From: a virus
Taxonomy: Duplodnaviria; Heunggongvirae; Uroviricota; Caudoviricetes
Virus record (IMG/VR): IMGVR_UViG_3300011831_000028
Direction: 5' to 3' (one strand)
Length of the DNA stretch: 36,868 nucleotides
Part shown: positions 1 to 36,868 of the stretch, piece by piece
Position numbering within the stretch: position 1 is the first letter of the stretch
Layout of the letters: each line of letters begins with the position of its first letter
The notes under the pieces: generated by a model
Told to the model about the DNA's origin: nothing
Database searches by the model: none
What the model saw: only the letters and a program-made list of their open reading frames with translations
Position numbers and translations under genes: made by a program

Positions 1-408
1 TTATTGCGGATGTTTGCGCCGGTGCAGCAGGCTGCGCACAAACAGATAGCAAAGCGCCCCCAGCGCACACCAGAACACCCCGCTCAGTAACCACGCCAGC
101 TCCTGCCACAAACTTCTTGTCGGGACATACATCAGACGCATCATCAGCAGGCACAGCGGTGCTGCCAGCATGGCCCCGAGTAGAGGCTTGATCACCTCTC
201 CTTTACGCGAGAGAAAACTGGCTGCGGCGCCCGGCAGGATGAAAAAGAGCAAACCCAGTTCCGGATGACCGGACGCCCTGAATGCCCCCTTCACATTAAA
301 AGCAAGCGACATGCAAACGACCGTAAACAGCAAAAAGCAGCTGACCACGCCCGCCCAGTTTCGTTTAATGTTCAAACTATCCTCCTGACTTATCTCTATC
401 AAATACAA
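1..408 (-). CDS. ybjM: host inner-membrane protein YbjM-like
   Basis: 135-aa hydrophobic ORF with stop at 1-3; recalled similarity to E. coli YbjM (WAG..CF..VVC, GHPE.GLLFFILPGA, WQELAWLLS.VFWCALGALC); divergent from ybjL as in E. coli. True start uncertain. Confidence 0.65.
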   Translation of the reverse strand: MYLIEISQEDSLNIKRNWAGVVSCFLLFTVVCMSLAFNVKGAFRASGHPELGLLFFILPGAAASFLSRKGEVIKPLLGAMLAAPLCLLMMRLMYVPTRSLWQELAWLLSGVFWCALGALCYLFVRSLLHRRKHPQ

Positions 409-648
409 CTTCGTCCAGTGGACGCCCAGTCAGATAAAGCAGTACGGCAATCCTTGCCAAAGCACGCACAGGCTGATGCGATAATAGGTGGCTGTCGGTA
501 GCTAATACGATTAAACTAACCGCCAGCGCATGTTTTAGGGAATTTATTAGGAAGCAGGGAGTCGTGAAGTCTTTCCCTGGCCCTAAAAACAGTAGCCCAA
601 ATAGTCCTTTCATTCAACAACTTACTGGTAAACAAGAAGTTAGCCTCC

Positions 649-2334
649 GTGAATATAAACGTCGCAGACTTGTTAAATGGGAATTACATCCTGTTATTAT
701 TTGTGGTACTGGCGTTGGGCCTTTGCCTGGGTAAATTGCGCCTGGGTTCAGTTCAACTGGGTAATTCCATTGGCGTTTTAGTCGTCTCTTTATTATTAGG
801 TCAGCAGCATTTCAGTATTAACACGGATGCGCTCAATTTAGGCTTCATGCTGTTTATTTTTTGTGTTGGCGTGGAAGCGGGGCCGAACTTTTTTTCAATT
901 TTCTTCCGCGACGGCAAAAATTACCTGATGCTGGCGCTGGTGATGGTCGGCAGCGCGCTGCTGATTGCGTTAGGACTGGGCAAACTGTTTGGCTGGGATA
1001 TCGGGTTAACGGCCGGTATGCTGGCAGGCTCGATGACATCCACCCCGGTGCTGGTGGGTGCGGGTGATACCCTGCGTCATTCCGGCATGCAGGGCGCACA
1101 GCTTTCCACAGCGCTCGACCACCTGAGTCTGGGCTATGCATTGACTTACCTTATTGGTCTGGTGAGCCTGATCGTGGGTGCGCGCTACCTGCCAAAATTG
1201 CAGCACCAGGATCTGCAGACCAGCGCGCAGACAATTGCTCGCGAGCGCGGTCTGGACACGGACACCAAGCGTAAAGTCTATCTGCCTGTGATCCGCGCCT
1301 ATCGCGTCGGGCCGGAGCTGGTGGCCTGGACCGACGGCAAAAACCTGCGCGAACTCGGCATTTATCGCCAGACGGGCTGTTACATCGAACGTATTCGACG
1401 CAACGGCATTCTGGCAAACCCGGACGGCGACGCGGTGCTGCAGATGGGCGACGACATCGCGCTGGTGGGTTACCCGGACGCCCATGCCCGTCTCGACCCG
1501 AGCTTCCGCAACGGTAAAGAGGTGTTCGACCGCGACTTGCTCGACATGCGTATCGTCACCGAAGAGATCGTGGTGAAAAACCATAACGCCGTGGGCCGCC
1601 GTCTGGCGCAGCTGAAGCTAACCGACCACGGCTGCTTCCTCAACCGCGTGATCCGCAGCCAGATTGAGATGCCCATCGACGACAACGTCGTGCTCAACAA
1701 AGGTGACGTTTTGCAGGTGAGCGGCGACGCGCGACGCGTGAAAACCGTTGCTGACCGCATCGGCTTTATCTCCATCCACAGCCAGGTCACCGACCTGCTG
1801 GCCTTCTGCGCGTTCTTTATTGTAGGCCTGATGATCGGGATGATCACCTTCCAGTTCAGCAACTTTAGCTTCGGCATCGGTAACGCCGCCGGGCTGCTGT
1901 TCGCCGGGATAATGCTGGGCTTCCTGCGAGCCAACCACCCAACCTTCGGCTACATTCCGCAGGGCGCGCTGAACATGGTGAAAGAGTTTGGTCTGATGGT
2001 GTTTATGGCAGGCGTCGGCTTGAGCGCCGGGAGCGGCATCGGCCACAGCCTGGGTGCCGTCGGCTGGCAGATGTTGGTTTCCGGACTTATCGTCAGCCTG
2101 GTACCGGTGGTTATTTGCTTCCTGTTCGGTGCCTACGTGCTGCGCATGAACCGCGCCCTGCTCTTCGGGGCAATGATGGGCGCACGTACCTGTGCGCCTG
2201 CCATGGAAATCATCAGCGATACCGCGCGCAGCAATATCCCGGCCCTGGGGTATGCAGGCACCTATGCCATCGCTAACGTGCTGCTCACGCTGGCGGGTAC
2301 GCTGATCATCATCATTTGGCCAGGACTCGGATAA
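649..2334 (+). CDS. ybjL: host putative transporter YbjL (AAE-family, with central TrkA-C-like domains)
   Basis: 561-aa ORF, N-terminus [33 protein letters not shown] matches recalled E. coli YbjL; hydrophobic halves flank a soluble central region. Confidence 0.85.
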
Positions 2335-2446
2335 GTCTCAAGTTTGCGCGTGGTGAAAATTATTTTCGTTACGCGCAGAACTTTTTTATCAGGGGGCAGT
2401 CATAACTAGTGCCACTGCTTTTCTTTGATGTCCCCAATTTGTGGAG

Positions 2447-2490
2447 CCCATCAACCCCGCCGTTTTGGTTCAAGGTTGATGGGTTTTTTG
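2447..2490 (+). terminator. rho-independent terminator-like hairpin downstream of ybjL; its 3' arm lies inside the attR core
   Basis: Perfect 10-bp stem cccatcaacc / ggttgatggg (2447-2456 / 2474-2483), 17-nt loop, then T6 (2484-2489). Confidence 0.45.
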
Positions 2491-2500
2491 TTGCCTGAAA
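2479..2500. repeat. attR core, 22-bp direct repeat atgggttttttgttgcctgaaa
   Basis: Identical 22-mer at 2479-2500 and 36378-36399, bracketing ogr at one end and int at the other. Confidence 0.75.
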
Positions 2501-2569
2501 TTTATGCTGTTTAAAATCATGATGTTAGAAACACTGTTTTTTAACGATGGCGACAAAATGGCGGCAGCG

Positions 2570-2788
2570 TCAAAGAGAGAGCGCCACCTGTCCTGATTTC
2601 ATTGGATGCGGCTGAACCGGATTTGACTCTTTTGGCGTTGCAATCGAACGAACAAAAGTTTCATGGGTAACAAAAGTATGGCTGCAGTTAATGTTCTGGC
2701 ACTGGTTGTAACGCTCTTTGGTCAATGAAGATACCTGAAAACTGCTGCGAGTATGGGCGGCACTTCCACACAGTGGGCAAATCATCAT
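2570..2788 (-). CDS. ogr: late transcription activator Ogr (Cys4 zinc finger)
   Basis: 72 aa from MMICPLCGS..KERYNQCQNINCSHTF, matching recalled P2 Ogr (MFHCPLCQH..KERYHQCQNVNC); start chosen at internal Met of the track ORF. Confidence 0.85.
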   Translation of the reverse strand: MMICPLCGSAAHTRSSFQVSSLTKERYNQCQNINCSHTFVTHETFVRSIATPKESNPVQPHPMKSGQVALSL

Positions 2789-2878
2789 TTTTCGAGTTCT
2801 CCCCATTTTTGCTAAATTCACAATAATGATACCGCATTATTCCATTTTGCAAACTTAAAAGTTCTCCATTGCGAAGAA

Positions 2879-3979
2879 TCATTCCATTTCGAAATCATCA
2901 ATCCTCACTTCAAGCTCCAGACTGGTTGTAAAACCGTTATCGGGGCTGACGGTATGCGTCAGAGTCGTAATGGTCCATTCCGCATCATCTATCGGCTGTT
3001 TAAAGCCACTGACCTTCACAGGCATTTCTGTGTAGAGATCTGCCCGCCCTTCCGCCAGTTGTAGCGAGAATGATGCAACGCCGCGTTGCAGGCGTTCCCA
3101 CTGCATTTTCGCTGCCCGTTCGGCGTTGCTCCGGTTGGCATAAGTGCGATTAAGTACCAGCACGTTTTCATCCGTACCCACCAGGTAATCGCCCTGCTTC
3201 GCTTCCGGCTCTTTCTTCTGCTTCTTAGTCCTGCGCTTACGCTTCACCGTGGTGCTTTCTTTCTTCTCGGGTTCGCGGGTATGCAACCAACTGGCAATTA
3301 CGCCCGTGTAGGCTCCGCGATCTGCCAGGGTAAAGCGGTGACTGTCGCCGTCCTTACGTGTGATTGAGATCACCGGCAGTGGTTTACCGCTGGCGCTTTT
3401 GCCCTGTCCCTGCCGGATGAATAACAGATTGCCATTTTTCACCGACGCGATGGCACCGTACTGGCGCGCCAGCCGCATCAGAAAACTGCCGTCACTCTCA
3501 TTAGTCTGGTCTATATGCTCCACGGGCTTATCCGACAGGTCTTTACCCAGTGCCATCTTCAGCTTATGACGCGCGGCTATTTCCTTCACCACTTCCCCGA
3601 CAGTGGTCTTGTGCCACGATTTTTCACGGCGGGTATTCAGCGTTTCCCTAAAATCAGCACTTCGCGCCCGGATAGTCAGGCGATCCGGTGCGCCGGTGTG
3701 TTCAATCTCGTCCACCGTGAATGCCCCTTTCGGGAAAAGCGGCTGCCCCTTCCAGCCCAGCGCCAGCGTGATGACCGCACCACGGCGCGGCAGCACGATT
3801 TTTCCGTCGGCGTCGTCCAGCTCCAGATCAAGCTGGTCCGCTTCAAAGCCCCGATTGTCCGTCAGCGTCAGACTCATCAGACGGTTATCCAGCACAGTAG
3901 TGATATCCCTGCCCTCAATACTGATGCTGAATGCGGGAGTTTTGTTGCCTTTGTTAAGCAGTTCAGAGCTGAAATTCAC
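2879..3979 (-). CDS. D: tail protein gpD-like (late control gene D)
   Basis: 366-aa ORF in the P2 D position between ogr and U; translationally coupled to U. Confidence 0.8.
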   Translation of the reverse strand: MNFSSELLNKGNKTPAFSISIEGRDITTVLDNRLMSLTLTDNRGFEADQLDLELDDADGKIVLPRRGAVITLALGWKGQPLFPKGAFTVDEIEHTGAPDRLTIRARSADFRETLNTRREKSWHKTTVGEVVKEIAARHKLKMALGKDLSDKPVEHIDQTNESDGSFLMRLARQYGAIASVKNGNLLFIRQGQGKSASGKPLPVISITRKDGDSHRFTLADRGAYTGVIASWLHTREPEKKESTTVKRKRRTKKQKKEPEAKQGDYLVGTDENVLVLNRTYANRSNAERAAKMQWERLQRGVASFSLQLAEGRADLYTEMPVKVSGFKQPIDDAEWTITTLTHTVSPDNGFTTSLELEVRIDDFEME

Positions 3980-4461
3980 GACAGCAGCCCTCCCACCGTT
4001 TTACTGATATCACTTAAGGCAGATGTTGCCGTGTCCTGCAGATTATTCAGTTGCGTACTGAGATCACCGAACATACCGGACAGGGATTCATCCACCCGTT
4101 TGAGCGACAGGGTGAACTCAATCCGGCGCGGCATACCGTCGCGGAAAAACTCCGTTTTAGTCTGATTCAGTCCCTCAATCACATACATGCCATAAATCGT
4201 GCCGCTGCCTTCAATCAGGGGCCATGCTTTCCCCTGTTCTGCCATCTGCTCCAGTGCCAGCAACGACAGCCTGCCACCTGTTATCTCCGGCATAAGAACA
4301 CCGGAAAGCGTCAGCATGTCGTTGTCCGGTCCCAGAAACTGCGTGGACGGACGTCGGTTTACCCGGCTGTTTGCCGCATGTCGCCAGCTGCGTTGATACT
4401 GCAGCTCCTGATACGGCACGGTGCGCAGCATAAACACGTACAATCCCAGCACCATCATCAT
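3976..4461 (-). CDS. U: tail protein gpU-like
   Basis: 161-aa ORF in P2 gene order T-U-D, overlapping neighbours by 4 nt. Confidence 0.8.
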   Translation of the reverse strand: MMMVLGLYVFMLRTVPYQELQYQRSWRHAANSRVNRRPSTQFLGPDNDMLTLSGVLMPEITGGRLSLLALEQMAEQGKAWPLIEGSGTIYGMYVIEGLNQTKTEFFRDGMPRRIEFTLSLKRVDESLSGMFGDLSTQLNNLQDTATSALSDISKTVGGLLS

Positions 4462-7400
4462 GCGTCGTATCCCCCCTGATCGCTGTAGTTACTCCTGGCT
4501 TTTGCCTTCAGCCTGCGTTCACGTTCATCAAGCTGGCGGGCCACCTCCCGCGCAATATCCTGCGCACTTTGTCCTGGCTGCGTCTGGATGATGATCTGCG
4601 TCGGTGCCTCAATCCTGTAAACGGGCGGCACAGTGGCTGCGCGACTCACAATTGCTTCTCCACCTTTCGCGGGAAGTGCCAAAGGGTGCAACGGTGGAAG
4701 CTCTGCTGGCGCGGCAGCAACGCCCATCATTCCGGCAACAACGGCAGCCAGTGCAGCTGTATTTCTCCGGCTGGTCACATTTGCCGGGCCGTTAACAATT
4801 TCCGGCCCGTTTTCACCGACGATGCCAAACTGCCCGCGCGGGATATAGCCGCCGCTGTCATACATCCCCGCAAAGCCATATCCCCATGACGGAAAACCAC
4901 CCGATGGCATCATCACTTTACCGTCTGTATTCACCGTCGCAGGTTGCTGACGCGTCACACTTTCCGGTAGTTTCGCCTTTGCGGCCTCTTTACTGACAAC
5001 GCCGAGTTTCTCCAGCAACCAGGAAACGCCGGATTTCAGGGAGTCCAGCGGATGCATGACCATATTCAGCCCTTCCGCCAGTGCCTCCCCGAATCGCCGC
5101 CCCATTGCCGCTGCACTCTGCAGTTCGGCAGAGGTCGACTTAACGGGCGTCAGCAGATCAGTAAACCAGCCCCACAGCGCCTGTACTTTGTCGCCAATCC
5201 ACTGGAATACGGGCTTAAGCGGTTCGAATGCTGCACTGACGGGACCTGCCGCCGCTTTGAATCCTTCCACCACGCCACCAAGAAATGCGGTGATGGGTTG
5301 CCAGTATTTCCAGACAACCAGCGCCACGCCCGCCAGTGCAGTAACCACAAGACCTATCGGACTGAGCAGAGCACCTAACAGACCAGATACGGCATACAGG
5401 GCAACGCGCAGCATCGCCAGTGGACCAGATGCCAGTACTCGCAGCACCGTGCCTGCGGCGGCCAGCCCACCGCGCAGTACCGCCAGAGGATTCATAAACA
5501 TCACAGCAACAGCACGTAAACCGGATAATCCAGACCGCAAAAGTGCAACCGGCGCACCTGCTACAGTTTTCAGGACATTTCCCGTCAGTGATGCCGTGCG
5601 GCGCAAAGACGACAACGGCGCAGTAAGTAAACCTGCGGCGTTGCCCGATGAGGTAAGCCCGCGTCGCAGCAGTGCCAGTGGTGCGCCAGCCAGCCAGGAC
5701 AACGCGCTGCTGGTTCGGGTTACTGCTGCCGTAACGGAAGGTAACGTTTTGATACCCAGCACAGAGAACCCCAGACGGATCACTGCCAGCGGCCCCAGCA
5801 CTGCAGCTAACACCACCGCTAAGGCGCCGAGGCCCACGGTAACCGCAGCCACAACAGCCGCTGCTTTCATCAGTGTGCCCGTCAGTTCCGGGTTAGCTTC
5901 CACCCAGCGACGCAACGCCCCCGTGACGCTTTTCACCGTGTACAGAATATCCATCAGCGGCTGGCGCAGCGTTTCACCCAGGCTGCTGAAGGTGTTCTGC
6001 GCTCCGGTTTTGACCAGCAACCACTGAGCAGAAAGTGAGTCCTTGTTGATGTCGGATTCTTTCTGCATGGAACCGAGCGCATCATTGCCCGCTGTCAGCT
6101 TTAACTGGCGCTGCAGTTCCGGCAGGTTGTTTGCCAGTTTCGCCGCGTCATCGCCAAACTCTTTACCAAACAACATAGTCATGGCAGACAGACGCTTGTC
6201 CTGCGGCAGTGCGTTCACCTTCTCCAGCACGCGCTGGATGGTTCCCATCGCATCCTTCGTCATCTGCTTTTCAATCACTTCAGGATTGAGTTTCAGCAGA
6301 TTCATCCCTTCAAAGAAACTCTTGCTTTGCATGGTGGCAATGGACAATTCACGCACCATCGCGTTTGCTGCACTGGCTGCAACCTCTGGCGCAGCGCCCA
6401 GTGTCAGGAAGGTGGAACCCAGCGCCGCCGCTTTACGATAATCCAGACGGTCAGCCACACCGCCCAGACGTTGCATCACATCAATGATGTCTGCCCCTTT
6501 CGACATGGCGTTATCATCCAGATAGTTCAGCGCATCGCCGAGCTGTTCAATATTGCGGGTGGGGATTTTGTAGAGCTGGGCGATTTTCCCCAGACTTTCT
6601 GACAGTTCATCCGCTGGCAGCTCAAAGGCTGTTGCCGCCTTTGCTGCCGTACTGGCGAAGGCCAGCAGGTCACGTTTCTGATCTTCCCAACTGTCGTCAG
6701 GGTTTGCGACGTTCATGCGCGCACCACCTTCAACCAGTGCAGCGAAATCCACCGCACCGTTTTCCATCGGCAACTGTTCGCTGGCAGCCTTGATGGCATC
6801 CTGCATTTCATAAAAACGTGCAGTGCGGTTGCCATTATCGTCACGCAGACCATTGACTTGCTTTGCCACACCTTTCATGGCATCTTCCATGCTGGTATAG
6901 CTTTTTACTGCCGCCATCACTGGTGCGCCCATTGCCAGCCCTGCAGCCGTGGTGGTGGCTCCGGCACCTGCAATACGATCACGCACCTCCAGCGAACGGG
7001 CATAACTGGCACGCGCTGCATTCATCCTGCGCTGAGCTTCCCCCAGTCGCTTCAGCCGCGCCTCCTGTTTCGAAAGTTCCTGGTTATAACGTGATGTTTC
7101 ACGGGCTAAACGGGCAGTTGCTCCCGCATCGTCTTTCGCAGAAATTCCCGCCCGGTACAGTTCAGCACGCACAAGCGCCGTCTGCTGCTGCAGCTTTTTC
7201 TGGCGTTCTTCCAGGCGCTGAACAGCCAGCCGTTGACGGCCCAGAGCAACAACCTGACGTTGCGAAGGCGGCCCCATCGCTCCCAGTTCCTGACTGAGCA
7301 AATTTGCACGCTGGCGGGCATAGTTCAGCCTGTCGCCTAATTTCTGATTTTCTGCCTGCAGCTTTCGGAAGCTGTCCAGACTGCTCCCGGCCTGATCAAG

Positions 7401-7535
7401 CTGCTTTATTGCATCGCGGGATTTTTTGACAGCAGCAGCCAGTTCTCTTGAACTGGCCTGCGCAGATCGAAATGGGCGGGTGAGCTTGTCAACCGCATTA
7501 AGAATGACCTGCAGACGCAGGTTGTTATCACTCAT
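4458..7535 (-). CDS. T: tail tape-measure protein gpT-like
   Basis: 1025-aa ORF, Ala/Leu-rich with coiled-coil N-terminal part and hydrophobic segments; located after E/E' as in P2. Confidence 0.85.
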   Translation of the reverse strand: MSDNNLRLQVILNAVDKLTRPFRSAQASSRELAAAVKKSRDAIKQLDQAGSSLDSFRKLQAENQKLGDRLNYARQRANLLSQELGAMGPPSQRQVVALGRQRLAVQRLEERQKKLQQQTALVRAELYRAGISAKDDAGATARLARETSRYNQELSKQEARLKRLGEAQRRMNAARASYARSLEVRDRIAGAGATTTAAGLAMGAPVMAAVKSYTSMEDAMKGVAKQVNGLRDDNGNRTARFYEMQDAIKAASEQLPMENGAVDFAALVEGGARMNVANPDDSWEDQKRDLLAFASTAAKAATAFELPADELSESLGKIAQLYKIPTRNIEQLGDALNYLDDNAMSKGADIIDVMQRLGGVADRLDYRKAAALGSTFLTLGAAPEVAASAANAMVRELSIATMQSKSFFEGMNLLKLNPEVIEKQMTKDAMGTIQRVLEKVNALPQDKRLSAMTMLFGKEFGDDAAKLANNLPELQRQLKLTAGNDALGSMQKESDINKDSLSAQWLLVKTGAQNTFSSLGETLRQPLMDILYTVKSVTGALRRWVEANPELTGTLMKAAAVVAAVTVGLGALAVVLAAVLGPLAVIRLGFSVLGIKTLPSVTAAVTRTSSALSWLAGAPLALLRRGLTSSGNAAGLLTAPLSSLRRTASLTGNVLKTVAGAPVALLRSGLSGLRAVAVMFMNPLAVLRGGLAAAGTVLRVLASGPLAMLRVALYAVSGLLGALLSPIGLVVTALAGVALVVWKYWQPITAFLGGVVEGFKAAAGPVSAAFEPLKPVFQWIGDKVQALWGWFTDLLTPVKSTSAELQSAAAMGRRFGEALAEGLNMVMHPLDSLKSGVSWLLEKLGVVSKEAAKAKLPESVTRQQPATVNTDGKVMMPSGGFPSWGYGFAGMYDSGGYIPRGQFGIVGENGPEIVNGPANVTSRRNTAALAAVVAGMMGVAAAPAELPPLHPLALPAKGGEAIVSRAATVPPVYRIEAPTQIIIQTQPGQSAQDIAREVARQLDERERRLKAKARSNYSDQGGYDA

Positions 7536-7964
7536 CGTTGGCCCCGCTTCTCTGAATCGCTTTATACCGCCATTCCAGCACTTCGGTCAGCGGCATAACG
7601 TCAGTAACGGATGGCGGCCAGTGAAAAATGGTGGCGATATCTGCCACCAGATCGTCAACCGTCAGGCTGTCGGTAAACCGGCAAGCACCGACTTCTTCAA
7701 CAAAAAAGTGACAACCTCAACCGACATGGCAGTGAGATCTGCCGGGTCCATCTCTGCAATTTCCTGTGTAGTCAGTGCCGGACTGGAGATGCGGGGGATC
7801 ACGATCATCATCGCGTTTACATCCATATCCATAATGGCCTGCAGGCGTGTACCGCGCAGCGCACCGGACTGCGGTTTACGCAGCACAATTTCGGTGATTT
7901 CTGTTTTACCGCGCTTGATGGGGGTATCCAGTTGAATGGTCTTTTCAGTCTGCTTATCGCTCAT
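7528..7964 (-). CDS. gpE+E' fusion made by programmed -1 frameshift
   Basis: On the minus strand the E frame reads ACT TTT TTG; after slippage on T_TTT_TTG (plus 7701-7707) I hand-translated the -1 frame as VEEVGACRFTDSLTVDDLVADIATIFHWPPSVTDVMPLTEVLEWRYKAIQRSGANDE, ending at TGA 7528-7530 and overlapping the T start. Confidence 0.6.
7662..7964 (-). CDS. E: tail assembly chaperone gpE-like (zero-frame product)
   Basis: 100-aa ORF upstream of T; contains slippery heptamer near its 3' end. Confidence 0.8.
   Translation of the reverse strand: MSDKQTEKTIQLDTPIKRGKTEITEIVLRKPQSGALRGTRLQAIMDMDVNAMMIVIPRISSPALTTQEIAEMDPADLTAMSVEVVTFLLKKSVLAGLPTA
7701..7707 (-). promoter_or_regulatory. -1 ribosomal frameshift slippery heptamer TTTTTTG
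   Basis: Heptamer in X_XXY_YYZ register relative to the E frame, as in the P2 E/E' and lambda G/GT tail chaperone frameshifts. Confidence 0.6.
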
Positions 7965-8018
7965 TTTGCTGTCCTGTCAATTGGGTTCTGGCGCGGTATC
8001 CCGCGCCGTTCAGATATA

Positions 8019-8534
8019 TCAGAGGCCGAGGGCGTTGCGGTGCGCTTCCATCAGGTCCACACCGTCCACAATTTCCACCATGTTGATAAGGTCCACTTCA
8101 TAGAGCACCTCACCATTGATGGTCAGCTTCGCGTAGCTGTTGGTACTGGTCACTTTGGTGGTGTTGCTTTCGCCCGTCTTCCACTCGCCGGAATCCACTT
8201 CTTTGTGACGTCCACGCACGACAAGCTCCACGGCCTGCACTTCTCCGGTATCGTCACGCTGGATAGAGCCGGTAAAGCGCAACTGGATGCCATCCACCGT
8301 GGCTTTACCCATCTGCTTAAACAGCAGCAGTTCAGTACCACCAATGGAAAATTCTGTGTCCAGCGCACTGTCATCAAGCCCCAGATCCACATCAACTGCA
8401 CCAGGCATTCCGCCGCCGCGATACTTCTCATATTTGCGGGTGAATTTCGGCAGCGTCAGCGACTCTACGATCCCCTGCCAGTTGTTCCCGTCGTTAAACA
8501 GGTTCAGATGTTTTAATTTGCGTGGTAAAGCCAT
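8019..8534 (-). CDS. FII: tail tube protein gpFII-like
   Basis: 171-aa ORF in the P2 FI-FII-E order. Confidence 0.85.
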   Translation of the reverse strand: MALPRKLKHLNLFNDGNNWQGIVESLTLPKFTRKYEKYRGGGMPGAVDVDLGLDDSALDTEFSIGGTELLLFKQMGKATVDGIQLRFTGSIQRDDTGEVQAVELVVRGRHKEVDSGEWKTGESNTTKVTSTNSYAKLTINGEVLYEVDLINMVEIVDGVDLMEAHRNALGL

Positions 8535-8543
8535 GTTGTCCCC

Positions 8544-9716
8544 TTACGCGCTGACCTGGCTGGCGAAATTCACCAGGTACTGATCGGTGATGCGCTGGCG
8601 CAGCATCAGATTTTCAAGTGGCGGCACTGGCGTGTAGTCATAGTCGATGGTGAGTTTTCCGGCTTTCAGCGTGTCTTTATCGTTCACCGACTCATCCAGC
8701 CAGCAATCACCACCAATGAGATAGCCCTGACTGACCAGGCTGCGCATTTTGGCGCGGATACCTTCGATAATGTCGCGCGCCAGCGACGGGTTCAGCGGTT
8801 TGTCCACCGCCCACATGTGCGCTTCTGCCATTGTGTCCATCAGTACCTGCGCTGTGCGGGTGTAGTTTTCGAAGGCAAAGAGCGGGTCATCACTCAGACA
8901 GCGGGAACCCCAGAAGCGGAAACCGTCCTTGCGCACAAGCGTGGTGACGTCGTTCTGGTTCAGCAGTCCCGCATCTGTTGCCGGGTCCTGCAGATCCCAG
9001 AACACATCAGCAGAAATTCCGGTGACACCGTTCACGCCCACGTTGGACAGGCTTTTGTGCCACCCAGTCTGCTCATCAATTTTGGCGCGCAGACCAAGCG
9101 CACGGGCGGTGGCATATGCCATTGCTTCGGCGTTCAGCACCGTGTCCCAGCCAGTAAAGTCAGGCCAGATCAGCATCCCTTCGCGCTGGCTAAAGTTTTC
9201 ACGGTAAGTGATCGCCTCCTGCACTGTCTTGCAGCCATACGCTGACAGGTAAGCAAACCCACGCAGGCTTTGCGCCACGCTCAGCAATTCAGTCGCAACG
9301 GCTTTGTTATCGTGGCCTGGCACGCCAAGAATGCGCGGTTTAACGCCGAGCTGTGACTGGGCAGATAACAGAGCTTTCATGCCTGTTTTTTTACCTTCAG
9401 CAGTCACTGCGCCGATGATATTGGTCGTGGTTTCTTCTTCCGTTTCACCCTGCGGCACACGCACAACAACGGTCACGGGTTTTGCCTGGTCAGCGATGGC
9501 ATCCAGCGAACGGGCCAGCGTGCCGGACTCACCCGCTTTACCGCTGGCAGTCAGCACATCAGTGATCAGAACAGGTTTGTTAAGAGGAAACATTTTTGCA
9601 TCGGCATCATCGCCCGTGCAGACCATGCCCACGATGGCGGTGCTCACCGTGGTAATGGATCGGGTGCCTTCGTTGACTTCAACAACGCGCACCCCGTGGT
9701 GGTAATCCTGAGCCAT
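8544..9716 (-). CDS. FI: contractile tail sheath protein gpFI-like
   Basis: 390-aa ORF at the head of the FI-FII-E-T-U-D operon; size and position match P2 FI. Confidence 0.85.
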
Positions 9717-9792
9717 AGTGGCGAACCTCCTGATTGGATTAGGCTTCGCCCTATGTTGAAGTGATTGTGCCTGACAAACAGCTAAGCGCAGT

Positions 9793-9810
9793 TGTACCGT
9801 TATTCACACA
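9793..9810. promoter_or_regulatory. putative Ogr-dependent late promoter element (TGT-N12-ACA) upstream of FI
   Basis: tgtaccgttattcacaca; shares the extended TGTACCG..CACACAAA context with the site at 21654-21671. Confidence 0.45.
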
Positions 9811-9858
9811 AAATGACGGTATTTGTCTACTTGCAGGGATAATCAAAATAATGCTGAT

Positions 9859-10425
9859 TCAGGGGGATTCATTGCTCTTATTTGCCGGAAATTTTCTATA
9901 AATTGTGGAAACACCCACATCAAAAATCAGTGCAATACGCTGTCTTGATTCTCCGGCCTCGAGTAAACGCCCAATCTGTGCCCACTGTTCGGTGGTCAAC
10001 TTAGGACGGCGTCCACCTACTCTGCCTTTGGCACGAGCTGCAGCCAGCCCTGCCCTGGTACGTTCAACTATCAGTTCGCGTTCCATTTCAGCCAGGGCAC
10101 CCATGACATGAAAAAAGAAACGGCCCATTGGGGTGCTGGTATCAATACTGTCAGTCAGGCTTCGGAAATTCACGCCTTGCTGACGCAACTCTTCTATCAG
10201 CGTAACAAGATGCCGCATACTGCGCCCCAACCTGTCCAGCTTCCAGACAACCAGCGTGTCTCCTGCCGATAGTGTCCTGAGCAGTTTTTTCAACCCTGGT
10301 CTGTCGGACTTAGTGCCACTGATTTTATCCTCAAAAATTCGCTCACATCCCGCGCAGTTCAGTGCATTACGTTGCAAATCGGTGTTCTGGTCATTTGTTG
10401 ACACGCGTACATAGCCAATAAGCAT
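9859..10425 (-). CDS. serine DNA invertase (Pin/Gin/Hin/Cin family)
   Basis: MLIGYVRVSTNDQNTDLQRNAL.., catalytic Ser region and C-terminal HTH; start placed at Met16 of the track ORF by alignment to recalled Pin. Confidence 0.9.
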   Translation of the reverse strand: MLIGYVRVSTNDQNTDLQRNALNCAGCERIFEDKISGTKSDRPGLKKLLRTLSAGDTLVVWKLDRLGRSMRHLVTLIEELRQQGVNFRSLTDSIDTSTPMGRFFFHVMGALAEMERELIVERTRAGLAAARAKGRVGGRRPKLTTEQWAQIGRLLEAGESRQRIALIFDVGVSTIYRKFPANKSNESP

Positions 10426-10480
10426 GAGCATCCCCCTGAATAAAAACCGGGGATGATGCCAGTTAACCATTATCTCTGCA

Positions 10481-10506
10481 TTTTCATAAACGTTGGTTTG
10501 GGAGAA
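10481..10506. repeat. gix-like recombination site (left boundary of invertible segment)
   Basis: Reverse complement ttctcccaaaccaacgtttatgaaaa shares the first 14 nt (ttctcccaaaccaa) with the site at 12167-12192; half-sites fit TTnTCnnAAACC. Confidence 0.65.
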
Positions 10507-11079
10507 GGCTCTGCATTACCTGTTGGTGTCCCTGTTCCGTGGCCTTCAGCCACTCCGCCAACAGGCTGGCTGAAATGCAATGGTGCGGCTTTTTCTGCTG
10601 AAGAATACCCGGAACTGGCAAAGGCTTACCCGACAAATAAATTGCCAGATTTACGTGGTGAGTTTATTCGTGGCTGGGATGGCGGGCGAGGGATTGATGG
10701 GGGGCGCATACTTCTCAGTTGTCAGAGTTTTGCTTTCCAGGACCATGCGCACGCTCTGCCAACCGGAGTGGGTAATCCGTCATACCAGATGGAAAGCGAT
10801 ATCTATACGGTTTTCAACGATGAACCAGAAATACCCAGTGCGGTCCTGAGTCCATCGTCGTCAGGAACATCATGGGACGCAACCAGTAGGGCAGACAAGG
10901 TAATCCTTTATCGCAAGGACCTTTCACCAACAGGTAATAACAACGAAATAGCGCCCGGATTACCACCATTCAGGACTTACAGGGCATCGACCTCAGACGG
11001 TGTTACTCATCCGTCCGTGTACGCATCTGAAACCCGTCCGCGCAACATTGCATTTAACTACATCGTGAGGGCTGCATAA
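10495..11079 (+). CDS. silent alternative tail-fibre C-terminal cassette (Sv'-like), promoterless in this orientation
   Basis: Frame reads NVGLGEGSALPVGVPVPWPSATPPTGWLKCNGAAFSAEEYPELAKAYP.. (tail-collar-type fibre tip) directly after the crossover site; opposite strand to H. Confidence 0.65.
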   Translation, partial: GLGEGSALPVGVPVPWPSATPPTGWLKCNGAAFSAEEYPELAKAYPTNKLPDLRGEFIRGWDGGRGIDGGRILLSCQSFAFQDHAHALPTGVGNPSYQMESDIYTVFNDEPEIPSAVLSPSSSGTSWDATSRADKVILYRKDLSPTGNNNEIAPGLPPFRTYRASTSDGVTHPSVYASETRPRNIAFNYIVRAA

Positions 11080-11684
11080 TGGCGAAAGCAAAATTAAACA
11101 GTGCGTTTATTGCCACCGTGGCAGGAGAAATCACTGTGTACAACTACCGGGGCGACACCCGCGAATACATATCCTCATCGCTTGAGTATCTGCCTGTGGG
11201 GGTGGGTATTCCTGCCAATTCCTGTACCGATGCGCCCGGCACACATAAGGCTGGTTATGCAATCTGCCGTTCTGCAGATTTTAACTCATGGGAATATGTG
11301 CCAGACCATCGCGGTGAAATTGTCTATGGCATCGAAACGGGGGAATCAAAAGAAATTACTGTGCCGGGGGATTACCCTGAAAATACGACCACTTTTGCCC
11401 CATTAACGCCATACGATAAATGGGATGGTGAGAAATGGGTAACAGATACCGAGGCACAGCATAGCGCCGCAGTAGATGCAGCAGAAGTACAGCGCCAGTC
11501 TCTGATTGATGCTGCTATGGCTTCCATCAGTCTGATTCAGCTGAAATTGCAGGCCGGACGTAAACTGACGCAGGCAGAAACAACCCGCCTTAACGCTGTG
11601 CTGGATTACATTGACGCGGTGACGGCAATAGATACCAGCACCGCGCCTGATATTATTTGGCCTGTATTCCCTGAGACTGATTAA
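11079..11684 (+). CDS. tail fibre assembly chaperone (Tfa/U'-like) for the silent cassette
   Basis: 201-aa ORF with conserved Tfa C-terminus ..RLNAVLDYIDAVTAIDTSTAPDIIWPVFPETD; start overlaps the Sv' stop. Confidence 0.8.
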   Translation: MAKAKLNSAFIATVAGEITVYNYRGDTREYISSSLEYLPVGVGIPANSCTDAPGTHKAGYAICRSADFNSWEYVPDHRGEIVYGIETGESKEITVPGDYPENTTTFAPLTPYDKWDGEKWVTDTEAQHSAAVDAAEVQRQSLIDAAMASISLIQLKLQAGRKLTQAETTRLNAVLDYIDAVTAIDTSTAPDIIWPVFPETD

Positions 11685-11913
11685 CCTCAATCAGTATTGG
11701 TTCGCCTTTCTTATTAATTGTTAGCTCCATGCCCTGACGAATTTCTGTCATAGTAAAAAACCAGTTGTCCTCCGGTAATTCAATAGCCCCGGTCACGTCA
11801 TGAAGACCGGGGATTACTTCAGTCAAAGTAACTGGATTAAACAGGCGCACAATAAACCCTCCATGAAAAAGCATTTGATGATGGTCTGCCGTCGTACATC
11901 TGGCAGCGGGCAT
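11653..11913 (-). pseudogene. possible truncated remnant of a tail fibre assembly gene for the expressed orientation
   Basis: 86-aa ORF overlapping the 3' ends of both H and the plus-strand tfa; weak resemblance to Tfa N-termini (LFNPVTLTEVIPGLHDVTGAIELP); only ~150 bp exists between H stop and tfa stop. Confidence 0.3.
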
Positions 11914-13228
11914 AAAAGCCGGTATTTGTTACCTGATCATCCACGATCATTGAAACGTGAACATTATTAGGTGTGCTCTCGTAATCCGTTCTTATTCTTT
12001 CTGCGATACTGATAAAACGTGAAAGTTTAGGCAGTGCAATTGGGTAAACGACTTTAGCCAGTCCATTATCATTAGATCCACCGGTTCCAAATACTTCTAT
12101 TGCACCATCTGACCAGCGTACCCATGCACCATTGGCATTAGCTCCTCGCTGAATGACATATCTGGCTTCTCCCAAACCAAGGTATGTGAGAAGACCAGCT
12201 ACATCCTTTCCACTCAAATTGGTAAGCGTATTGTCCAGCGGTTGTTTACCTGACAGCGCATTAAGCATTGTCGTGGCAAAGTTCGGATCATTCCCCAGTG
12301 CCGCCGCCAGTTCGTTCAGTGTATCCAGTGCCGCAGGTGCAGAACCCACCATTGCCGCAATCGCCGATTTCACAAATGCCGTGGTGGCAATCTGTGTATT
12401 GTTGACCGACTGTGCCGCAGTAGGTGCTGTTGGCGTTCCGGTGAGTGCCGGACTCGACAGCGGCGCTTTCAGTGCCAGCGCATTGTTAATGGTGGTACTG
12501 AATTTCGGGTCATTGTTTATGGCTGCGGCAATTTCTTTCAGCGTGTCCAGCGTGGCTGGCGCACCATTAATAAGAGCCGTCAGTGCCGCCTGAACAAACG
12601 CGGTGGTCGCAACCTGCGTGGTGTTATTCCCCGCCGCTGGCGTTGGCGCTTTGGGTGTCCCGGTAAACGTAGGACTTTCTTTGGGTGCATACTGTGAATG
12701 CGGGTCCGGTGCTGCAAGATGTTTTGCCATCTGATCATCCACGTACACCTTCAGCTCCAGTACCTTATCATCCACATACTTGCGGGTTGCCAGCACTACG
12801 GCAGGGTCGATTTTCAGGGTGATATTGTCCGTGCTGCTGGTAATCAGCACCATGCGCACGGTCTGGGTACGCCCGCTGCCTTCAGCCAGTTGCGGCTTAT
12901 AGCTTTCCGGGCAGTTTCCCACGGCAATCAATGCCCCGGACTCATCAAACAGGCCCACTTCACGTATCCACCAACCGCCCTCGTTTTCAGGGATCACCTG
13001 TTCAGCAATAATCTGGCTACTGTTCTGCGGGTCGATATAAAGCATATTCAACGCAGCCCGGCGTTTCTCATTTACCAGTGCCGTCTGCTTTGCGTCCGGC
13101 GTCGGTAATACTCCGCCGCCATCGCCGACCGCCATATGGGTAATTTTTAGCGGCACACCGAGCGCGGCGGCGCTGGCAAGTTTCGCCGCGCCAATATCCG
13201 TCAGCAGGGTATAAAATTTTGTGCTCAT
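11837..13228 (-). CDS. H: tail fibre protein gpH-like (constant N-terminal part plus currently expressed variable tip)
   Basis: 463-aa ORF, Ala/Thr/Pro-rich repeats (TGTPKAPTPAAGNNTTQVATTAFV twice) typical of tail fibre shafts; crossover site embedded near codons LGLGE. Confidence 0.85.
   Translation of the reverse strand: MSTKFYTLLTDIGAAKLASAAALGVPLKITHMAVGDGGGVLPTPDAKQTALVNEKRRAALNMLYIDPQNSSQIIAEQVIPENEGGWWIREVGLFDESGALIAVGNCPESYKPQLAEGSGRTQTVRMVLITSSTDNITLKIDPAVVLATRKYVDDKVLELKVYVDDQMAKHLAAPDPHSQYAPKESPTFTGTPKAPTPAAGNNTTQVATTAFVQAALTALINGAPATLDTLKEIAAAINNDPKFSTTINNALALKAPLSSPALTGTPTAPTAAQSVNNTQIATTAFVKSAIAAMVGSAPAALDTLNELAAALGNDPNFATTMLNALSGKQPLDNTLTNLSGKDVAGLLTYLGLGEARYVIQRGANANGAWVRWSDGAIEVFGTGGSNDNGLAKVVYPIALPKLSRFISIAERIRTDYESTPNNVHVSMIVDDQVTNTGFYARCQMYDGRPSSNAFSWRVYCAPV
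12167..12192. repeat. gix-like recombination site inside tail fibre gene H (right boundary of invertible segment)
   Basis: ttctcccaaaccaaggtatgtgagaa, inverted relative to 10481-10506; encodes in-frame GLGE in H. Confidence 0.65.
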
Positions 13229-13830
13229 GGATTCACTCTCATTGTGTCAATAACATGGACCGCCCCGCCTTCATGCGCGGTGCCGCCAGAAATAATTGTT
13301 TCGTTGATATACGGATAGATCGTGATTTCTTCGCCAAGATAGCTGGCGGCCCCCACCCAATGCGGACCGCTGGTCTGCAGATTGATGGACATGCCGATCA
13401 TGTGACGGCTACATGGTTTGGCATCGCTTATCAGCCGCTCAAGTTCCAGATAGGTATCTTCAGTGATGCCCTGGTCCTGCACGCCGATATCCAGGCGAAA
13501 CGTGCCCGGTGTTTCTCCGGTCTGCCACCACTCAATAATGCGGATCAGGAATCCGAACGGTTCCACCACCCGCCGCACGGCACTGGTAGTTCCTTTATGC
13601 TGATGAATATAAAAAGCATCCTTCACTACCTGGCGTTTGACGCTTTCTGTCCAGCCCTCGTCCCAGCGATCCACAGAGAACGCCCAGGCGAGATAAGGCA
13701 GGAAGCTGACCGGACAGGTAGCCGGATTCCACAAGTCACGCAGCGGCACCTGCAAATCAGAAATCCCGCTACAGGTTTGCGCCAGTCGGCGCTCCAGTGA
13801 AGTTGAACCCGGTGGCAGCAGACTATTCAT
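13225..13830 (-). CDS. I: baseplate assembly protein gpI-like
   Basis: 201 aa; LWNPATCP..LPYLAWAFSVDRWDEGW..GTFRLDIGV matches recalled P2 gpI. Confidence 0.85.
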   Translation of the reverse strand: MNSLLPPGSTSLERRLAQTCSGISDLQVPLRDLWNPATCPVSFLPYLAWAFSVDRWDEGWTESVKRQVVKDAFYIHQHKGTTSAVRRVVEPFGFLIRIIEWWQTGETPGTFRLDIGVQDQGITEDTYLELERLISDAKPCSRHMIGMSINLQTSGPHWVGAASYLGEEITIYPYINETIISGGTAHEGGAVHVIDTMRVNP

Positions 13831-14731
13831 CCGTTCCTCCGTTGGTTACGCTCCACTGCGTACATGATGCCGCCTGTGTTTTGTTCAGGACCACATCCGC
13901 CAGCGGAGAAGCCAGTTCCACACGTTGAACACCCTCAACATGCAGAGCAGCAAAGATGGCGCTACGGCGAATATCCCGACCAAGCCTCGTCTGGCTGGCA
14001 ATGTACTTCTGCAGACTGGCTTTTGCCGCTGCCATTACCGGCTCTGCTTCCGGTCCCGGATAGAGAAAAATGGTGGCTTCCACGCGATACGGGATGATTT
14101 CTGCGCTGCGAACCGTAAGACGGTCAGCCACCGGGCGGACGTTCTCACTGTTCAGAGCTTTTTCCACCACGTCCAGCAGGTCTTTTTCTGCAGTTCCATC
14201 GCCTTCGCGGCTAAGGACAGTCAGCACCACCTCTGCAGGTGCCGGGCTGGTTGCACTGGCATCCGCCACCCGACCGTCGGCGCTTCGGGCATGAAATTCA
14301 TAAGCTGCAGTTGGCCCCGCAACAGAAAGCCCTTCAAAGGCTGCAGGCACACGCAGGCGCAACGCTTCATCGCTTTCCATCACAGCTGCAACGGGCGGCA
14401 CAGCATCATTATCAGCAGGCGTCACCGTCAGGCGTGTCACGTTGTAGTTGGCAGCGAGCTGGTCAAGATCGCCGCCCATCGCGTAAGCCACCATCACCGC
14501 CTGCGCGGCTTCGTTAATGCGCTGGCGCAGAAGCAACTCACGGTAAGCGTTCTCCTGCAACAATTTAGTGGCGGGTTCAGATTCCAGTTCCAGCGTGCGG
14601 ATCACTGCTTCCTGCTCATCTTTCGGATGAAGCGCCACAAATTCTGCCTTGCGTTCGGCAAGCAGCGTCTCAAAGTCCGGCACATCCACAATCTGCGGTG
14701 CAGGCAACTGCGAAAGGTCAATCACTGCCAT
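13823..14731 (-). CDS. J: baseplate wedge protein gpJ-like
   Basis: Start at MAVIDLSQLPAPQIV (aligned to recalled P2 gpJ MPIIDLNQLPAPDVI); ~302 aa. Confidence 0.85.
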   Translation of the reverse strand: MAVIDLSQLPAPQIVDVPDFETLLAERKAEFVALHPKDEQEAVIRTLELESEPATKLLQENAYRELLLRQRINEAAQAVMVAYAMGGDLDQLAANYNVTRLTVTPADNDAVPPVAAVMESDEALRLRVPAAFEGLSVAGPTAAYEFHARSADGRVADASATSPAPAEVVLTVLSREGDGTAEKDLLDVVEKALNSENVRPVADRLTVRSAEIIPYRVEATIFLYPGPEAEPVMAAAKASLQKYIASQTRLGRDIRRSAIFAALHVEGVQRVELASPLADVVLNKTQAASCTQWSVTNGGTDE

Positions 14732-15077
14732 TCTCTGCTCCTGTTGATACGGAAAGGGACACAGGCACACCGTTATTCCGCCGCCCGGTCAGCTCCACCA
14801 CCATTGAACCGTCAAAATTGCTGTTGATGGTGATGGAATCCAGCGTCAACCGTGGCTCCCAGCGACTCAGCGCCACATACACTGCCGACATGACCTGCAG
14901 GCGTAATGCCGGATTTTGTGGCTGATCTATCAGTGCCGACAGCAGGGAACCATATTCCCGGCGGGCAATACGGCTACCCTGCGGTGTCAGCAGAATGTCC
15001 CGCACCGACTGGCGCAGATGATCAATATCAGTAATGACTTTGCCGCTGGTATTGTTCATCCCGCTATAAAGCGTCAT
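14718..15077 (-). CDS. W: baseplate protein gpW-like (gp25/GPW family)
   Basis: 119 aa; ..DILLTPQGSRIARREYGSLL..WEPRLTL.. pattern of GPW family. Confidence 0.85.
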   Translation of the reverse strand: MTLYSGMNNTSGKVITDIDHLRQSVRDILLTPQGSRIARREYGSLLSALIDQPQNPALRLQVMSAVYVALSRWEPRLTLDSITINSNFDGSMVVELTGRRNNGVPVSLSVSTGAENGSD

Positions 15078-15699
15078 ACCGGGCCTCCGGTTGTATCGCC
15101 GCCTTTCAGGACGCCAGTATGCTGATGCGCATCAACCACGATCCCGTTAGAACTCATCGCTCCGCCGCCCTGGGTAACGCCACCATTGATCACCACTTCG
15201 CTGTTAATGCGCGTGCGGTCAGCCTCCAGTACAAACTCACTGGTTTTCATGGTGATGTTGTCAGCAGCCTCAATGACCATTGATTTGATGCCCCTGACAT
15301 ACCAGCGCCCGGTGGCGGGTTCGTATTCAAACCAGCCACCGTCAGGATGTTCTGTCACGCAGGCGTCCGCCGACGTCGACGGTGGTGCGAACTGATTCGA
15401 ATAGACAGCGGGCAGCGCAAAGGCGGTTTCCAGATTGCCGCCCAGACTCAGCAGCACGCCCGTGGTCACGCCCTGCTCGGGCGTCAGGCCCGAGGCAGCC
15501 AGCANNNNNNNNNNCCTTCCGATGGTCGCCACCATGTACGGGCATTCCCGGCACGCAGCGTCAGCCAGCTGATCCAGTTGGTTTCAAGCTCGCCCGTTTT
15601 CACCCGGCAAAGCCAGTTTTCCCTGTCCACTTCGGTGACTACCCCTGTGCGGATCAGGTTGGTGATAAGGCGCATGATTTCGGTTAATTGTGCGTTCAT
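15074..15699 (-). CDS. V: baseplate spike protein gpV-like, interrupted by an assembly gap
   Basis: N-terminal piece (..RTGVVTEVDRENWLCRVKTGELETNWISWLTLRAGNARTWW) and C-terminal piece (..HTGVLKGGDTTGGPV) lie in different frames either side of N10 at 15505-15514. Confidence 0.7.
15505..15514. other. run of 10 N (assembly gap)
   Basis: nnnnnnnnnn in the sequence. Confidence 0.99.
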
Positions 15700-15745
15700 A
15701 GTGAAAGGTTGCCATCAGGGGAAGAAAGGCGGCAGTGCTGCAACT

Positions 15746-15763
15746 TGTATCAGTGCTGATACA
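15746..15763. promoter_or_regulatory. putative Ogr-dependent late promoter element (TGT-N12-ACA) upstream of V
   Basis: tgtatcagtgctgataca, 47-64 bp upstream of the V start codon. Confidence 0.4.
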
Positions 15764-15767
15764 AAGA

Positions 15768-16214
15768 TCACCCCGCCAGCCATTGCAGAATCATGTCGCG
15801 GGTCATTGCCTCAACATCATCATTTACACCCAGAAGGCGACGCTCTGCGTAACGCACCTCCGGTCCCTTACGACTGACGCGATCTCGCAGGCCGTAATGG
15901 TGAACGCGGGCAATGCGCTGCACCTTGCCTTCAAACTGCACGCTGGCAGAGTCGGTGCTGGCGGCAGTTTTCAGGTATTTTGTGGTGCGCAGCTTTGCAA
16001 ACATCTGACGTTTGATACGGCCTTTTTTACTGCGTGCTGTTACCCGTCGCGGTTCATAGCTGCTGCCGTCAGGGTTGCGCTGCATCCTGATATTCTGCTG
16101 CTGTGTCCGGCGAAGTTCCTGCGCCAGCTGGCGCATCATGCGGCTTCTCGAGGCTGGTTCCAGATTCGCCAGCAAGGCACTCAGCCAGTCGTCCACCTTC
16201 TGCAGTTCAGCCAC
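15768..16214 (-). CDS. S: tail completion protein gpS-like
   Basis: 148-aa ORF in P2 order R-S-V. Confidence 0.8.
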   Translation of the reverse strand: MAELQKVDDWLSALLANLEPASRSRMMRQLAQELRRTQQQNIRMQRNPDGSSYEPRRVTARSKKGRIKRQMFAKLRTTKYLKTAASTDSASVQFEGKVQRIARVHHYGLRDRVSRKGPEVRYAERRLLGVNDDVEAMTRDMILQWLAG

Positions 16215-16659
16215 GTTTCACCGTCCACATTTCTTCAGGTGCATCAGGTTCCGCTATAGCTTCAACGCTCGACACACTGCCGTCAGTGCTGACCAGCACA
16301 CGTTCCGTCAGTTGCAGGTTCAGGCTGATATCACAGACATCGTTGCGCAGAATATCCACCTCAAAGGTGAATAGCTTTTCCCGTAACGCCGGGTTATTGA
16401 TGGCATCGGGCTGGTTATCCCTCAGCCACAGCAAAACCGGGGCCATCAGCAGATTCTGGTCGCCGCTGAAATCCTCAATCACCGCGTTCAGTGTGTAACG
16501 GTACTCCCACGACATGGAGCTGGCCCCCGTGGCAACCAGCGAACCGTTATCCACAAACAGATGCAGTTTGTCCGGGTTATTGCGGACATAAGGCACCGCT
16601 TTATTGAGGGCGTGGCGCAGGGATTGTGGTTTGTTCACTGTTTCGCTCCTGACACGCAA
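16207..16659 (-). CDS. R: tail completion protein gpR-like
   Basis: 150-aa ORF between the lysis cassette and S. Confidence 0.8.
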   Translation of the reverse strand: MRVRSETVNKPQSLRHALNKAVPYVRNNPDKLHLFVDNGSLVATGASSMSWEYRYTLNAVIEDFSGDQNLLMAPVLLWLRDNQPDAINNPALREKLFTFEVDILRNDVCDISLNLQLTERVLVSTDGSVSSVEAIAEPDAPEEMWTVKRG

Positions 16660-16891
16660 TAATCATGTCCACTTTGTCTGCACAGACCGCCCAGGCGGCC
16701 TCCGTTTCATCCAGCAACGCGTTCAGATCACCGTTAGTGCGCGGCGTTGCCTGATCCAGCCGACACGGCGTCACTCGCGGACAACCACTGACGGTAAGCC
16801 ATACCTCCGGTGAGTGCCGGACGTTTCCGCAGCCGGATAATGTCAGCAGGCAAAGGAGTATCAGCCCAGCGGCGTAAATCCTCGTTCTCAC
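16601..16891 (-). CDS. lysC: o-spanin LysC-like (Rz1-type lipoprotein), embedded in/overlapping lysB
   Basis: Signal peptide with lipobox LTLSGC, Pro-rich; out-of-frame overlap with lysB. Confidence 0.7.
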   Translation of the reverse strand: MRTRIYAAGLILLCLLTLSGCGNVRHSPEVWLTVSGCPRVTPCRLDQATPRTNGDLNALLDETEAAWAVCADKVDMIIACQERNSEQTTIPAPRPQ

Positions 16892-17162
16892 GTTTCAGTT
16901 CCTCGATCCGGTGTTGTCGTTGTCTCAGCTGTGTGCTGGTCTGTTCTGCTTCGGCATAGAGCCGCGCCTGCTCCCGGTTATTGGTTTCAGTCAGAATGGA
17001 CAGGCTGATAAGCTGGCTATTGCTCTTTGCCAGTGCCTGGCTTTTGCTCTGCAGCTCGTCTGCCTGCGTGCTGATGGTCTGGCTGGCATCAGCCAGCCGC
17101 CACGTCTGCCAGCCCAGCGCCGCCAGTAATAACGTCAGCACAACCAGCAGCAACCGGTTCAT
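16734..17162 (-). CDS. lysB: i-spanin LysB-like (Rz-type)
   Basis: N-terminal TM helix, charged coiled-coil-like body. Confidence 0.75.
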   Translation of the reverse strand: MNRLLLVVLTLLLAALGWQTWRLADASQTISTQADELQSKSQALAKSNSQLISLSILTETNNREQARLYAEAEQTSTQLRQRQHRIEELKRENEDLRRWADTPLPADIIRLRKRPALTGGMAYRQWLSASDAVSAGSGNAAH

Positions 17163-17536
17163 GCTGCTACCTGTTGCGCCATCTGATTACGGGTGATCCA
17201 GAAGGCAATAACGGTCAGTAGATAAAAGACCAGGGTAATAGCCCACCCCGTCCAGGCGAGACTTACAACAATCAGCAATCGCATCACCCAACTGGTAAAT
17301 ACGTTTTCTTTTCGGGTAATTGTCTTCAGCAAAGATGCCCTTAACTCCTGCCAGAGCGGGCCATTCTTAATTAACGCAGCCAGCGCTACCGGAATTACCG
17401 CCCATGTCAGCAAACAGGCTACCCAAACGCCGGACGCTGCCAGTACCGGAAAAATCCCCTGCGGATACACCATTGCTGCGATTAACAGCGCCATCCATAA
17501 CATCAGAAACAGTCCGCTGATTAATTTCTTTTTCAT
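17159..17536 (-). CDS. lysA: LysA-like membrane protein (lysis timing)
   Basis: Start at MKKKLISGLFLM.., four predicted TM segments; position after the endolysin as in P2. Confidence 0.7.
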   Translation of the reverse strand: MKKKLISGLFLMLWMALLIAAMVYPQGIFPVLAASGVWVACLLTWAVIPVALAALIKNGPLWQELRASLLKTITRKENVFTSWVMRLLIVVSLAWTGWAITLVFYLLTVIAFWITRNQMAQQVAA

Positions 17537-17537
17537 T

Positions 17538-18050
17538 TCAGTTTGCTCCCTGTAAACACCAGGCCATCTCCCGCGCACGGCGGTTATCCAGCCCCTGATT
17601 AAAAACACCTTTCACATAAACCCAGCGCGGCAACTGTCGGCATGCATCCGCCCAGCGCCGCTGATTGAGCAATTTCACCAGCGTGGAACTACAGGCATTG
17701 CCCGTCCCCACGTTGAAGGCAAACGACACCGTAGCGTCATACACCTTCTGCGGCGGCTGTTGCTTCACACACCTTTCCAGCGCCCGCTCCACTCGTAGCA
17801 CGTTGGAGATCAGCCCTTCAGCTGCCTGTCGTTCCGTAATAATTTTGCCGGGAATGACGCCCGACGTATTACCAATGCCGTCGGTCCAGACACCCGCGCT
17901 GCACTGATACGGCTGCAGACGACAGCCTTCATAATCGGCGATCAGTTTCAGTCCCTCCTCGGAGGTGTGAAGCTGCTGAAACCCCGGCAGCGTGGCAGCA
18001 ATAGCCAGCACGGCCCCGACAAGGCAGCGTTTAACGATTGATGGATTCAT
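17538..18050 (-). CDS. K: endolysin gpK-like, probable SAR-type lysozyme
   Basis: N-terminal hydrophobic MNPSIVKRCLVGAVLAIAATLPG followed by EGLKLIADYEGCRLQPY..VWTDGIGNT lysozyme motif. Confidence 0.8.
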   Translation of the reverse strand: MNPSIVKRCLVGAVLAIAATLPGFQQLHTSEEGLKLIADYEGCRLQPYQCSAGVWTDGIGNTSGVIPGKIITERQAAEGLISNVLRVERALERCVKQQPPQKVYDATVSFAFNVGTGNACSSTLVKLLNQRRWADACRQLPRWVYVKGVFNQGLDNRRAREMAWCLQGAN

Positions 18051-18246
18051 AGTCCTCCCGCGAGATCTGCCCGTCGCGCAGAAGCTGGTAGGCTTTGTGT
18101 TTGTAGTACCAGTTGATAGCCAGCATCAGCACACCGATCATCAGGCCGCCCAGCGTTGAGGCATCCTTGATGGACAAATCGCCCAGCCAGGCCAGCACGA
18201 CGGCGATGCAATACGTGATAAAGGCGCTGATTCGCTCAAGCGTCAT
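18031..18246 (-). CDS. Y: holin gpY-like
   Basis: 71 aa, two TM segments and charged C-terminus. Confidence 0.75.
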   Translation of the reverse strand: MTLERISAFITYCIAVVLAWLGDLSIKDASTLGGLMIGVLMLAINWYYKHKAYQLLRDGQISREDYESINR

Positions 18247-18249
18247 AAT

Positions 18250-18453
18250 TCAGTCCCATAGCTGGACGGTCTGCACGGTGGTGGTTGTCGGAATGTCCGG
18301 CAGCTCCACCTGCAGCCCGTGAGGTAAAAAGGGGCCGTATTCGGCAAGCCCCGGATTTGCCTTCAGTACCTGCTCCGTGACACCCTGCGTGCGCCCGTAA
18401 TGACGCCAGCAAAGTGCGTCCACCGTGTCATACTGATGCGCACGCACTTTCAT
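18250..18453 (-). CDS. X: tail protein gpX-like
   Basis: 67-aa ORF between L and holin, as in P2. Confidence 0.75.
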   Translation of the reverse strand: MKVRAHQYDTVDALCWRHYGRTQGVTEQVLKANPGLAEYGPFLPHGLQVELPDIPTTTTVQTVQLWD

Positions 18454-18980
18454 CAGATAAGCTCCACTGTGCAGTGCGGCGCATCCTGCACCCGGCTGAT
18501 GGCCCAGCGGGCGTCACGCCATAAATCACCGCTTGCTTCCGCCAGTTCCTCGCCTCGCTTCGCACCGGAGGCCGTGGCGTCATAGTCCTGGTAACGTTCG
18601 TTGAGCATGGCGCGTGCCCAGCAGTAAACCGCGTTGAAATAGTGCTGAATGCGCTCGCTTTTGCCGTCCAGTTGTTCCGCCGGGACTTCTGCCAGCGAGG
18701 CATACCCCAGCATCTGCTGGCGTCTGCGAAACTCATACAGCTCTGCGTTGACCTCCGAAATTGCCGACAGGGCAACCTGTTTTAAACGCGGCTGCGTCAC
18801 CGTGCCGTCAGTGCGCATCACACTGCGAAACTCCGACAGGTCCACATCAGGCCAGAACGGCGTATTCCTGATGATTTCCGCCTGTTCCGGTGCCTGTTCT
18901 GGCGCAACAAACTTCATGCTGCTTTCTCCTGAAATAGAGGGCGGTGGACGGGGTTTTGATGTGGCAGTGCCTTTCGCCAC
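18453..18980 (-). CDS. L: head completion/stabilisation protein gpL-like
   Basis: ..NTPFWPDVDLSEF..NAELYEFRRRQ..LWRDARWAISRVQ.. matches recalled P2 gpL; exact start uncertain. Confidence 0.8.
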   Translation of the reverse strand: MAKGTATSKPRPPPSISGESSMKFVAPEQAPEQAEIIRNTPFWPDVDLSEFRSVMRTDGTVTQPRLKQVALSAISEVNAELYEFRRRQQMLGYASLAEVPAEQLDGKSERIQHYFNAVYCWARAMLNERYQDYDATASGAKRGEELAEASGDLWRDARWAISRVQDAPHCTVELI

Positions 18981-19012
18981 CCCGTGCCGCCCGTGCGCGG
19001 GGGCACGTTCTG

Positions 19013-19663
19013 TCAGCGGCTGTCATTGCGCAGTCTGCGCTCCAGCTGCTGTTTGTCTTTTTTCACGCCACAGCGGGGATCGAGCTGTAACGCATGGTTG
19101 AGATGATTAAGGGCAGACGCCGGATTTCTTTCACTCAGGACAGCGCCAATCGCTTTATGCAGACGCGCCCGTGACTGGTCCGGCATATCCATACCGTCTG
19201 TCAGCTCCAGGGTCTGCAGCAACAGATCGGCATCAAAGCCGGTGGCGGCAAGCATTGCGCTCTGGGCTGCATCTGCCATTTCCTCTGCCAGCACGGTCTG
19301 CACGTTGCGGTTACCTAACGGCATCACCCAGCCATGACGCAGGGCGTGACGCCCGATCTCCAGCGCCCCGGCATAATCTCCGGCATCAATGCGCCACAGC
19401 ATCACGTACATCAGCACGTCATCCTGTTGAGCGCCTCCGGCAGCCAGGACACCCTCCGCCCAGGCGGCGTACTTCGGCAGCAGCTCCACCTTGATTTCCG
19501 CTTTTTTGACCGTGGACTGAACGCCCTTGAGACGGCGGCGGTCTTCCGCCAGTTGCAGCAGCATCAGGTCATAGCCCGACGCGTGGCGAACGCTGCCGCC
19601 CTCGCGGGCGGCCTGTTCAGCCTGAACGCGCAGGCGATGCTGCCGTGCGGGACTCAGGCTCAT
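19013..19663 (-). CDS. M: terminase small (endonuclease) subunit gpM-like
   Basis: 216-aa ORF in P2 order O-N-M-L. Confidence 0.8.
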   Translation of the reverse strand: MSLSPARQHRLRVQAEQAAREGGSVRHASGYDLMLLQLAEDRRRLKGVQSTVKKAEIKVELLPKYAAWAEGVLAAGGAQQDDVLMYVMLWRIDAGDYAGALEIGRHALRHGWVMPLGNRNVQTVLAEEMADAAQSAMLAATGFDADLLLQTLELTDGMDMPDQSRARLHKAIGAVLSERNPASALNHLNHALQLDPRCGVKKDKQQLERRLRNDSR

Positions 19664-19666
19664 GAA

Positions 19667-20725
19667 TTACGCTCCGGTTTCTGCTGCTGCGGCGCTGAAG
19701 TCGCCAATCTGGATGTTTTCCACCAGTGCGGCGCAGCGGTAGTCCTCAACCACATAGGCTTCGTTAACGGATTCAAAGTTTTCAATCCGGTCACGTTTCG
19801 GGTTGTCGATAACTGAGCGGCGGCGGGTGTCTTCCTGCCAGTAGATGGACAGGTTATCCAGACGGGTGATCAGCAGTGCATTCGGCGGGAAGAACGGCGC
19901 ACGCACGGCCTGCAGGCCACCCATGCGTTTCTGACTGATGATCATATCGGCAGCCAGTTTTTCACTGTTTTCCTGCTCTTTGTTGACCAGCGGGAAATAC
20001 TTGTCAGACAGCAGTTCACGACCGCAAATCACCACCAGATCGTCATCGTCCTGGTAGACCACATCGATAAGCTCATTGACGGCATCCATCACCACGGCGT
20101 CCAGGTTGGCATATTCGCCACCTTTCCCGACTTTCACCGCACCCGGTGTGGTTTCACCGCCCGTGGTGGTGCTGCCCATGACGTGATCCGGTGCATCTTC
20201 ACGGATTTTCTGCAGCCAGCCTTTGTTCACATCCTGCAGCAGCGGGTTTTCGCTACGGTTGGAGGTTTTCGCACGCTTCACGCCGTTAAAGCCGATCATG
20301 ATGCGGTCCAGAGCCTGACGTTTCACGATGGCGTCACGGATGCGCACCTGGAAATCCTGAAACTTCGCCCACAGGTCCAGCTTCGCGTAGGTCAGCACCG
20401 TGTCAAAGTTGGTCTGCTCGCATTTATATTCCACATCGACCATCAGCGTCGGATCGACAGGTTCACGCTCTTTCGCGGTGGTGTCAGTGGTTCCGGCAAT
20501 GGTGCTGCCAACTCCCAGCCCCAGCAGCTGACCGGACTGCTCAGTCACTGGCGTGACGTTAATCAGCGTCAGGAAAGCGGCGGACTGCTGGATCTGGTCT
20601 TCCAGCGTCTGCTGCACAGACGGCTCCACGGTGAACTTGCTGGACAGTTCTTCAACTGCCACACCGTTCAGACGCGCCAGCTGCTGCAGGTAAGCGTTAA
20701 AAGCAAAGCGGGTATTCTTCTTCAT
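19667..20725 (-). CDS. N: major capsid protein gpN-like
   Basis: 352-aa ORF, size and position of P2 N. Confidence 0.85.
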   Translation of the reverse strand: MKKNTRFAFNAYLQQLARLNGVAVEELSSKFTVEPSVQQTLEDQIQQSAAFLTLINVTPVTEQSGQLLGLGVGSTIAGTTDTTAKEREPVDPTLMVDVEYKCEQTNFDTVLTYAKLDLWAKFQDFQVRIRDAIVKRQALDRIMIGFNGVKRAKTSNRSENPLLQDVNKGWLQKIREDAPDHVMGSTTTGGETTPGAVKVGKGGEYANLDAVVMDAVNELIDVVYQDDDDLVVICGRELLSDKYFPLVNKEQENSEKLAADMIISQKRMGGLQAVRAPFFPPNALLITRLDNLSIYWQEDTRRRSVIDNPKRDRIENFESVNEAYVVEDYRCAALVENIQIGDFSAAAAETGA

Positions 20726-20741
20726 CGGGTTTTGTGCTCCA

Positions 20742-21575
20742 TCAGCAATTGGTCAGAGTGTCAGCGGGGGCGTTACCGCCTGTTGCACGCTGGCGGTAGT
20801 CCTGGCGACTGTCTTCATGACTCAGCTTGTCCACCAGTTCGTTAAAGGCGGTTTGCTGTGCCTGCAGGGCAGTCTCCAGCTCAGACAGGCGTTCTTCCTG
20901 CTCAGACAGGGATTTTTCGGTGCGTGCGCTCAGGTTCTGCTGCTCAGTGGCGACCAGCTCCACGGCCTTATGCACATCAGAGAACCGGGCGTCATCGGAC
21001 TGCTCTTTTTTGGTAAACAGCGCCGTGACGCGGGCAAACAGGGACGGTTTGTCGTCCTGGATTTCTTCCAGTTCGATCACCGTTTCCTCTGCAGCGGTAA
21101 AGAGATTGGCAGGATTCTGCTTGCGGTTTGCCAGCGGGTTATGGGCTGCACTGGCGCTGAATGTCAGCATTTCCGTACCCAGACTGGCAGGGTCATCAGT
21201 GGCAGCCAAGCCGACCAGATAGGCTTTGCCCGTATCAGCGAACTTCGGGCTGACTTCCATAGAGGTGAATAATTTCTGGCCTTTTTTCACCAGTTCCACC
21301 AGGGACTCCGTTGGCTCAACGTCGGCATACAGCGCCATCTTGCCTGCCAGCGGACCTTCCGTGATTTCTTCAGCAAACAGCGCCGTCACCTTGCCGTAGC
21401 GGTTAAAGGTGCTGTCCGGCAGATAAGACTTGATGTGCTCAAGGTTAATCAGCGCGGTATACACCGCCGGGTTGTAGCTGGCTGCCATCTGTTCCAGCCA
21501 TTCACGCTGGATTTCGCGTCCGTCGGTGGTGGCACCTTCCACCCCGATGCGAAAACGCTTTGCTTTCACTGTCAT
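20742..21575 (-). CDS. O: capsid scaffolding protein gpO-like
   Basis: 277-aa ORF divergent from P. Confidence 0.85.
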   Translation of the reverse strand: MTVKAKRFRIGVEGATTDGREIQREWLEQMAASYNPAVYTALINLEHIKSYLPDSTFNRYGKVTALFAEEITEGPLAGKMALYADVEPTESLVELVKKGQKLFTSMEVSPKFADTGKAYLVGLAATDDPASLGTEMLTFSASAAHNPLANRKQNPANLFTAAEETVIELEEIQDDKPSLFARVTALFTKKEQSDDARFSDVHKAVELVATEQQNLSARTEKSLSEQEERLSELETALQAQQTAFNELVDKLSHEDSRQDYRQRATGGNAPADTLTNC

Positions 21576-21653
21576 GAGCCGTGCTCCGTTAGAAAAAACT
21601 TACTGGAGCCTTATGGTTGCGGTGATGGGGGCAGTGAAACAATGCGCGGTATT

Positions 21654-21671
21654 TGTACCGACAACCACACA
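21654..21671. promoter_or_regulatory. putative Ogr-dependent late promoter element (TGT-N12-ACA) in the O/P divergent region
   Basis: tgtaccgacaaccacaca, near-identical context to the FI-upstream site. Confidence 0.45.
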
Positions 21672-21717
21672 AACTGCAGGCGGGGAAAGCCTTCATTCAA
21701 GGCTGTAGGTTTGTGCC

Positions 21718-23484
21718 ATGAACACCACACTGACACCCGCAGATCTCGATCCCCGTCGGCAGGCCATGCTGCTGTACTTTCAGGGATACCGCGTAGCCCG
21801 CATTGCTGAAATGCTGGGCGAGAAAGTTGCAACCGTTCACAGCTGGAAAAAACGCGACAAGTGGGGTGACTATGGGCCGCTGGATCAGATGCAGCTCACC
21901 ACCGCCGCACGCTACTGCCAGCTCATTATGAAGGAGCACAAAGAAGGGAAAGATTTCAAAGAGATTGACCTGCTGGCGCGCCAGTCGGAGCGCCATGCGC
22001 GGATCGGCAAGTTTAACAATGGCGGCAACGAAGCCGACTTAAACCCTAACGTCGCCAACCGCAACAAAGGCCCGCGCCGTCAGCCGGAAAAGAACGTTTT
22101 CACCGATGAACAGATTGAGAAGCTGGAAGAAATCTTCCATTCCTCCATGTTCAACTACCAGCGCCACTGGTGGGAAGCCGGAAAAACCAACCGCATCCGC
22201 AACCTGCTGAAGTCACGCCAGATCGGCGCGACCTTCTATTTTGCCCGTGAAGCCCTGATTGACGCCCTGCTAACCGGGCGTAACCAGATTTTCCTTTCCG
22301 CCAGCAAGGCTCAGGCCCACGTCTTTAAGCAGTACATCATCGACTTCGCCAAAGAAGTGGAGGTGGAGCTGAAAGGCGATCCGATGGTGCTTCCTAACGG
22401 GGCCACGCTGTACTTCCTCGGCACCAATGCCCGCACGGCCCAGAGTTACCACGGCAACCTGTATCTGGATGAATATTTCTGGATACCGAAATTCCAGGAG
22501 CTGCGCAAAGTGGCTTCCGGTATGGCTATTCACAAAAAATGGCGACAAACCTATTTTTCCACACCATCCAGCCTGACACACAGTGCTTATCCGTTCTGGT
22601 CCGGTGCGCTGTTCAACCGAGGGCGCAACAAAGCCGATAAGGTGGACATCGACCTGTCCCACAGCAATCTGGCCCCCGGCCTGCTGTGCGCAGACGGGCA
22701 GTACCGCCAGATAGTCACTGTGGAAGATGCGGTGCGCGGCGGCTGTAACCTGTTCGACCTCGACCAGTTGCGCATGGAGTACAGCCCGGACGAATACCAG
22801 AACCTGCTGATGTGTGAGTTCGTGGACGATCTCGCGTCTGTGTTCCCACTCAGCGAGCTGCAGGCGTGCATGGTGGACAGTTGGGAAGTCTGGACCGACT
22901 TTCATGCACTGGCCCTGCGCCCGTTTGGCTGGCGCGAAGTGTGGATCGGATATGACCCGGCGAAAGGTACGCAGAACGGCGACAGCGCCGGATGCGTGGT
23001 GGTGGCGCCGCCAGCCGTGCCGGGCGGTAAGTTCCGCATTCTTGAGCGTCACCAGTGGCGCGGAATGGACTTCCGCGCCCAGGCTGACGCCATCAAAAAA
23101 CTGACCGAACAGTACAACGTGACCTATATCGGTATCGACTCAACCGGCGTTGGTCACGGGGTTTACGAGAACGTGAAAGCGTTTTTTCCTGCCGTCCGGG
23201 AGTTTGTCTACAACCCCAACGTTAAAAACGCCCTGGTACTCAAGGCCTACGACATTATCAGCCACCGCCGTCTGGAGTTTGACGCCGGACACACCGACAT
23301 AGCGCAGTCCTTTATGGCAATCCGTCGCGCCACCACCGCCAGTGGCAACCGCCCGACCTATGAAGCCAGCCGCAGCGAAGAAGCCAGCCACGCCGATCTG
23401 GCCTGGGCAACGATGCACGCACTGTTTAACGAACCGCTGCAGGGCGAATCCGCCAATACCAGCAATATTGTGGAGATTTTTTGA
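21718..23484 (+). CDS. P: terminase large (ATPase) subunit gpP-like
   Basis: 588-aa ORF divergent from O, followed by Q with 4-nt overlap. Confidence 0.85.
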   Translation: MNTTLTPADLDPRRQAMLLYFQGYRVARIAEMLGEKVATVHSWKKRDKWGDYGPLDQMQLTTAARYCQLIMKEHKEGKDFKEIDLLARQSERHARIGKFNNGGNEADLNPNVANRNKGPRRQPEKNVFTDEQIEKLEEIFHSSMFNYQRHWWEAGKTNRIRNLLKSRQIGATFYFAREALIDALLTGRNQIFLSASKAQAHVFKQYIIDFAKEVEVELKGDPMVLPNGATLYFLGTNARTAQSYHGNLYLDEYFWIPKFQELRKVASGMAIHKKWRQTYFSTPSSLTHSAYPFWSGALFNRGRNKADKVDIDLSHSNLAPGLLCADGQYRQIVTVEDAVRGGCNLFDLDQLRMEYSPDEYQNLLMCEFVDDLASVFPLSELQACMVDSWEVWTDFHALALRPFGWREVWIGYDPAKGTQNGDSAGCVVVAPPAVPGGKFRILERHQWRGMDFRAQADAIKKLTEQYNVTYIGIDSTGVGHGVYENVKAFFPAVREFVYNPNVKNALVLKAYDIISHRRLEFDAGHTDIAQSFMAIRRATTASGNRPTYEASRSEEASHADLAWATMHALFNEPLQGESANTSNIVEIF

Positions 23485-24518
23485 TGGGAAAGAGTAAGAA
23501 GAACCGCGCTGCGGCGACGAAACAGATCCAGCTTAAAAGTCAAACTACAGCCGAAGCATTCAGCTTCGGCGATCCCGTTCCTGTTCTGGACCGCCGAGAA
23601 CTGCTGGATTATGTGGAATGCGTACAGATGGACCGCTGGTATGAGCCGCCCGTCAGCTTTGACGGACTGGCGCGCACCTTCCGCGCTGCCGTTCATCATA
23701 GTTCCCCGATTGCAGTAAAGTGCAACATTCTGACCAGCACCTACATCCCTCACCCGCTGCTCAGCCAGCAGGCTTTTTCGCGTTTTGTGCAGGACTATCT
23801 GGTATTTGGTAACGCCTACCTGGAGAAACGCACGAACCGCTTCGGTGAAGTTATCGCCCTTGAACCTGCCTTGGCAAAATACACCCGACGCGGGTTAGAC
23901 CTGGATACCTACTGGTTTGTGCAATACGGTATGACCACGCAGCCATATCAGTTCACGAAAGGCAGCATCTTTCATCTGATGGAACCGGACATCAACCAGG
24001 AGATCTACGGCCTGCCCGGTTATCTTTCTGCTATTCCATCCGCCCTGCTCAACGAGTCTGCCACGCTGTTCCGCCGCAAGTATTACATTAACGGCAGTCA
24101 TGCAGGCTTCATCATGTATATGACCGACGCCGCGCAGAACCAGGAAGATGTGAACAACCTCCGCAACGCGATGAAAAGCGCCAAAGGCCCTGGCAACTTC
24201 CGCAACCTGTTTATGTACTCGCCTAACGGCAAAAAGGACGGGCTTCAGATCATCCCGTTGTCAGAAGTCGCTGCGAAAGATGAATTTCTGAACATCAAGA
24301 ACGTGAGCCGGGACGACATGATGGCTGCACACCGCGTACCGCCTCAGATGATGGGAATTTTGCCGAATAATGTTGGGGGGTTTGGGGATGTGGAGAAGGC
24401 AAGTCGGGTATTTGTTCGTAATGAATTAATACCTTTGCAAAAACGTTTCGAAGAATTAAATTTATGGCTAAAAGATAATATTATTACATTCAAAGAATAT
24501 CAACTATCCCTAGACTAA
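23481..24518 (+). CDS. Q: portal protein gpQ-like
   Basis: 345-aa ORF; P2 gene order Q-P next to cos. Confidence 0.85.
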   Translation: MMGKSKKNRAAATKQIQLKSQTTAEAFSFGDPVPVLDRRELLDYVECVQMDRWYEPPVSFDGLARTFRAAVHHSSPIAVKCNILTSTYIPHPLLSQQAFSRFVQDYLVFGNAYLEKRTNRFGEVIALEPALAKYTRRGLDLDTYWFVQYGMTTQPYQFTKGSIFHLMEPDINQEIYGLPGYLSAIPSALLNESATLFRRKYYINGSHAGFIMYMTDAAQNQEDVNNLRNAMKSAKGPGNFRNLFMYSPNGKKDGLQIIPLSEVAAKDEFLNIKNVSRDDMMAAHRVPPQMMGILPNNVGGFGDVEKASRVFVRNELIPLQKRFEELNLWLKDNIITFKEYQLSLD

Positions 24519-24565
24519 TTAATAACCACCTCTATGAGGTGGTTAACAAGAATAAACCTAATTAA

Positions 24566-25975
24566 TTACTCATCTACTCTGATTTTTTGTTTTTTATTAT
24601 TTTGAGTTAAGACATTTATGGTAATAGATGTATACGGATGAAAGTCAGGCACTATACTTTTAACCTCTCCATTTTCAAGAAAATGATGTGCTATTGAAGG
24701 AAATAAATCAGGATCTACAGGATATTTAGCATTAGGATTATGATACATATTTAAACCTTCTGCCCATGTTTCTGTAATATCGCCTTCTTTCACTTCAAAA
24801 CTAAATGCTGCTGGATATAATGCCTCTGGGTCATGATCATGGCAGTAACCACTCCTAAATAATCTAAGGTCACTTCTTCCAAAACCAGCCAGTTTTCCCA
24901 TCCGATTAAACTTCGATATAGTACCACTATTAGAACTAAGGACGGCCGAAATATTTTCAGACTCATCCAAGAAGAAAAAGCCTGAAGGAATTTCCTTTTT
25001 CTCAAATTGATGCGATATAATTTTCTTAGTTGCTAAACTGTAACATCCATCTTCAGATTTAACATGCTCATAGCGAATACCATAAAGATACTGCCAAAGT
25101 GCACTATGGGACCAAATCATAGAGTTTGGTTCATGAAAATCAGCAATTGCGAAAATTAAAGGATTCCCCTTAACATGTTCTAGATCCCAGTATCGAGTTT
25201 TCTTTTTCAGTTTAGAATAGAGAGAACTTCCAAATTTAATCGGCATATAATTCTCTATTTTCTCTAGCAATTCTTCCTTACTTTTAGGTTCAGATAGCAT
25301 TTCAGATGATTGATTAATATCATTCCCTGTTGGATTAACCGTTACAGCTTCAATGCAAATAGTATTACCATACTTACGTGCCACATAATCAGGGGCATTA
25401 AACTGCCTATCTAGCCAAAAGTGTTCCTCTCGTAAATATGCGAAAAGATATAACTCCCATAGCCGGGCATCAAAACCTGTTGTCTGAAACTGCTCTATAA
25501 AATTCCCGTCGACATCCTCAAAATGATTCATCATTTCCTTGATTATCCCTGTTGCAGGCGACCAGTTCGCGTATTTACCAAATAATGAAAAATGATGATG
25601 AAGTTTATCTGGTGTAACTATAGGTGTGAATAAATCCATTGCTTTATAAGTTTCATCACCTTGTGGAAATACTTTTACGTTTAATTTAGTATGCTTCCGC
25701 ATTAATTTCTTTAGTTTTGCTCGTGCAGAATTCATTTCTGAAACACTAGTAAATAGGTCAATACATCTATATCTCCCACTTAAGTCTCTTGCTAAAACAA
25801 TACCGCTATAATCTTCATCGATTTGATCCAATAATAGTGCCCCTAGCAGGAACTCTCTCGGACTACAGTACCACTCAAACTCATAGCCTAAAAGTTCAGT
25901 ATTTGGCATTCTGGTCCAATCAACAAAAGCATTAAACCTCTCTTTACTCATTTTTTTTATATCAAGAAAAGACAT
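24566..25975 (-). CDS. hypothetical 469-aa protein, A+T-rich accessory gene between portal gene and cos
   Basis: Uninterrupted ORF with GAGG Shine-Dalgarno 8 nt upstream of ATG; no family recognised by eye; convergent with Q. Confidence 0.6.
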   Translation of the reverse strand: MSFLDIKKMSKERFNAFVDWTRMPNTELLGYEFEWYCSPREFLLGALLLDQIDEDYSGIVLARDLSGRYRCIDLFTSVSEMNSARAKLKKLMRKHTKLNVKVFPQGDETYKAMDLFTPIVTPDKLHHHFSLFGKYANWSPATGIIKEMMNHFEDVDGNFIEQFQTTGFDARLWELYLFAYLREEHFWLDRQFNAPDYVARKYGNTICIEAVTVNPTGNDINQSSEMLSEPKSKEELLEKIENYMPIKFGSSLYSKLKKKTRYWDLEHVKGNPLIFAIADFHEPNSMIWSHSALWQYLYGIRYEHVKSEDGCYSLATKKIISHQFEKKEIPSGFFFLDESENISAVLSSNSGTISKFNRMGKLAGFGRSDLRLFRSGYCHDHDPEALYPAAFSFEVKEGDITETWAEGLNMYHNPNAKYPVDPDLFPSIAHHFLENGEVKSIVPDFHPYTSITINVLTQNNKKQKIRVDE

Positions 25976-26072
25976 CTTTCTACCTCATCACGAAAAAATA
26001 TTTTTTCCTAAAAAGACTTAAGTTAGCTTAATCTATTGATAAAAAAAAGCTAAGTAACGACCAAATACGCGC

Positions 26073-26095
26073 GCTCGTATCCCCGCCACGCCTGC
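26073..26095. other. probable cos site (cohesive-end region)
   Basis: Reverse complement reads GGCGTGGCGGGGA.., matching the start of the recalled 186 cos sequence GGCGTGGCGGGGAAAGCAT and close to P2 GGCGAGGCGGGGAAAGCAC. Confidence 0.5.
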
Positions 26096-26142
26096 CCGCT
26101 TTATGTAGTGGTTTTCATGCACCTGCATGATCTACGCAAAAG

Positions 26143-26164
26143 CCCGCCAGTTCTGGCGGGCCTT
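26143..26164 (-). terminator. GC-rich hairpin, probable terminator for the leftward A/dinI-like transcript
   Basis: agcccgccag ttc tggcgggcc; T-run follows on the minus strand (cttttgcg). Confidence 0.4.
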
Positions 26165-26296
26165 AGCAAAAACGATCCTCAAACGATCATGCGATCTCAT
26201 GCGGCATAGACATGCACTACAGAGCTAACGCCTCGCAAGGGCTCGTTGTTCAACCTTGCTGACGCCAGAAGCAAGTTCAGACGCCAGCAACGTTTC

Positions 26297-26530
26297 TTAA
26301 TGCAGCCAGCTGTCGTCTTCCCACACCTTCTGCATAATTTTCATCACTTGTTTTCTTTCTTCGTCCAGTTGCAGTCCGGTTAGTTCCACACCGTTAGAGC
26401 TACCTTTGCGAATGCGAATTACCGTTTTGGGATACAGGGGGCGCAGATTGCGGTAAAGCTCGGATTCAAGGGCGTCCAGGGTAGACTGGCTAATCTTCTG
26501 CTCTTTATCGATCATTATTTCAATGCGCAT
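26297..26530 (-). CDS. DinI-like protein (possible Tum-like SOS module component)
   Basis: MRIEIMIDKEQ..LDALESELYRNLRPLYP..VIRIRKGSSNGVELTG.. resembles recalled DinI (MRIEVTIAK..ALAGELSRRIQ..VSVRYAAANNLSVIG); GAGGTG SD upstream of Met25 of the track ORF. Confidence 0.65.
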   Translation of the reverse strand: MRIEIMIDKEQKISQSTLDALESELYRNLRPLYPKTVIRIRKGSSNGVELTGLQLDEERKQVMKIMQKVWEDDSWLH

Positions 26531-26540
26531 AAAAGTCACC

Positions 26541-26729
26541 TCAGCTGATGACATCCATTGAGCGGTTGTATTCGTGGGTTCTGATTTTTGCCATGAGTTC
26601 ATCAGTCAATTCAGAAACCCACTGCAGAGCCAGCCCCTTCTCTTCATCACTACACTCACTAGCCGCTACAAGCTTAAGAAAAAAATCAATGCGCTGGAGC
26701 TTCAAAGACTCCAAAAAATAGTCCTGCAT
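26541..26729 (-). CDS. small hypothetical protein (62 aa) co-transcribed with the dinI-like gene
   Basis: AGGAGG 4 nt upstream of ATG at 26729; LexA box immediately upstream. Confidence 0.5.
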   Translation of the reverse strand: MQDYFLESLKLQRIDFFLKLVAASECSDEEKGLALQWVSELTDELMAKIRTHEYNRSMDVIS

Positions 26730-26771
26730 CTTTCCTCCTATGACACCACACGCAATACTGTACGCATAACC

Positions 26772-26790
26772 ACTGTTTATATTTACAGTA
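26772..26790. promoter_or_regulatory. LexA (SOS) box
   Basis: actgtttatatttacagta = CTGT-N8-ACAG with AT-rich spacer, 43-61 bp upstream of the small ORF start. Confidence 0.6.
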
Positions 26791-26882
26791 TATAATAATC
26801 TTACTGATGTAAAACGTTTTTTTACGTTCATCAGCCTGATATGCCTGGTATTATAAAGAGCACGAATTGTTAACCCGCGTAA

Positions 26883-29297
26883 TTAATACAGGTTCCGCCA
26901 CTGATCATCTTCTTGCAAACGCTGGTTCCGATAGAAGATACGCAGGCCTGCTCCTGACGGAATACTGCCTCCGCGAAGGAGTAAATCGACCTCTTTCTCG
27001 CTGCCATCAAATCCTCTGGACTTCAGCTCATACACGAGCTGCAGTCGCTGATGGTCTGTAATTCGCTGTTTGTAGTCTTTACGCCGTTTCGGTTTCACCA
27101 GGCGTAACCTTGCAGCCAGTTCCCGGCGCTCTTTTTTGTTCATACTGTGCAGGTAATCGTGCAACTCCTTGTCATCCATGCTGGTAATGTCCGTTCTGGG
27201 GTCCCCATCAGCTGATTTATCTTTCTCCTGTTGGTTCAAATTTTCAGCAAGGGGACAGTTATTGCCACGAGTCCAAGGGGCGCAAGCGCCCTGGTCGGCT
27301 GCCGCCTCCTGAACGTCAACGACCTTACGAACCATTTTCCATTTCATTGCATGAGTGCAGATCTTGCCCTGTACAATGGGTGACCAGATGCCATAAATAC
27401 GAATACCGTGATCGCCATAAGCGGTCGGCTCTTCGTTAATTTCATAAGCTGTTCTGATAAGGTGATATTTGCGGGGAACCAGTACGCCGCCCTGCTTCAT
27501 GATGTAGGTGGCAAAACAGCCAGCATCAGCGGCAGCCAGGATGGCATCAAGGCGCGGGTCATCCAGTACCGGCGCACCTGCTTTTTTGTCACCCTGTTGC
27601 CTTGCCGCCTGACCAGCCAGCAAGCGAAGTTCACGGTACGCCTGACGCCCCGGAATACCAAAGAAGCGGAACTGCTGAACACGATGCAGAGACGCCCAGG
27701 CATTAACGTATTCGGCGTTATCACGCAGGGATTTACCCGTTTCCTTGCTGATCTCGCCAGCCAGACCACGTCCGTCAATGTTCTTACTGATGTATTTCGC
27801 GATGTAGCTTGTCGGCGTTCCTTTGCGCGGGTTTATCAGCTCAGACTTAAAGCGTGGACCCGTGTTATTGCCCAGTTCCTCGCGGTCTTCACGGATGGCA
27901 AACTTACGCAACAATGCAGTAATGGCGCGGCGGTCTTTTTTGCGCATGAAACACATGAGATGCCAGTGCACAGTACCGTCATGGTGCGGCTCAGCCACCC
28001 GCACGCCATACCAGCGCAACCCGGCTTTGTGCATAGCCTTACGAAATGCAGCAAACATGCCGACCAGATAATCGCTGCTTTGTCTTACCGTCGCATTTGT
28101 CCAGGTTGGGTTTGGTCTGCCGTTATTGAGCGTAGAATGGAAACGTGACGGACAGGTAATGGTGTAGAAAACGGCGCAGTCACCACGCATTTCCGCGATA
28201 AGCTCCAGACCTTTAACACAGGCCATCATCTCATTGCGGCGGTGCGCCGGGTTGCTGCTGCTGGCGTTTACCACATCTTCCATATCCAGCGTGTCGCCGT
28301 CTTCGTTCACCAGTTCATGAGAACGGAAAAACTCCAGCGACTTGCGGCGCTGCTCACGTTTATGCGTCACTGCTTCATAGCTGACATAGGGAGATGCTTT
28401 TTTGCTGACCAGGCAGACAGCACGCAACTGCTCTTCCCGCCATTCGCAACGTATCTTCCACAATTTTCGATACCACCAGTCGGCGCAAAGCATACGTGCC
28501 AGCGAACCCGGTATGAGTTCATAGGGCACGGGTTTGCGGCGGTTTCTTTTCCGACGGAGTTTCTCAAACGCAGGCGGGATAACATCCAGACGCAGGGTTT
28601 CCGCTGCCACCTTTTCCCATGTCTTGCGGATTTCTTCTGGCTTAACGTCATCGGAGGCATACAAATCACCACAAGCGGCCTCAAGACACATGCTCATATG
28701 CGCTGCTACCAAGGTGGACAGGCGTTTTACCTGATCCTGACTCATTTCAGGCAGGATCAGCAGGCCCTCAAGCCTTTGATGGCTTGCCATAAAACGGAAA
28801 GAAGCGGATAGCTGACTGTCGCGTACATACTCCAGTCGCTCCAGACATGACTTAATCGTCTCACGCAAATAGCGGGAATAAGCCTTTGGCCTGCCCAGGC
28901 TGCTGAAGTATTCGATACGTTGCATCAGCGGCTTGCTGATGTGGGTGGGCTGGGCGCTGACGTCCGCCAGAATGACCATGTCCGGGTTAAAACGCTGCTG
29001 CTCATGCGCCAGCTTTGCCCGACTAATGAGATTATCCTGCTCCATTTCGCGCTGGACAGGATCACGGGATTCATTAAAGAAATAACGCTCCCAGACCTGC
29101 TCACTCAGTGCATCGCGGCGCAGCTGTTCCTGCTCGTTATCGGCAGCGTACAGAGTGATCATGTTTGAAAGTGCAGACTCCGGCGCAACTTCCGCCGGGT
29201 CCAGATAAGGGTTAATGGCCTTTTTCGGGCCGTTCCATGAAAATGCTGCAGCGGCCTCGTTAAAGCCGCTAGAGTTGCTCATATCATCATGACTCAT
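26883..29297 (-). CDS. A: replication initiation endonuclease gpA-like (rolling-circle)
   Basis: 804-aa ORF in the P2/186 A position between early genes and cos. Confidence 0.85.
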
Positions 29298-30151
29298 ACA
29301 CGCACCTCGTACACAGCAGAACTATCCACGCCACGCGAAGGATCAAATCCCACCCAGCAGCGCGCCCCGGAAACAGCAATGATTTCTGTTGCAGATTTAC
29401 TCTCGCCAGCCGACACGCCGATGCTGCGTTTTGCCTTGATGTAGTGGTGAGTGAAATTGCGATACAGCGAACGAATCAGGGATGTGTCACTGTTAGAAAC
29501 AATGACCGGATGACCTTCAGATGATCGATGTTCAAGAACGGATGCCAGGTGATACTGGTCATCCTCAGTGAAGCCATCAGTGTGATAGCCGGAAAACGTA
29601 CCGTCATAAGGCGGATCGCAATACACCACATCCCCCGCCTTCAACATCGCCAGCGTTTCATCAAAGCTGGCGCAGATAAACGTTGCTCGCTGGGCTTTTT
29701 CTGCAAATTTGCGAATTTCTTTTTCAGGGAAATACGGATTTTTATAATTCCCGTAGGGAATGTTGAAATGCCCGCTCTTGTTATAGCGACATAACCCACG
29801 GTAACCATGACGATTGAGATACAGGAAATATACCGCTTTCATGAAATCAGTAATTTCAGTGGAGTAATTAAACTCCTGCCTTATGTTGTAATAAGCCACC
29901 TCCCTGTTTGCTTCCTCAAATAAAGCTCTGGCACGAGATATAAACGCCTCGCAATCAGCAGCAACCTTTTTATAGAGGTTGATTAAATCAGGATTAATAT
30001 CCGCAACAAGATAGCTGGGGTAATCCGTCTCTATCATCACAGCACAAGAACCCGCGAAAGGTTCAACCAGTCGCGGGCCAGCAGGAAGGTATTTTTTCAG
30101 TTCTGGCATAATGGCGGTTTTATTACCCGCCCATTTCAGGATGGTGCTCAT
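29294..30151 (-). CDS. DNA N6-adenine methyltransferase (Dam family)
   Basis: LKWAGNK, FAGSCAV (motif I) and DPPY (motif IV); start at Met21 of the track ORF, ATGA overlap with upstream gene. Confidence 0.85.
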
Positions 30152-30375
30152 ACAGCACCTCCGTTGTAATGTTTGCCTTTCAGCTCTGCGATTTCCTGAC
30201 AGGTAATGCAAAGCTGCACACCCGGAATGGCGCGACGTCGTGCTGGCGGAATTGGTGCTTCACACTCAATGCAAAGCACGCGGGATACGCCCGGCGTTTT
30301 GGCGTGGGCAGCACGGATATGACGCTGGCGTTCTTCTTCAACGCGCTGCTGTACGAGATCCATTGCATCAGCCAT
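30148..30375 (-). CDS. TraR/DksA-family C4 zinc-finger protein
   Basis: CIECEAPIP..RRRAIPGVQLCITCQ. Confidence 0.75.
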   Translation of the reverse strand: MADAMDLVQQRVEEERQRHIRAAHAKTPGVSRVLCIECEAPIPPARRRAIPGVQLCITCQEIAELKGKHYNGGAV

Positions 30376-30614
30376 CAGTGGATCTCCTGCGCTTCGTTCT
30401 GGATTGCTTCAGCAGTCACACGCAGCAGTTCTGCCGCTTCGACGTGGTTTAGCTGGCGGGATGTGATATGACACGCCAGGCTATCAAGGCGAGCTGCCAT
30501 TGCTTCAGCCCTTGCCCGGCGTTCTTCCAGACGAGCCTCTGTCAGTAAAATATTAAGCCCTGCATCATCCGGTCCGGTTTTAGTCGTGAGGGTTTCAATA
30601 TTACGCATAATCAA
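30375..30614 (-). CDS. hypothetical early protein (79 aa)
   Basis: ORF in early operon, overlapping neighbour by 1 nt. Confidence 0.5.
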   Translation of the reverse strand: MIMRNIETLTTKTGPDDAGLNILLTEARLEERRARAEAMAARLDSLACHITSRQLNHVEAAELLRVTAEAIQNEAQEIH

Positions 30615-30675
30615 TTCTCCTGAATTTAGATAAAGGGATGCCTGGCGGGTTTACGCCATGAATTTCATTAGTTGG

Positions 30676-31017
30676 TTAATTCGGCATGGTTAGCCGTCTG
30701 GGAAATAAGCTCACCACTGCACGAAAATGATTCATTGCTTTAATCAGCTCCCGCTTTTCGTCAGTGGTCAGCTCATTAATGCTGATGCTATGACGTTCAG
30801 CTGGAATTTTTGCCATAAAGAATATGGCAGCCAGTGCCCGTTTATTTTGTTCATTATTGATATCCCGTGGATCACGCATATCTTTAATAAACCGCTCAAG
30901 CTCTGACTCAATATTCAGGCCAAAAACTTTCGCTCTTAATTCCGCAATATGATTAAGTCCATTCAGGCGTTCACCGGGGCTTAATGGAACAGTCGCCGCA
31001 GCGCCTTCAATAGCCAT
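30676..31017 (-). CDS. hypothetical early protein (113 aa; start uncertain)
   Basis: ORF in early operon between cII and A. Confidence 0.45.
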   Translation of the reverse strand: MAIEGAAATVPLSPGERLNGLNHIAELRAKVFGLNIESELERFIKDMRDPRDINNEQNKRALAAIFFMAKIPAERHSISINELTTDEKRELIKAMNHFRAVVSLFPRRLTMPN

Positions 31018-31211
31018 TGGTTCCCCCGTTTTTTCGTTGATAGTTCTGCCAGCAATTCATCTTGTGAACGGCACGGATGCCAGCGTTTACCATCCTCACC
31101 CATGATCCAGCCGTGACCGTAGTGCATTGCCGGACTTTGTTTTACCAGCAGCGATGCAAATGATGGTTCTTTCGTCAGCATAAGCACCTCACAGCAAACC
31201 GAATGAAGCAC
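30981..31211 (-). CDS. hypothetical early protein (start uncertain; position of 186 fil/dhr-type genes)
   Basis: Small ORF immediately downstream of cII. Confidence 0.4.
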   Translation of the reverse strand: MLHSVCCEVLMLTKEPSFASLLVKQSPAMHYGHGWIMGEDGKRWHPCRSQDELLAELSTKKRGNQWLLKALRRLFH

Positions 31212-31704
31212 CGAGGCCAGTCACGGTATCAACTGCACTCGCCATCGCAGGATTAGCCTGTAAACGGGCCTGCAATGAAACAGCAGCCAGCGCCATCAGT
31301 CGTGTAACAGAGTTAATGCTGCTGATCGCATCACGACGGCCTGCACTGGTTTTTACATCGCCAGAAACCGCACCTGCCGCGACACGCCCTATCTCTGCAG
31401 TTGCACTCATGACGTAATGCGGCAGTTTCTCTTTTGCCACCTCATTAATCGGTACACATGGCAGGCAGTGAATCTGTGCCAGAAAGCCATCTACCAGCGT
31501 TGAATCTTCAGTCAGATCGGTAAGCAGCCAGATTTCTGGCGCATTGAGCTGATGCGGTTGATCTGGGTTGAGTTTGTTTCGCAGAGTCTGGACATTCATT
31601 CCTGCACGTTCTGCCAGCTTCGCCATATTGTGACGAAGTGCAAAAGCTCTACAGGCTTCATCAAAATGCGGGTGTTTGGAAACTTGGTAATCAAACATGG
31701 TCAA
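31189..31704 (-). CDS. cII: phage 186-type regulatory protein CII
   Basis: 171 aa, N-terminal HTH-like [27 protein letters not shown]; size and position match 186 CII. Confidence 0.75.
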
Positions 31705-31730
31705 TGCCTCTGATGTATTTCAGAATCGAA

Positions 31731-31952
31731 CTAATTAAGGTTTAGATTGCATTCTGAAAGCGCATCAACGGTCATGGCTGCTATGTTGATCATCACTTTT
31801 TCGCGTTTTTTATCTTTCCGCAGACGGTGACGGATAAGACGTCCATCAGCCAACATGTCATTGATAGTATCGATGGATAGCCCTGTCAGCTCGCTATAAC
31901 GTTCAATAGTCACATGAGGCGTGGTAAGAGTGATTGAAATGTTAGGTTTCAT
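31731..31952 (-). CDS. Apl/Cox-like excisionase and switch regulator
   Basis: 73-aa HTH-like protein, first gene of the rightward early operon, divergent from cI. Confidence 0.65.
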
Positions 31953-32077
31953 GATGCAACATTCCTCGTTTAATGTTGATTAATCAGGACGAATACGGAT
32001 CGTTTGTATTTTGTGAACATCATAAACATACGATCGCATAATGAAATCGTCAAGACAAAAGTTCACTTGGAGTGACC
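31953..32077. promoter_or_regulatory. cI/apl divergent promoter-operator region
   Basis: 125-bp intergenic with palindrome tgattaatca (31975-31984), repeated atacg(g)atcg (31993-32002 and 32029-32037) and inverted gtgaac/gttcac (32013-32018 and 32061-32066). Confidence 0.5.
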
Positions 32078-32647
32078 ATGAATTTGGAGAAAGGCGGACG
32101 AGGCGCTATAGAGCGCATGGTAGAAGCATATGGCTTCAAGACTCGACAGGCGTTGTGCGATCACTTAGGAATCTCTAAAAGTACTCTCGCCACACGCTAT
32201 ATGCGTGACTCATTCCCTGCTGAATGGGTAATCCAGTGCGCACTTGAAACGGGCGCCTCGCTTAACTGGCTCACGACCGGACATGGTTCAAAGCAAACTT
32301 CAGGTAATACAAATACTATGGAAGTCGTTAAATATGTATTATCTGATGGAACCTTGCAGGAAGATGGTTTTTATATTTTCGATAAAGAATTTCTACCATC
32401 TACGCTCAAAAATCCGTTTGTAATCACCGATAACAATTCCGTTTTTATTTGCGATAAAGAGTTTAACGATATTCGTGACGGCAAATGGGTAATAAGTATT
32501 GATGCCGAAGTAACAATCCGCGATATCACTCGTTTACCTGGTGGAAGAATCTTAGTTGAAGGTGGAAATAGGGCTTTCGAATGTAAAAAAGAAGAAATCG
32601 AAATTATTGGAAAAATTATAAGCATAACAGTTAAGTACTTTGAGTAA
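32078..32647 (+). CDS. cI: immunity repressor CI (186-type, N-terminal HTH plus C-terminal oligomerisation domain)
   Basis: MNLEKGGRGAIERMVEAYGFKTRQALCDHLGISKSTLATRYMRD..; GGAG 6 nt upstream of ATG at 32078 (track ORF begins at GTG 32072). Confidence 0.8.
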   Translation: MNLEKGGRGAIERMVEAYGFKTRQALCDHLGISKSTLATRYMRDSFPAEWVIQCALETGASLNWLTTGHGSKQTSGNTNTMEVVKYVLSDGTLQEDGFYIFDKEFLPSTLKNPFVITDNNSVFICDKEFNDIRDGKWVISIDAEVTIRDITRLPGGRILVEGGNRAFECKKEEIEIIGKIISITVKYFE

Positions 32648-32697
32648 TATAGGAATGTTTTTATGCTTGGTAAAGCATTTGTTGTGGTGTAAAAAAT

Positions 32698-33621
32698 ATG
32701 TCAACTCAAAAATTAAAATTTAGCCATATCAAAAACGATCTGAAAGCAATAGTTATGCAGAATCGTGGAGGGCAAAAAGTTATTGAGCGTATACTCCTAG
32801 CCTATGGCTTCAAGTCACGACAGGCATTATGTAATCATCTAGGTATTTCCCAAAGTACTATGGCCAACAGATATGCACGTAATACCTTTCCTGCAGATTG
32901 GGTTGTTATATGTTCCATAGAAACAGGAGCATCAATTGAATGGTTAGTTCTTGGTTCAGATACTGCTCCTTCATCAGAGCAATATTCTGAAAAACATGCC
33001 GTTAATGGCCTTTGCAATGAAGTATACATTCCCACTATAAAGTTCGATAATGAAAAACTCATGAATTTTAACCGAGGGGGTAAGGCAACAATAGAACGAA
33101 TTGTCGAGGCTTACGGTTACAAAACGCGCCAAGCATTAGCTGATCACCTAGGTATTTCAAAAAGCACATTAGCCACACGATACATGCGTGACATTTTTCC
33201 TGCAGACTGGGCTTTGCAGTGTGCAATAGAAACGGGCCATTCTATTGAATGGATTTCATTTGGTACAGGAGAAATGAAAAACGCAAAAAATAAAGATACT
33301 TTAACATTAGTGAAAAAAGTATTAATCAATGGCAAGTTAATAAATGATGGCTCATATTTATTTGACCCATGCTTTCTACCTTCCAATTTAAAAAATGCAT
33401 TCGTAGTATCTACCGAAGACTCTGAATTAATATGTGAAATGGGTTTTAAAGATGTACATGATGGTAAGTGGCTAGTAAATATTGATGGAGAGAATTCATT
33501 TAGAATGATAACTCGACTACCTAAAGGACGAGTTTATATTTCATCCCAAAATCACTCTTTTGAATGTTCGCTTACAGATATTGAGTTTATTGCAAAAGTT
33601 ATTATAAGTTGTTTACATTAA
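32698..33621 (+). CDS. CI-paralogue with two tandem CI-type HTH domains and a CI-like C-terminal domain
   Basis: Residues ~23-88 and ~117-182 each align to the CI N-terminal domain; second copy has recognition helix SKSTLATRYMRD identical to CI; C-terminal ~100 aa aligns to the CI C-terminal domain. Confidence 0.7.
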   Translation: MSTQKLKFSHIKNDLKAIVMQNRGGQKVIERILLAYGFKSRQALCNHLGISQSTMANRYARNTFPADWVVICSIETGASIEWLVLGSDTAPSSEQYSEKHAVNGLCNEVYIPTIKFDNEKLMNFNRGGKATIERIVEAYGYKTRQALADHLGISKSTLATRYMRDIFPADWALQCAIETGHSIEWISFGTGEMKNAKNKDTLTLVKKVLINGKLINDGSYLFDPCFLPSNLKNAFVVSTEDSELICEMGFKDVHDGKWLVNIDGENSFRMITRLPKGRVYISSQNHSFECSLTDIEFIAKVIISCLH

Positions 33622-33646
33622 GTAAATTTTTCATGGAGACTTCATA

Positions 33647-35164
33647 GTGAAATGTGGTGATTGTAATTGGAACTGGGATGAAGAAACTACCTTTATATTA
33701 GACGACGAAGAGGAAATTCTTTCCAAAGACAAACTTAATCGGAGACACTATGCAGAATATCTATATTTTTATCTTAAGGAAAAGGGGCAAAAGAACAACA
33801 CGGTAATCAACCTTAATGCAGAATGGGGAGCTGGTAAAAGTTTTTTCATAAAGAGATTTTATAACTCAATAAAAGATGCACACCCATGCGTTTACATTGA
33901 TGCCTGGAAGCAAGACTTTTCTGATGATGCATTTTTAACCCTTTTTTCTTCTTTGTCACAACAATTGCAAACATATGCAGGAAAACTTGATGCTCGATTG
34001 ATACAAAGCGGCCATGCTATCGGACGCTTTACAAAAGGTGTTCTACCTGAAATCATATCTGGCCTAATCAAGACTTATGCAGGAGTAGATAACGTAGGTG
34101 ATATAGCCAAAGAAGCCTCATTAATAATGCTGAAGGAACACCAGGAAAAACTGAAGAGCATTAAGGTATTAAAAAAAGAACTAACGTTATGGTCTAGGTT
34201 GGCATATGAAAATAGTTTTTCATGTCCTATATTTATCTTTATAGATGAATTAGACAGATGCAGGCCAGATTATGCAATTTCTCTTTTAGAGATTGTTAAA
34301 CATATATTCGATATTAAAAATTTTGTCTTTATTATTGCTACTGACACAGATCAATTACAACATTCAATCAAGAATGTTTACGGTAATGATTTTTCCGCAA
34401 ATGACTATTTAGGCCGTTTTTTTCATAGAAGATTTACTTTAAAACAACCTGAACTTAAAGATTTAATTAATGGTGTTGTTGGTGATTATATTGGTACCGA
34501 TTTTGAAAATATCACATCAAAAACATACCCACTAACAGCAACATTAGAAGACTTTTCAATAAATATTTCCAACGTATTTGAAGCATTTGGGTTAAATCTA
34601 AGAGACTCAATCCGAAATACTGAAAGGTTAATAGACATTCTTAAATCTGATTTAGTCAAAAAGAAAGTAGATTATATTTTTATAATTTCGCTAATGATTA
34701 TATATGATAAGGATCGTCAAATTATAGATGGACTAATTGGTCGAAGAAATGCAGCACAACGTTTCACTGATTCGATAAAGCAAAGCTCCAATTTAAAAGG
34801 TGTTTCTCAAGCCATCCTTGAATTAAATCTTGATACAAATCAGCAAAGAATAGGTGTCAATTATATCTATAGAACGGCGAGCAGTAGATTATTCATCTCA
34901 CAGATCGAGCCCAAAATAAATTTAACATTAATAAATTACTTAGATGTTGCATTGTATTTTATTAATAATATAAACATGCTTAAATCAAGTATAAAAAACA
35001 ATGGGCAAAATTCACTAATGATTATATCTCAACAAGGCCCTATTGATGGTGATACAGCTATAAAGTATTTGCAAGGAGCCCTTATAGAGAATGGTCTGAA
35101 TACATCTTTTTATGCCTTACATAATTACATTGAATTAATTGAACTGGCCACATCATTTGATTAA
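33647..35164 (+). CDS. KAP-family P-loop NTPase
   Basis: Walker A NLNAEWGAGKSFF and Walker B IFIFIDELDRCRPDYAISLLE, both hallmark KAP signatures; GTG start with GGAG upstream. Confidence 0.7.
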   Translation: MKCGDCNWNWDEETTFILDDEEEILSKDKLNRRHYAEYLYFYLKEKGQKNNTVINLNAEWGAGKSFFIKRFYNSIKDAHPCVYIDAWKQDFSDDAFLTLFSSLSQQLQTYAGKLDARLIQSGHAIGRFTKGVLPEIISGLIKTYAGVDNVGDIAKEASLIMLKEHQEKLKSIKVLKKELTLWSRLAYENSFSCPIFIFIDELDRCRPDYAISLLEIVKHIFDIKNFVFIIATDTDQLQHSIKNVYGNDFSANDYLGRFFHRRFTLKQPELKDLINGVVGDYIGTDFENITSKTYPLTATLEDFSINISNVFEAFGLNLRDSIRNTERLIDILKSDLVKKKVDYIFIISLMIIYDKDRQIIDGLIGRRNAAQRFTDSIKQSSNLKGVSQAILELNLDTNQQRIGVNYIYRTASSRLFISQIEPKINLTLINYLDVALYFINNINMLKSSIKNNGQNSLMIISQQGPIDGDTAIKYLQGALIENGLNTSFYALHNYIELIELATSFD

Positions 35165-35225
35165 AAGCATTGTTTGAATAAACTAAACCATACATTGACC
35201 ACTGGTCAAACATACAGTTAAATTT

Positions 35226-35250
35226 AGCCCTCTGATATGAGGGCTTTATT
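35226..35250 (+). terminator. hairpin plus T-rich tract immediately upstream of the int start codon
   Basis: agccctc tgatat gagggct ttatt; the 3' arm contains the GAGGG Shine-Dalgarno of int. Confidence 0.45.
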
Positions 35251-36303
35251 ATGGCAGTACGAAAACTCACCACAGGAAAATGGCTTTGCGAATGTTACCC
35301 CGCCGGACGTAGTGGGCGTCGTGTGCGTAAACAATTCGCCACCAAAGGCGAAGCACTGGCTTTTGAGCGTCACACGATGGAAGAAACCGAAGCAAAGCCC
35401 TGGCTGGGTGAATCAGTGGATCGTCGAACACTGAAAGACGTGGTTGAGCTATGGTTCAAACTACATGGTAAATCTCTGACTGCTGGGCAGCATGTCTATG
35501 ACAAATTGCTGCTGATGGTTGACGCTCTGGGCAATCCCCTTGCAACTGATCTAACCTCTAAAATGTTTGCCCACTATCGAGATAAACGCCTGACAGGTGA
35601 GATCTACTTCAGTGAGAAATGGAAGAAAGGAGCAAGCCCGGTCACCATTAACCTGGAGCAAAGCTATCTAAGTAGTGTTTTTAGCGAACTATCCCGCCTG
35701 GGCGAATGGTCGTATCCGAACCCACTGGAGAACATGCGAAAATTCACCATCGCAGAAAAAGAGATGGCATGGCTTACCCATGAGCAGATTGTTGAATTAC
35801 TAGCTGATTGCAAACGTCAGGACCCAATTCTGGCACTGGTAGTTAAGATATGCTTAAGCACAGGCGCACGCTGGCGAGAAGCCGTAAATCTTACCCGCTC
35901 ACAGGTGACCAAATACCGAATTACCTTTGTAAGAACGAAGGGGAAGAAAAACAGAAGCATCCCTATCAGTAAAGAGCTTTACGAAGAGATCATGGCGCTT
36001 GATGGGTTCAATTTCTTCACAGACTGCTATTTTCAATTTTTATCCGTGATGGAAAAAACGTCTATCGTGCTCCCTCGCGGTCAACTCACACACGTTCTGC
36101 GCCATACGTTTGCGGCGCACTTCATGATGTCGGGTGGAAACATTCTGGCTTTACAAAAAATTCTCGGGCACCACGATATAAAAATGACTATGCGTTACGC
36201 ACATCTGGCACCGGATCATCTGGAAACGGCGCTCCGTTTCAATCCTCTGGCAACGCTGCCAAGTGGCGACAAAGTGGCGGCAGCGGTTGGCATTACCCCG
36301 TAA
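35251..36303 (+). CDS. int: tyrosine integrase (P2/186 Int family)
   Basis: 350 aa with C-terminal ..HVLRHTFAAHFM..GHHDIKMTMRYAHL (R..H..R..Y catalytic pattern). Confidence 0.9.
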   Translation: MAVRKLTTGKWLCECYPAGRSGRRVRKQFATKGEALAFERHTMEETEAKPWLGESVDRRTLKDVVELWFKLHGKSLTAGQHVYDKLLLMVDALGNPLATDLTSKMFAHYRDKRLTGEIYFSEKWKKGASPVTINLEQSYLSSVFSELSRLGEWSYPNPLENMRKFTIAEKEMAWLTHEQIVELLADCKRQDPILALVVKICLSTGARWREAVNLTRSQVTKYRITFVRTKGKKNRSIPISKELYEEIMALDGFNFFTDCYFQFLSVMEKTSIVLPRGQLTHVLRHTFAAHFMMSGGNILALQKILGHHDIKMTMRYAHLAPDHLETALRFNPLATLPSGDKVAAAVGITP

Positions 36304-36377
36304 TAACCACCACTGACCACCAACCCAACTTATTGTTTTTACTCTAAGTTATTGTTTTCATTAACCCGTTTACATAA

Positions 36378-36399
36378 ATGGGTTTTTTGTTGCCTGAAA
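36378..36399. repeat. attL core, 22-bp direct repeat
   Basis: Identical to 2479-2500; preceded by a phage-borne hairpin arm (aacccgttt 36363-36371) so a hairpin plus T-run is present at this junction too. Confidence 0.75.
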
Positions 36400-36868
36400 A
36401 TTACCACTCTTTAAATCAATGGCTTATACCACCACTTTCCCTTACATGGCGACATCGTCGCGGTAGAACGTTTTATGTGGCTGTAACAGGTAATTAAAAA
36501 CCTGCCAGCGGTGCGTCAGTATCAGTAAGCTAATTCTTCCTGCATTCCTTTCGGATTCTGGAACAAGCCATTCAATATCGAACTCATCTATTTTCACCTC
36601 GAACGCCAGACAGATTGTATTTAGGTTAAAAAATATCAGGTCATTGTCCTAAAAAGCCTCTGCTTGTCATAAACATGATCTGCTTTGAACTTCCATACTA
36701 GTGGCGGGCATACGCTGGAGCGGATAGAAACACGTTATGGAGGGAACAGGAATGAAGTTTTCACGGGCAGTAATGGCAATTGAACTCATCGTACAGGTCT
36801 TAGGGCATGCAGCAAAAAATCGCTCTATTGAGCTGAAGAGCGAGGCCAGTAAACATGTACCATTCTGA

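Follow-up and report, generated by a model that had tools for sequence, protein, structure and literature searches.

The question raised by this locus is whether a segment of the tail-fibre region can be turned around by site-specific recombination and, if so, what is exchanged between its two orientations. The window (the whole stretch of DNA analysed, 36.9 kb) is a P2-like (Peduoviridae) prophage of Escherichia coli with the gene order V-W-J-I-H, as in P2. The annotation of near-identical loci gives this series followed by FI-FII-E-T-U-D-ogr, together with P2-type capsid genes and gpA. A Pfam Phage_GPA match and an integrase are present in the window, and its relatives belong to Peduovirus. 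The window is a scaffolded draft with a gap within the baseplate gene V. Truncation of gene V was considered and rejected; the interruption is a stretch of N that marks a scaffold gap, not a lesion. Because of this gap, the integrity of the prophage can only be partly assessed. We conclude that the tail-fibre region very probably carries a site-specific inversion switch of the Din family (Pin/Gin/Cin/Hin).

An inverted-repeat search of the window returned arms at 10481-10507 and 12166-12192 (27 nt, 85% complementary, spacing of 1658 nt), exactly where the earlier note had placed two inverted gix-like 26-bp sites with outer ends at 10481 and 12192. The invertase-proximal crossover site 1 (10481-10506) reads TTTTCATAAACG-TT-GGTTTGGGAGAA with its core at 10493-10494, and site 2 within H (12167-12192) reads TTCTCCCAAACC-AA-GGTATGTGAGAA with its core at 12179-12180. 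Both have a 12-2-12 architecture, lie in inverted orientation, and have a perfect 12-bp half-site (TTCTCCCAAACC) and the AA core in common; two inverted 26-bp sites with 12-bp halves and an identical 2-bp core are characteristic of the Din family. The 14-mer TTCTCCCAAACCAA occurs in two exact copies in the window, one on each strand. With up to two mismatches, shuffled sequence yields 0.18 matches; with up to three, two further matches appear in the window, far from the segment and at chance frequency. No third crossover site was found within two mismatches in the 36.9-kb window. We rejected a shufflon or multiple-inversion system (the p15B Min type or the three-repeat P2-like locus type of EPEC) because it requires at least three sites and only two were found. 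Site 1 agrees at 26/26 positions with the crossover site next to pinE in the P segment of e14 and contains the e14 repeat as published, TTGGTTTGGGAGAAGG (PMC12529663). The second comparison with the e14 sites gave 22/26 identical positions, and those with the P1 cix sites 19-21/26. The half-site and AA core of both sites also occur in the e14 and P1 sites.

The DNA invertase gene (9859-10425, minus strand; 188 aa, Pin/Gin/Cin type) is not part of the segment and points away from it. The product has Pfam Resolvase (E=4e-53) and HTH_7 (E=2e-15) domains, and its residues 1-184 align collinearly with structures of Gin from Mu (3uj3 and 4m6f; E=3e-92); the catalytic Ser9 and the motif VRVSTNDQ are present. 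Residues 141-183 match the DNA-binding domain of Hin. Identity is 86% to e14 PinE and approximately 74-79% to Mu Gin and P1 Cin. These are the features of a Din-family recombinase, an approximately 190-aa serine recombinase with an active-site Ser9/10 and a C-terminal HTH, and they confirmed the adjoining Pin/Gin-type invertase described previously. An inactivating lesion in this gene had been named as grounds for abandoning the proposal. None was found: the gene is full-length and 123 of the 132 positions invariant among PinE, Cin, and Gin are kept, the remaining nine changes being conservative. The P1 record annotates an enhancer at cin nt 19-90, and the homologous nt 19-90 of the invertase gene (10336-10407, minus strand) are presumed to form a Fis-dependent recombinational enhancer. 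This region is coding sequence and is 79% identical to cin and 86% identical to pinE, versus 71% and 80%, respectively, for nt 91-405. Its synonymous codon identity is slightly higher (e.g., 10/19 versus 32/86 against cin), although these numbers are small. We infer from this homology inside a coding region that inversion may depend on Fis and the enhancer.

The tail-fibre gene H (11837-13228, minus strand; 463 aa) has the residues GLGE at crossover site 2. Its constant N-terminal part, residues 1 to approximately 350 (12179-13228, minus strand), matches Pfam Phage_tail_fib over residues 1-150 (E=4e-65). The currently expressed variable C-terminal tip (11837-12178, minus strand) was defined from the translation. 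Its AlphaFold model (pLDDT 80, pTM 0.71) matches the fibre feet of R-type pyocins (6ct8, 6cl6, and 6cxb) and AP22 gp53 (4mtm) with TM of 0.61-0.65 and E=1e-4 to 9e-4, and the tip models as a gp53/R-pyocin-foot-like domain. The alternative tip ORF occupies the non-fused position on the plus strand (10453-11079) and carries GLGE in frame; it has a 14-codon leader outside the segment. Its variable part (10495-11079) is StfE-like, with a Pfam Collar domain (E=2e-15) and 58% identity to e14 StfE, and matches the tail fibre families phrog_523 and phrog_3100. The tail fibre assembly gene of this tip (11079-11684, plus strand; 201 aa) has a Pfam Caudo_TAP domain (E=2e-30) and is 86% identical to e14 TfaE. 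No NCBIfam name was obtained for the fibre proteins. Both H tips look like receptor-binding domains. They comprise 109 aa (current) and 190 aa (alternative) after GLGE, close to the approximately 110 and 195 aa claimed previously, and the GLGE junction said to be present in H and in frame in the opposite ORF was seen in both translations. By analogy with Mu, P1, and e14, the non-fused cassette would be silent. The promoter scan of 9700-13400 gave three promoter-like matches versus 4.7 expected, a chance level that is uninformative on the description of the alternative ORF as promoterless, and the terminator scan of the same region gave seven terminator-like matches versus 3.9 +/- 1.9 expected, at or near chance.

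The invertible segment is the 1684 bp between the two core dinucleotides (10495-12178), and its in-silico flip matches natural genomes. After the flip, the constant part of H fuses in frame at GLGE with the StfE-like tip, H changes from 463 to 544 aa, and the start of the TfaE-like gene overlaps the stop of the 544-aa H. This is the exchange of tips, with tfa placed behind H, that the earlier note had predicted. The fused protein is identical at 542/544 positions to the annotated H of strain MB06173 and is annotated as a single gene in flipped genomes. Both fusions are followed by a partner gene, and the locus shows the exchange of 3' exons with cognate downstream genes that is characteristic of phage members of the Din family. 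Among complete E. coli genomes with at least 80% coverage, 20 had the segment oriented as in the window and 36 had it flipped. The flipped sequence was found as a single 99.9%-identical piece over 3601 bp in strains MB06173 and SW071618, and the unflipped sequence likewise in NCTC9064. Over 23,601 bp, the sole difference between strains 64 and 61 is a 1658-bp block that is an exact reverse complement; similarly, DG341-1 and DG342-2 are identical over 15,526 bp except for an exactly reverse-complemented block of 1583 bp. The breakpoints in these clonal pairs fall inside the 15 bp common to both sites. Breakpoints in the core, as in Din-family inversion, were observed in other genomes, for copies that are homologous or 99.9% identical to the window's. 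Since the clonal pairs differ by the inversion alone, flipping is recent and frequent. The presence of both states in complete genomes, including clonal pairs, also disposes of the objection anticipated previously, that only one orientation might ever be found. The cassettes recur within invertible segments of P2-like prophages of Hafnia and Enterobacter.

These genomes bear on two other explanations. Inverted repeats in general can mislead assemblers, and the differences in orientation might be assembly artefacts or the result of RecA-mediated recombination between the repeats. However, 15 identical bp are too short to mislead long-read complete assemblies or to act as a RecA substrate, the breakpoints lie exactly in a Din-type site adjoining a Din invertase, and e14 inversion at the same sequence was confirmed by PCR and qPCR (PMC4272514, PMC12529663). 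We give this explanation almost no credence. It is also very improbable that the locus is a frozen relic in the window's strain, with its parts intact, inversion ceased (e.g., due to a defective enhancer or promoter), and the other genomes recording old events. We found no positive support for such a relic, and the clonal pairs distinguished by inversion alone, the 99.9%-identical copies of the window in both states, and the intact invertase, sites, and enhancer-homologous region all argue against it.

In the Din-family mechanism that we propose, the invertase would bind both 26-bp sites and cut each at the central AA/TT dinucleotide, probably aided by host Fis on the enhancer in the 5' end of the invertase gene. 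One pair of half-sites would then be turned by 180 degrees and religated, and the segment between the cores would be flipped. Codons 1 to approximately 354 of H, the constant part that ends in GLGE and is transcribed from the late tail operon, would be joined to either of two C-terminal receptor-binding tips, each accompanied by a partner gene. With the segment oriented as in the window, this would be the 109-aa gp53/R-pyocin-foot-like tip with the 65-aa gene described below behind it; after a flip, it would be the 190-aa StfE-like Collar tip, and the TfaE-like assembly protein would come next. A lysogen population may thereby give virions of two adsorption specificities, presumably with different host ranges. 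By analogy with Mu, P1, and e14, the function is presumably host-range phase variation.

A switch that mainly serves the host was also considered. A chimeric short fibre protein (MMPVNHYLCIFINVGLGE plus a tip), produced from the proximal ORF in the lysogen, might block other phages, and e14 offers a precedent: PinQ/PinE-driven inversion of its P segment was reported to give StfE2, which blocks T2 adsorption (PMC12529663). This invertase-proximal ORF starts from a separate ATG, 40 bp beyond the segment, PGAP calls it a gene in both states, and 126-127-aa versions of it are abundant in databases. However, the window has the full P2-like late and tail gene set, unlike e14, which makes virion host range the default role, and a promoter for the proximal ORF was not detected in the 9700-13400 scan, which performed at chance level. 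A mainly host-serving switch therefore appears unlikely. The two roles are compatible with each other.

Switches of this type are already documented in e14, Mu, P1, Fels-2, and EPEC P2-like prophages, and the window is an ordinary, intact example. The P segment of e14 and PinE of E. coli K-12 were reportedly described by Plasterk and van de Putte in 1985. The present locus resembles e14 in its invertase (86%), its proximal site (26/26), the same half-site and AA core in the other site, an invertase gene that lies beyond the segment and points away from it, the StfE/TfaE-type cassette (58%/86%), and the segment length (1.7 kb versus 1.8 kb in e14). In contrast, e14 is a defective lambdoid remnant, whereas the window's P2-like prophage has its tail operon complete, and the second cassette is StfP/TfaP in e14 and the gp53/R-pyocin-foot-like tip with the 65-aa gene here. 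The e14 repeats were validated experimentally (PMC12529663, PMC4272514). The G segment/Gin of Mu and the C segment/Cin of P1 share with this locus the enzyme family, 12-2-12 sites, a constant fibre N-terminus with alternative C-termini and an assembly gene for each, and an enhancer within the 5' part of the gene for the invertase, which in the window is presumed from homology. However, their segments are longer (3 and 4.2 kb versus 1.7 kb), the core is AA here, as in cix and pix, but GA in gix, and the P1 site adjoins cin at its 3' end, but that of the window lies upstream of where the invertase gene starts, an arrangement also seen in Mu and e14. Salmonella Hin depends on a Fis-bound enhancer. 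The Hin/H segment system has the same recombinase family and site architecture; however, what it inverts is a promoter, which switches flagellin genes, and hin is part of the segment, whereas a coding exon is swapped here and the invertase lies outside. A swap of the fibre C-terminus by inversion was demonstrated or inferred for Fels-2 fin (PMC7953296) and two prophages of E. coli E2348/69 (PMC4272514). According to their descriptions, the Fels-2 and E2348/69 P2-like prophages are of the same phage family and have the locus in the same position, with H on one side and the sheath gene on the other; three repeats and four variants are described for one EPEC prophage, versus two sites in the window.

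Under the labels given by automatic annotation ('recombinase family protein', 'phage tail protein', and 'hypothetical protein'), this probable host-range switch goes unseen. The H gene of the prophage has two alleles, and the one recorded is set by the state that the assembly caught. This is relevant to prophage typing and host-range prediction, and the inversion may be misread as a rearrangement in genome comparisons. Its importance beyond annotation is small.

The conserved 65-aa gene of the current tip (11653-11850, minus strand) has a GTG start and overlaps the H stop; it is presumed to encode an assembly partner. The protein gave no Pfam or NCBIfam match, Caudo_TAP (PF02413) included, the hhalign probability against the Tfa alignment was 0.6% (no profile similarity), and the Foldseek search of PDB, with a weak model (pLDDT 69), returned nothing below E=1. 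A remote relationship to Caudo_TAP was rejected because hhalign and Foldseek were both empty-handed. A truncated tfa was hinted at by PHROG 5400, which the protein matched over profile positions 1-66 of 145 only. However, homologues, 110 in number and 57-66 aa long (for some, the start was called further upstream), were found in Escherichia, Salmonella, Enterobacter, Citrobacter, Hafnia, and Erwinia. In Erwinia sp. 9145, the homologue is located between H and the sheath gene, without an invertase or a Caudo_TAP gene; this P2-like cluster is non-invertible, and the homologue occupies the position of the tail-fibre-assembly gene (gpG). Since the length is constant across six genera and one homologue stands alone in the gpG position, we concluded that the ORF is not a truncated tfa. 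Therefore, the current orientation is not an incomplete state, which corrects the earlier note, but a complete cassette of H followed by the conserved 65-aa gene. Tentatively, this gene could stand for a minimal class of tail-fibre partners or chaperones that has yet to be described and has no relationship to Caudo_TAP; it would be cassette-borne and dedicated to gp53/R-pyocin-foot-like tips. The gene and such tips are paired in invertible segments as well as in the non-invertible P2-like tail cluster. This small conserved gene is a modest lead for research on tail-fibre assembly.

The region lies in an E. coli P2-like prophage adjoining ybjL and is 99.9% identical to strain NCTC9064 across the switch. 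The tail-fibre gene H (11837-13228, minus strand; 463 aa) encodes a P2-type N-terminal fibre domain. Genes I, J, W, and V have higher window coordinates than H and are upstream of it; the sheath gene FI is at 8544-9716 (minus strand). A small gene encoding 65 aa (11653-11850, minus strand) follows H, and its GTG start overlaps the H stop codon. On the plus strand, an alternative-tip ORF (10453-11079) starts 40 bp outside the invertible segment and, from the GLGE junction on, encodes a Collar-domain fibre tip that is 58% identical to StfE of the e14 element. The adjoining assembly gene (11079-11684, plus strand) encodes a Caudo_TAP protein of 201 aa that is 86% identical to e14 TfaE.

The in-silico inversion of 10495-12178 generated an uninterrupted H of 544 aa, in which the StfE-like tip continues the reading frame of the constant part from GLGE on. 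The TfaE-like gene comes directly behind, its start overlapping the stop codon of the 544-aa H, and the invertase-proximal ORF then encodes a 127-aa protein bearing the other tip. The 544-aa protein was identical to the annotated H of strain MB06173 at 542 of 544 positions. The exchange of tips by inversion, as proposed in the earlier note, was thereby reproduced in silico.

The earlier note proposed a check for both orientations, and both were present in the copies of other genomes. All complete E. coli genomes were searched with two queries, the as-found region and its flipped version, and matches with at least 80% coverage were counted. The as-found orientation was detected in 20 genomes (best NCTC9064, 99.9%) and the flipped orientation in 36. 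The flipped version matched MB06173 and SW071618 at 99.9% across all 3601 bp, each as a single piece, which places the breakpoints inside the shared repeat. Clonal strain pairs provide a stronger test of inversion than these genome-wide counts. The Swiss environmental isolates 64 and 61 carry the element at the same coordinates, and over 23,601 bp the two differ solely in a block of 1658 bp, whose sequence in one isolate is the exact reverse complement of that in the other. Similarly, DG341-1 and DG342-2 have equal genome lengths, and across 15,526 bp they differ only in a block of 1583 bp that lies between the same sites and is exactly reverse-complemented. E. coli NCTC8623 (NZ_LR134234.1) harbors two homologous copies of the locus (4934129-4937681 and 13384-16936), one in each orientation, and both states of a W-type copy with IS3 were present among assemblies.

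A repeat search recovered the inverted repeat of the earlier note, with arms of 27 nt at 10481-10507 and 12166-12192 (85% complementary, spacing 1658 nt). Site 1 (10481-10506) reads TTTTCATAAACG-TT-GGTTTGGGAGAA and site 2 (12167-12192) reads TTCTCCCAAACC-AA-GGTATGTGAGAA, both in a 12-2-12 arrangement. Both sites carry a perfect copy of the segment-internal half-site with the core, TTCTCCCAAACCAA, and the rest of the window has none. When up to two mismatches were permitted, 2 matches were counted versus 0.18 expected from shuffles; allowing three added just two distant matches at chance level. By sequence, the crossover sites are of the pix/cix type. Site 1 agrees at all positions (26/26) with the e14 P-segment site proximal to pinE, both e14 sites have the half-site and AA core of site 2, and P1 cixR is identical to site 2 at 21/26 positions. 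The published e14 inversion-point repeats, TTGGTTTGGGAGAAGG and CCTTCTCCCAAACCAA, were matched in the window at 16/16 and 15/16, respectively (PMC12529663).

The invertase gene (9859-10425, minus strand) encodes Resolvase and HTH_7 domains and, as in Mu and e14, lies beyond the segment, with its reading direction pointing away from it. Residues 1-184 aligned to the Mu Gin crystal-structure sequences 3uj3 and 4m6f (E=3e-92), and identities were 86% to PinE, ~79% to P1 Cin, and ~74% to Gin. The active-site serine is kept within VRVSTNDQ; of the 132 positions at which PinE, Cin, and Gin all agree, 123 are retained and the other nine carry conservative changes. The invertase is intact. In the Hin, Gin, and Cin systems, invertase dimers on two sites synapse at a Fis-bound enhancer, and cleavage at the 2-bp core is followed by rotation and religation. 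The present switch would follow the same route of synapsis, core cleavage, rotation, and religation, with inversion enforced by its AA core, which is non-palindromic. In the P1 record, the annotated enhancer spans nt 19-90 of cin; the homologous stretch here, 10336-10407, has 79% identity to cin and 86% to pinE, compared with 71% and 80% deeper in the gene. Conservation at its synonymous codons is slightly higher. These values are suggestive of, but not decisive for, a putative recombinational enhancer. The leader separating the invertase start codon from site 1 contains a terminator-like hairpin with a T-run (AACTGGCATCATCCCCGGTT TTTATT; 10445-10464, minus strand), which the pinE leader of e14 retains in part and which might hold invertase expression low.

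The initial observation is confirmed, and its interpretation as a tail-fibre inversion switch is supported. This kind of switch is already known, and Mu, P1, and e14 are the textbook examples. Inversion was documented by sequencing and PCR in two P2-like prophages of E. coli E2348/69 (PMC4272514) and inferred for Salmonella Fels-2 from a comparison of the LT2 and LT7 genomes (PMC7953296). Genome-wide screens for programmed inversions also include tail fibre genes (PMC9881135). Inversion in e14 has been proposed to also shield the host from T2 via a chimeric fibre fragment (PMC12529663). The present element may have such a role; however, it would be secondary because the prophage is apparently complete.

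The present orientation had been regarded as the incomplete state, a view that we correct herein; this orientation, too, carries a complete cassette. The 65-aa ORF matched just positions 1-66 of the 145-column PHROG 5400 profile, which prompted its consideration as a truncated gene. Its homologues argue against truncation: all 110 are about 57-66 aa (some called from upstream starts), and they occur in Escherichia, Salmonella, Enterobacter, Citrobacter, Hafnia, Pseudescherichia, and Erwinia with the conserved core MRLFNPxTxTEVIPGxHDxxGAIELPxDNWFF...GEPxL. The P2-like cluster of Erwinia sp. 9145, which has neither an invertase nor a Caudo_TAP gene, likewise argues against truncation: the homologue has H as its immediate neighbour on one side and the sheath gene on the other, and the H tip is homologous to that of the window (C-terminal 210 aa, 44% identical). 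In Hafnia and Enterobacter soli, the homologue is one cassette of invertible segments, the other being a Gp53-like_C tip with a Caudo_TAP gene, and the 65-aa protein had no profile similarity to Tfa proteins; both points also argue against truncation. Its weak structural model yielded no fold match. Across several enterobacterial genera, the P2-like tail clusters with a member of this ~60-aa family (11653-11850, minus strand, in the window; L011, 5001-5189; L012, 4001-4195; L013, 4001-4186) always have a fibre tip of the gp53/R-pyocin-foot-like type next to it; the members are annotated only as hypothetical. The current 113-aa H tip gave a good model (pLDDT 80, pTM 0.71) resembling the receptor-binding foot of the R-type pyocin fibre and AP22 gp53 (TM 0.61-0.65, E=1e-4 to 9e-4). 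Together with the evidence on the 65-aa gene, these matches make it plausible that each orientation encodes a receptor-binding tip with its own partner gene. The conserved 65-aa partner is the sole mildly new element.

Elsewhere in the window, baseplate gene V (15074 to about 15652, minus strand) contains, at 15458-15514, 10 N beside ~47 nt lacking alignment to relatives. The N run is a scaffold gap, indicating that the window derives from a draft assembly. A 469-aa ORF (24566-25975, minus strand) without a Pfam match has a full-length PADLOC match to PD-T7-1 (E=1e-196); this anti-phage gene occupies the P2 cargo hotspot that separates portal gene Q from replication gene A. A Dam-like D12-class N6-adenine methyltransferase gene (29294-30211, minus strand) adjoins gene A. 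At 32072-36303 (plus strand), genes for two CI-repressor-like proteins (191 and 307 aa, the latter with a duplicated HTH) precede that for a KAP P-loop NTPase, which matches the PADLOC candidate PDC-S20 (E=8e-78), and the integrase gene comes next; this stretch is possibly a second defence cargo.

Follow-up and report, generated by a model that had tools for sequence, protein, structure and literature searches.

The A+T-rich gene of 469 amino acids (aa) that lies beside the cos site of this prophage is very probably a member of the PD-T7-1 family of phage-defence genes, placed in the cos-proximal hotspot of P2/186 phages. The window, meaning the whole stretch of 36,868 nucleotides that was analysed, is an E. 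coli 186/P2-like prophage integrated beside ybjL. Taking the explanation as a whole, we consider it likely that the gene is lysogenic-conversion cargo in the cos hotspot and encodes a PD-T7-1 defence protein of the metal-dependent PD-(D/E)xK nuclease type; for the nuclease mechanism in the form set out below, our confidence is only slightly better than even. The PD-T7-1 family, which is listed in PADLOC and DefenseFinder, the P2 hotspot and the Q-side slot have all been described before, and the finding is real but ordinary. What is newly added here are the exact boundaries of the cassette, a two-slot map around cos, a Q-side cassette that carries its own portal tail, and a confident structure model together with a short list of residues for mutation. 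The gain for the defence field is modest: a precise map of the 186-type hotspot and a residue list for the family.

Assignment to the PD-T7-1 family

The PADLOC model PDLC04073 (PD-T7-1) matches residues 7-457 of the protein with positions 2-449 of its 452 (E=1.3e-196, 651.7 bits). Diverse relatives score between 520 and 658 bits against this profile; the score of about 652 falls within this range, thus making the protein a typical PD-T7-1 member. The only other PADLOC match is to PD-T7-5 (E=1.4e-56, 190 bits, residues 113-436), and PHROG 8571, to which no function is assigned, matches residues 108-465 (E=5e-152). Pfam and NCBIfam searches gave no useful match, and a profile run against PDB sequences yielded nothing beyond a chance match (E=0.74). 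The sequence-only reading had called the gene an orphan to which no family could be assigned, and this did not survive: besides the PADLOC model and the PHROG, there are at least 3,727 matches in a 90%-clustered database, forming 1,778 clusters at 50% identity. Its suggestion of anti-phage cargo, on the other hand, is probably right, as the protein is a full-length family member. Outside the 90% cluster that contains the protein, the closest relatives show 72-76% identity, and most of the family does not exceed 59%. The exact protein is recorded on at least 1,000 contigs, where it is labelled "hypothetical protein".

PD-T7-1 was obtained by functional selection from E. coli ECOR46 as a single-gene system (RCQ85672.1; Vassallo et al. 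2022, PMC9519451). In that study, it was cloned as one coding sequence with its native promoter, left adsorption unaffected, and protected against T7, with a stronger effect on T-even phages; its domain call was a weak HHpred signal at residues 171-219 (Hjc 80%, PDDEXK_5 55%). A second allele, from NILS69, protects K-12 against a Teseptimavirus (PMC12409345). Phage protection is demonstrated for the ECOR46 and NILS69 alleles only (PMC9519451, PMC12409345), and a literature search found no mechanistic study of PD-T7-1. The tested ECOR46 reference protein was not found among the listed members of the 90% cluster to which the window protein belongs.

The neighbours of PD-T7-1 relatives are wholly different in Burkholderia, Pseudomonas, Klebsiella and Yersinia phage contexts, and relatives are found in defence hotspots of unrelated bacteria, for instance beside a type I restriction-modification (R-M) system in Burkholderia. 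In a P4-like satellite of Klebsiella, one relative adjoins the primase (8001-9368 of the locus inspected), and another (3489-4838) occupies the tail-fibre/sheath (Z/fun) slot of the Yersinia Peduovirus vB_YpM_46; both positions are further sites at which P2/P4 elements are known to carry cargo.

The cos-proximal cassette and its boundaries

The features of the locus, in window coordinates, are as follows.

23481-24518, plus strand: portal gene Q, which bounds the hotspot on the left (open reading frame; RefSeq annotation of S88, whose locus is identical)
24444-26067, no strand: exchangeable cargo cassette of 1.62 kb, GC 0.34 (homology breakpoints)
24523-24545: hairpin (10-bp stem, 3-nt loop) in the gap where Q and the PD-T7-1 gene converge (RNA fold)
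24566-25975, minus strand: PD-T7-1 family gene, ATG start, 469 aa plus stop (open reading frame listing)
25976-26067, minus strand: upstream region of 92 nt that carries GAGG, GC 0.26 (sequence and GC)
26068-26217, no strand: conserved cos block of about 150 bp between two cargo slots (89-99% identity in 4/4 comparison prophages)
26074-26092, minus strand: cos 19-mer GGCGTGGCGGGGATACGAG (14/19 identical to P2 cosL/cosR)
26141-26164: hairpin with a T-run, within the cos block (-27.6 kcal/mol, z -5.1)
26297-26602: DinI-like gene, between cos and gpA (Pfam DinI)
26883-29297, minus strand: replication endonuclease gpA, which bounds the hotspot on the right (open reading frame and RefSeq annotation)

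The sequence-only reading had described an A+T-rich gene in a GC-rich backbone, with its own Shine-Dalgarno sequence, located between the portal gene and cos and convergent with Q, and each of these points is borne out. As Q ends at 24518 and cos is at 26074-26092, the PD-T7-1 gene lies between them, facing Q across 47 nt. Its GC content is 0.350 (GC3 0.262), compared with a backbone mean of 0.543 (sd 0.033, minimum 0.470, in 1,410-bp windows); being about 5.8 sd under the mean and below the minimum, this drop is far beyond the spread of the backbone. The Shine-Dalgarno sequence is GAGG at 25986-25983, spaced 7 nt 5' of the ATG. Homologues from many bacteria align from residue 1, with an ERFNAF motif at residues 12-17; thus, the ATG at 25975 is supported as the start. 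The flanks of 47 nt and 92 nt leave no room in the cassette for a second gene, in keeping with a single-gene organisation. An internal 71-aa open reading frame (24790-25005) was considered as a partner gene and rejected, as it lies within the PD-T7-1 gene in another frame.

The 92-nt region upstream of the gene is its presumed promoter region; a promoter consensus scan found none there, and the overall number of sites was no higher than in shuffled sequence. At the other end, the hairpin at 24523-24545 (-14.7 kcal/mol; z scores of -3.9 and -3.4 for the plus and minus strands, respectively) could serve as a bidirectional terminator of Q and the PD-T7-1 gene. As it lacks a T-run, the hairpin went uncalled in the terminator scan. 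The sole Rfam result, IS009 at 23 bits, falls below the gathering score of 117, and we treat it as a chance match.

A search with the P2 cos 19-mer at up to three mismatches found nothing; the site, which has five, emerged when the sequence was read by eye and aligned to the ends of P2. The flanks GCGGGC and GCGCG are common to the window and P2, and the precise cut positions would, by analogy, be those of P2. Five related prophages have the same cos 26-mer, each in a single copy. The T-run hairpin at 26141-26164 terminates the early A/DinI operon; between gpA and cos there is also a small open reading frame besides the DinI-like gene.

The boundaries of the cassette were drawn from four other 186-like prophages. 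Homology with these ends at 24443-24461, i.e. within the last 57-75 nt of Q, and restarts at 26068, 6 nt short of the cos 19-mer; therefore, the cassette is placed at 24444-26067. The last 19-25 codons of Q belong to the swapped cassette, and the last 75 nt of Q have a GC content of 0.25. The C-terminal ~20 residues of the portal protein change with each cargo, so that each cargo carries its own version of the portal tail; all tails (24444-24518 in the window) retain the pattern L-x-E-(L/I)-N-x-W-L...I-I-x-F-x-x-Y.

The four prophages carry four different cargoes at the same breakpoints, and the variability that the sequence-only reading had foreseen for this locus is thus confirmed. The occupants of the slot elsewhere are a SieB-family gene, a three-gene set, a P-loop NTPase and the reverse transcriptase of retron Ec67. 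The 469-aa protein is neither a core structural or packaging protein nor conserved across the related prophages. A census of the distance from Q to cos was made with a chimeric query of the Q end and the cos block (49 genomes had both); as divergence on the A side confounds such a query, it was replaced by direct inspection of five loci, namely S88, which has the same PD-T7-1 cassette, and the four others. The cos 26-mer lies beyond the cargo in S88 and in 4/4 comparison prophages, and Q-side cargo is therefore usual for 186-type prophages. The remark that a Q-side placement is atypical is thus correct for P2, which has 187 bp between cos and Q, and incorrect for the 186 group, in which all five prophages checked have their cargo on the Q side.

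The cos block is also conserved in two comparison prophages that have extra cargo past it. On its A side, the block is followed by a second cargo slot, at about 26218-26286; this slot is empty in the window and occupied in two of the four comparison prophages, by a protein with an HsdR-N domain in YD786 and by an LA2681 HEPN protein in ECCTRSRTH03. In YD786, the cos 26-mer (10062-10087) falls inside the annotated 5' end of the P-loop NTPase coding sequence (8344-10188); either the start of the NTPase is annotated too far upstream, or cos overlaps the coding sequence. The YD786 prophage is truncated, with partial terminase and gpD genes.

The PD-T7-1 gene is present at 99.7% identity or above in 25 of 5,426 complete E. 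coli genomes and its flanks in 1,287, which supports the earlier claim of separately acquired cargo in a variable region. A Klebsiella allele used as a DNA probe matched only the same 25 E. coli genomes. The gene is split by IS1 in two of the 25 carriers; these are E. coli 33-6 and 58-3, both broiler-chicken isolates. Carrier strains include ExPEC such as S88, whose prophage is 99.8% identical to the window over the PD-T7-1 region. The S88 gene is WP_000008839.1, and this "hypothetical protein" can be relabelled as a PD-T7-1 defence gene; the gene may influence the response of carrier strains to T7-like and T4-like therapeutic phages.

Several other features of the window were recorded. The gpA gene is annotated as frameshifted in S88 (22584-25024 of that locus) and is an intact open reading frame of 804 codons in the window (26883-29297), and on this basis the window prophage may have kept its ability to replicate. 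Between the immunity region and the integrase (35251-36303) there is another A+T-rich cargo gene (33647-35164, plus strand, GC 0.32), which encodes a KAP-family P-loop NTPase. For this protein the PADLOC candidate PDC-S20 gives E=8e-78, with PifA and QatA weaker; the gene is preceded by two tandem CI-repressor genes (32072-32647 and 32698-33621), and the module is found in only 17 complete E. coli genomes, EPEC E2348/69 among them. A serine invertase gene (Resolvase + HTH_7; 9859-10470, minus strand) adjoins an opposite-facing tail-collar fragment (10453-11079), which in turn adjoins a tail-fibre assembly gene (11079-11684). Judged by its gene content, the region 9859-11684, which is flanked by the tail-fibre and sheath genes, resembles an invertible host-range segment of the Gin/Cin type.

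Protein architecture and proposed action

An AlphaFold2 (AF2) model of the protein, built from 119 homologues, has a pLDDT of 91.2 and a pTM of 0.91 and divides the gene into three parts.

25640-25975, minus strand: N-terminal alpha+beta domain, residues 1-112 (AF2 model and profiles)
25082-25639, minus strand: PD-(D/E)xK nuclease-like core, residues 113-298
24569-25081, minus strand: beta-rich C-terminal domain, residues 299-469

In the model, residues 1-112 form helices at 11-18 and 81-98 and strands at 30-37, 43-50, 56-63 and 69-78. This domain is an optional module: it is absent in 57 of 151 family representatives (~38%), and the PD-T7-5 and PHROG 8571 profile matches begin at about residue 108-113. 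The order of helices and strands in residues ~113-298 appears to follow that of a PD-(D/E)xK core. A Foldseek search against the PDB gave no match at E<=1e-3; on the model, the C-terminal domain appears to have no structural relative in the PDB and no known fold. The whole model is a compact globule of the cytoplasmic type, with neither a signal peptide nor a membrane segment.

Conservation was scored over the 151 representatives, which reach down to ~34% identity. Essentially invariant are D156, Q164, R171, E174, P195-D196, E209-A210, K255 and Y262-W263 in the core, and K355, F356, R358, E402, W404 and N413-P414 in the C-terminal domain. The protein has a PD-(D/E)xK-like segment near residues 170-220, and D196 and E209 are 13 residues apart, the spacing that is also found in Hjc. 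It does not conform to the canonical D...(D/E)-x-K arrangement with the lysine on beta3: at position 211, where the ExK lysine would be expected, the 151 representatives have V in 74 cases, T in 68 and K in none.

We propose the following course of events. The 1.62-kb A+T-rich cassette (24444-26067) would have replaced everything from the 3' end of the portal gene to cos. Extending the behaviour of the other alleles, the gene would be expressed from its own promoter in the lysogen and would lower the plating of T7-like and especially T-even phages with no block of adsorption. The protein may act as a metal-dependent nuclease, with an acidic triad made up of E174 on a helix, D196 at the start of beta2 and E209 on beta3, and the invariant K255 on the following helix probably takes the role of the missing beta3 lysine. 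The C-terminal beta-rich domain, through K355, R358, E402, W404 and N413, probably binds the nucleic-acid substrate, and the optional N-terminal domain probably modulates or senses. Upon infection, the enzyme would cut phage nucleic acid, most likely DNA; the outcome for the infected cell could be direct immunity or abortive infection. A more ambitious version, which is speculative and which we are inclined to doubt, is that PD-T7-1 represents a distinct class of defence nuclease, in which a relocated-lysine core (E174/D196/E209 plus K255) is joined to a C-terminal reader of new fold that recognises a feature common to T7-like and T-even infections, e.g. branched replication intermediates, and in which the N-terminal domain sets allele-specific triggers. 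If so, the diverged window allele would differ from the ECOR46 reference in its phage range.

The same family could also act by abortive infection, and we give this some weight as a tentative alternative. The nuclease would be held inactive, perhaps by the N-terminal domain, and a phage product or the state of infection would trigger it; host and phage DNA or tRNA would then be destroyed, and the cell would die before phage release. The 38% of representatives that have no N-terminal domain argue against this, as these members would need another restraint, and direct immunity was the outcome for 7 of the 11 nuclease-like systems in the Vassallo study (PMC9519451). It is also possible, but unlikely, that the protein is a modification- or structure-dependent restriction-like nuclease that reads a feature of phage DNA, such as the hypermodified cytosine of T-even phages or the branched intermediates of replication and recombination common to T7 and T4, and so spares the host chromosome. 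Several observations lean this way: protection is reported as stronger against T-even phages than against T7 (PMC9519451), the nearest local match of the catalytic hairpin is the junction resolvase Hjc, and there is one gene with no methylase, as in Type IV enzymes.

The valine or threonine that stands in the place of the canonical beta3 lysine across the family representatives could also mean that catalysis has been lost and that a protein of nuclease fold binds and blocks phage DNA or a phage protein. We find this highly improbable, as three acidic residues and K255 are invariant down to ~34% identity, which is the pattern of a working metal site. Relocated lysines are reportedly well known in the PD-(D/E)xK superfamily, as a 2012 survey by Steczkiewicz and colleagues is said to describe. 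Finally, the gene could be a prophage gene unrelated to defence, e.g. a virulence or surface factor, given that UniRef and some GenBank records use the name "glycosaminoglycan attachment protein" and that ExPEC such as S88 are among the carrier strains. This is scarcely credible to us: a compact, cytoplasmic-type model with no signal peptide or membrane segment speaks against a surface role, two members of the family (ECOR46 and NILS69) have been shown to be anti-phage, and homologues occupy defence hotspots in unrelated bacteria. The name itself was rejected as uninformative; it apparently comes from short-motif annotation. The reading that we prefer thus remains a PD-T7-1 defence gene carried as hotspot cargo.

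Comparison with known hotspots and defence systems

The cos-adjacent stretch from gpQ to gpA corresponds to the defence hotspot of P2 published by Rousset et al. 2022 (PMC9122126); Odegrip et al. 2006 also described it, and Vassallo et al. 2022 (PMC9519451) list it as hotspot #1. The cargo of the window thus shares its gpQ-gpA position near cos with P2 old/tin and the P2/P4 hotspot, and like that cargo it is A+T-rich, variable, separately transcribed and of a kind that excludes other phages. The difference is in the side of cos, as old and tin of P2 lie on the A side and the cargo of the window lies on the Q side. PADLOC and Pfam revealed no sequence relationship of the 469-aa protein to Old (an OLD-family ATPase-nuclease) or to Tin.

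A positional parallel is provided by the retrons Ec67 and Ec86, which Dodd & Egan 1996 (Virology 219:115) reported to replace DNA between cos and a terminator in a 186-related prophage. These cassettes use the same slot of a 186-like prophage, between cos and the end of the portal operon, and in strain ECCTRSRTH03 the Ec67 reverse transcriptase sits at exactly the position of the window cargo. Their cargo is a retron, whereas that of the window is a nuclease-like protein.

Membership of the gene in an R-M system was considered and rejected since there is no methyltransferase in the module: the cassette holds one gene only and no cognate methyltransferase. The only methylase nearby is a Dam-type gene of the backbone (29294-30211), and prophages that carry different cargo have this gene too.

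Compared with the PD-(D/E)xK nucleases Hjc, CdiA-CT (Bp1026b, EC869), XisH and NucC, the 469-aa protein is 3-4 times bigger, has two additional domains and, unlike them, has no beta3 lysine. There is no family-level match to any of these (none in Pfam and none in the PDB sequence search), and the Hjc family model (PF01870) in particular gave no match over its whole ~120-residue domain. PD-T7-5 and PHROG 8571 are nearer, having the core and the C-terminal domain (residues ~113-436) in common with the window protein; both are without its N-terminal domain of ~110 residues. The nearest known system is PD-T7-1 itself. The ECOR46 reference has ~449 aa and the window allele 469 aa; the two are alike in matching the profile over their full length, in consisting of one gene and in being carried on mobile elements in E. 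coli, and both show a weak PD-(D/E)xK/Hjc-like signal at the same position, residues ~171-219.

Follow-up and report, generated by a model that had tools for sequence, protein, structure and literature searches.

The antirepressor Tum of phage 186 sequesters the immunity repressor CI (PMC7708051), and binding of CI by Tum is attributed to Shearwin 1998 in the later papers that cite that work. Tum resembles an antirepressor fused to DinI, and in Fels-2 and PSP3 the tum gene is split in two, with the antirepressor activity assigned to the upstream gene (PMC3121763). For Fels-2, the split is credited to Bunny, Liu & Roth 2002, as cited in Lemire 2011 (PMC3121763). The PSP3 record describes tumA as 'similar to 5' end 186 tum; UV induction of prophage' and names the second gene tumB. 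Genetic data are available for DuoHS, a prophage of Escherichia coli HS, in which neither MMC-induced lysis nor virion foci are seen once tum (ECHS_RS04495) has been deleted in frame or lexA replaced by a lexA(Ind-) allele (Phollow, Nat Microbiol 2025, PMC12055606). ECHS_RS04495 itself is a 189-nt gene of the HS genome, annotated as 'hypothetical protein' and located between the replication endonuclease gene and the DinI-like gene ECHS_RS04500.

Here, we analyzed a locus of this kind in the virus record IMGVR_UViG_3300011831_000028, a stretch of 36,868 nucleotides referred to below as the window. A preliminary description, made from the letters alone, had suggested that a pair of small genes at 26297-26790 could be the SOS induction module of a prophage, or else a DinI-type RecA modulator carried as cargo. 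The pair is very probably the SOS induction operon of a Fels-2/DuoHS-type (186-like) P2-family prophage and a split version of 186 tum. The split Tum module is already known from PSP3, Fels-2, and DuoHS, and the locus adds no new biology beyond those. What this analysis establishes is the sequence anatomy of the operon, its homologies, and the conserved association between box and gene.

The operon and its control region

Gene A, an 804-aa P2/186 A-type replication gene, occupies positions 29297..26883 of the window, and the operon follows directly downstream, ahead of the portal gene. The order of gene A, LexA box, and tum is common to the window, 186, PSP3, Fels-2, and DuoHS. As the preliminary description had stated, 186 itself carries a LexA-regulated tum at this place, with p95, a LexA site, and tum located after gene A. 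As expected for a 186-type Tum module, the operon of the window lies at the cos-proximal end of the early region and is followed by cargo and the portal gene. Its features are listed below.

26834..26804, minus strand: imperfect inverted repeat CTGATG...CATCAG, lying between gene A and the promoter; the 3' arm includes the proposed -35 element
26813..26785, minus strand: proposed sigma-70 promoter, with -35 TTTACA (26813..26808), a 17-nt spacer, and -10 TACTGT (26790..26785)
26790..26771, minus strand: LexA (SOS) box TACTGTAAATATAAACAGTG, matching the consensus TACTGTATATATATACAGTA at 17 of 20 positions
26756..26775, minus strand: degenerate second LexA-like site CAGTGGTTATGCGTACAGTA, with 13 of 20 matches and only the right arm ACAGTA intact
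26729 (ATG) to 26543-26541 (stop), minus strand: tumA-type antirepressor gene, 62 aa plus stop, with ribosome-binding site (RBS) AGGAGG at 26739..26734
26530 (ATG) to 26299-26297 (stop), minus strand: tumB-type DinI-family gene, 77 aa plus stop, with RBS GAGGTG at 26542..26537
26167..26136, minus strand: Rho-independent-type terminator GGCCCGCCAG-AACU-GGCGGGC followed by UUUU, about 130 nt past the tumB stop

The near-consensus SOS box reported just upstream of the two small genes was recovered and proved unique. The 20-mer is the sole site in the window with three or fewer mismatches to the LexA consensus, and none of 100 shuffled sequences gave such a site. A motif scan also located the CTGT-N8-ACAG core only once, at 26773-26788. 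This single core proves little by itself, since 0.49 occurrences are expected by chance in a window of this size; at least one core was present in 42 of 100 shuffles, and the bare core is not significant. DNA alignment shows that both the LexA box and the proposed promoter are identical in the window, DuoHS, and Fels-2.

The sequence at 26785..26813 would act as the sigma-70 promoter of the operon. Its -10 element TACTGT doubles as the left arm of the LexA box, the same layout as in the annotated 186 promoter p95 (-35 TTCACA; -10 TACTGT within the LexA site). A consensus promoter scan called no sigma-70 site in the operon region because the -10 element has only three of six matches. This miss is not counted against the promoter, as the annotated p95, with the same weak -10 TACTGT, would fail the thresholds as well. 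The inverted repeat at 26804..26834 is kept in DuoHS and Fels-2 and may serve as a terminator or insulator after gene A, by analogy with the Gifsy SOS operons, in which terminator-like palindromes precede the LexA boxes (Lemire 2011, PMC3121763).

The degenerate site at 26756-26775, the mismatches of which were counted by hand, overlaps the right arm of the real box; in 186 and PSP3, the functional box occupies the aligned position. The degenerate site is probably vestigial or weak. The distance from box to ATG is about 22 nt in Pantoea-type relatives versus about 42-50 nt in the window, and the operator seems to have moved upstream in the Fels-2 lineage.

Both small genes indeed have the good ribosome-binding sites first ascribed to them. 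The RBS of tumB overlaps the tumA stop codon, and tumB starts 10 nt past that stop in a different frame. The locus thus comprises two open reading frames (ORFs), unlike the single fused polypeptide of 186 Tum. Because a stop codon, 10 nt, and a change of frame part the two ORFs, it represents the split Fels-2/PSP3 form rather than the 186 form. In agreement with the preliminary description, no other Tum-, TumA-, or DinI-like coding capacity was found elsewhere in the window.

A fused Tum protein produced by programmed frameshifting or readthrough was also considered and rejected: relatives differ in the frame offset between the two genes (0, 1, or 2), and a separate RBS precedes each ORF.

Downstream of tumB, the region 26300..26130 folds as RNA (171 nt) at -68.5 kcal/mol (z = -3.96), and none of 200 shuffled sequences folded as well. 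Termination would be expected at 26136..26167, a site that a consensus terminator scan missed because its U-run has only four U. A second strong hairpin, at 26252-26294, lacks a U-tract.

Between the terminator of the tum operon and the portal gene, an AT-rich cargo ORF of 469 aa (24566-25975, minus strand) corresponds to the antiphage defense gene PD-T7-1 (PADLOC E value, 1.4e-196; also phrog_8571). Homology with DuoHS and Fels-2 ends exactly at the stop codon of the DinI-like gene, and these phages have an orf97-like gene there instead of PD-T7-1. Because homology ends at this point and the cargo differs, the site past the DinI-like stop is read as a cargo exchange hotspot. PADLOC returned no model for the 62-aa or the 77-aa protein.

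At the other end of gene A, a DNA adenine methylase-like ORF (29294-30211, minus strand) overlaps the gene start, as in DuoHS and phage vB_EcoM-813R9; phage 186 has the PAPS-reductase-like orf84 at this position. The window also contains the host small RNA gene rybB (2414-2492, plus strand; Rfam RF00110, 103.5 bits), and its left end is therefore host chromosome. This flank suggests integration in the same rcdA-ybjL region that DuoHS occupies in E. coli HS.

The two small proteins and their link to the LexA box

The 62-aa ORF belongs to phrog_698 (E value, 3.6e-38), a family listed with function unknown in PHROGs, and has no match in Pfam, NCBIfam, PADLOC, or the PDB sequences. The alignment to 186 Tum proposed in the preliminary description gave a split outcome. 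The DinI-like ORF is 41% identical to Tum residues 71-145 (about 42% to the Tum C-terminal half); BLASTP of the 62-aa ORF against Tum returned no alignment, though profile methods match it to the Tum N-terminal half. Residues 1-70 of Tum match phrog_698 in register (7-44 versus 7-44; E value, 6.7e-6), and phrog_698, phrog_8554, and phrog_1993 are each matched in register by both the 62-aa ORF and the Tum N-half. In addition, an HMM built from the 62-aa family alone scores the N-terminal domain of 186 Tum at 35.1 bits (E value, 5e-9; positions 5-43 versus 5-43), compared to 10.1 bits for the best of 10,000 shuffled decoys.

A profile search with the same family across 1.84 billion representative proteins yielded 87 clusters, almost all of them stand-alone proteins of 50-75 aa. 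None of the 87 clusters held a fused Tum-like protein, and the search itself gave no bridge to Tum. PSP3 TumA was not detected by the family HMM, and BLASTP of PSP3 TumA against the Tum N-half was likewise empty. The link between the 62-aa family and PSP3 TumA runs via phrog_1993, to which PSP3 TumA belongs. On the strength of profile methods over about 40 residues, the 62-aa protein is homologous to the Tum N-terminal domain and exists as a separate polypeptide.

AlphaFold2 predicts the 62-aa protein to be a two-helix hairpin (residues 2-23 and 28-61; pLDDT, 90.8), with a family-invariant Cys26 at the predicted turn. Foldseek searches with this model returned generic helical-hairpin matches only. 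In a UniRef entry and in some Klebsiella phage annotations, the family goes by 'levan regulatory protein' or 'levan regulatory domain protein', a name that suits neither the genomic setting of the gene nor the genetics of DuoHS.

The second gene had been called DinI-like, and this assignment stands. The 77-aa ORF matches the Pfam DinI family (PF06183; E value, 6.6e-23; 81.3 bits versus a cutoff of 24.2) over profile positions 1-63 of 63. Its alignment with E. coli DinI, the second one that had been proposed, is full length (PDB 1GHH, residues 1-77). It scores below the NCBIfam equivalog cutoff for DinI (NF007893; 42.7 versus 111 bits), and since this host DinI cutoff is not reached, the protein is regarded as a phage paralog.

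To assess how box and genes travel together, we surveyed 37 loci from different Enterobacterales species, each encoding a relative of the 62-aa protein at 65-100% identity. A box was scored when the CTGT/ACAG core had at most one mismatch and lay no more than 150 nt upstream of the start codon. A LexA-type box precedes the small ORF in 35 of the 37 loci, with a perfect core in 26 of those 35. Of the two loci without a box, one is on a contig that extends only 53 nt upstream, and in the other the gene is a pseudogene of 20 codons. Outside the 150-nt upstream stretches, the loci contain 8 perfect cores per 110 kb, a background at which about 0.4 would be expected within those stretches. Across the loci, the arms of the boxes are retained but their spacers vary, as is typical of a conserved operator. 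In 30/37 loci, an A-like gene is found upstream.

The DinI-like gene lies downstream in only 20 of the 37 loci and is therefore an optional accessory. Its frame relative to the upstream gene varies among the surveyed loci, and this variable frame, together with its patchy presence, favors an accessory role and weighs against a frameshifted fusion. Two reports agree with such a role: the annotation of 186 states that DinI-only forms of Tum 'modulate SOS induction', and nonpolar dinI deletions in the Gifsy prophages left induction unchanged (Lemire 2011, PMC3121763).

These observations also bear on the proposal that the pair is cargo, that is, a DinI/MsgA-type modulator of host RecA that benefits the lysogen and is unrelated to prophage induction. 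The DinI family assignment of the 77-aa ORF is solid, prophage dinI homologues are common SOS genes (PMC8072944), and the Gifsy deletions point the same way. However, the upstream 62-aa gene is the experimentally required inducer in the 98%-identical DuoHS locus, and the LexA box accompanies the small ORF in nearly every surveyed locus, but 17 of the 37 lack the DinI-like gene. Given the inducer genetics and the association of box and small ORF, the cargo explanation can hold only for the DinI-like gene, as an accessory; for the pair as a whole it is highly improbable. The RecA modulator of the preliminary description thus survives as a secondary role of the DinI-like gene and not as a competing explanation of the operon.

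The reading of the pair as an SOS induction module is upheld by the homology of its products to the N- and C-terminal halves of Tum and by the 61/62-identical DuoHS gene, which is required for MMC induction; by analogy, the gene of the window would be required for SOS induction too. Of the two products, the 62-aa protein is the inducer and the DinI-like protein is not.

The CI repressor and the proposed route of induction

An immunity repressor gene of the 186 type is encoded in the window, divergent from an apl/cII-type early operon.

32072..32647, plus strand: cI, 186-type immunity repressor, 191 aa (Pfam Phage_CI_repr, 3e-33; Phage_CI_C, 7e-27)

This CI is 31% identical to 186 CI and 91% identical to DuoHS CI. 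A Peptidase_S24 match remains below the cutoff (17.1 versus 23.3 bits), and the repressor is presumably not cleavable through RecA. Because CI is of the 186 type and has no S24 peptidase domain above the cutoff, induction by an antirepressor is expected. Extrapolating from the biochemistry of 186 Tum, CI would be the target of the 62-aa protein.

The following scheme is proposed. In the lysogen, host LexA would bind the box at 26771-26790, which overlaps the -10 element of the p95-like promoter, and keep the operon off. Upon DNA damage, active RecA would trigger self-cleavage of LexA, and the two genes would be transcribed, with their translation coupled. The two-helix TumA-type protein would then bind the 186-type CI stoichiometrically and block its binding to the operator, so that the early lytic promoter would be derepressed and lytic growth would follow. 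The 77-aa TumB-type protein would be an accessory and not an inducer, probably modulating RecA filaments and, hence, the strength or duration of the SOS signal.

The step from the 62-aa protein to CI is where a different route could enter. The operon could be SOS controlled and needed for induction without the 62-aa protein sequestering CI directly, with another prolysogenic factor, CI turnover, or a path via Apl/CII involved instead. In the sources cited here, direct CI binding is documented for full-length 186 Tum only. Moreover, TumA is 98-100% identical across phages whose whole-length CI proteins are only 39-56% identical, which is unusual for a tight, specific partner. On the other hand, the 62-aa protein has its homologue in the N-half of Tum, an antirepressor proven to bind CI, and the tumA gene of PSP3 is reported, second-hand as a personal communication, to carry antirepressor activity (PMC3121763). 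The comparison also changes when CI is divided by domain. In the group sharing TumA, the N-terminal helix-turn-helix (HTH) domain of CI is 69-98% identical and offers a conserved surface, compared to 24-86% for the C-terminal domain. An indirect route consequently has a slim chance, and direct sequestration of CI is the preferred reading.

The C-terminal domain of the window CI is 24-26% identical to those of Fels-2, Cartapus, and a Klebsiella phage, no better than to that of 186 (27%). We tentatively suggest, as a possibility on the doubtful side, that TumA recognizes the conserved N-terminal HTH domain of CI and not an immunity-specific surface, that cross-induction of heteroimmune Fels-2-like prophages within one cell could result, and that a tandem-HTH paralog of CI, described below, could be a sink for TumA or a second immunity determinant that tunes induction. 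Support for recognition of a conserved surface is correlative, and the joint conservation of TumA and the CI N-terminal domain could alternatively reflect genetic linkage of tum with the 5' end of cI. If a conserved surface is indeed recognized, one SOS-induced TumA could act in trans, and E. coli genomes hold up to four copies of the locus.

Directly 3' of cI lies a second CI-like gene (32698-33621, plus strand). Its product, of 307 aa, combines a tandem pair of CI-type HTH domains with a single CI C-terminal domain and is 56% identical to the window CI and 52% identical to a 292-aa double-HTH protein annotated as CI in Klebsiella phage ST258-KPC3phi16.2, the only CI match found in that phage. 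No counterpart exists in DuoHS. The paralog may serve as a second immunity determinant or an antirepressor sink, and it could alter inducibility.

The paralog matters for the question of whether this particular prophage responds to SOS at all. With the module intact, induction could still fail if the paralog titrates the antirepressor or represses independently, or if there are defects elsewhere. A two-HTH CI-like gene directly 3' of cI, with none in DuoHS, speaks for this view. However, no decay was seen in the operon, the promoter, or cI, and the tum region is 100% identical to that of the deposited phage record vB_EcoM-813R9. We consider a noninducible prophage unlikely and retain the view that the operon mediates SOS induction here.

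A KAP-family P-loop NTPase of 505 aa is encoded (33647-35164, plus strand) in the interval from the CI paralog to the integrase gene. It matches the PADLOC defense candidate PDC-S20 (E value, 8e-78) and, more weakly, PifA and QatA. At this position, vB_EcoM-813R9 has a different gene, annotated as 'chromosome segregation ATPase'. The phages are mosaic in this respect: the tum region is fully identical in the two, yet the CI of vB_EcoM-813R9 (ON470620, 2474-3070) is only about 53-56% identical to the window CI, the nearest relative of which is DuoHS CI. In the collection searched, no phage record had a CI more than 80% identical to that of the window.

Distribution and comparison with known systems

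The 781-bp locus is present in 1,144 of 5,426 complete E. coli genomes, about one in five, with up to four copies per genome, and it is 100% identical to the corresponding sequence of phage vB_EcoM-813R9. Its annotation in E. coli reads 'DinI-like family protein', 'hypothetical protein', and 'replication endonuclease', in this order. The module would be the way in which this prophage senses DNA damage, which matters given how many genomes carry the locus. The gene that triggers induction represents an annotation gap: it has no Pfam or NCBIfam model, its family is of unknown function in PHROGs, and RefSeq lists it as 'hypothetical protein'. Linking the 62-aa family to the Tum N-terminal domain and to the DuoHS genetics would make antirepressor-type inducible P2-like prophages annotatable.

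Among SOS-controlled antirepressor operons of other phages, the dinI-gfoA/gftA operons of Gifsy-1/2/3 (Lemire 2011, PMC3121763) share the general design, in which a palindrome-preceded LexA box drives a DinI homologue and a small antirepressor of a noncleavable repressor. They differ in that dinI comes first, the antirepressor and repressor families are unrelated to those of the window, and the phages are lambdoid rather than P2-like.

Phage 186 resembles the window in its LexA-controlled tum after gene A, the same promoter design, and a 186-type CI partner. The N-half of its 146-aa Tum, expressed from p95, is homologous to the 62-aa protein, and the C-half is homologous to the DinI-like protein. 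In contrast to the two genes of the window, 186 encodes one fused polypeptide with nested internal starts, including a DinI-only form, and the identity in the N-terminal domain is about 21%.

PSP3 has the same two genes after A, and its TumB is 78% identical to the DinI-like protein of the window. Its TumA, however, is only about 22% identical and belongs to phrog_1993 rather than phrog_698. The tumA and tumB genes of PSP3 are in the same frame with starts 186 nt apart, whereas those of the window are in different frames with starts 199 nt apart, and the LexA box of PSP3 is nearer to the start codon.

In Fels-2, STM2728 is 98% identical to the 62-aa protein, and STM2726.1 is 100% identical to the DinI-like protein, downstream of the same LexA box and promoter. 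It differs from the window in its CI, which is only 39% identical overall (70% in the N-terminal and 25% in the C-terminal domain), and in the orf97-like gene downstream.

DuoHS differs from the window past the DinI-like stop, where it has an orf97-like gene and another ORF and the window has PD-T7-1, and between cI and int, where the window has the extra CI paralog and the KAP NTPase. The 62-aa protein is identical to the product of ECHS_RS04495 at 61 of 62 residues, and no difference is seen in the promoter, the LexA box, or either ribosome-binding site. The DinI-like protein is essentially identical, CI is 91% identical, and the gene order is the same.

What the first reader, a model, noticed from the sequence alone, without database searches (positions are those of the whole stretch)
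32698..35164. Two-gene accessory module between cI and int: dual-HTH CI paralogue plus KAP-family NTPase
In 186/P2 the repressor gene is followed directly by int; here about 2.5 kb of visibly A+T-rich DNA is inserted, co-oriented with cI with 50-bp and 25-bp gaps, so it is probably expressed in the lysogen. Gene 1 has two copies of the CI DNA-binding domain, each roughly two-thirds identical to CI by my manual alignment. The second copy has a recognition helix identical to the prophage's own CI (SKSTLATRYMRD), while the first is diverged (SQSTMANRYARN). It also has a CI-like C-terminal domain, so it could bind CI operators and/or co-oligomerise with CI. The nucleotide sequences are diverged, so this is not a recent duplication. 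Gene 2 has unambiguous KAP NTPase Walker A/B signatures and, unlike many KAP proteins, no obvious transmembrane insert. A repressor-like sensor paired with an NTPase effector at a lysogeny-expressed locus is a plausible superinfection-exclusion or anti-phage system, or a modulator of the immunity switch. I do not recognise it as a described system.
Basis: partly seen in the sequence, partly recalled or inferred. Interest (0 to 1): 0.85.

Follow-up and report, generated by a model that had tools for sequence, protein, structure and literature searches.

The report
Borrowed phage repressor plus KAP NTPase cargo
A 186-like E. coli prophage carries, in the variable slot between its repressor and integrase genes, an intact repressor gene borrowed from a rival phage type and a separate KAP-family NTPase already listed as an untested anti-phage candidate. 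They are two independent cargo genes, not a new two-gene system.

Summary
Window 32698-33621 encodes a 307-aa protein with two 186-CI DNA-binding domains and a CI C-terminal domain. Window 33647-35164 encodes a 505-aa soluble KAP P-loop NTPase. Both lie in 2.5 kb of low-GC DNA between cI and int.

The sensor-plus-effector reading is not supported.
- Dual-HTH CIs are the only immunity repressor of many 186-like phages and prophages, including Klebsiella phage 4LV2017.
- Gene 1 is a mosaic. Its DNA-binding half is 86-91% identical to those repressors.
- Its C-terminal domain groups with single-HTH CIs that sit just upstream of KAP orthologues.
- KAP orthologues follow a sole cI, follow an unrelated gene, survive in a decayed prophage, or occur without any CI (77 of 80 distant loci).
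- KAP matches PADLOC candidate PDC-S20 (E 8e-78).
- The cI-int gap is a cargo hotspot with at least 16 cargo types, including PD-T4-2-like genes.
- The tandem-cI layout occurs in one near-clonal lineage (17 of 5426 complete E. coli genomes, including E2348/69).
- The insertion truncated a ydcA-like gene.

Most likely gene 1 gives immunity to dual-HTH-type competitors that use the same attachment site, and KAP is a stand-alone defence. Neither has been tested. Interest is moderate.

The parts
31731..31952 (-). apl-like excisionase/switch gene (73 aa), divergent from the resident cI
   Evidence: ORF. It holds the same position as the 73-aa gene next to cI in all sibling prophages.
31953..32077 (.). 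Resident lysis-lysogeny switch region (125 bp), with a pR-like promoter on the minus strand and candidate CI operators
   Evidence: Promoter-like site TTGACG-17-TATGTT at 32053-32025. GTGAAC/GTTCAC half-site-like motifs and short inverted repeats are present. Operator assignment is inferred, not shown.
32078..32647 (+). Resident immunity repressor cI (189 aa from the ATG; the ORF opens at GTG 32072)
   Evidence: PF07022 and PF16452. The RefSeq annotation in E2348/69 starts at the ATG. It is 93% identical at the DNA level to the cI of sibling prophage L003.
32663..32692 (+). Nine-codon remnant of a ydcA-like ORF. It marks the left junction of the insertion (32688/32689). Its stop codon lies 5 nt before the gene 1 ATG.
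   Evidence: Alignment with L003, which carries an intact 63-aa ydcA-like gene here. The BLAST boundary is 32688.
32698..33621 (+). Gene 1: captured heterologous dual-HTH CI repressor (307 aa). HTH1 is residues 23-88, a disordered linker 89-124, HTH2 125-190 and the C-terminal domain 200-307.
   Evidence: Pfam and AlphaFold2 model. Match to the solved 186 CI structure 2fjr, E 3e-23. Residues 1-190 are 86-91% identical to sole dual-HTH repressors. The C-terminal domain is 58-73% identical to that of KAP-linked 186-aa CIs.
33647..35164 (+). Gene 2: soluble KAP-family P-loop NTPase (505 aa) of PADLOC PDC-S20 type, with its own GGAGA ribosome-binding site
   Evidence: PF07693 E 1e-45. PDC-S20 model PDLC04959 E 8e-78. 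phrog_8614 E 5e-64. The ribosome-binding site is conserved with L005. AlphaFold2 pLDDT 84. Best solved-structure matches are RdrA rings.
35189..35250 (+). Conserved int-upstream segment that forms the right border of the cargo slot. It includes the hairpin 35226-35245 followed by a T-run that abuts the int ATG.
   Evidence: Homology with all sibling prophages resumes at 35185-35190. Alignment. Terminator-like hit.
35251..36303 (+). Tyrosine integrase
   Evidence: Int_N and Phage_integrase domains. It is 94-96% identical at the DNA level to the int of dual-HTH-type prophages integrated at the same rcdA/ybjJ site.

Best explanation
The cI-int interval of 186-like prophages is a cargo hotspot with conserved borders. 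In this lineage, a 2.5-kb block (32689-35188) replaced most of a small ydcA-like gene. The block holds two independent genes that arrived together by linkage.

(1) Gene 1 is a complete immunity-repressor gene of the dual-HTH 186-CI class. Its operator/promoter region was left behind, apart from about 10 nt before the ATG. It is probably transcribed from the resident pL with cI, and possibly translated by coupling to the ydcA' mini-ORF. Its DNA-binding half is nearly identical to the sole repressors of dual-HTH-type prophages, which use the same attachment site and a 94-96% identical integrase. I therefore infer that it represses the early promoter of such superinfecting competitors, giving the lysogen a second immunity specificity.

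(2) Gene 2 is a stand-alone soluble KAP P-loop NTPase of PDC-S20 type, expressed in the lysogen. By analogy with validated KAP defences, I infer that it uses NTP binding or hydrolysis, together with its variable C-terminal domain, to block infecting phages.

Shown: the anatomy, the mosaic origin, the independence of the two genes, the hotspot and the lineage restriction.
Inferred: co-transcription, DNA-binding specificity and anti-phage activity.
For: Hotspot:
- Relative to sibling L003, homology stops at 32688 and resumes at 35189. The first nine codons of the ydcA-like gene are retained.
- In 74 IMG/VR loci the cI-int gap ranges from 0.2 to 2.6 kb, with at least 16 cargo clusters.
- Sibling cargoes include PD-T4-2/NsnA-like genes and PDC-M11A, DUF4747, and GmrSD_N plus HEPN.
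- The same kind of hotspot is described in K139-like phages (PMC9122126).

Gene 1 is a bona fide repressor type:
- It is the sole cI next to apl in Klebsiella phage 4LV2017 and in E. coli and Salmonella prophages.
- 29 of 80 IMG/VR CI loci carry a single dual-HTH cI.
- Both recognition helices match those repressors, except for a terminal N in place of D in HTH1.
- All 12 copies examined are intact.
- The fold is as expected.

Mosaic origin and linkage with KAP.

KAP is independent of gene 1:
- It sits directly after a sole 186-aa cI in L004, L005, L095 and L097.
- It sits after an unrelated coiled-coil gene in Yersinia.
- It is intact in a decayed prophage whose cI and int are fragmented.
- Only 3 of 80 distant KAP loci have any CI-like ORF within 6 kb.

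KAP as a defence gene:
- PDC-S20 match, E 8e-78.
- KAP NTPases with unknown C-terminal regions are validated defences (PMC13552941).
- The fold is nearest the RADAR RdrA rings.
- Within the lineage there are 13 synonymous and 11 nonsynonymous changes, and 7 of the 11 nonsynonymous changes fall in the last ~100 codons.

Operon: no better-than-chance promoter or terminator lies between cI and the end of KAP. KAP has a conserved ribosome-binding site.
Against: - There are no expression or phenotype data.
- Gene 1 shows 3 synonymous and 6 nonsynonymous polymorphisms within the lineage. That cannot be told apart from neutral drift.
- Gene 1 departs, conservatively, at 7 of 76 near-invariant family positions.
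- Its Shine-Dalgarno sequence is poor.
- The operators of dual-HTH phages are not defined. I could neither show nor exclude cross-recognition of the resident operators.
- PDC-S20 itself is untested.
- The validated KAP defences are distant, membrane-anchored proteins from Firmicutes.
- No phage with this exact mosaic CI as its primary repressor was found, so the donor is inferred.
Confidence: 0.7

Rival explanations
1. Gene 1 is a functionally neutral hitch-hiker. It is a repressor gene dragged in with KAP by recombination. It is still intact because the event is recent, but it has no role in the lysogen. Only KAP is selected.
For: - The layout occurs in a single lineage that is at least 99.4% identical.
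- Gene 1 has 3 synonymous and 6 nonsynonymous changes, against 13 and 11 for KAP.
- Its own promoter/operator region is missing.
- It has a weak ribosome-binding site.
- In a decayed remnant, KAP survives while cI decays.
Against: - All 12 copies examined are intact, and all 17 complete genomes are annotated with two CI genes. They come from different hosts and continents.
- All of its departures from the family consensus are conservative.
- Its stop-to-start spacing to the ydcA' mini-ORF allows translational coupling.
- A repressor matching competitors for the same attachment site has an obvious selective value.
Confidence: 0.3
2. One reading: gene 1 and KAP form one sensor-effector system. 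The CI-like protein senses infection or the state of the immunity switch and controls the NTPase.
For: - The genes are adjacent and co-oriented with a 25-bp gap.
- The C-terminal domain of gene 1 and KAP share evolutionary history.
- KAP orthologues at 63-79% identity always lie directly after a CI with a related C-terminal domain.
Against: - In those prophages the upstream CI is the phage's only repressor, so adjacency is explained by position in the slot.
- In Yersinia, KAP is separated from cI by another gene, and the CI C-terminal domain is only 39% identical.
- KAP stays intact where cI has decayed.
- 77 of 80 distant KAP loci have no CI-like ORF nearby.
- PDC-S20 is a single-gene candidate.
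- Validated KAP defences act alone.
Confidence: 0.07
3. Gene 1 modulates the resident switch. It would bind the prophage's own operators through HTH2, or co-oligomerise with the resident CI through the C-terminal domain. Either would change induction frequency, for example by hyper-repression or by resistance to the Tum antirepressor.
For: - The HTH2 recognition helix is identical to the resident CI's, and the domains are 72% identical.
- GTGAA/TTCAC motifs recur in the switch regions of all immunity types.
- The C-terminal domains are 48-49% identical.
Against: - That helix is shared across heteroimmune types whose switch regions differ in sequence and length (88, 125 and 146 bp).
- No match to the candidate dual-type operator GTGAMS-N4-SKTCAC was found anywhere in the window.
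- The C-terminal domain of gene 1 is closer to another clade (58-73%) than to the resident CI.
Confidence: 0.12

Closest known systems
Coliphage 186 CI immunity repressor (PDB 2FJR full length, 2FKD C-terminal domain)
   Same: Same domain families (PF07022 N-terminal HTH and PF16452 C-terminal oligomerisation domain). Sequence match E 3e-23 over HTH2 plus the C-terminal domain.
   Different: Gene 1 has a second N-terminal HTH domain joined by a disordered linker of about 37 residues. It is not next to apl/pR and lacks its own operator region. Its recognition helices differ from those of 186.
Dual-HTH CI of Klebsiella phage 4LV2017 (Elveevirus) and E. coli/Salmonella prophages (P0002-P0032)
   Same: Same three-domain architecture. 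The dual-HTH half is 86-91% identical, with the same recognition helices.
   Different: Those proteins are the sole repressor at the switch. The C-terminal domain of gene 1 is only 34-41% identical to theirs. Gene 1 sits as second gene behind another cI.
PADLOC phage defence candidate PDC-S20 (guilt-by-embedding set; bioRxiv 10.1101/2024.01.29.577857)
   Same: Strong HMM match, E 8e-78, covering profile positions 11-382 of 464. Single-gene KAP NTPase.
   Different: PDC-S20 was defined from genes embedded in BREX, DISARM or type I RM loci and is untested. Here the gene is prophage cargo.
Validated KAP P-loop NTPase defences (EF_KAP and relatives, PMC13552941), Tmn, PifA and QatA
   Same: KAP NTPase domain followed by a C-terminal region of unknown function. 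The prophage or mobile-element context fits a defence role.
   Different: EF_KAP and Tmn have transmembrane helices, and this protein has none. PifA matches only over the N-terminal 250 residues (E 1e-16). QatA scores 43 bits against a cut-off of 600, and no QatBCD genes are present.
Prophage defence hotspots: the cI-int hotspot of K139-like Vibrio phages and the P2 hotspots (Rousset 2022, PMC9122126; Vassallo 2022, PMC9519451)
   Same: Variable cargo between conserved flanks at the cI-int junction of a P2 relative. Sibling cargoes match validated or candidate defence systems. A KAP relative sits in a Vibrio cI-int slot (L048).
   Different: In the papers I read, this slot is not described for enterobacterial 186-like prophages. 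A whole heterologous repressor gene as hotspot cargo was not reported there.
RdrA ATPase of the RADAR system (PDB 8HR8, 8FNT)
   Same: Best solved-structure matches to the KAP model (Foldseek E 7.5e-6). RdrA is a ring-forming defence ATPase.
   Different: Low TM-score (0.35) and 12-15% identity. No RdrB deaminase partner is present. This is fold-level resemblance only.

Membership tests
186-type CI repressor (PF07022 + PF16452) | N-terminal CI-type HTH domain above the Pfam gathering score | tested here: met
   PF07022 scores 186 bits against a cut-off of 22, in two stretches.
186-type CI repressor (PF07022 + PF16452) | C-terminal CI oligomerisation domain | tested here: met
   PF16452 scores 89.8 bits against a cut-off of 27. 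The model shows a beta-rich domain with pLDDT above 90. Matches to 2fjr and 2fkd.
186-type CI repressor (PF07022 + PF16452) | Encoded divergently from apl, at the pR/pL switch with its operators | tested here: not met
   Gene 1 lies downstream of the resident cI. Homology to dual-HTH phages starts about 10 nt before its ATG. The feature is met by its homologues.
186-type CI repressor (PF07022 + PF16452) | Sequence-specific operator binding and immunity | not testable with these tools
   Needs EMSA/ChIP and superinfection assays.
KAP family P-loop NTPase (PF07693) | Pfam match above the gathering score, with Walker A and Walker B motifs | tested here: met
   156.7 bits against a cut-off of 20. 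G61, G63, K64 and D200-E201-L202-D203 are invariant across 24 homologues.
KAP family P-loop NTPase (PF07693) | Transmembrane insert in the NTPase domain (frequent in the family, not obligatory) | tested here: not met
   The highest 19-residue hydropathy mean is 1.43.
PADLOC PDC-S20 | Match to the PDC-S20 HMMs as a single-gene system | tested here: met
   PDLC04959 E 8e-78. Three further PDC-S20 models match at E 1e-26 to 1e-46. The library gives no curated cut-off.
PADLOC PDC-S20 | Demonstrated anti-phage activity | not testable with these tools
   The source describes the PDC systems as 145 untested candidates.
Qat system (QatA) | QatA equivalog score, with QatBCD neighbours | tested here: not met
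   NCBIfam NF041923 scores 43 bits against a cut-off of 600. The neighbours are cI' and int.
PifA (F-plasmid T7 exclusion) | Full-length similarity to PifA | tested here: not met
   Only residues 26-273 match profile positions 15-261 of 720, E 1e-16.
Prophage defence hotspot (cI-int type) | Conserved flanks with diverse, defence-enriched cargo among related elements | tested here: met
   Borders at 32688 and 35189. At least 16 cargo clusters in 74 loci. PD-T4-2/NsnA-like genes, PDC-M11A and KAP are among the cargoes.
   The pair occurs only in one lineage that is at least 99.4% identical. KAP occurs without gene 1. Dual-HTH CIs occur without KAP.

The most novel reading that the evidence does not exclude
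The captured dual-HTH repressor is itself defence cargo. The prophage would have pirated the immunity repressor of a competing phage type that uses the same attachment site, expressing it from its own lysogenic operon. That would place a second immunity specificity next to a KAP NTPase defence. Separately, dual-HTH CIs would be a widespread, unstudied variant of the 186 switch in which each monomer carries two different DNA-reading heads.
Probability: 0.35. Interest if true: 0.6.

Novelty: new variant of a known kind. Interest (0 to 1): 0.4.

Why it matters
If gene 1 is active, it shows that a prophage hotspot can carry a competitor's repressor as an exclusion device. That would add immunity stacking to the catalogue of hotspot cargo. 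The dual-HTH CI class is common in Enterobacteriaceae, and I found no paper that discusses it in my searches of the held library. It gives the well-characterised 186 CI wheel model a natural variant with two reading heads per subunit, which can be tested directly with existing assays. The KAP gene is a convenient E. coli-native, soluble representative of the untested PDC-S20 candidates. It is present in the standard EPEC strain E2348/69. The practical gain is modest: both proteins fall into known kinds.

Tried and rejected
(1) Operator analysis. I compared the apl-cI spacers of the resident type (125 bp), the dual-HTH type (88 bp), the KAP-linked type (146 bp) and a Yersinia type (133 bp). GTGAA/TTCAC-like half-sites recur, and the Yersinia type has three clear 20-bp operators. 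For the resident and dual-HTH types the arrangement is ambiguous. A candidate dual-type operator, GTGAMS-N4-SKTCAC, has no match in the window at one mismatch or fewer, against 0.7 expected by chance. This is inconclusive, so I make no claim about cross-binding.

(2) Test for relaxed constraint on gene 1. It departs at 7 of 76 near-invariant columns (fifth highest of 36 sequences), and all changes are conservative. Polymorphism is 3 synonymous and 6 nonsynonymous. There are too few events to decide.

(3) I asked whether the 327-aa gene between cI and KAP in Yersinia is a diverged gene 1. It is not: BLASTP E 0.15, and only sub-threshold matches to coiled-coil families.

(4) Repeat and Rfam scans of the module. 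These gave only AT-rich, chance-level repeats and no RNA family in the module.

(5) Promoter and terminator scans. The number of promoter-like hits equals the shuffled expectation (15 against 14.7), so no internal promoter can be claimed.

(6) Literature. I found no paper on PDC-S20 by name, none on dual-HTH 186-type CIs, and none on the E2348/69 P2-like prophage in the held library.

(7) Hetero-oligomer modelling of CI with gene 1 is not possible with the single-chain predictor available.
Full report
**Observation**

- resident cI at 32072/32078-32647
- gene 1 at 32698-33621 (307 aa)
- gene 2 at 33647-35164 (505 aa)
- int at 35251-36303

All are on the + strand, with gaps of 50 and 25 bp. GC is 0.355 for gene 1 and 0.319 for gene 2, against 0.511 for the window.

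Pfam finds two PF07022 CI-type HTH domains and one PF16452 CI C-terminal domain in gene 1. It finds PF07693 KAP_NTPase (E 1e-45) in gene 2.

The AlphaFold2 model of gene 1 has two five-helix domains, a disordered linker of about 37 residues, and a confident beta-rich C-terminal domain. HTH2 plus the C-terminal domain match the solved 186 CI structure 2fjr at E 3e-23.

Identity to the resident CI N-terminal domain is 57-62% for HTH1 and 67-72% for HTH2. Nucleotide identity is 59-67%.

KAP has invariant Walker A and Walker B residues and no predicted transmembrane segment.

**Where the DNA comes from**

The window is a 186-like prophage lying between rybB/ybjL and rcdA/ybjJ of E. coli. The identical cI - gene 1 - KAP - int block is present in 17 of 5426 complete E. 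coli genomes, at 99.4% identity or more. These include EPEC E2348/69.

Every contig that carries the exact gene 1 protein has the same layout at the same site.

About a thousand other E. coli genomes match only the cI and/or int parts of the query. Sibling L003 carries only a 63-aa ydcA-like gene between them.

Relative to L003, homology stops at 32688 and resumes at 35189. The window keeps the first nine codons of the ydcA-like gene (32663-32692), fused to the last ~10 nt before the ATG of a dual-HTH cI. So a 2.5-kb block was inserted into a cI-ydcA-int ancestor.

**What gene 1 is**

Klebsiella phage 4LV2017 (Elveevirus) has a 313-aa dual-HTH CI as its only repressor. That gene is divergent from apl/cII and is followed by cargo and then int. 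The protein is 62% identical to gene 1 overall, and both recognition helices match.

The same holds for E. coli and Salmonella prophages L008-L014. About 20 deposited Klebsiella phage records also carry full-length matches to gene 1, annotated as CI repressors where annotation exists.

Among 80 IMG/VR loci with CI relatives:
- 29 have a single dual-HTH cI
- 48 have a single single-HTH cI
- only the two copies of this lineage have two intact cI genes in tandem (a third locus, L140, carries a dual-HTH cI split into two ORFs)

Dual-HTH CIs are therefore an ordinary, widespread primary repressor class. I found no paper that discusses them.

Gene 1 is a mosaic:
- Residues 1-190 are 86-91% identical to those primary repressors.
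- Its C-terminal domain is only 34-41% identical to theirs.
- Its C-terminal domain is 58-73% identical to that of 186-aa single-HTH CIs, which lie directly upstream of KAP orthologues.
- At the DNA level, dual-type homology covers 32690-33210 and KAP-linked-type homology runs continuously from about 33062-33103 through KAP into int.

It is not a specific tie to the resident CI.

**What gene 2 is, and whether it needs gene 1**

KAP matches PADLOC PDC-S20 at E 8e-78. PDC systems are 145 untested candidates found embedded in BREX, DISARM and type I RM loci.

Its matches to PifA and QatA are partial and below membership level.

KAP relatives occur in several settings without gene 1:
- Orthologues at 63-79% identity sit 25-28 bp after a sole 186-aa cI and before int in Klebsiella/Enterobacter-type prophages.
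- In Yersinia, an unrelated coiled-coil gene separates cI and KAP.
- In Enterobacter chinensis, a decayed remnant has fragmented cI and int but an intact KAP.
- Of 80 more distant KAP loci across Proteobacteria, only 3 have any CI-like ORF within 6 kb. One of those is a Vibrio K139-like cI-int slot.

Distant homologues share only the first ~360 residues. The C-terminal ~150-200 residues are variable. Within this lineage, 7 of the 11 nonsynonymous changes fall in the last ~100 codons.

The AlphaFold2 model has pLDDT 84. It most resembles the ring-forming RADAR ATPase RdrA, but only at fold level, with TM-score 0.35. No solved relative is found by sequence.

KAP NTPases fused to unknown C-terminal regions were recently shown to be single-gene defences. 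Those proteins need the Walker B motif and the C-terminal region, and they do not act by abortive infection (PMC13552941).

**The slot**

In 74 IMG/VR loci the cI-int gap ranges from 0.2 to 2.6 kb, with at least 16 distinct cargoes. Sibling cargoes include:
- PD-T4-2/NsnA-like pairs
- PDC-M11A
- DUF4747
- GmrSD_N plus HEPN

A cI-int antiviral hotspot has been described for K139-like P2 relatives in Vibrionaceae (PMC9122126). The enterobacterial 186-like slot appears to be the same phenomenon.

**Expression (inferred)**

No promoter or terminator better than chance lies between cI and the end of KAP. KAP has a conserved GGAGA ribosome-binding site. Gene 1 has a poor Shine-Dalgarno sequence, but it starts 5 nt after the stop of the ydcA' mini-ORF, which itself has an AGGA site. 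Translational coupling is therefore possible.

**Interpretation**

The two genes are independent cargo. They are linked by descent from a cI-KAP-int donor and are not a sensor-effector pair.

The best functional guess for gene 1 is a second immunity specificity. Its DNA-binding half is nearly identical to the repressors of dual-HTH-type prophages. Those prophages use the same rcdA/ybjJ attachment site and have a 94-96% identical int, so they are direct competitors.

The main rival is that gene 1 is a neutral passenger. Supporting that, its polymorphism is 3 synonymous and 6 nonsynonymous, and it occurs in a single lineage. Against it, all copies are intact and its departures from the family consensus are conservative.

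An effect on the resident switch cannot be excluded, because the operator analysis was inconclusive.

**Verdict**

The two-gene-system idea and the claim of novelty are mostly not supported.

I rate novelty as a new variant of a known kind. KAP is a new member of a catalogued candidate family, sitting in a known type of hotspot. The unusual element is a complete heterologous repressor gene carried as cargo. Interest is 0.4.

Noticed in passing
window 24566-25975 (-): A 469-aa protein matching the validated defence system PD-T7-1 (PADLOC PDLC04073, E 1e-196; no Pfam hit). It sits in the classical P2 hotspot between the replication gene A and the portal gene. The prophage therefore carries defence cargo in two hotspots.
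   Followed up: partly
window 9859-11684: A Hin/Cin-type DNA invertase (9859-10470, minus strand; Resolvase plus HTH_7) lies next to tail-collar and tail-fibre-assembly ORFs (10453-11684, plus strand). This suggests an invertible host-range segment.
   Followed up: partly
window 2414-2492 (+): RybB sRNA (Rfam 103.5 bits), just outside the left end of the prophage. The element lies between rybB/ybjL and rcdA/ybjJ.
   Followed up: no
window 35195-35250: A conserved int-upstream segment with the palindrome TTGACCACTGGTCAA and a GC-rich hairpin (35226-35245) followed by a T-run that runs into the int ATG. The hairpin is kept in sibling prophages, with a swapped outer base pair (A-T against T-A). 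It may act as an attenuator or translational control of int.
   Followed up: partly
L015 5160-9263 (Enterobacter chinensis): A decayed 186-like remnant. apl, cI and int are in fragments, and a 247-aa ORF is fused to the last residues of int. The KAP gene (483 aa, 38% identical) is intact.
   Followed up: partly
alignment A3 (proteins P0022, P0043, P0054, P0055): Dual-HTH CIs are modular. Most share a nearly invariant HTH1 (SQSTMANRYARD), but some carry other HTH1 types. In the Edwardsiella proteins, HTH1 closely resembles the N-terminal domain of this window's resident CI.
   Followed up: no
L001/L008/L005/L100 apl-proximal spacer, e.g. L001 3938-3953: A conserved GGCTTGTGGTGAGCC hairpin-like element just upstream of apl is present in the dual-HTH, KAP-linked and Yersinia switch types. 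It is absent from the window's resident type.
   Followed up: no
L112 (NZ_JBRERE010000002.1): One of the 17 E. coli records places the whole module on a 149.8-kb replicon labelled plasmid pE100181_149. This could be a misassigned chromosomal contig or a real relocation.
   Followed up: no
window 34872-35030 (KAP C-terminus): Seven of the 11 nonsynonymous polymorphisms among 12 near-identical copies cluster in the last ~100 codons of KAP. That is the region which also varies among distant homologues. It may be a target-recognition surface under diversifying selection.
   Followed up: partly

Follow-up and report, generated by a model that had tools for sequence, protein, structure and literature searches.

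A two-head 186-type CI repressor gene downstream of a second cI gene in an Escherichia coli prophage

The CI wheel of coliphage 186 is the textbook alternative to the lambda switch. 186 CI is said to read two types of operator with a single head, and, to our knowledge, mechanistic work on the wheel has throughout assumed one helix-turn-helix (HTH) head per subunit. The wheel is a 14-mer built by the C-terminal domain (CTD) of the protein (PMC3675496). For P2-like phages, a survey of the regulatory region reported cI-apl spacers of 88 to 125 nt and differences in CI length, and a second HTH domain is not mentioned in it (PMC3448106). The slot between cI and int is known to be variable and to hold defense-type genes in Vibrio K139-like phages (PMC9122126), and the "integrase-primase" hotspot holds 8% of P2 defense systems (PMC13586616). 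Immunity hybrids of P2-like phages, such as P2 Hy dis, are described as new immunity arrangements that arose when phages alike in nearly all other respects recombined around the switch (PMC1904268). Here we describe a prophage in which a CI protein with two HTH heads is encoded directly behind the cI gene of the resident switch.

The locus and the architecture of ORF307

The window (the entire 36,868-nucleotide stretch of DNA that was analyzed) contains a complete 186/P2-like prophage of E. coli, and its far right end consists, in order, of gpA, dam, small early genes, cII, apl, the switch spacer, the resident cI gene, ORF307, a KAP-family NTPase gene, and int (Table 1). ORF307 starts 50 bp 3' of the resident cI gene, and a gap of 25 bp separates it from the KAP gene. 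Of 5426 complete E. coli genomes, 17 contained this 3.6-kb locus at 99.4 to 100% identity, among them that of EPEC strain E2348/69, in which the prophage adjoins rcdA/ybjJ and both ORF307 and the resident cI gene are annotated "phage repressor protein CI." The prophage also has a DinI-like gene downstream of a LexA box, which we read as encoding a Tum-type antirepressor. The KAP protein was matched by the PADLOC models PDC-S20 (8e-78), which we take to be a single-gene candidate class, and PifA (1e-16), and no PADLOC model matched ORF307. The KAP gene was present only in the same 17 complete genomes as ORF307, and its exact sequence was found on 275 contigs. On these matches, the KAP NTPase is a candidate anti-phage or abortive-infection gene that travels with ORF307.

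Table 1. Features of the right end of the prophage, in window coordinates
Feature	Position	Strand	Basis or remark
gpA	26883-29297	-	Far right end, before dam and several small early genes
cII	31189-31704	-	
apl	31731-31952	-	
apl-cI switch spacer	31953-32077		125-bp class
pR-like promoter	32053-32025	-	TTGACG-17-TATGTT, in resident spacer
Symmetric site	32061-32077		GTTCAC-TTGGA-GTGACC, in resident spacer; read by analogy with the annotated 186 CI sites
Resident single-head cI	32072-32647	+	191 aa from GTG; RefSeq start is ATG 32078, 189 aa
HTH stretch of resident CI	32168-32209	+	GISKSTLATRYMRD
Left recombination junction	32662-32692	+	9-codon stump (MLGKAFVVV, then stop; 32662-32691) of the small ORF 3' of cI in L092
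Insert	32689-35188		From left and right homology limits
ORF307, two-head 186-type CI repressor (N1-linker-N2-CTD)	32698-33621	+	Open reading frame and Pfam
N1 HTH domain, residues 24-90	32767-32967	+	NTD HMM; HTH stretch GISQSTMANRYARN at 32842-32883
Linker, residues 91-126	32968-33075	+	Disordered; pLDDT 30-38 at residues 89-123
N2 HTH domain, residues 127-193	33076-33276	+	NTD HMM; HTH stretch GISKSTLATRYMRD at 33151-33192
CI C-terminal (oligomerization) domain, residues 207-302	33316-33603	+	PF16452, E=1.5e-25
KAP-family P-loop NTPase	33647-35164	+	PF07693, E=1e-45
Right edge of variable slot	about 35189 (35185-35190)		Homology to all compared prophages resumes, 62 bp before int
Integrase gene int	35251-36303	+	Pfam Int_N and Phage_integrase

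ORF307 is an uninterrupted frame of 307 aa. In the Pfam search, Phage_CI_repr (PF07022) matched two stretches of it (E=1.1e-55 overall) and Phage_CI_C (PF16452) matched its C-terminal part, and the limits of the two heads were set with our own N-terminal domain (NTD) HMM, built from the three HTH domains of the window. An AlphaFold2 model from 43 homologues contained three confident domains (mean pLDDT, 78.8; pTM, 0.40), with both heads modeled as five-helix domains at a pLDDT of about 80 to 90. No confident inter-domain arrangement emerged from this monomer model, which, at a pTM of 0.40, is silent on whether N1 packs against N2. These three lines of evidence bear out the initial annotation in that two CI-type HTH domains and a CI CTD are joined in one chain. 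The best PDB match of the model was phage 186 CI (2FJR), at 28% identity in the structural alignment, and the CTD aligned with that of 186 CI (2FKD) with a TM score of 0.91 and an rmsd of 1.3 A (Foldseek). All 25 invariant positions of the family are kept. LexA structures were only distant fold matches, and ORF307 gave no match at E<=0.01 to Pfam Peptidase_S24, the domain of the LexA/lambda-CI self-cleaving class; the resident CI scored 17.1 bits against this model, under the cut-off of 23.3. At the end of the linker, Met121-Asn aligns with the start of single-head CIs (MNLEKGG or MNFNRGG), and one annotated form of 186 aa (P0131) starts at Met121.

Local alignment gave 58% identity over 77 residues between the N1-containing and N2-containing halves of the protein and 55% between the resident CI and ORF307 residues 121 to 302. 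Both N-terminal repeats were homologous to the resident NTD (71% for N2 and 62% for N1), as had been proposed, and the alignment agreed with the earlier claim that N2 carries the HTH stretch of the resident CI, to which it is identical, and N1 a different one. Across helix 2-turn-helix 3, 22 of 23 residues are the same in N2 and the resident CI. The initial annotation had described these heads as a tandem duplication; two homologous heads are indeed present, but the duplication is neither recent nor local. The DNA of the resident NTD and N2 is 64% identical, the same codon is used at only 17 of 47 identical residues, synonymous sites between the copies are saturated, and N1-N2 identity within one chain never exceeded 69% among 47 two-head proteins. 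By these sequence measures the duplication is old. On codon usage we rejected both a recent duplication linking N2 to the resident cI gene and gene conversion between the two, and, because the copies diverged long ago, the identical helix is kept by selection at the protein level rather than by recent copying.

The two heads have different relationships within the family. A pure clade is formed by 36 of 47 N1 domains, and N2 domains are interspersed among single-head CI heads. Of the 47 N1 domains, 29 have the helix type GISQSTMANRYARD; ORF307 has the conserved N1 helix type of the subfamily, QSTMANRYARD, departs from the subfamily majority at 1 of 14 helix positions, and has an N1 that clusters with other N1 domains at 84 to 88% identity. 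That N1 has a conserved helix type of its own in 29 of 47 proteins argues that it is functional in reading DNA, at a target that many of these phages share.

Two-head repressors in other phages and the origin of the insert

The initial annotation had considered such a polypeptide unusual for temperate-phage repressors, a view that the searches showed to be overstated. Among the best 120 clusters at 90% identity, at least 46 were two-head proteins (290 to 330 aa), with sources in E. coli, Salmonella, Klebsiella, Enterobacter, Citrobacter, Kosakonia, and Edwardsiella. At 50% identity, an exhaustive search that covered 1.84 billion representatives returned only 244 hits for the whole family, and two heads were present in 20 of the best 150 of these 244 representatives, some of them just 26 to 35% identical to ORF307. 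Full-length, single-piece matches were found in about twenty deposited phage records among the 40 matches listed, and they fell into two sequence groups, one comprising 4LV2017 and the Kp48xx series and the other the ST437/ST11/ST340/ST258 "phi" series. When the N1 region was used as a DNA query, 30 evenly spaced matches were sampled, and 13 of these began at the first base; by extrapolation, a cI gene of the two-head type is present in roughly 200 of the 5426 complete E. coli genomes. A scan of genome contigs yielded mostly single-head CIs, since it covered one genome per species, and added only two two-head loci, one of them (L004) with a truncated gene. Judged by these counts, the two-head branch of the 186 CI family is common. 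No description of the subfamily was found in the literature on 4LV2017, on the Pfam family name or accession, or on 186-type repressors.

Each of the eight other lineages examined has the two-head CI as its sole CI, encoded divergently from apl at the pR/pL switch, a position that ORF307 does not occupy. When every retrieved locus was scanned by motif, the window lineage alone proved to have two CI genes. The apl-cI spacer of the other lineages is 88 bp long (124 bp in L090), and variable cargo, followed by int, lies 3' of cI. This cargo comprises unknown proteins of 349 and 201 aa in Klebsiella phage 4LV2017, GmrSD_N and HEPN in a Salmonella locus (L083), three unknown proteins (L084/85), a 660-aa AAA_15 protein (L087), or AAA_15 with DUF4276 (L090/91) in three E. 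coli lineages, and unknown genes in Enterobacter (L088/89); the record of Klebsiella phage ST11-OXA245phi3.1 (L101) stops at the cI gene, and the remaining lineage is RIT714 (L003). The heads of ORF307 are 87 to 88% (N1) and 82 to 84% (N2) identical to those of 4LV2017, P0002, and P0005, with which it shares the N2 14-mer exactly and the N1 14-mer except at one position.

The sequences on the two sides of the left junction come from different phages. Window positions 31001 to 32688 are 93% identical at the DNA level (blastn) to a prophage of E. coli CUVM3 (L092), which has only a 189-aa cI gene, then a 63-aa ORF, and then int, with no such cargo. Base-by-base comparison placed the end of homology to L092 near 32688, within the 63-aa ORF, and the start of homology to two-head cI genes near 32690 to 32692; positions 32690 to 33210 match the 4LV2017 cI gene from -8 of its ATG at 81%. 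No match to the upstream operator region of the two-head phages was found in the window 5' of ORF307. The join thus sits 6 to 8 bp upstream of the ORF307 ATG, so that the gene lost its own operators and promoters. Together with the right homology limit, this delimits an insert that holds a promoterless two-head cI gene and the KAP NTPase gene.

A second discontinuity lies within ORF307 itself. Window positions 33103 to 36402 (mid-N2, CTD, KAP, and int) are collinear with contig L100 at 73% DNA identity. The CI protein of L100 is a single-head protein of 186 aa and the only repressor of its phage; it is 71% identical to ORF307 residues 122 to 305 (76% between its NTD and N2), and it is followed by a KAP homologue (69% identical) in the native order CI-KAP-int. 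The two heads (ORF307 residues 1 to 195) are closest to the 4LV2017 group, at 78%, whereas the CTD is closest to that of L100, at 73% versus 49% for the resident CI and 41% for 4LV2017. By these comparisons ORF307 is a mosaic, with heads from the side of the 4LV2017 group and a CTD from a different lineage. From the native gene order of L100 we conclude that ORF307 is a displaced former primary repressor. Its ancestor was the primary repressor of a phage that carried the KAP gene in the cI-int slot, and a later illegitimate join put the switch and single-head cI gene of another 186-like phage ahead of the block formed by the two-head cI gene, the KAP gene, and int. On the loci compared, what is rare here is the promoterless position behind another cI gene, not the two-head protein.

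Switch DNA and the predicted role of ORF307

The FL/FR motif of phage 186 (TTCAC-N5-GTGAA, taken from the annotated record) gave one plausible site in the resident spacer, at 32062 to 32076, with two matches in the whole window being the level expected by chance. No additional FL/FR-like distal copies were found in the motif search, and a general inverted-repeat scan returned only noise. Between the 125-bp resident spacer and the 88-bp spacers of the two-head class, alignable similarity is gone just past the apl start. A 20-bp-phased motif, WTCACAWWWCGGAKAWT, was derived from six spacers of the 88-bp class, in which two WTCACAWWWCGGAKAWT-like units, 20 bp apart, adjoin the cI start. The same O1/O2 layout occurs in the single-head phages L009 and L024, whose CI begins "MST...", as two-head proteins do; therefore, nothing in the spacer is N1 specific, N1 is not needed to explain it, and a role for N1 as reader of the non-TCAC half was dropped. 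No operator for N1 or for ORF307 as a whole could be defined from the switch-spacer, FL/FR, and inverted-repeat searches. The target of N1 may sit elsewhere, or N1 may bind no DNA.

The initial annotation had predicted from the recognition helix that N2 shares the specificity of the resident repressor. This prediction was not supported. GISKSTLATRYMRD was present exactly in 24 of the 74 single-head CI clusters retrieved, and GVSKSTMATRYMRD was present in 33; the HTH stretch is therefore family-wide, and its presence in both N2 and the resident CI is a poor guide to whether they share operators. Moreover, the switch DNA that accompanies it is dissimilar. The phages of the window class have helices near-identical to those of Brenneria (L012/L013) and L100/L022 but switch spacers that look unrelated to theirs, which carry different repeated elements (GATYGCTTTTGGAATC), and the rule that the same helix means the same operator was rejected on these grounds. 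N2 may bind the resident operators.

The reading that we tentatively prefer is that ORF307 provides a second immunity specificity and is expressed from the lysogenic transcript that runs from cI to int. A consensus scan of the plus strand from the cI stop (32647) to the start of ORF307 found no terminator-like site and no promoter-like site above background, promoter-like matches over the whole region being at background level. Since the phage 186 record annotates cI and int as one lysogenic operon, with pL and pE as its promoters, both ORF307 and the KAP NTPase should, by analogy, be made in the lysogen. ORF307 would be cotranscribed with the resident cI gene, would assemble into oligomers of its own, and would act on 186-like phages of its ancestral immunity type (the 4LV2017/P0002/P0005 group) that enter the cell, by repressing their early promoter, and the lysogen would thereby gain a second immunity specificity beside the KAP NTPase. 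The extrapolated figure of roughly 200 genomes with a two-head-type cI implies that targets exist, and the gene is full length in every complete E. coli genome with the locus (17 of 17), as well as in 15 other contigs. Of the possibilities that the initial annotation had raised, recognition of the operators of a heteroimmune phage is the one best supported by the comparative data, because the close relatives are sole repressors with switch regions unlike that of the resident. It counts against this reading that the searches yielded no operator for N1 or the whole protein, that variation within the lineage is too low to show purifying selection since the displacement, that shorter annotated forms occur in the cluster, and that helix identity, as seen above, does not guarantee the same operator; also, with a CTD just 41% identical to that of the 4LV2017 group, spacing and cooperativity on those operators could differ.

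It is somewhat unlikely that ORF307 is instead a neutral hitchhiker, captured along with the KAP block and now a leftover that is weakly expressed or not expressed and has not decayed for lack of time. Such an origin would fit the illegitimate join just ahead of the ATG, which truncated a small ORF and left ORF307 without a promoter of its own, and the 99.1 to 100% identity of all copies points to a young arrangement. Variation within the lineage amounts to one synonymous and one nonsynonymous variable codon, which is too little for dN/dS or a claim of purifying selection and thus provides no selection signal, and the cluster includes shorter annotated forms, namely, the 186-aa form and a 251-aa protein whose source label, "partial," may reflect a mere contig end. 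However, none of the complete genomes and contigs examined has a disrupted ORF307, all invariant family residues are retained, a gene placed within the lysogenic operon could hardly escape expression, and the lineage has spread, as the number of contigs with the exact KAP sequence indicates.

A role at the resident switch, as in the earlier suggestion that the protein could bridge or compete at the prophage operators, appears improbable. ORF307 would bind pR/pL or their flanks through N2, or would coassemble with the resident CI through the CTDs, and would tighten repression or shift the induction threshold. The HTH identity of N2 with the resident CI is what such a role would call for, the N2-CTD linker is similar in length to that of the resident CI, the two CTDs are 49% identical, and, if the DinI-like protein is a Tum-type antirepressor, a second CI could matter for induction. 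Against this, L092-type prophages run the same switch on a single cI gene alone, the helix is family-wide and occurs with dissimilar operators, there was no sign of hetero-oligomers, and N1 would be left without a role. Least likely of all, and quite doubtful, is a two-gene defense module in which the HTH protein controls or triggers the KAP NTPase: although linkage is strict (17 of 17 genomes and 15 of 15 contigs, with the short gap) and CI-KAP adjacency recurs in L100 at about 70% identity, the L100 CI is a single-head protein and its phage's only repressor, so that the adjacency follows from slot position, seven other two-head lineages have unrelated cargo, PADLOC matched only the NTPase, a pairing of HTH regulator and KAP gene apart from the phage's own repressor function was not seen, and a single-gene KAP-domain system has been reported to be active alone (PMC13586616). 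The link to KAP NTPases that the initial annotation had raised is thus positional.

Returning to the second-immunity reading, N1 might add to it as an independently evolving second head through which a 186-type wheel reads a second class of site, perhaps operators belonging to other phages or distal sites involved in looping; we regard this as unlikely. If it were true, two-head CIs would be "bi-specific" immunity proteins by nature, each 14-mer having 28 HTH domains, and three HTH specificities would be expressed at once from the lysogenic operon here, a stacked immunity layer beside the KAP NTPase.

Comparison with known repressors and immunity systems

The two-head subfamily offers a direct test of the interplay of wheel geometry, operator spacing, and head number, and the window supplies a naturally occurring lysogenic operon with two complete repressor genes. 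Like defense genes, repressor genes may travel as cargo and may thereby widen superinfection immunity. For annotation, a "phage repressor protein CI" beside another cI gene is not necessarily a duplicate.

With coliphage 186 CI (2FJR and 2FKD; PF07022 and PF16452), ORF307 has in common the HTH fold and a LexA-like, noncleaving CTD. It differs in having a second HTH domain and a linker of about 35 residues in front and in lying downstream of another cI gene rather than at the switch. The CI proteins of 4LV2017 (Elveevirus; ARB15674.1), P0002, P0003, and P0005 have the same N1-linker-N2-CTD arrangement; the 4LV2017 protein is 62% identical to ORF307 overall and about 78% over the two heads, with identical or near-identical HTH stretches. 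CIs of the 4LV2017 type are sole repressors with the 88-bp switch directly upstream, whereas ORF307 has been severed from that switch. A second complete repressor as cargo was not found in the other loci examined or in the studies of the variable slot and the hotspot (PMC9122126 and PMC13586616). As in the P2-related repressor-integrase hotspot, the slot here holds a defense-type gene, the KAP NTPase gene, but its cargo also includes a complete second immunity repressor. Finally, hybrids of the P2 Hy dis type exchange one repressor/operator set for another, whereas here a set was added ahead of the old repressor, giving two repressors in one operon.

Origin and distribution of two-head CI proteins

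The linker of ORF307, the two-head 186-type CI protein, ends in Met-Asn-Phe-Asn-Arg-Gly-Gly, a stretch that begins with Met121 and aligns with MNLEKGG, the start of single-head CIs. Moreover, a 186-amino-acid protein (P0131, from two contigs) has its annotated start exactly at Met121. Since the linker end matches the single-head start and P0131 begins there, the sequences fit an origin of two-head CIs in which an N1 module was fused onto a complete cI gene. Translation of ORF307 may also be initiated internally at Met121; no Shine-Dalgarno sequence was evident for this start.

Among representatives at 50% identity, five distant two-head CIs (P0157, P0166, P0184, P0226, and P0285) were 26 to 35% identical to ORF307. 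Their helices were quite different (e.g., GVSAANVSNWVQRN / GISTATISTWIRRD), and for this reason the two-head design, judged from these sequences, appears to occur, or to have evolved, far beyond the Enterobacteriaceae group covered by this analysis. Separately, Dryocola sp. BD586 encodes a truncated two-head CI of 229 amino acids (P0066; locus L004, positions 6001-6690) that has both HTH domains and is without the C-terminal domain; it may be a gene copy in decay or else a "heads only" protein that occurs naturally.

Borders and content of the cargo slot

The nine-codon stump that precedes ORF307 marks the left recombination junction. On the other side, a terminator-like hairpin separates the cargo slot from int and ends 5 bp upstream of the int start codon. 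At the corresponding position, both the cargo-free relative prophage (L092) and Klebsiella phage 4LV2017 carry a hairpin-like sequence that differs from that of the window. PADLOC also matched the KAP NTPase to PifA and QatA, at lower scores. Among complete E. coli genomes, none had the KAP NTPase without ORF307; in contig L100, a homologue (69% identical) follows the single-head primary CI.

Features of the window discussed in the text
Feature	Position	Strand	Remarks
Serine invertase	9859-10470	-	Resolvase + HTH_7
469-aa protein	24566-25975	-	PADLOC PD-T7-1, near full-length, E=1.3e-196
DinI-like protein region	26297-26831	-	101-aa ORF
LexA box	26773-26788		Perfect, CTGTTTATATTTACAG; upstream of DinI-like gene
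Stump, MLGKAFVVV-stop	32662-32691	+	Remnant of small ORF 3' of cI in L092
Met121 codon of ORF307	33058-33060		End of linker
KAP-family P-loop NTPase	33647-35164	+	PADLOC PDC-S20, 8e-78
Terminator-like hairpin	35226-35245	+	AGCCCTC-TGATAT-GAGGGCT, then T-rich run

Other modules of the prophage

Next to the invertase are an ORF with a tail-collar domain and a gene for tail-fibre assembly on the opposite strand, and the whole region (9859-11684) probably corresponds to an invertible tail-fibre (host-range) segment. The gene for the PD-T7-1 candidate, which had no match in a Pfam search, is flanked by gpA and the portal gene, an interval that is the classical P2 tin/old defence hotspot; its content in enteropathogenic E. 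coli E2348/69 differs from that in the window. The DinI-like region is represented in RefSeq as a 77-amino-acid protein plus an upstream ORF of 62 amino acids. Together with its LexA box, the DinI-like gene looks like the Tum-type, SOS-controlled antirepressor module of phage 186, and the prophage is therefore probably SOS-inducible.
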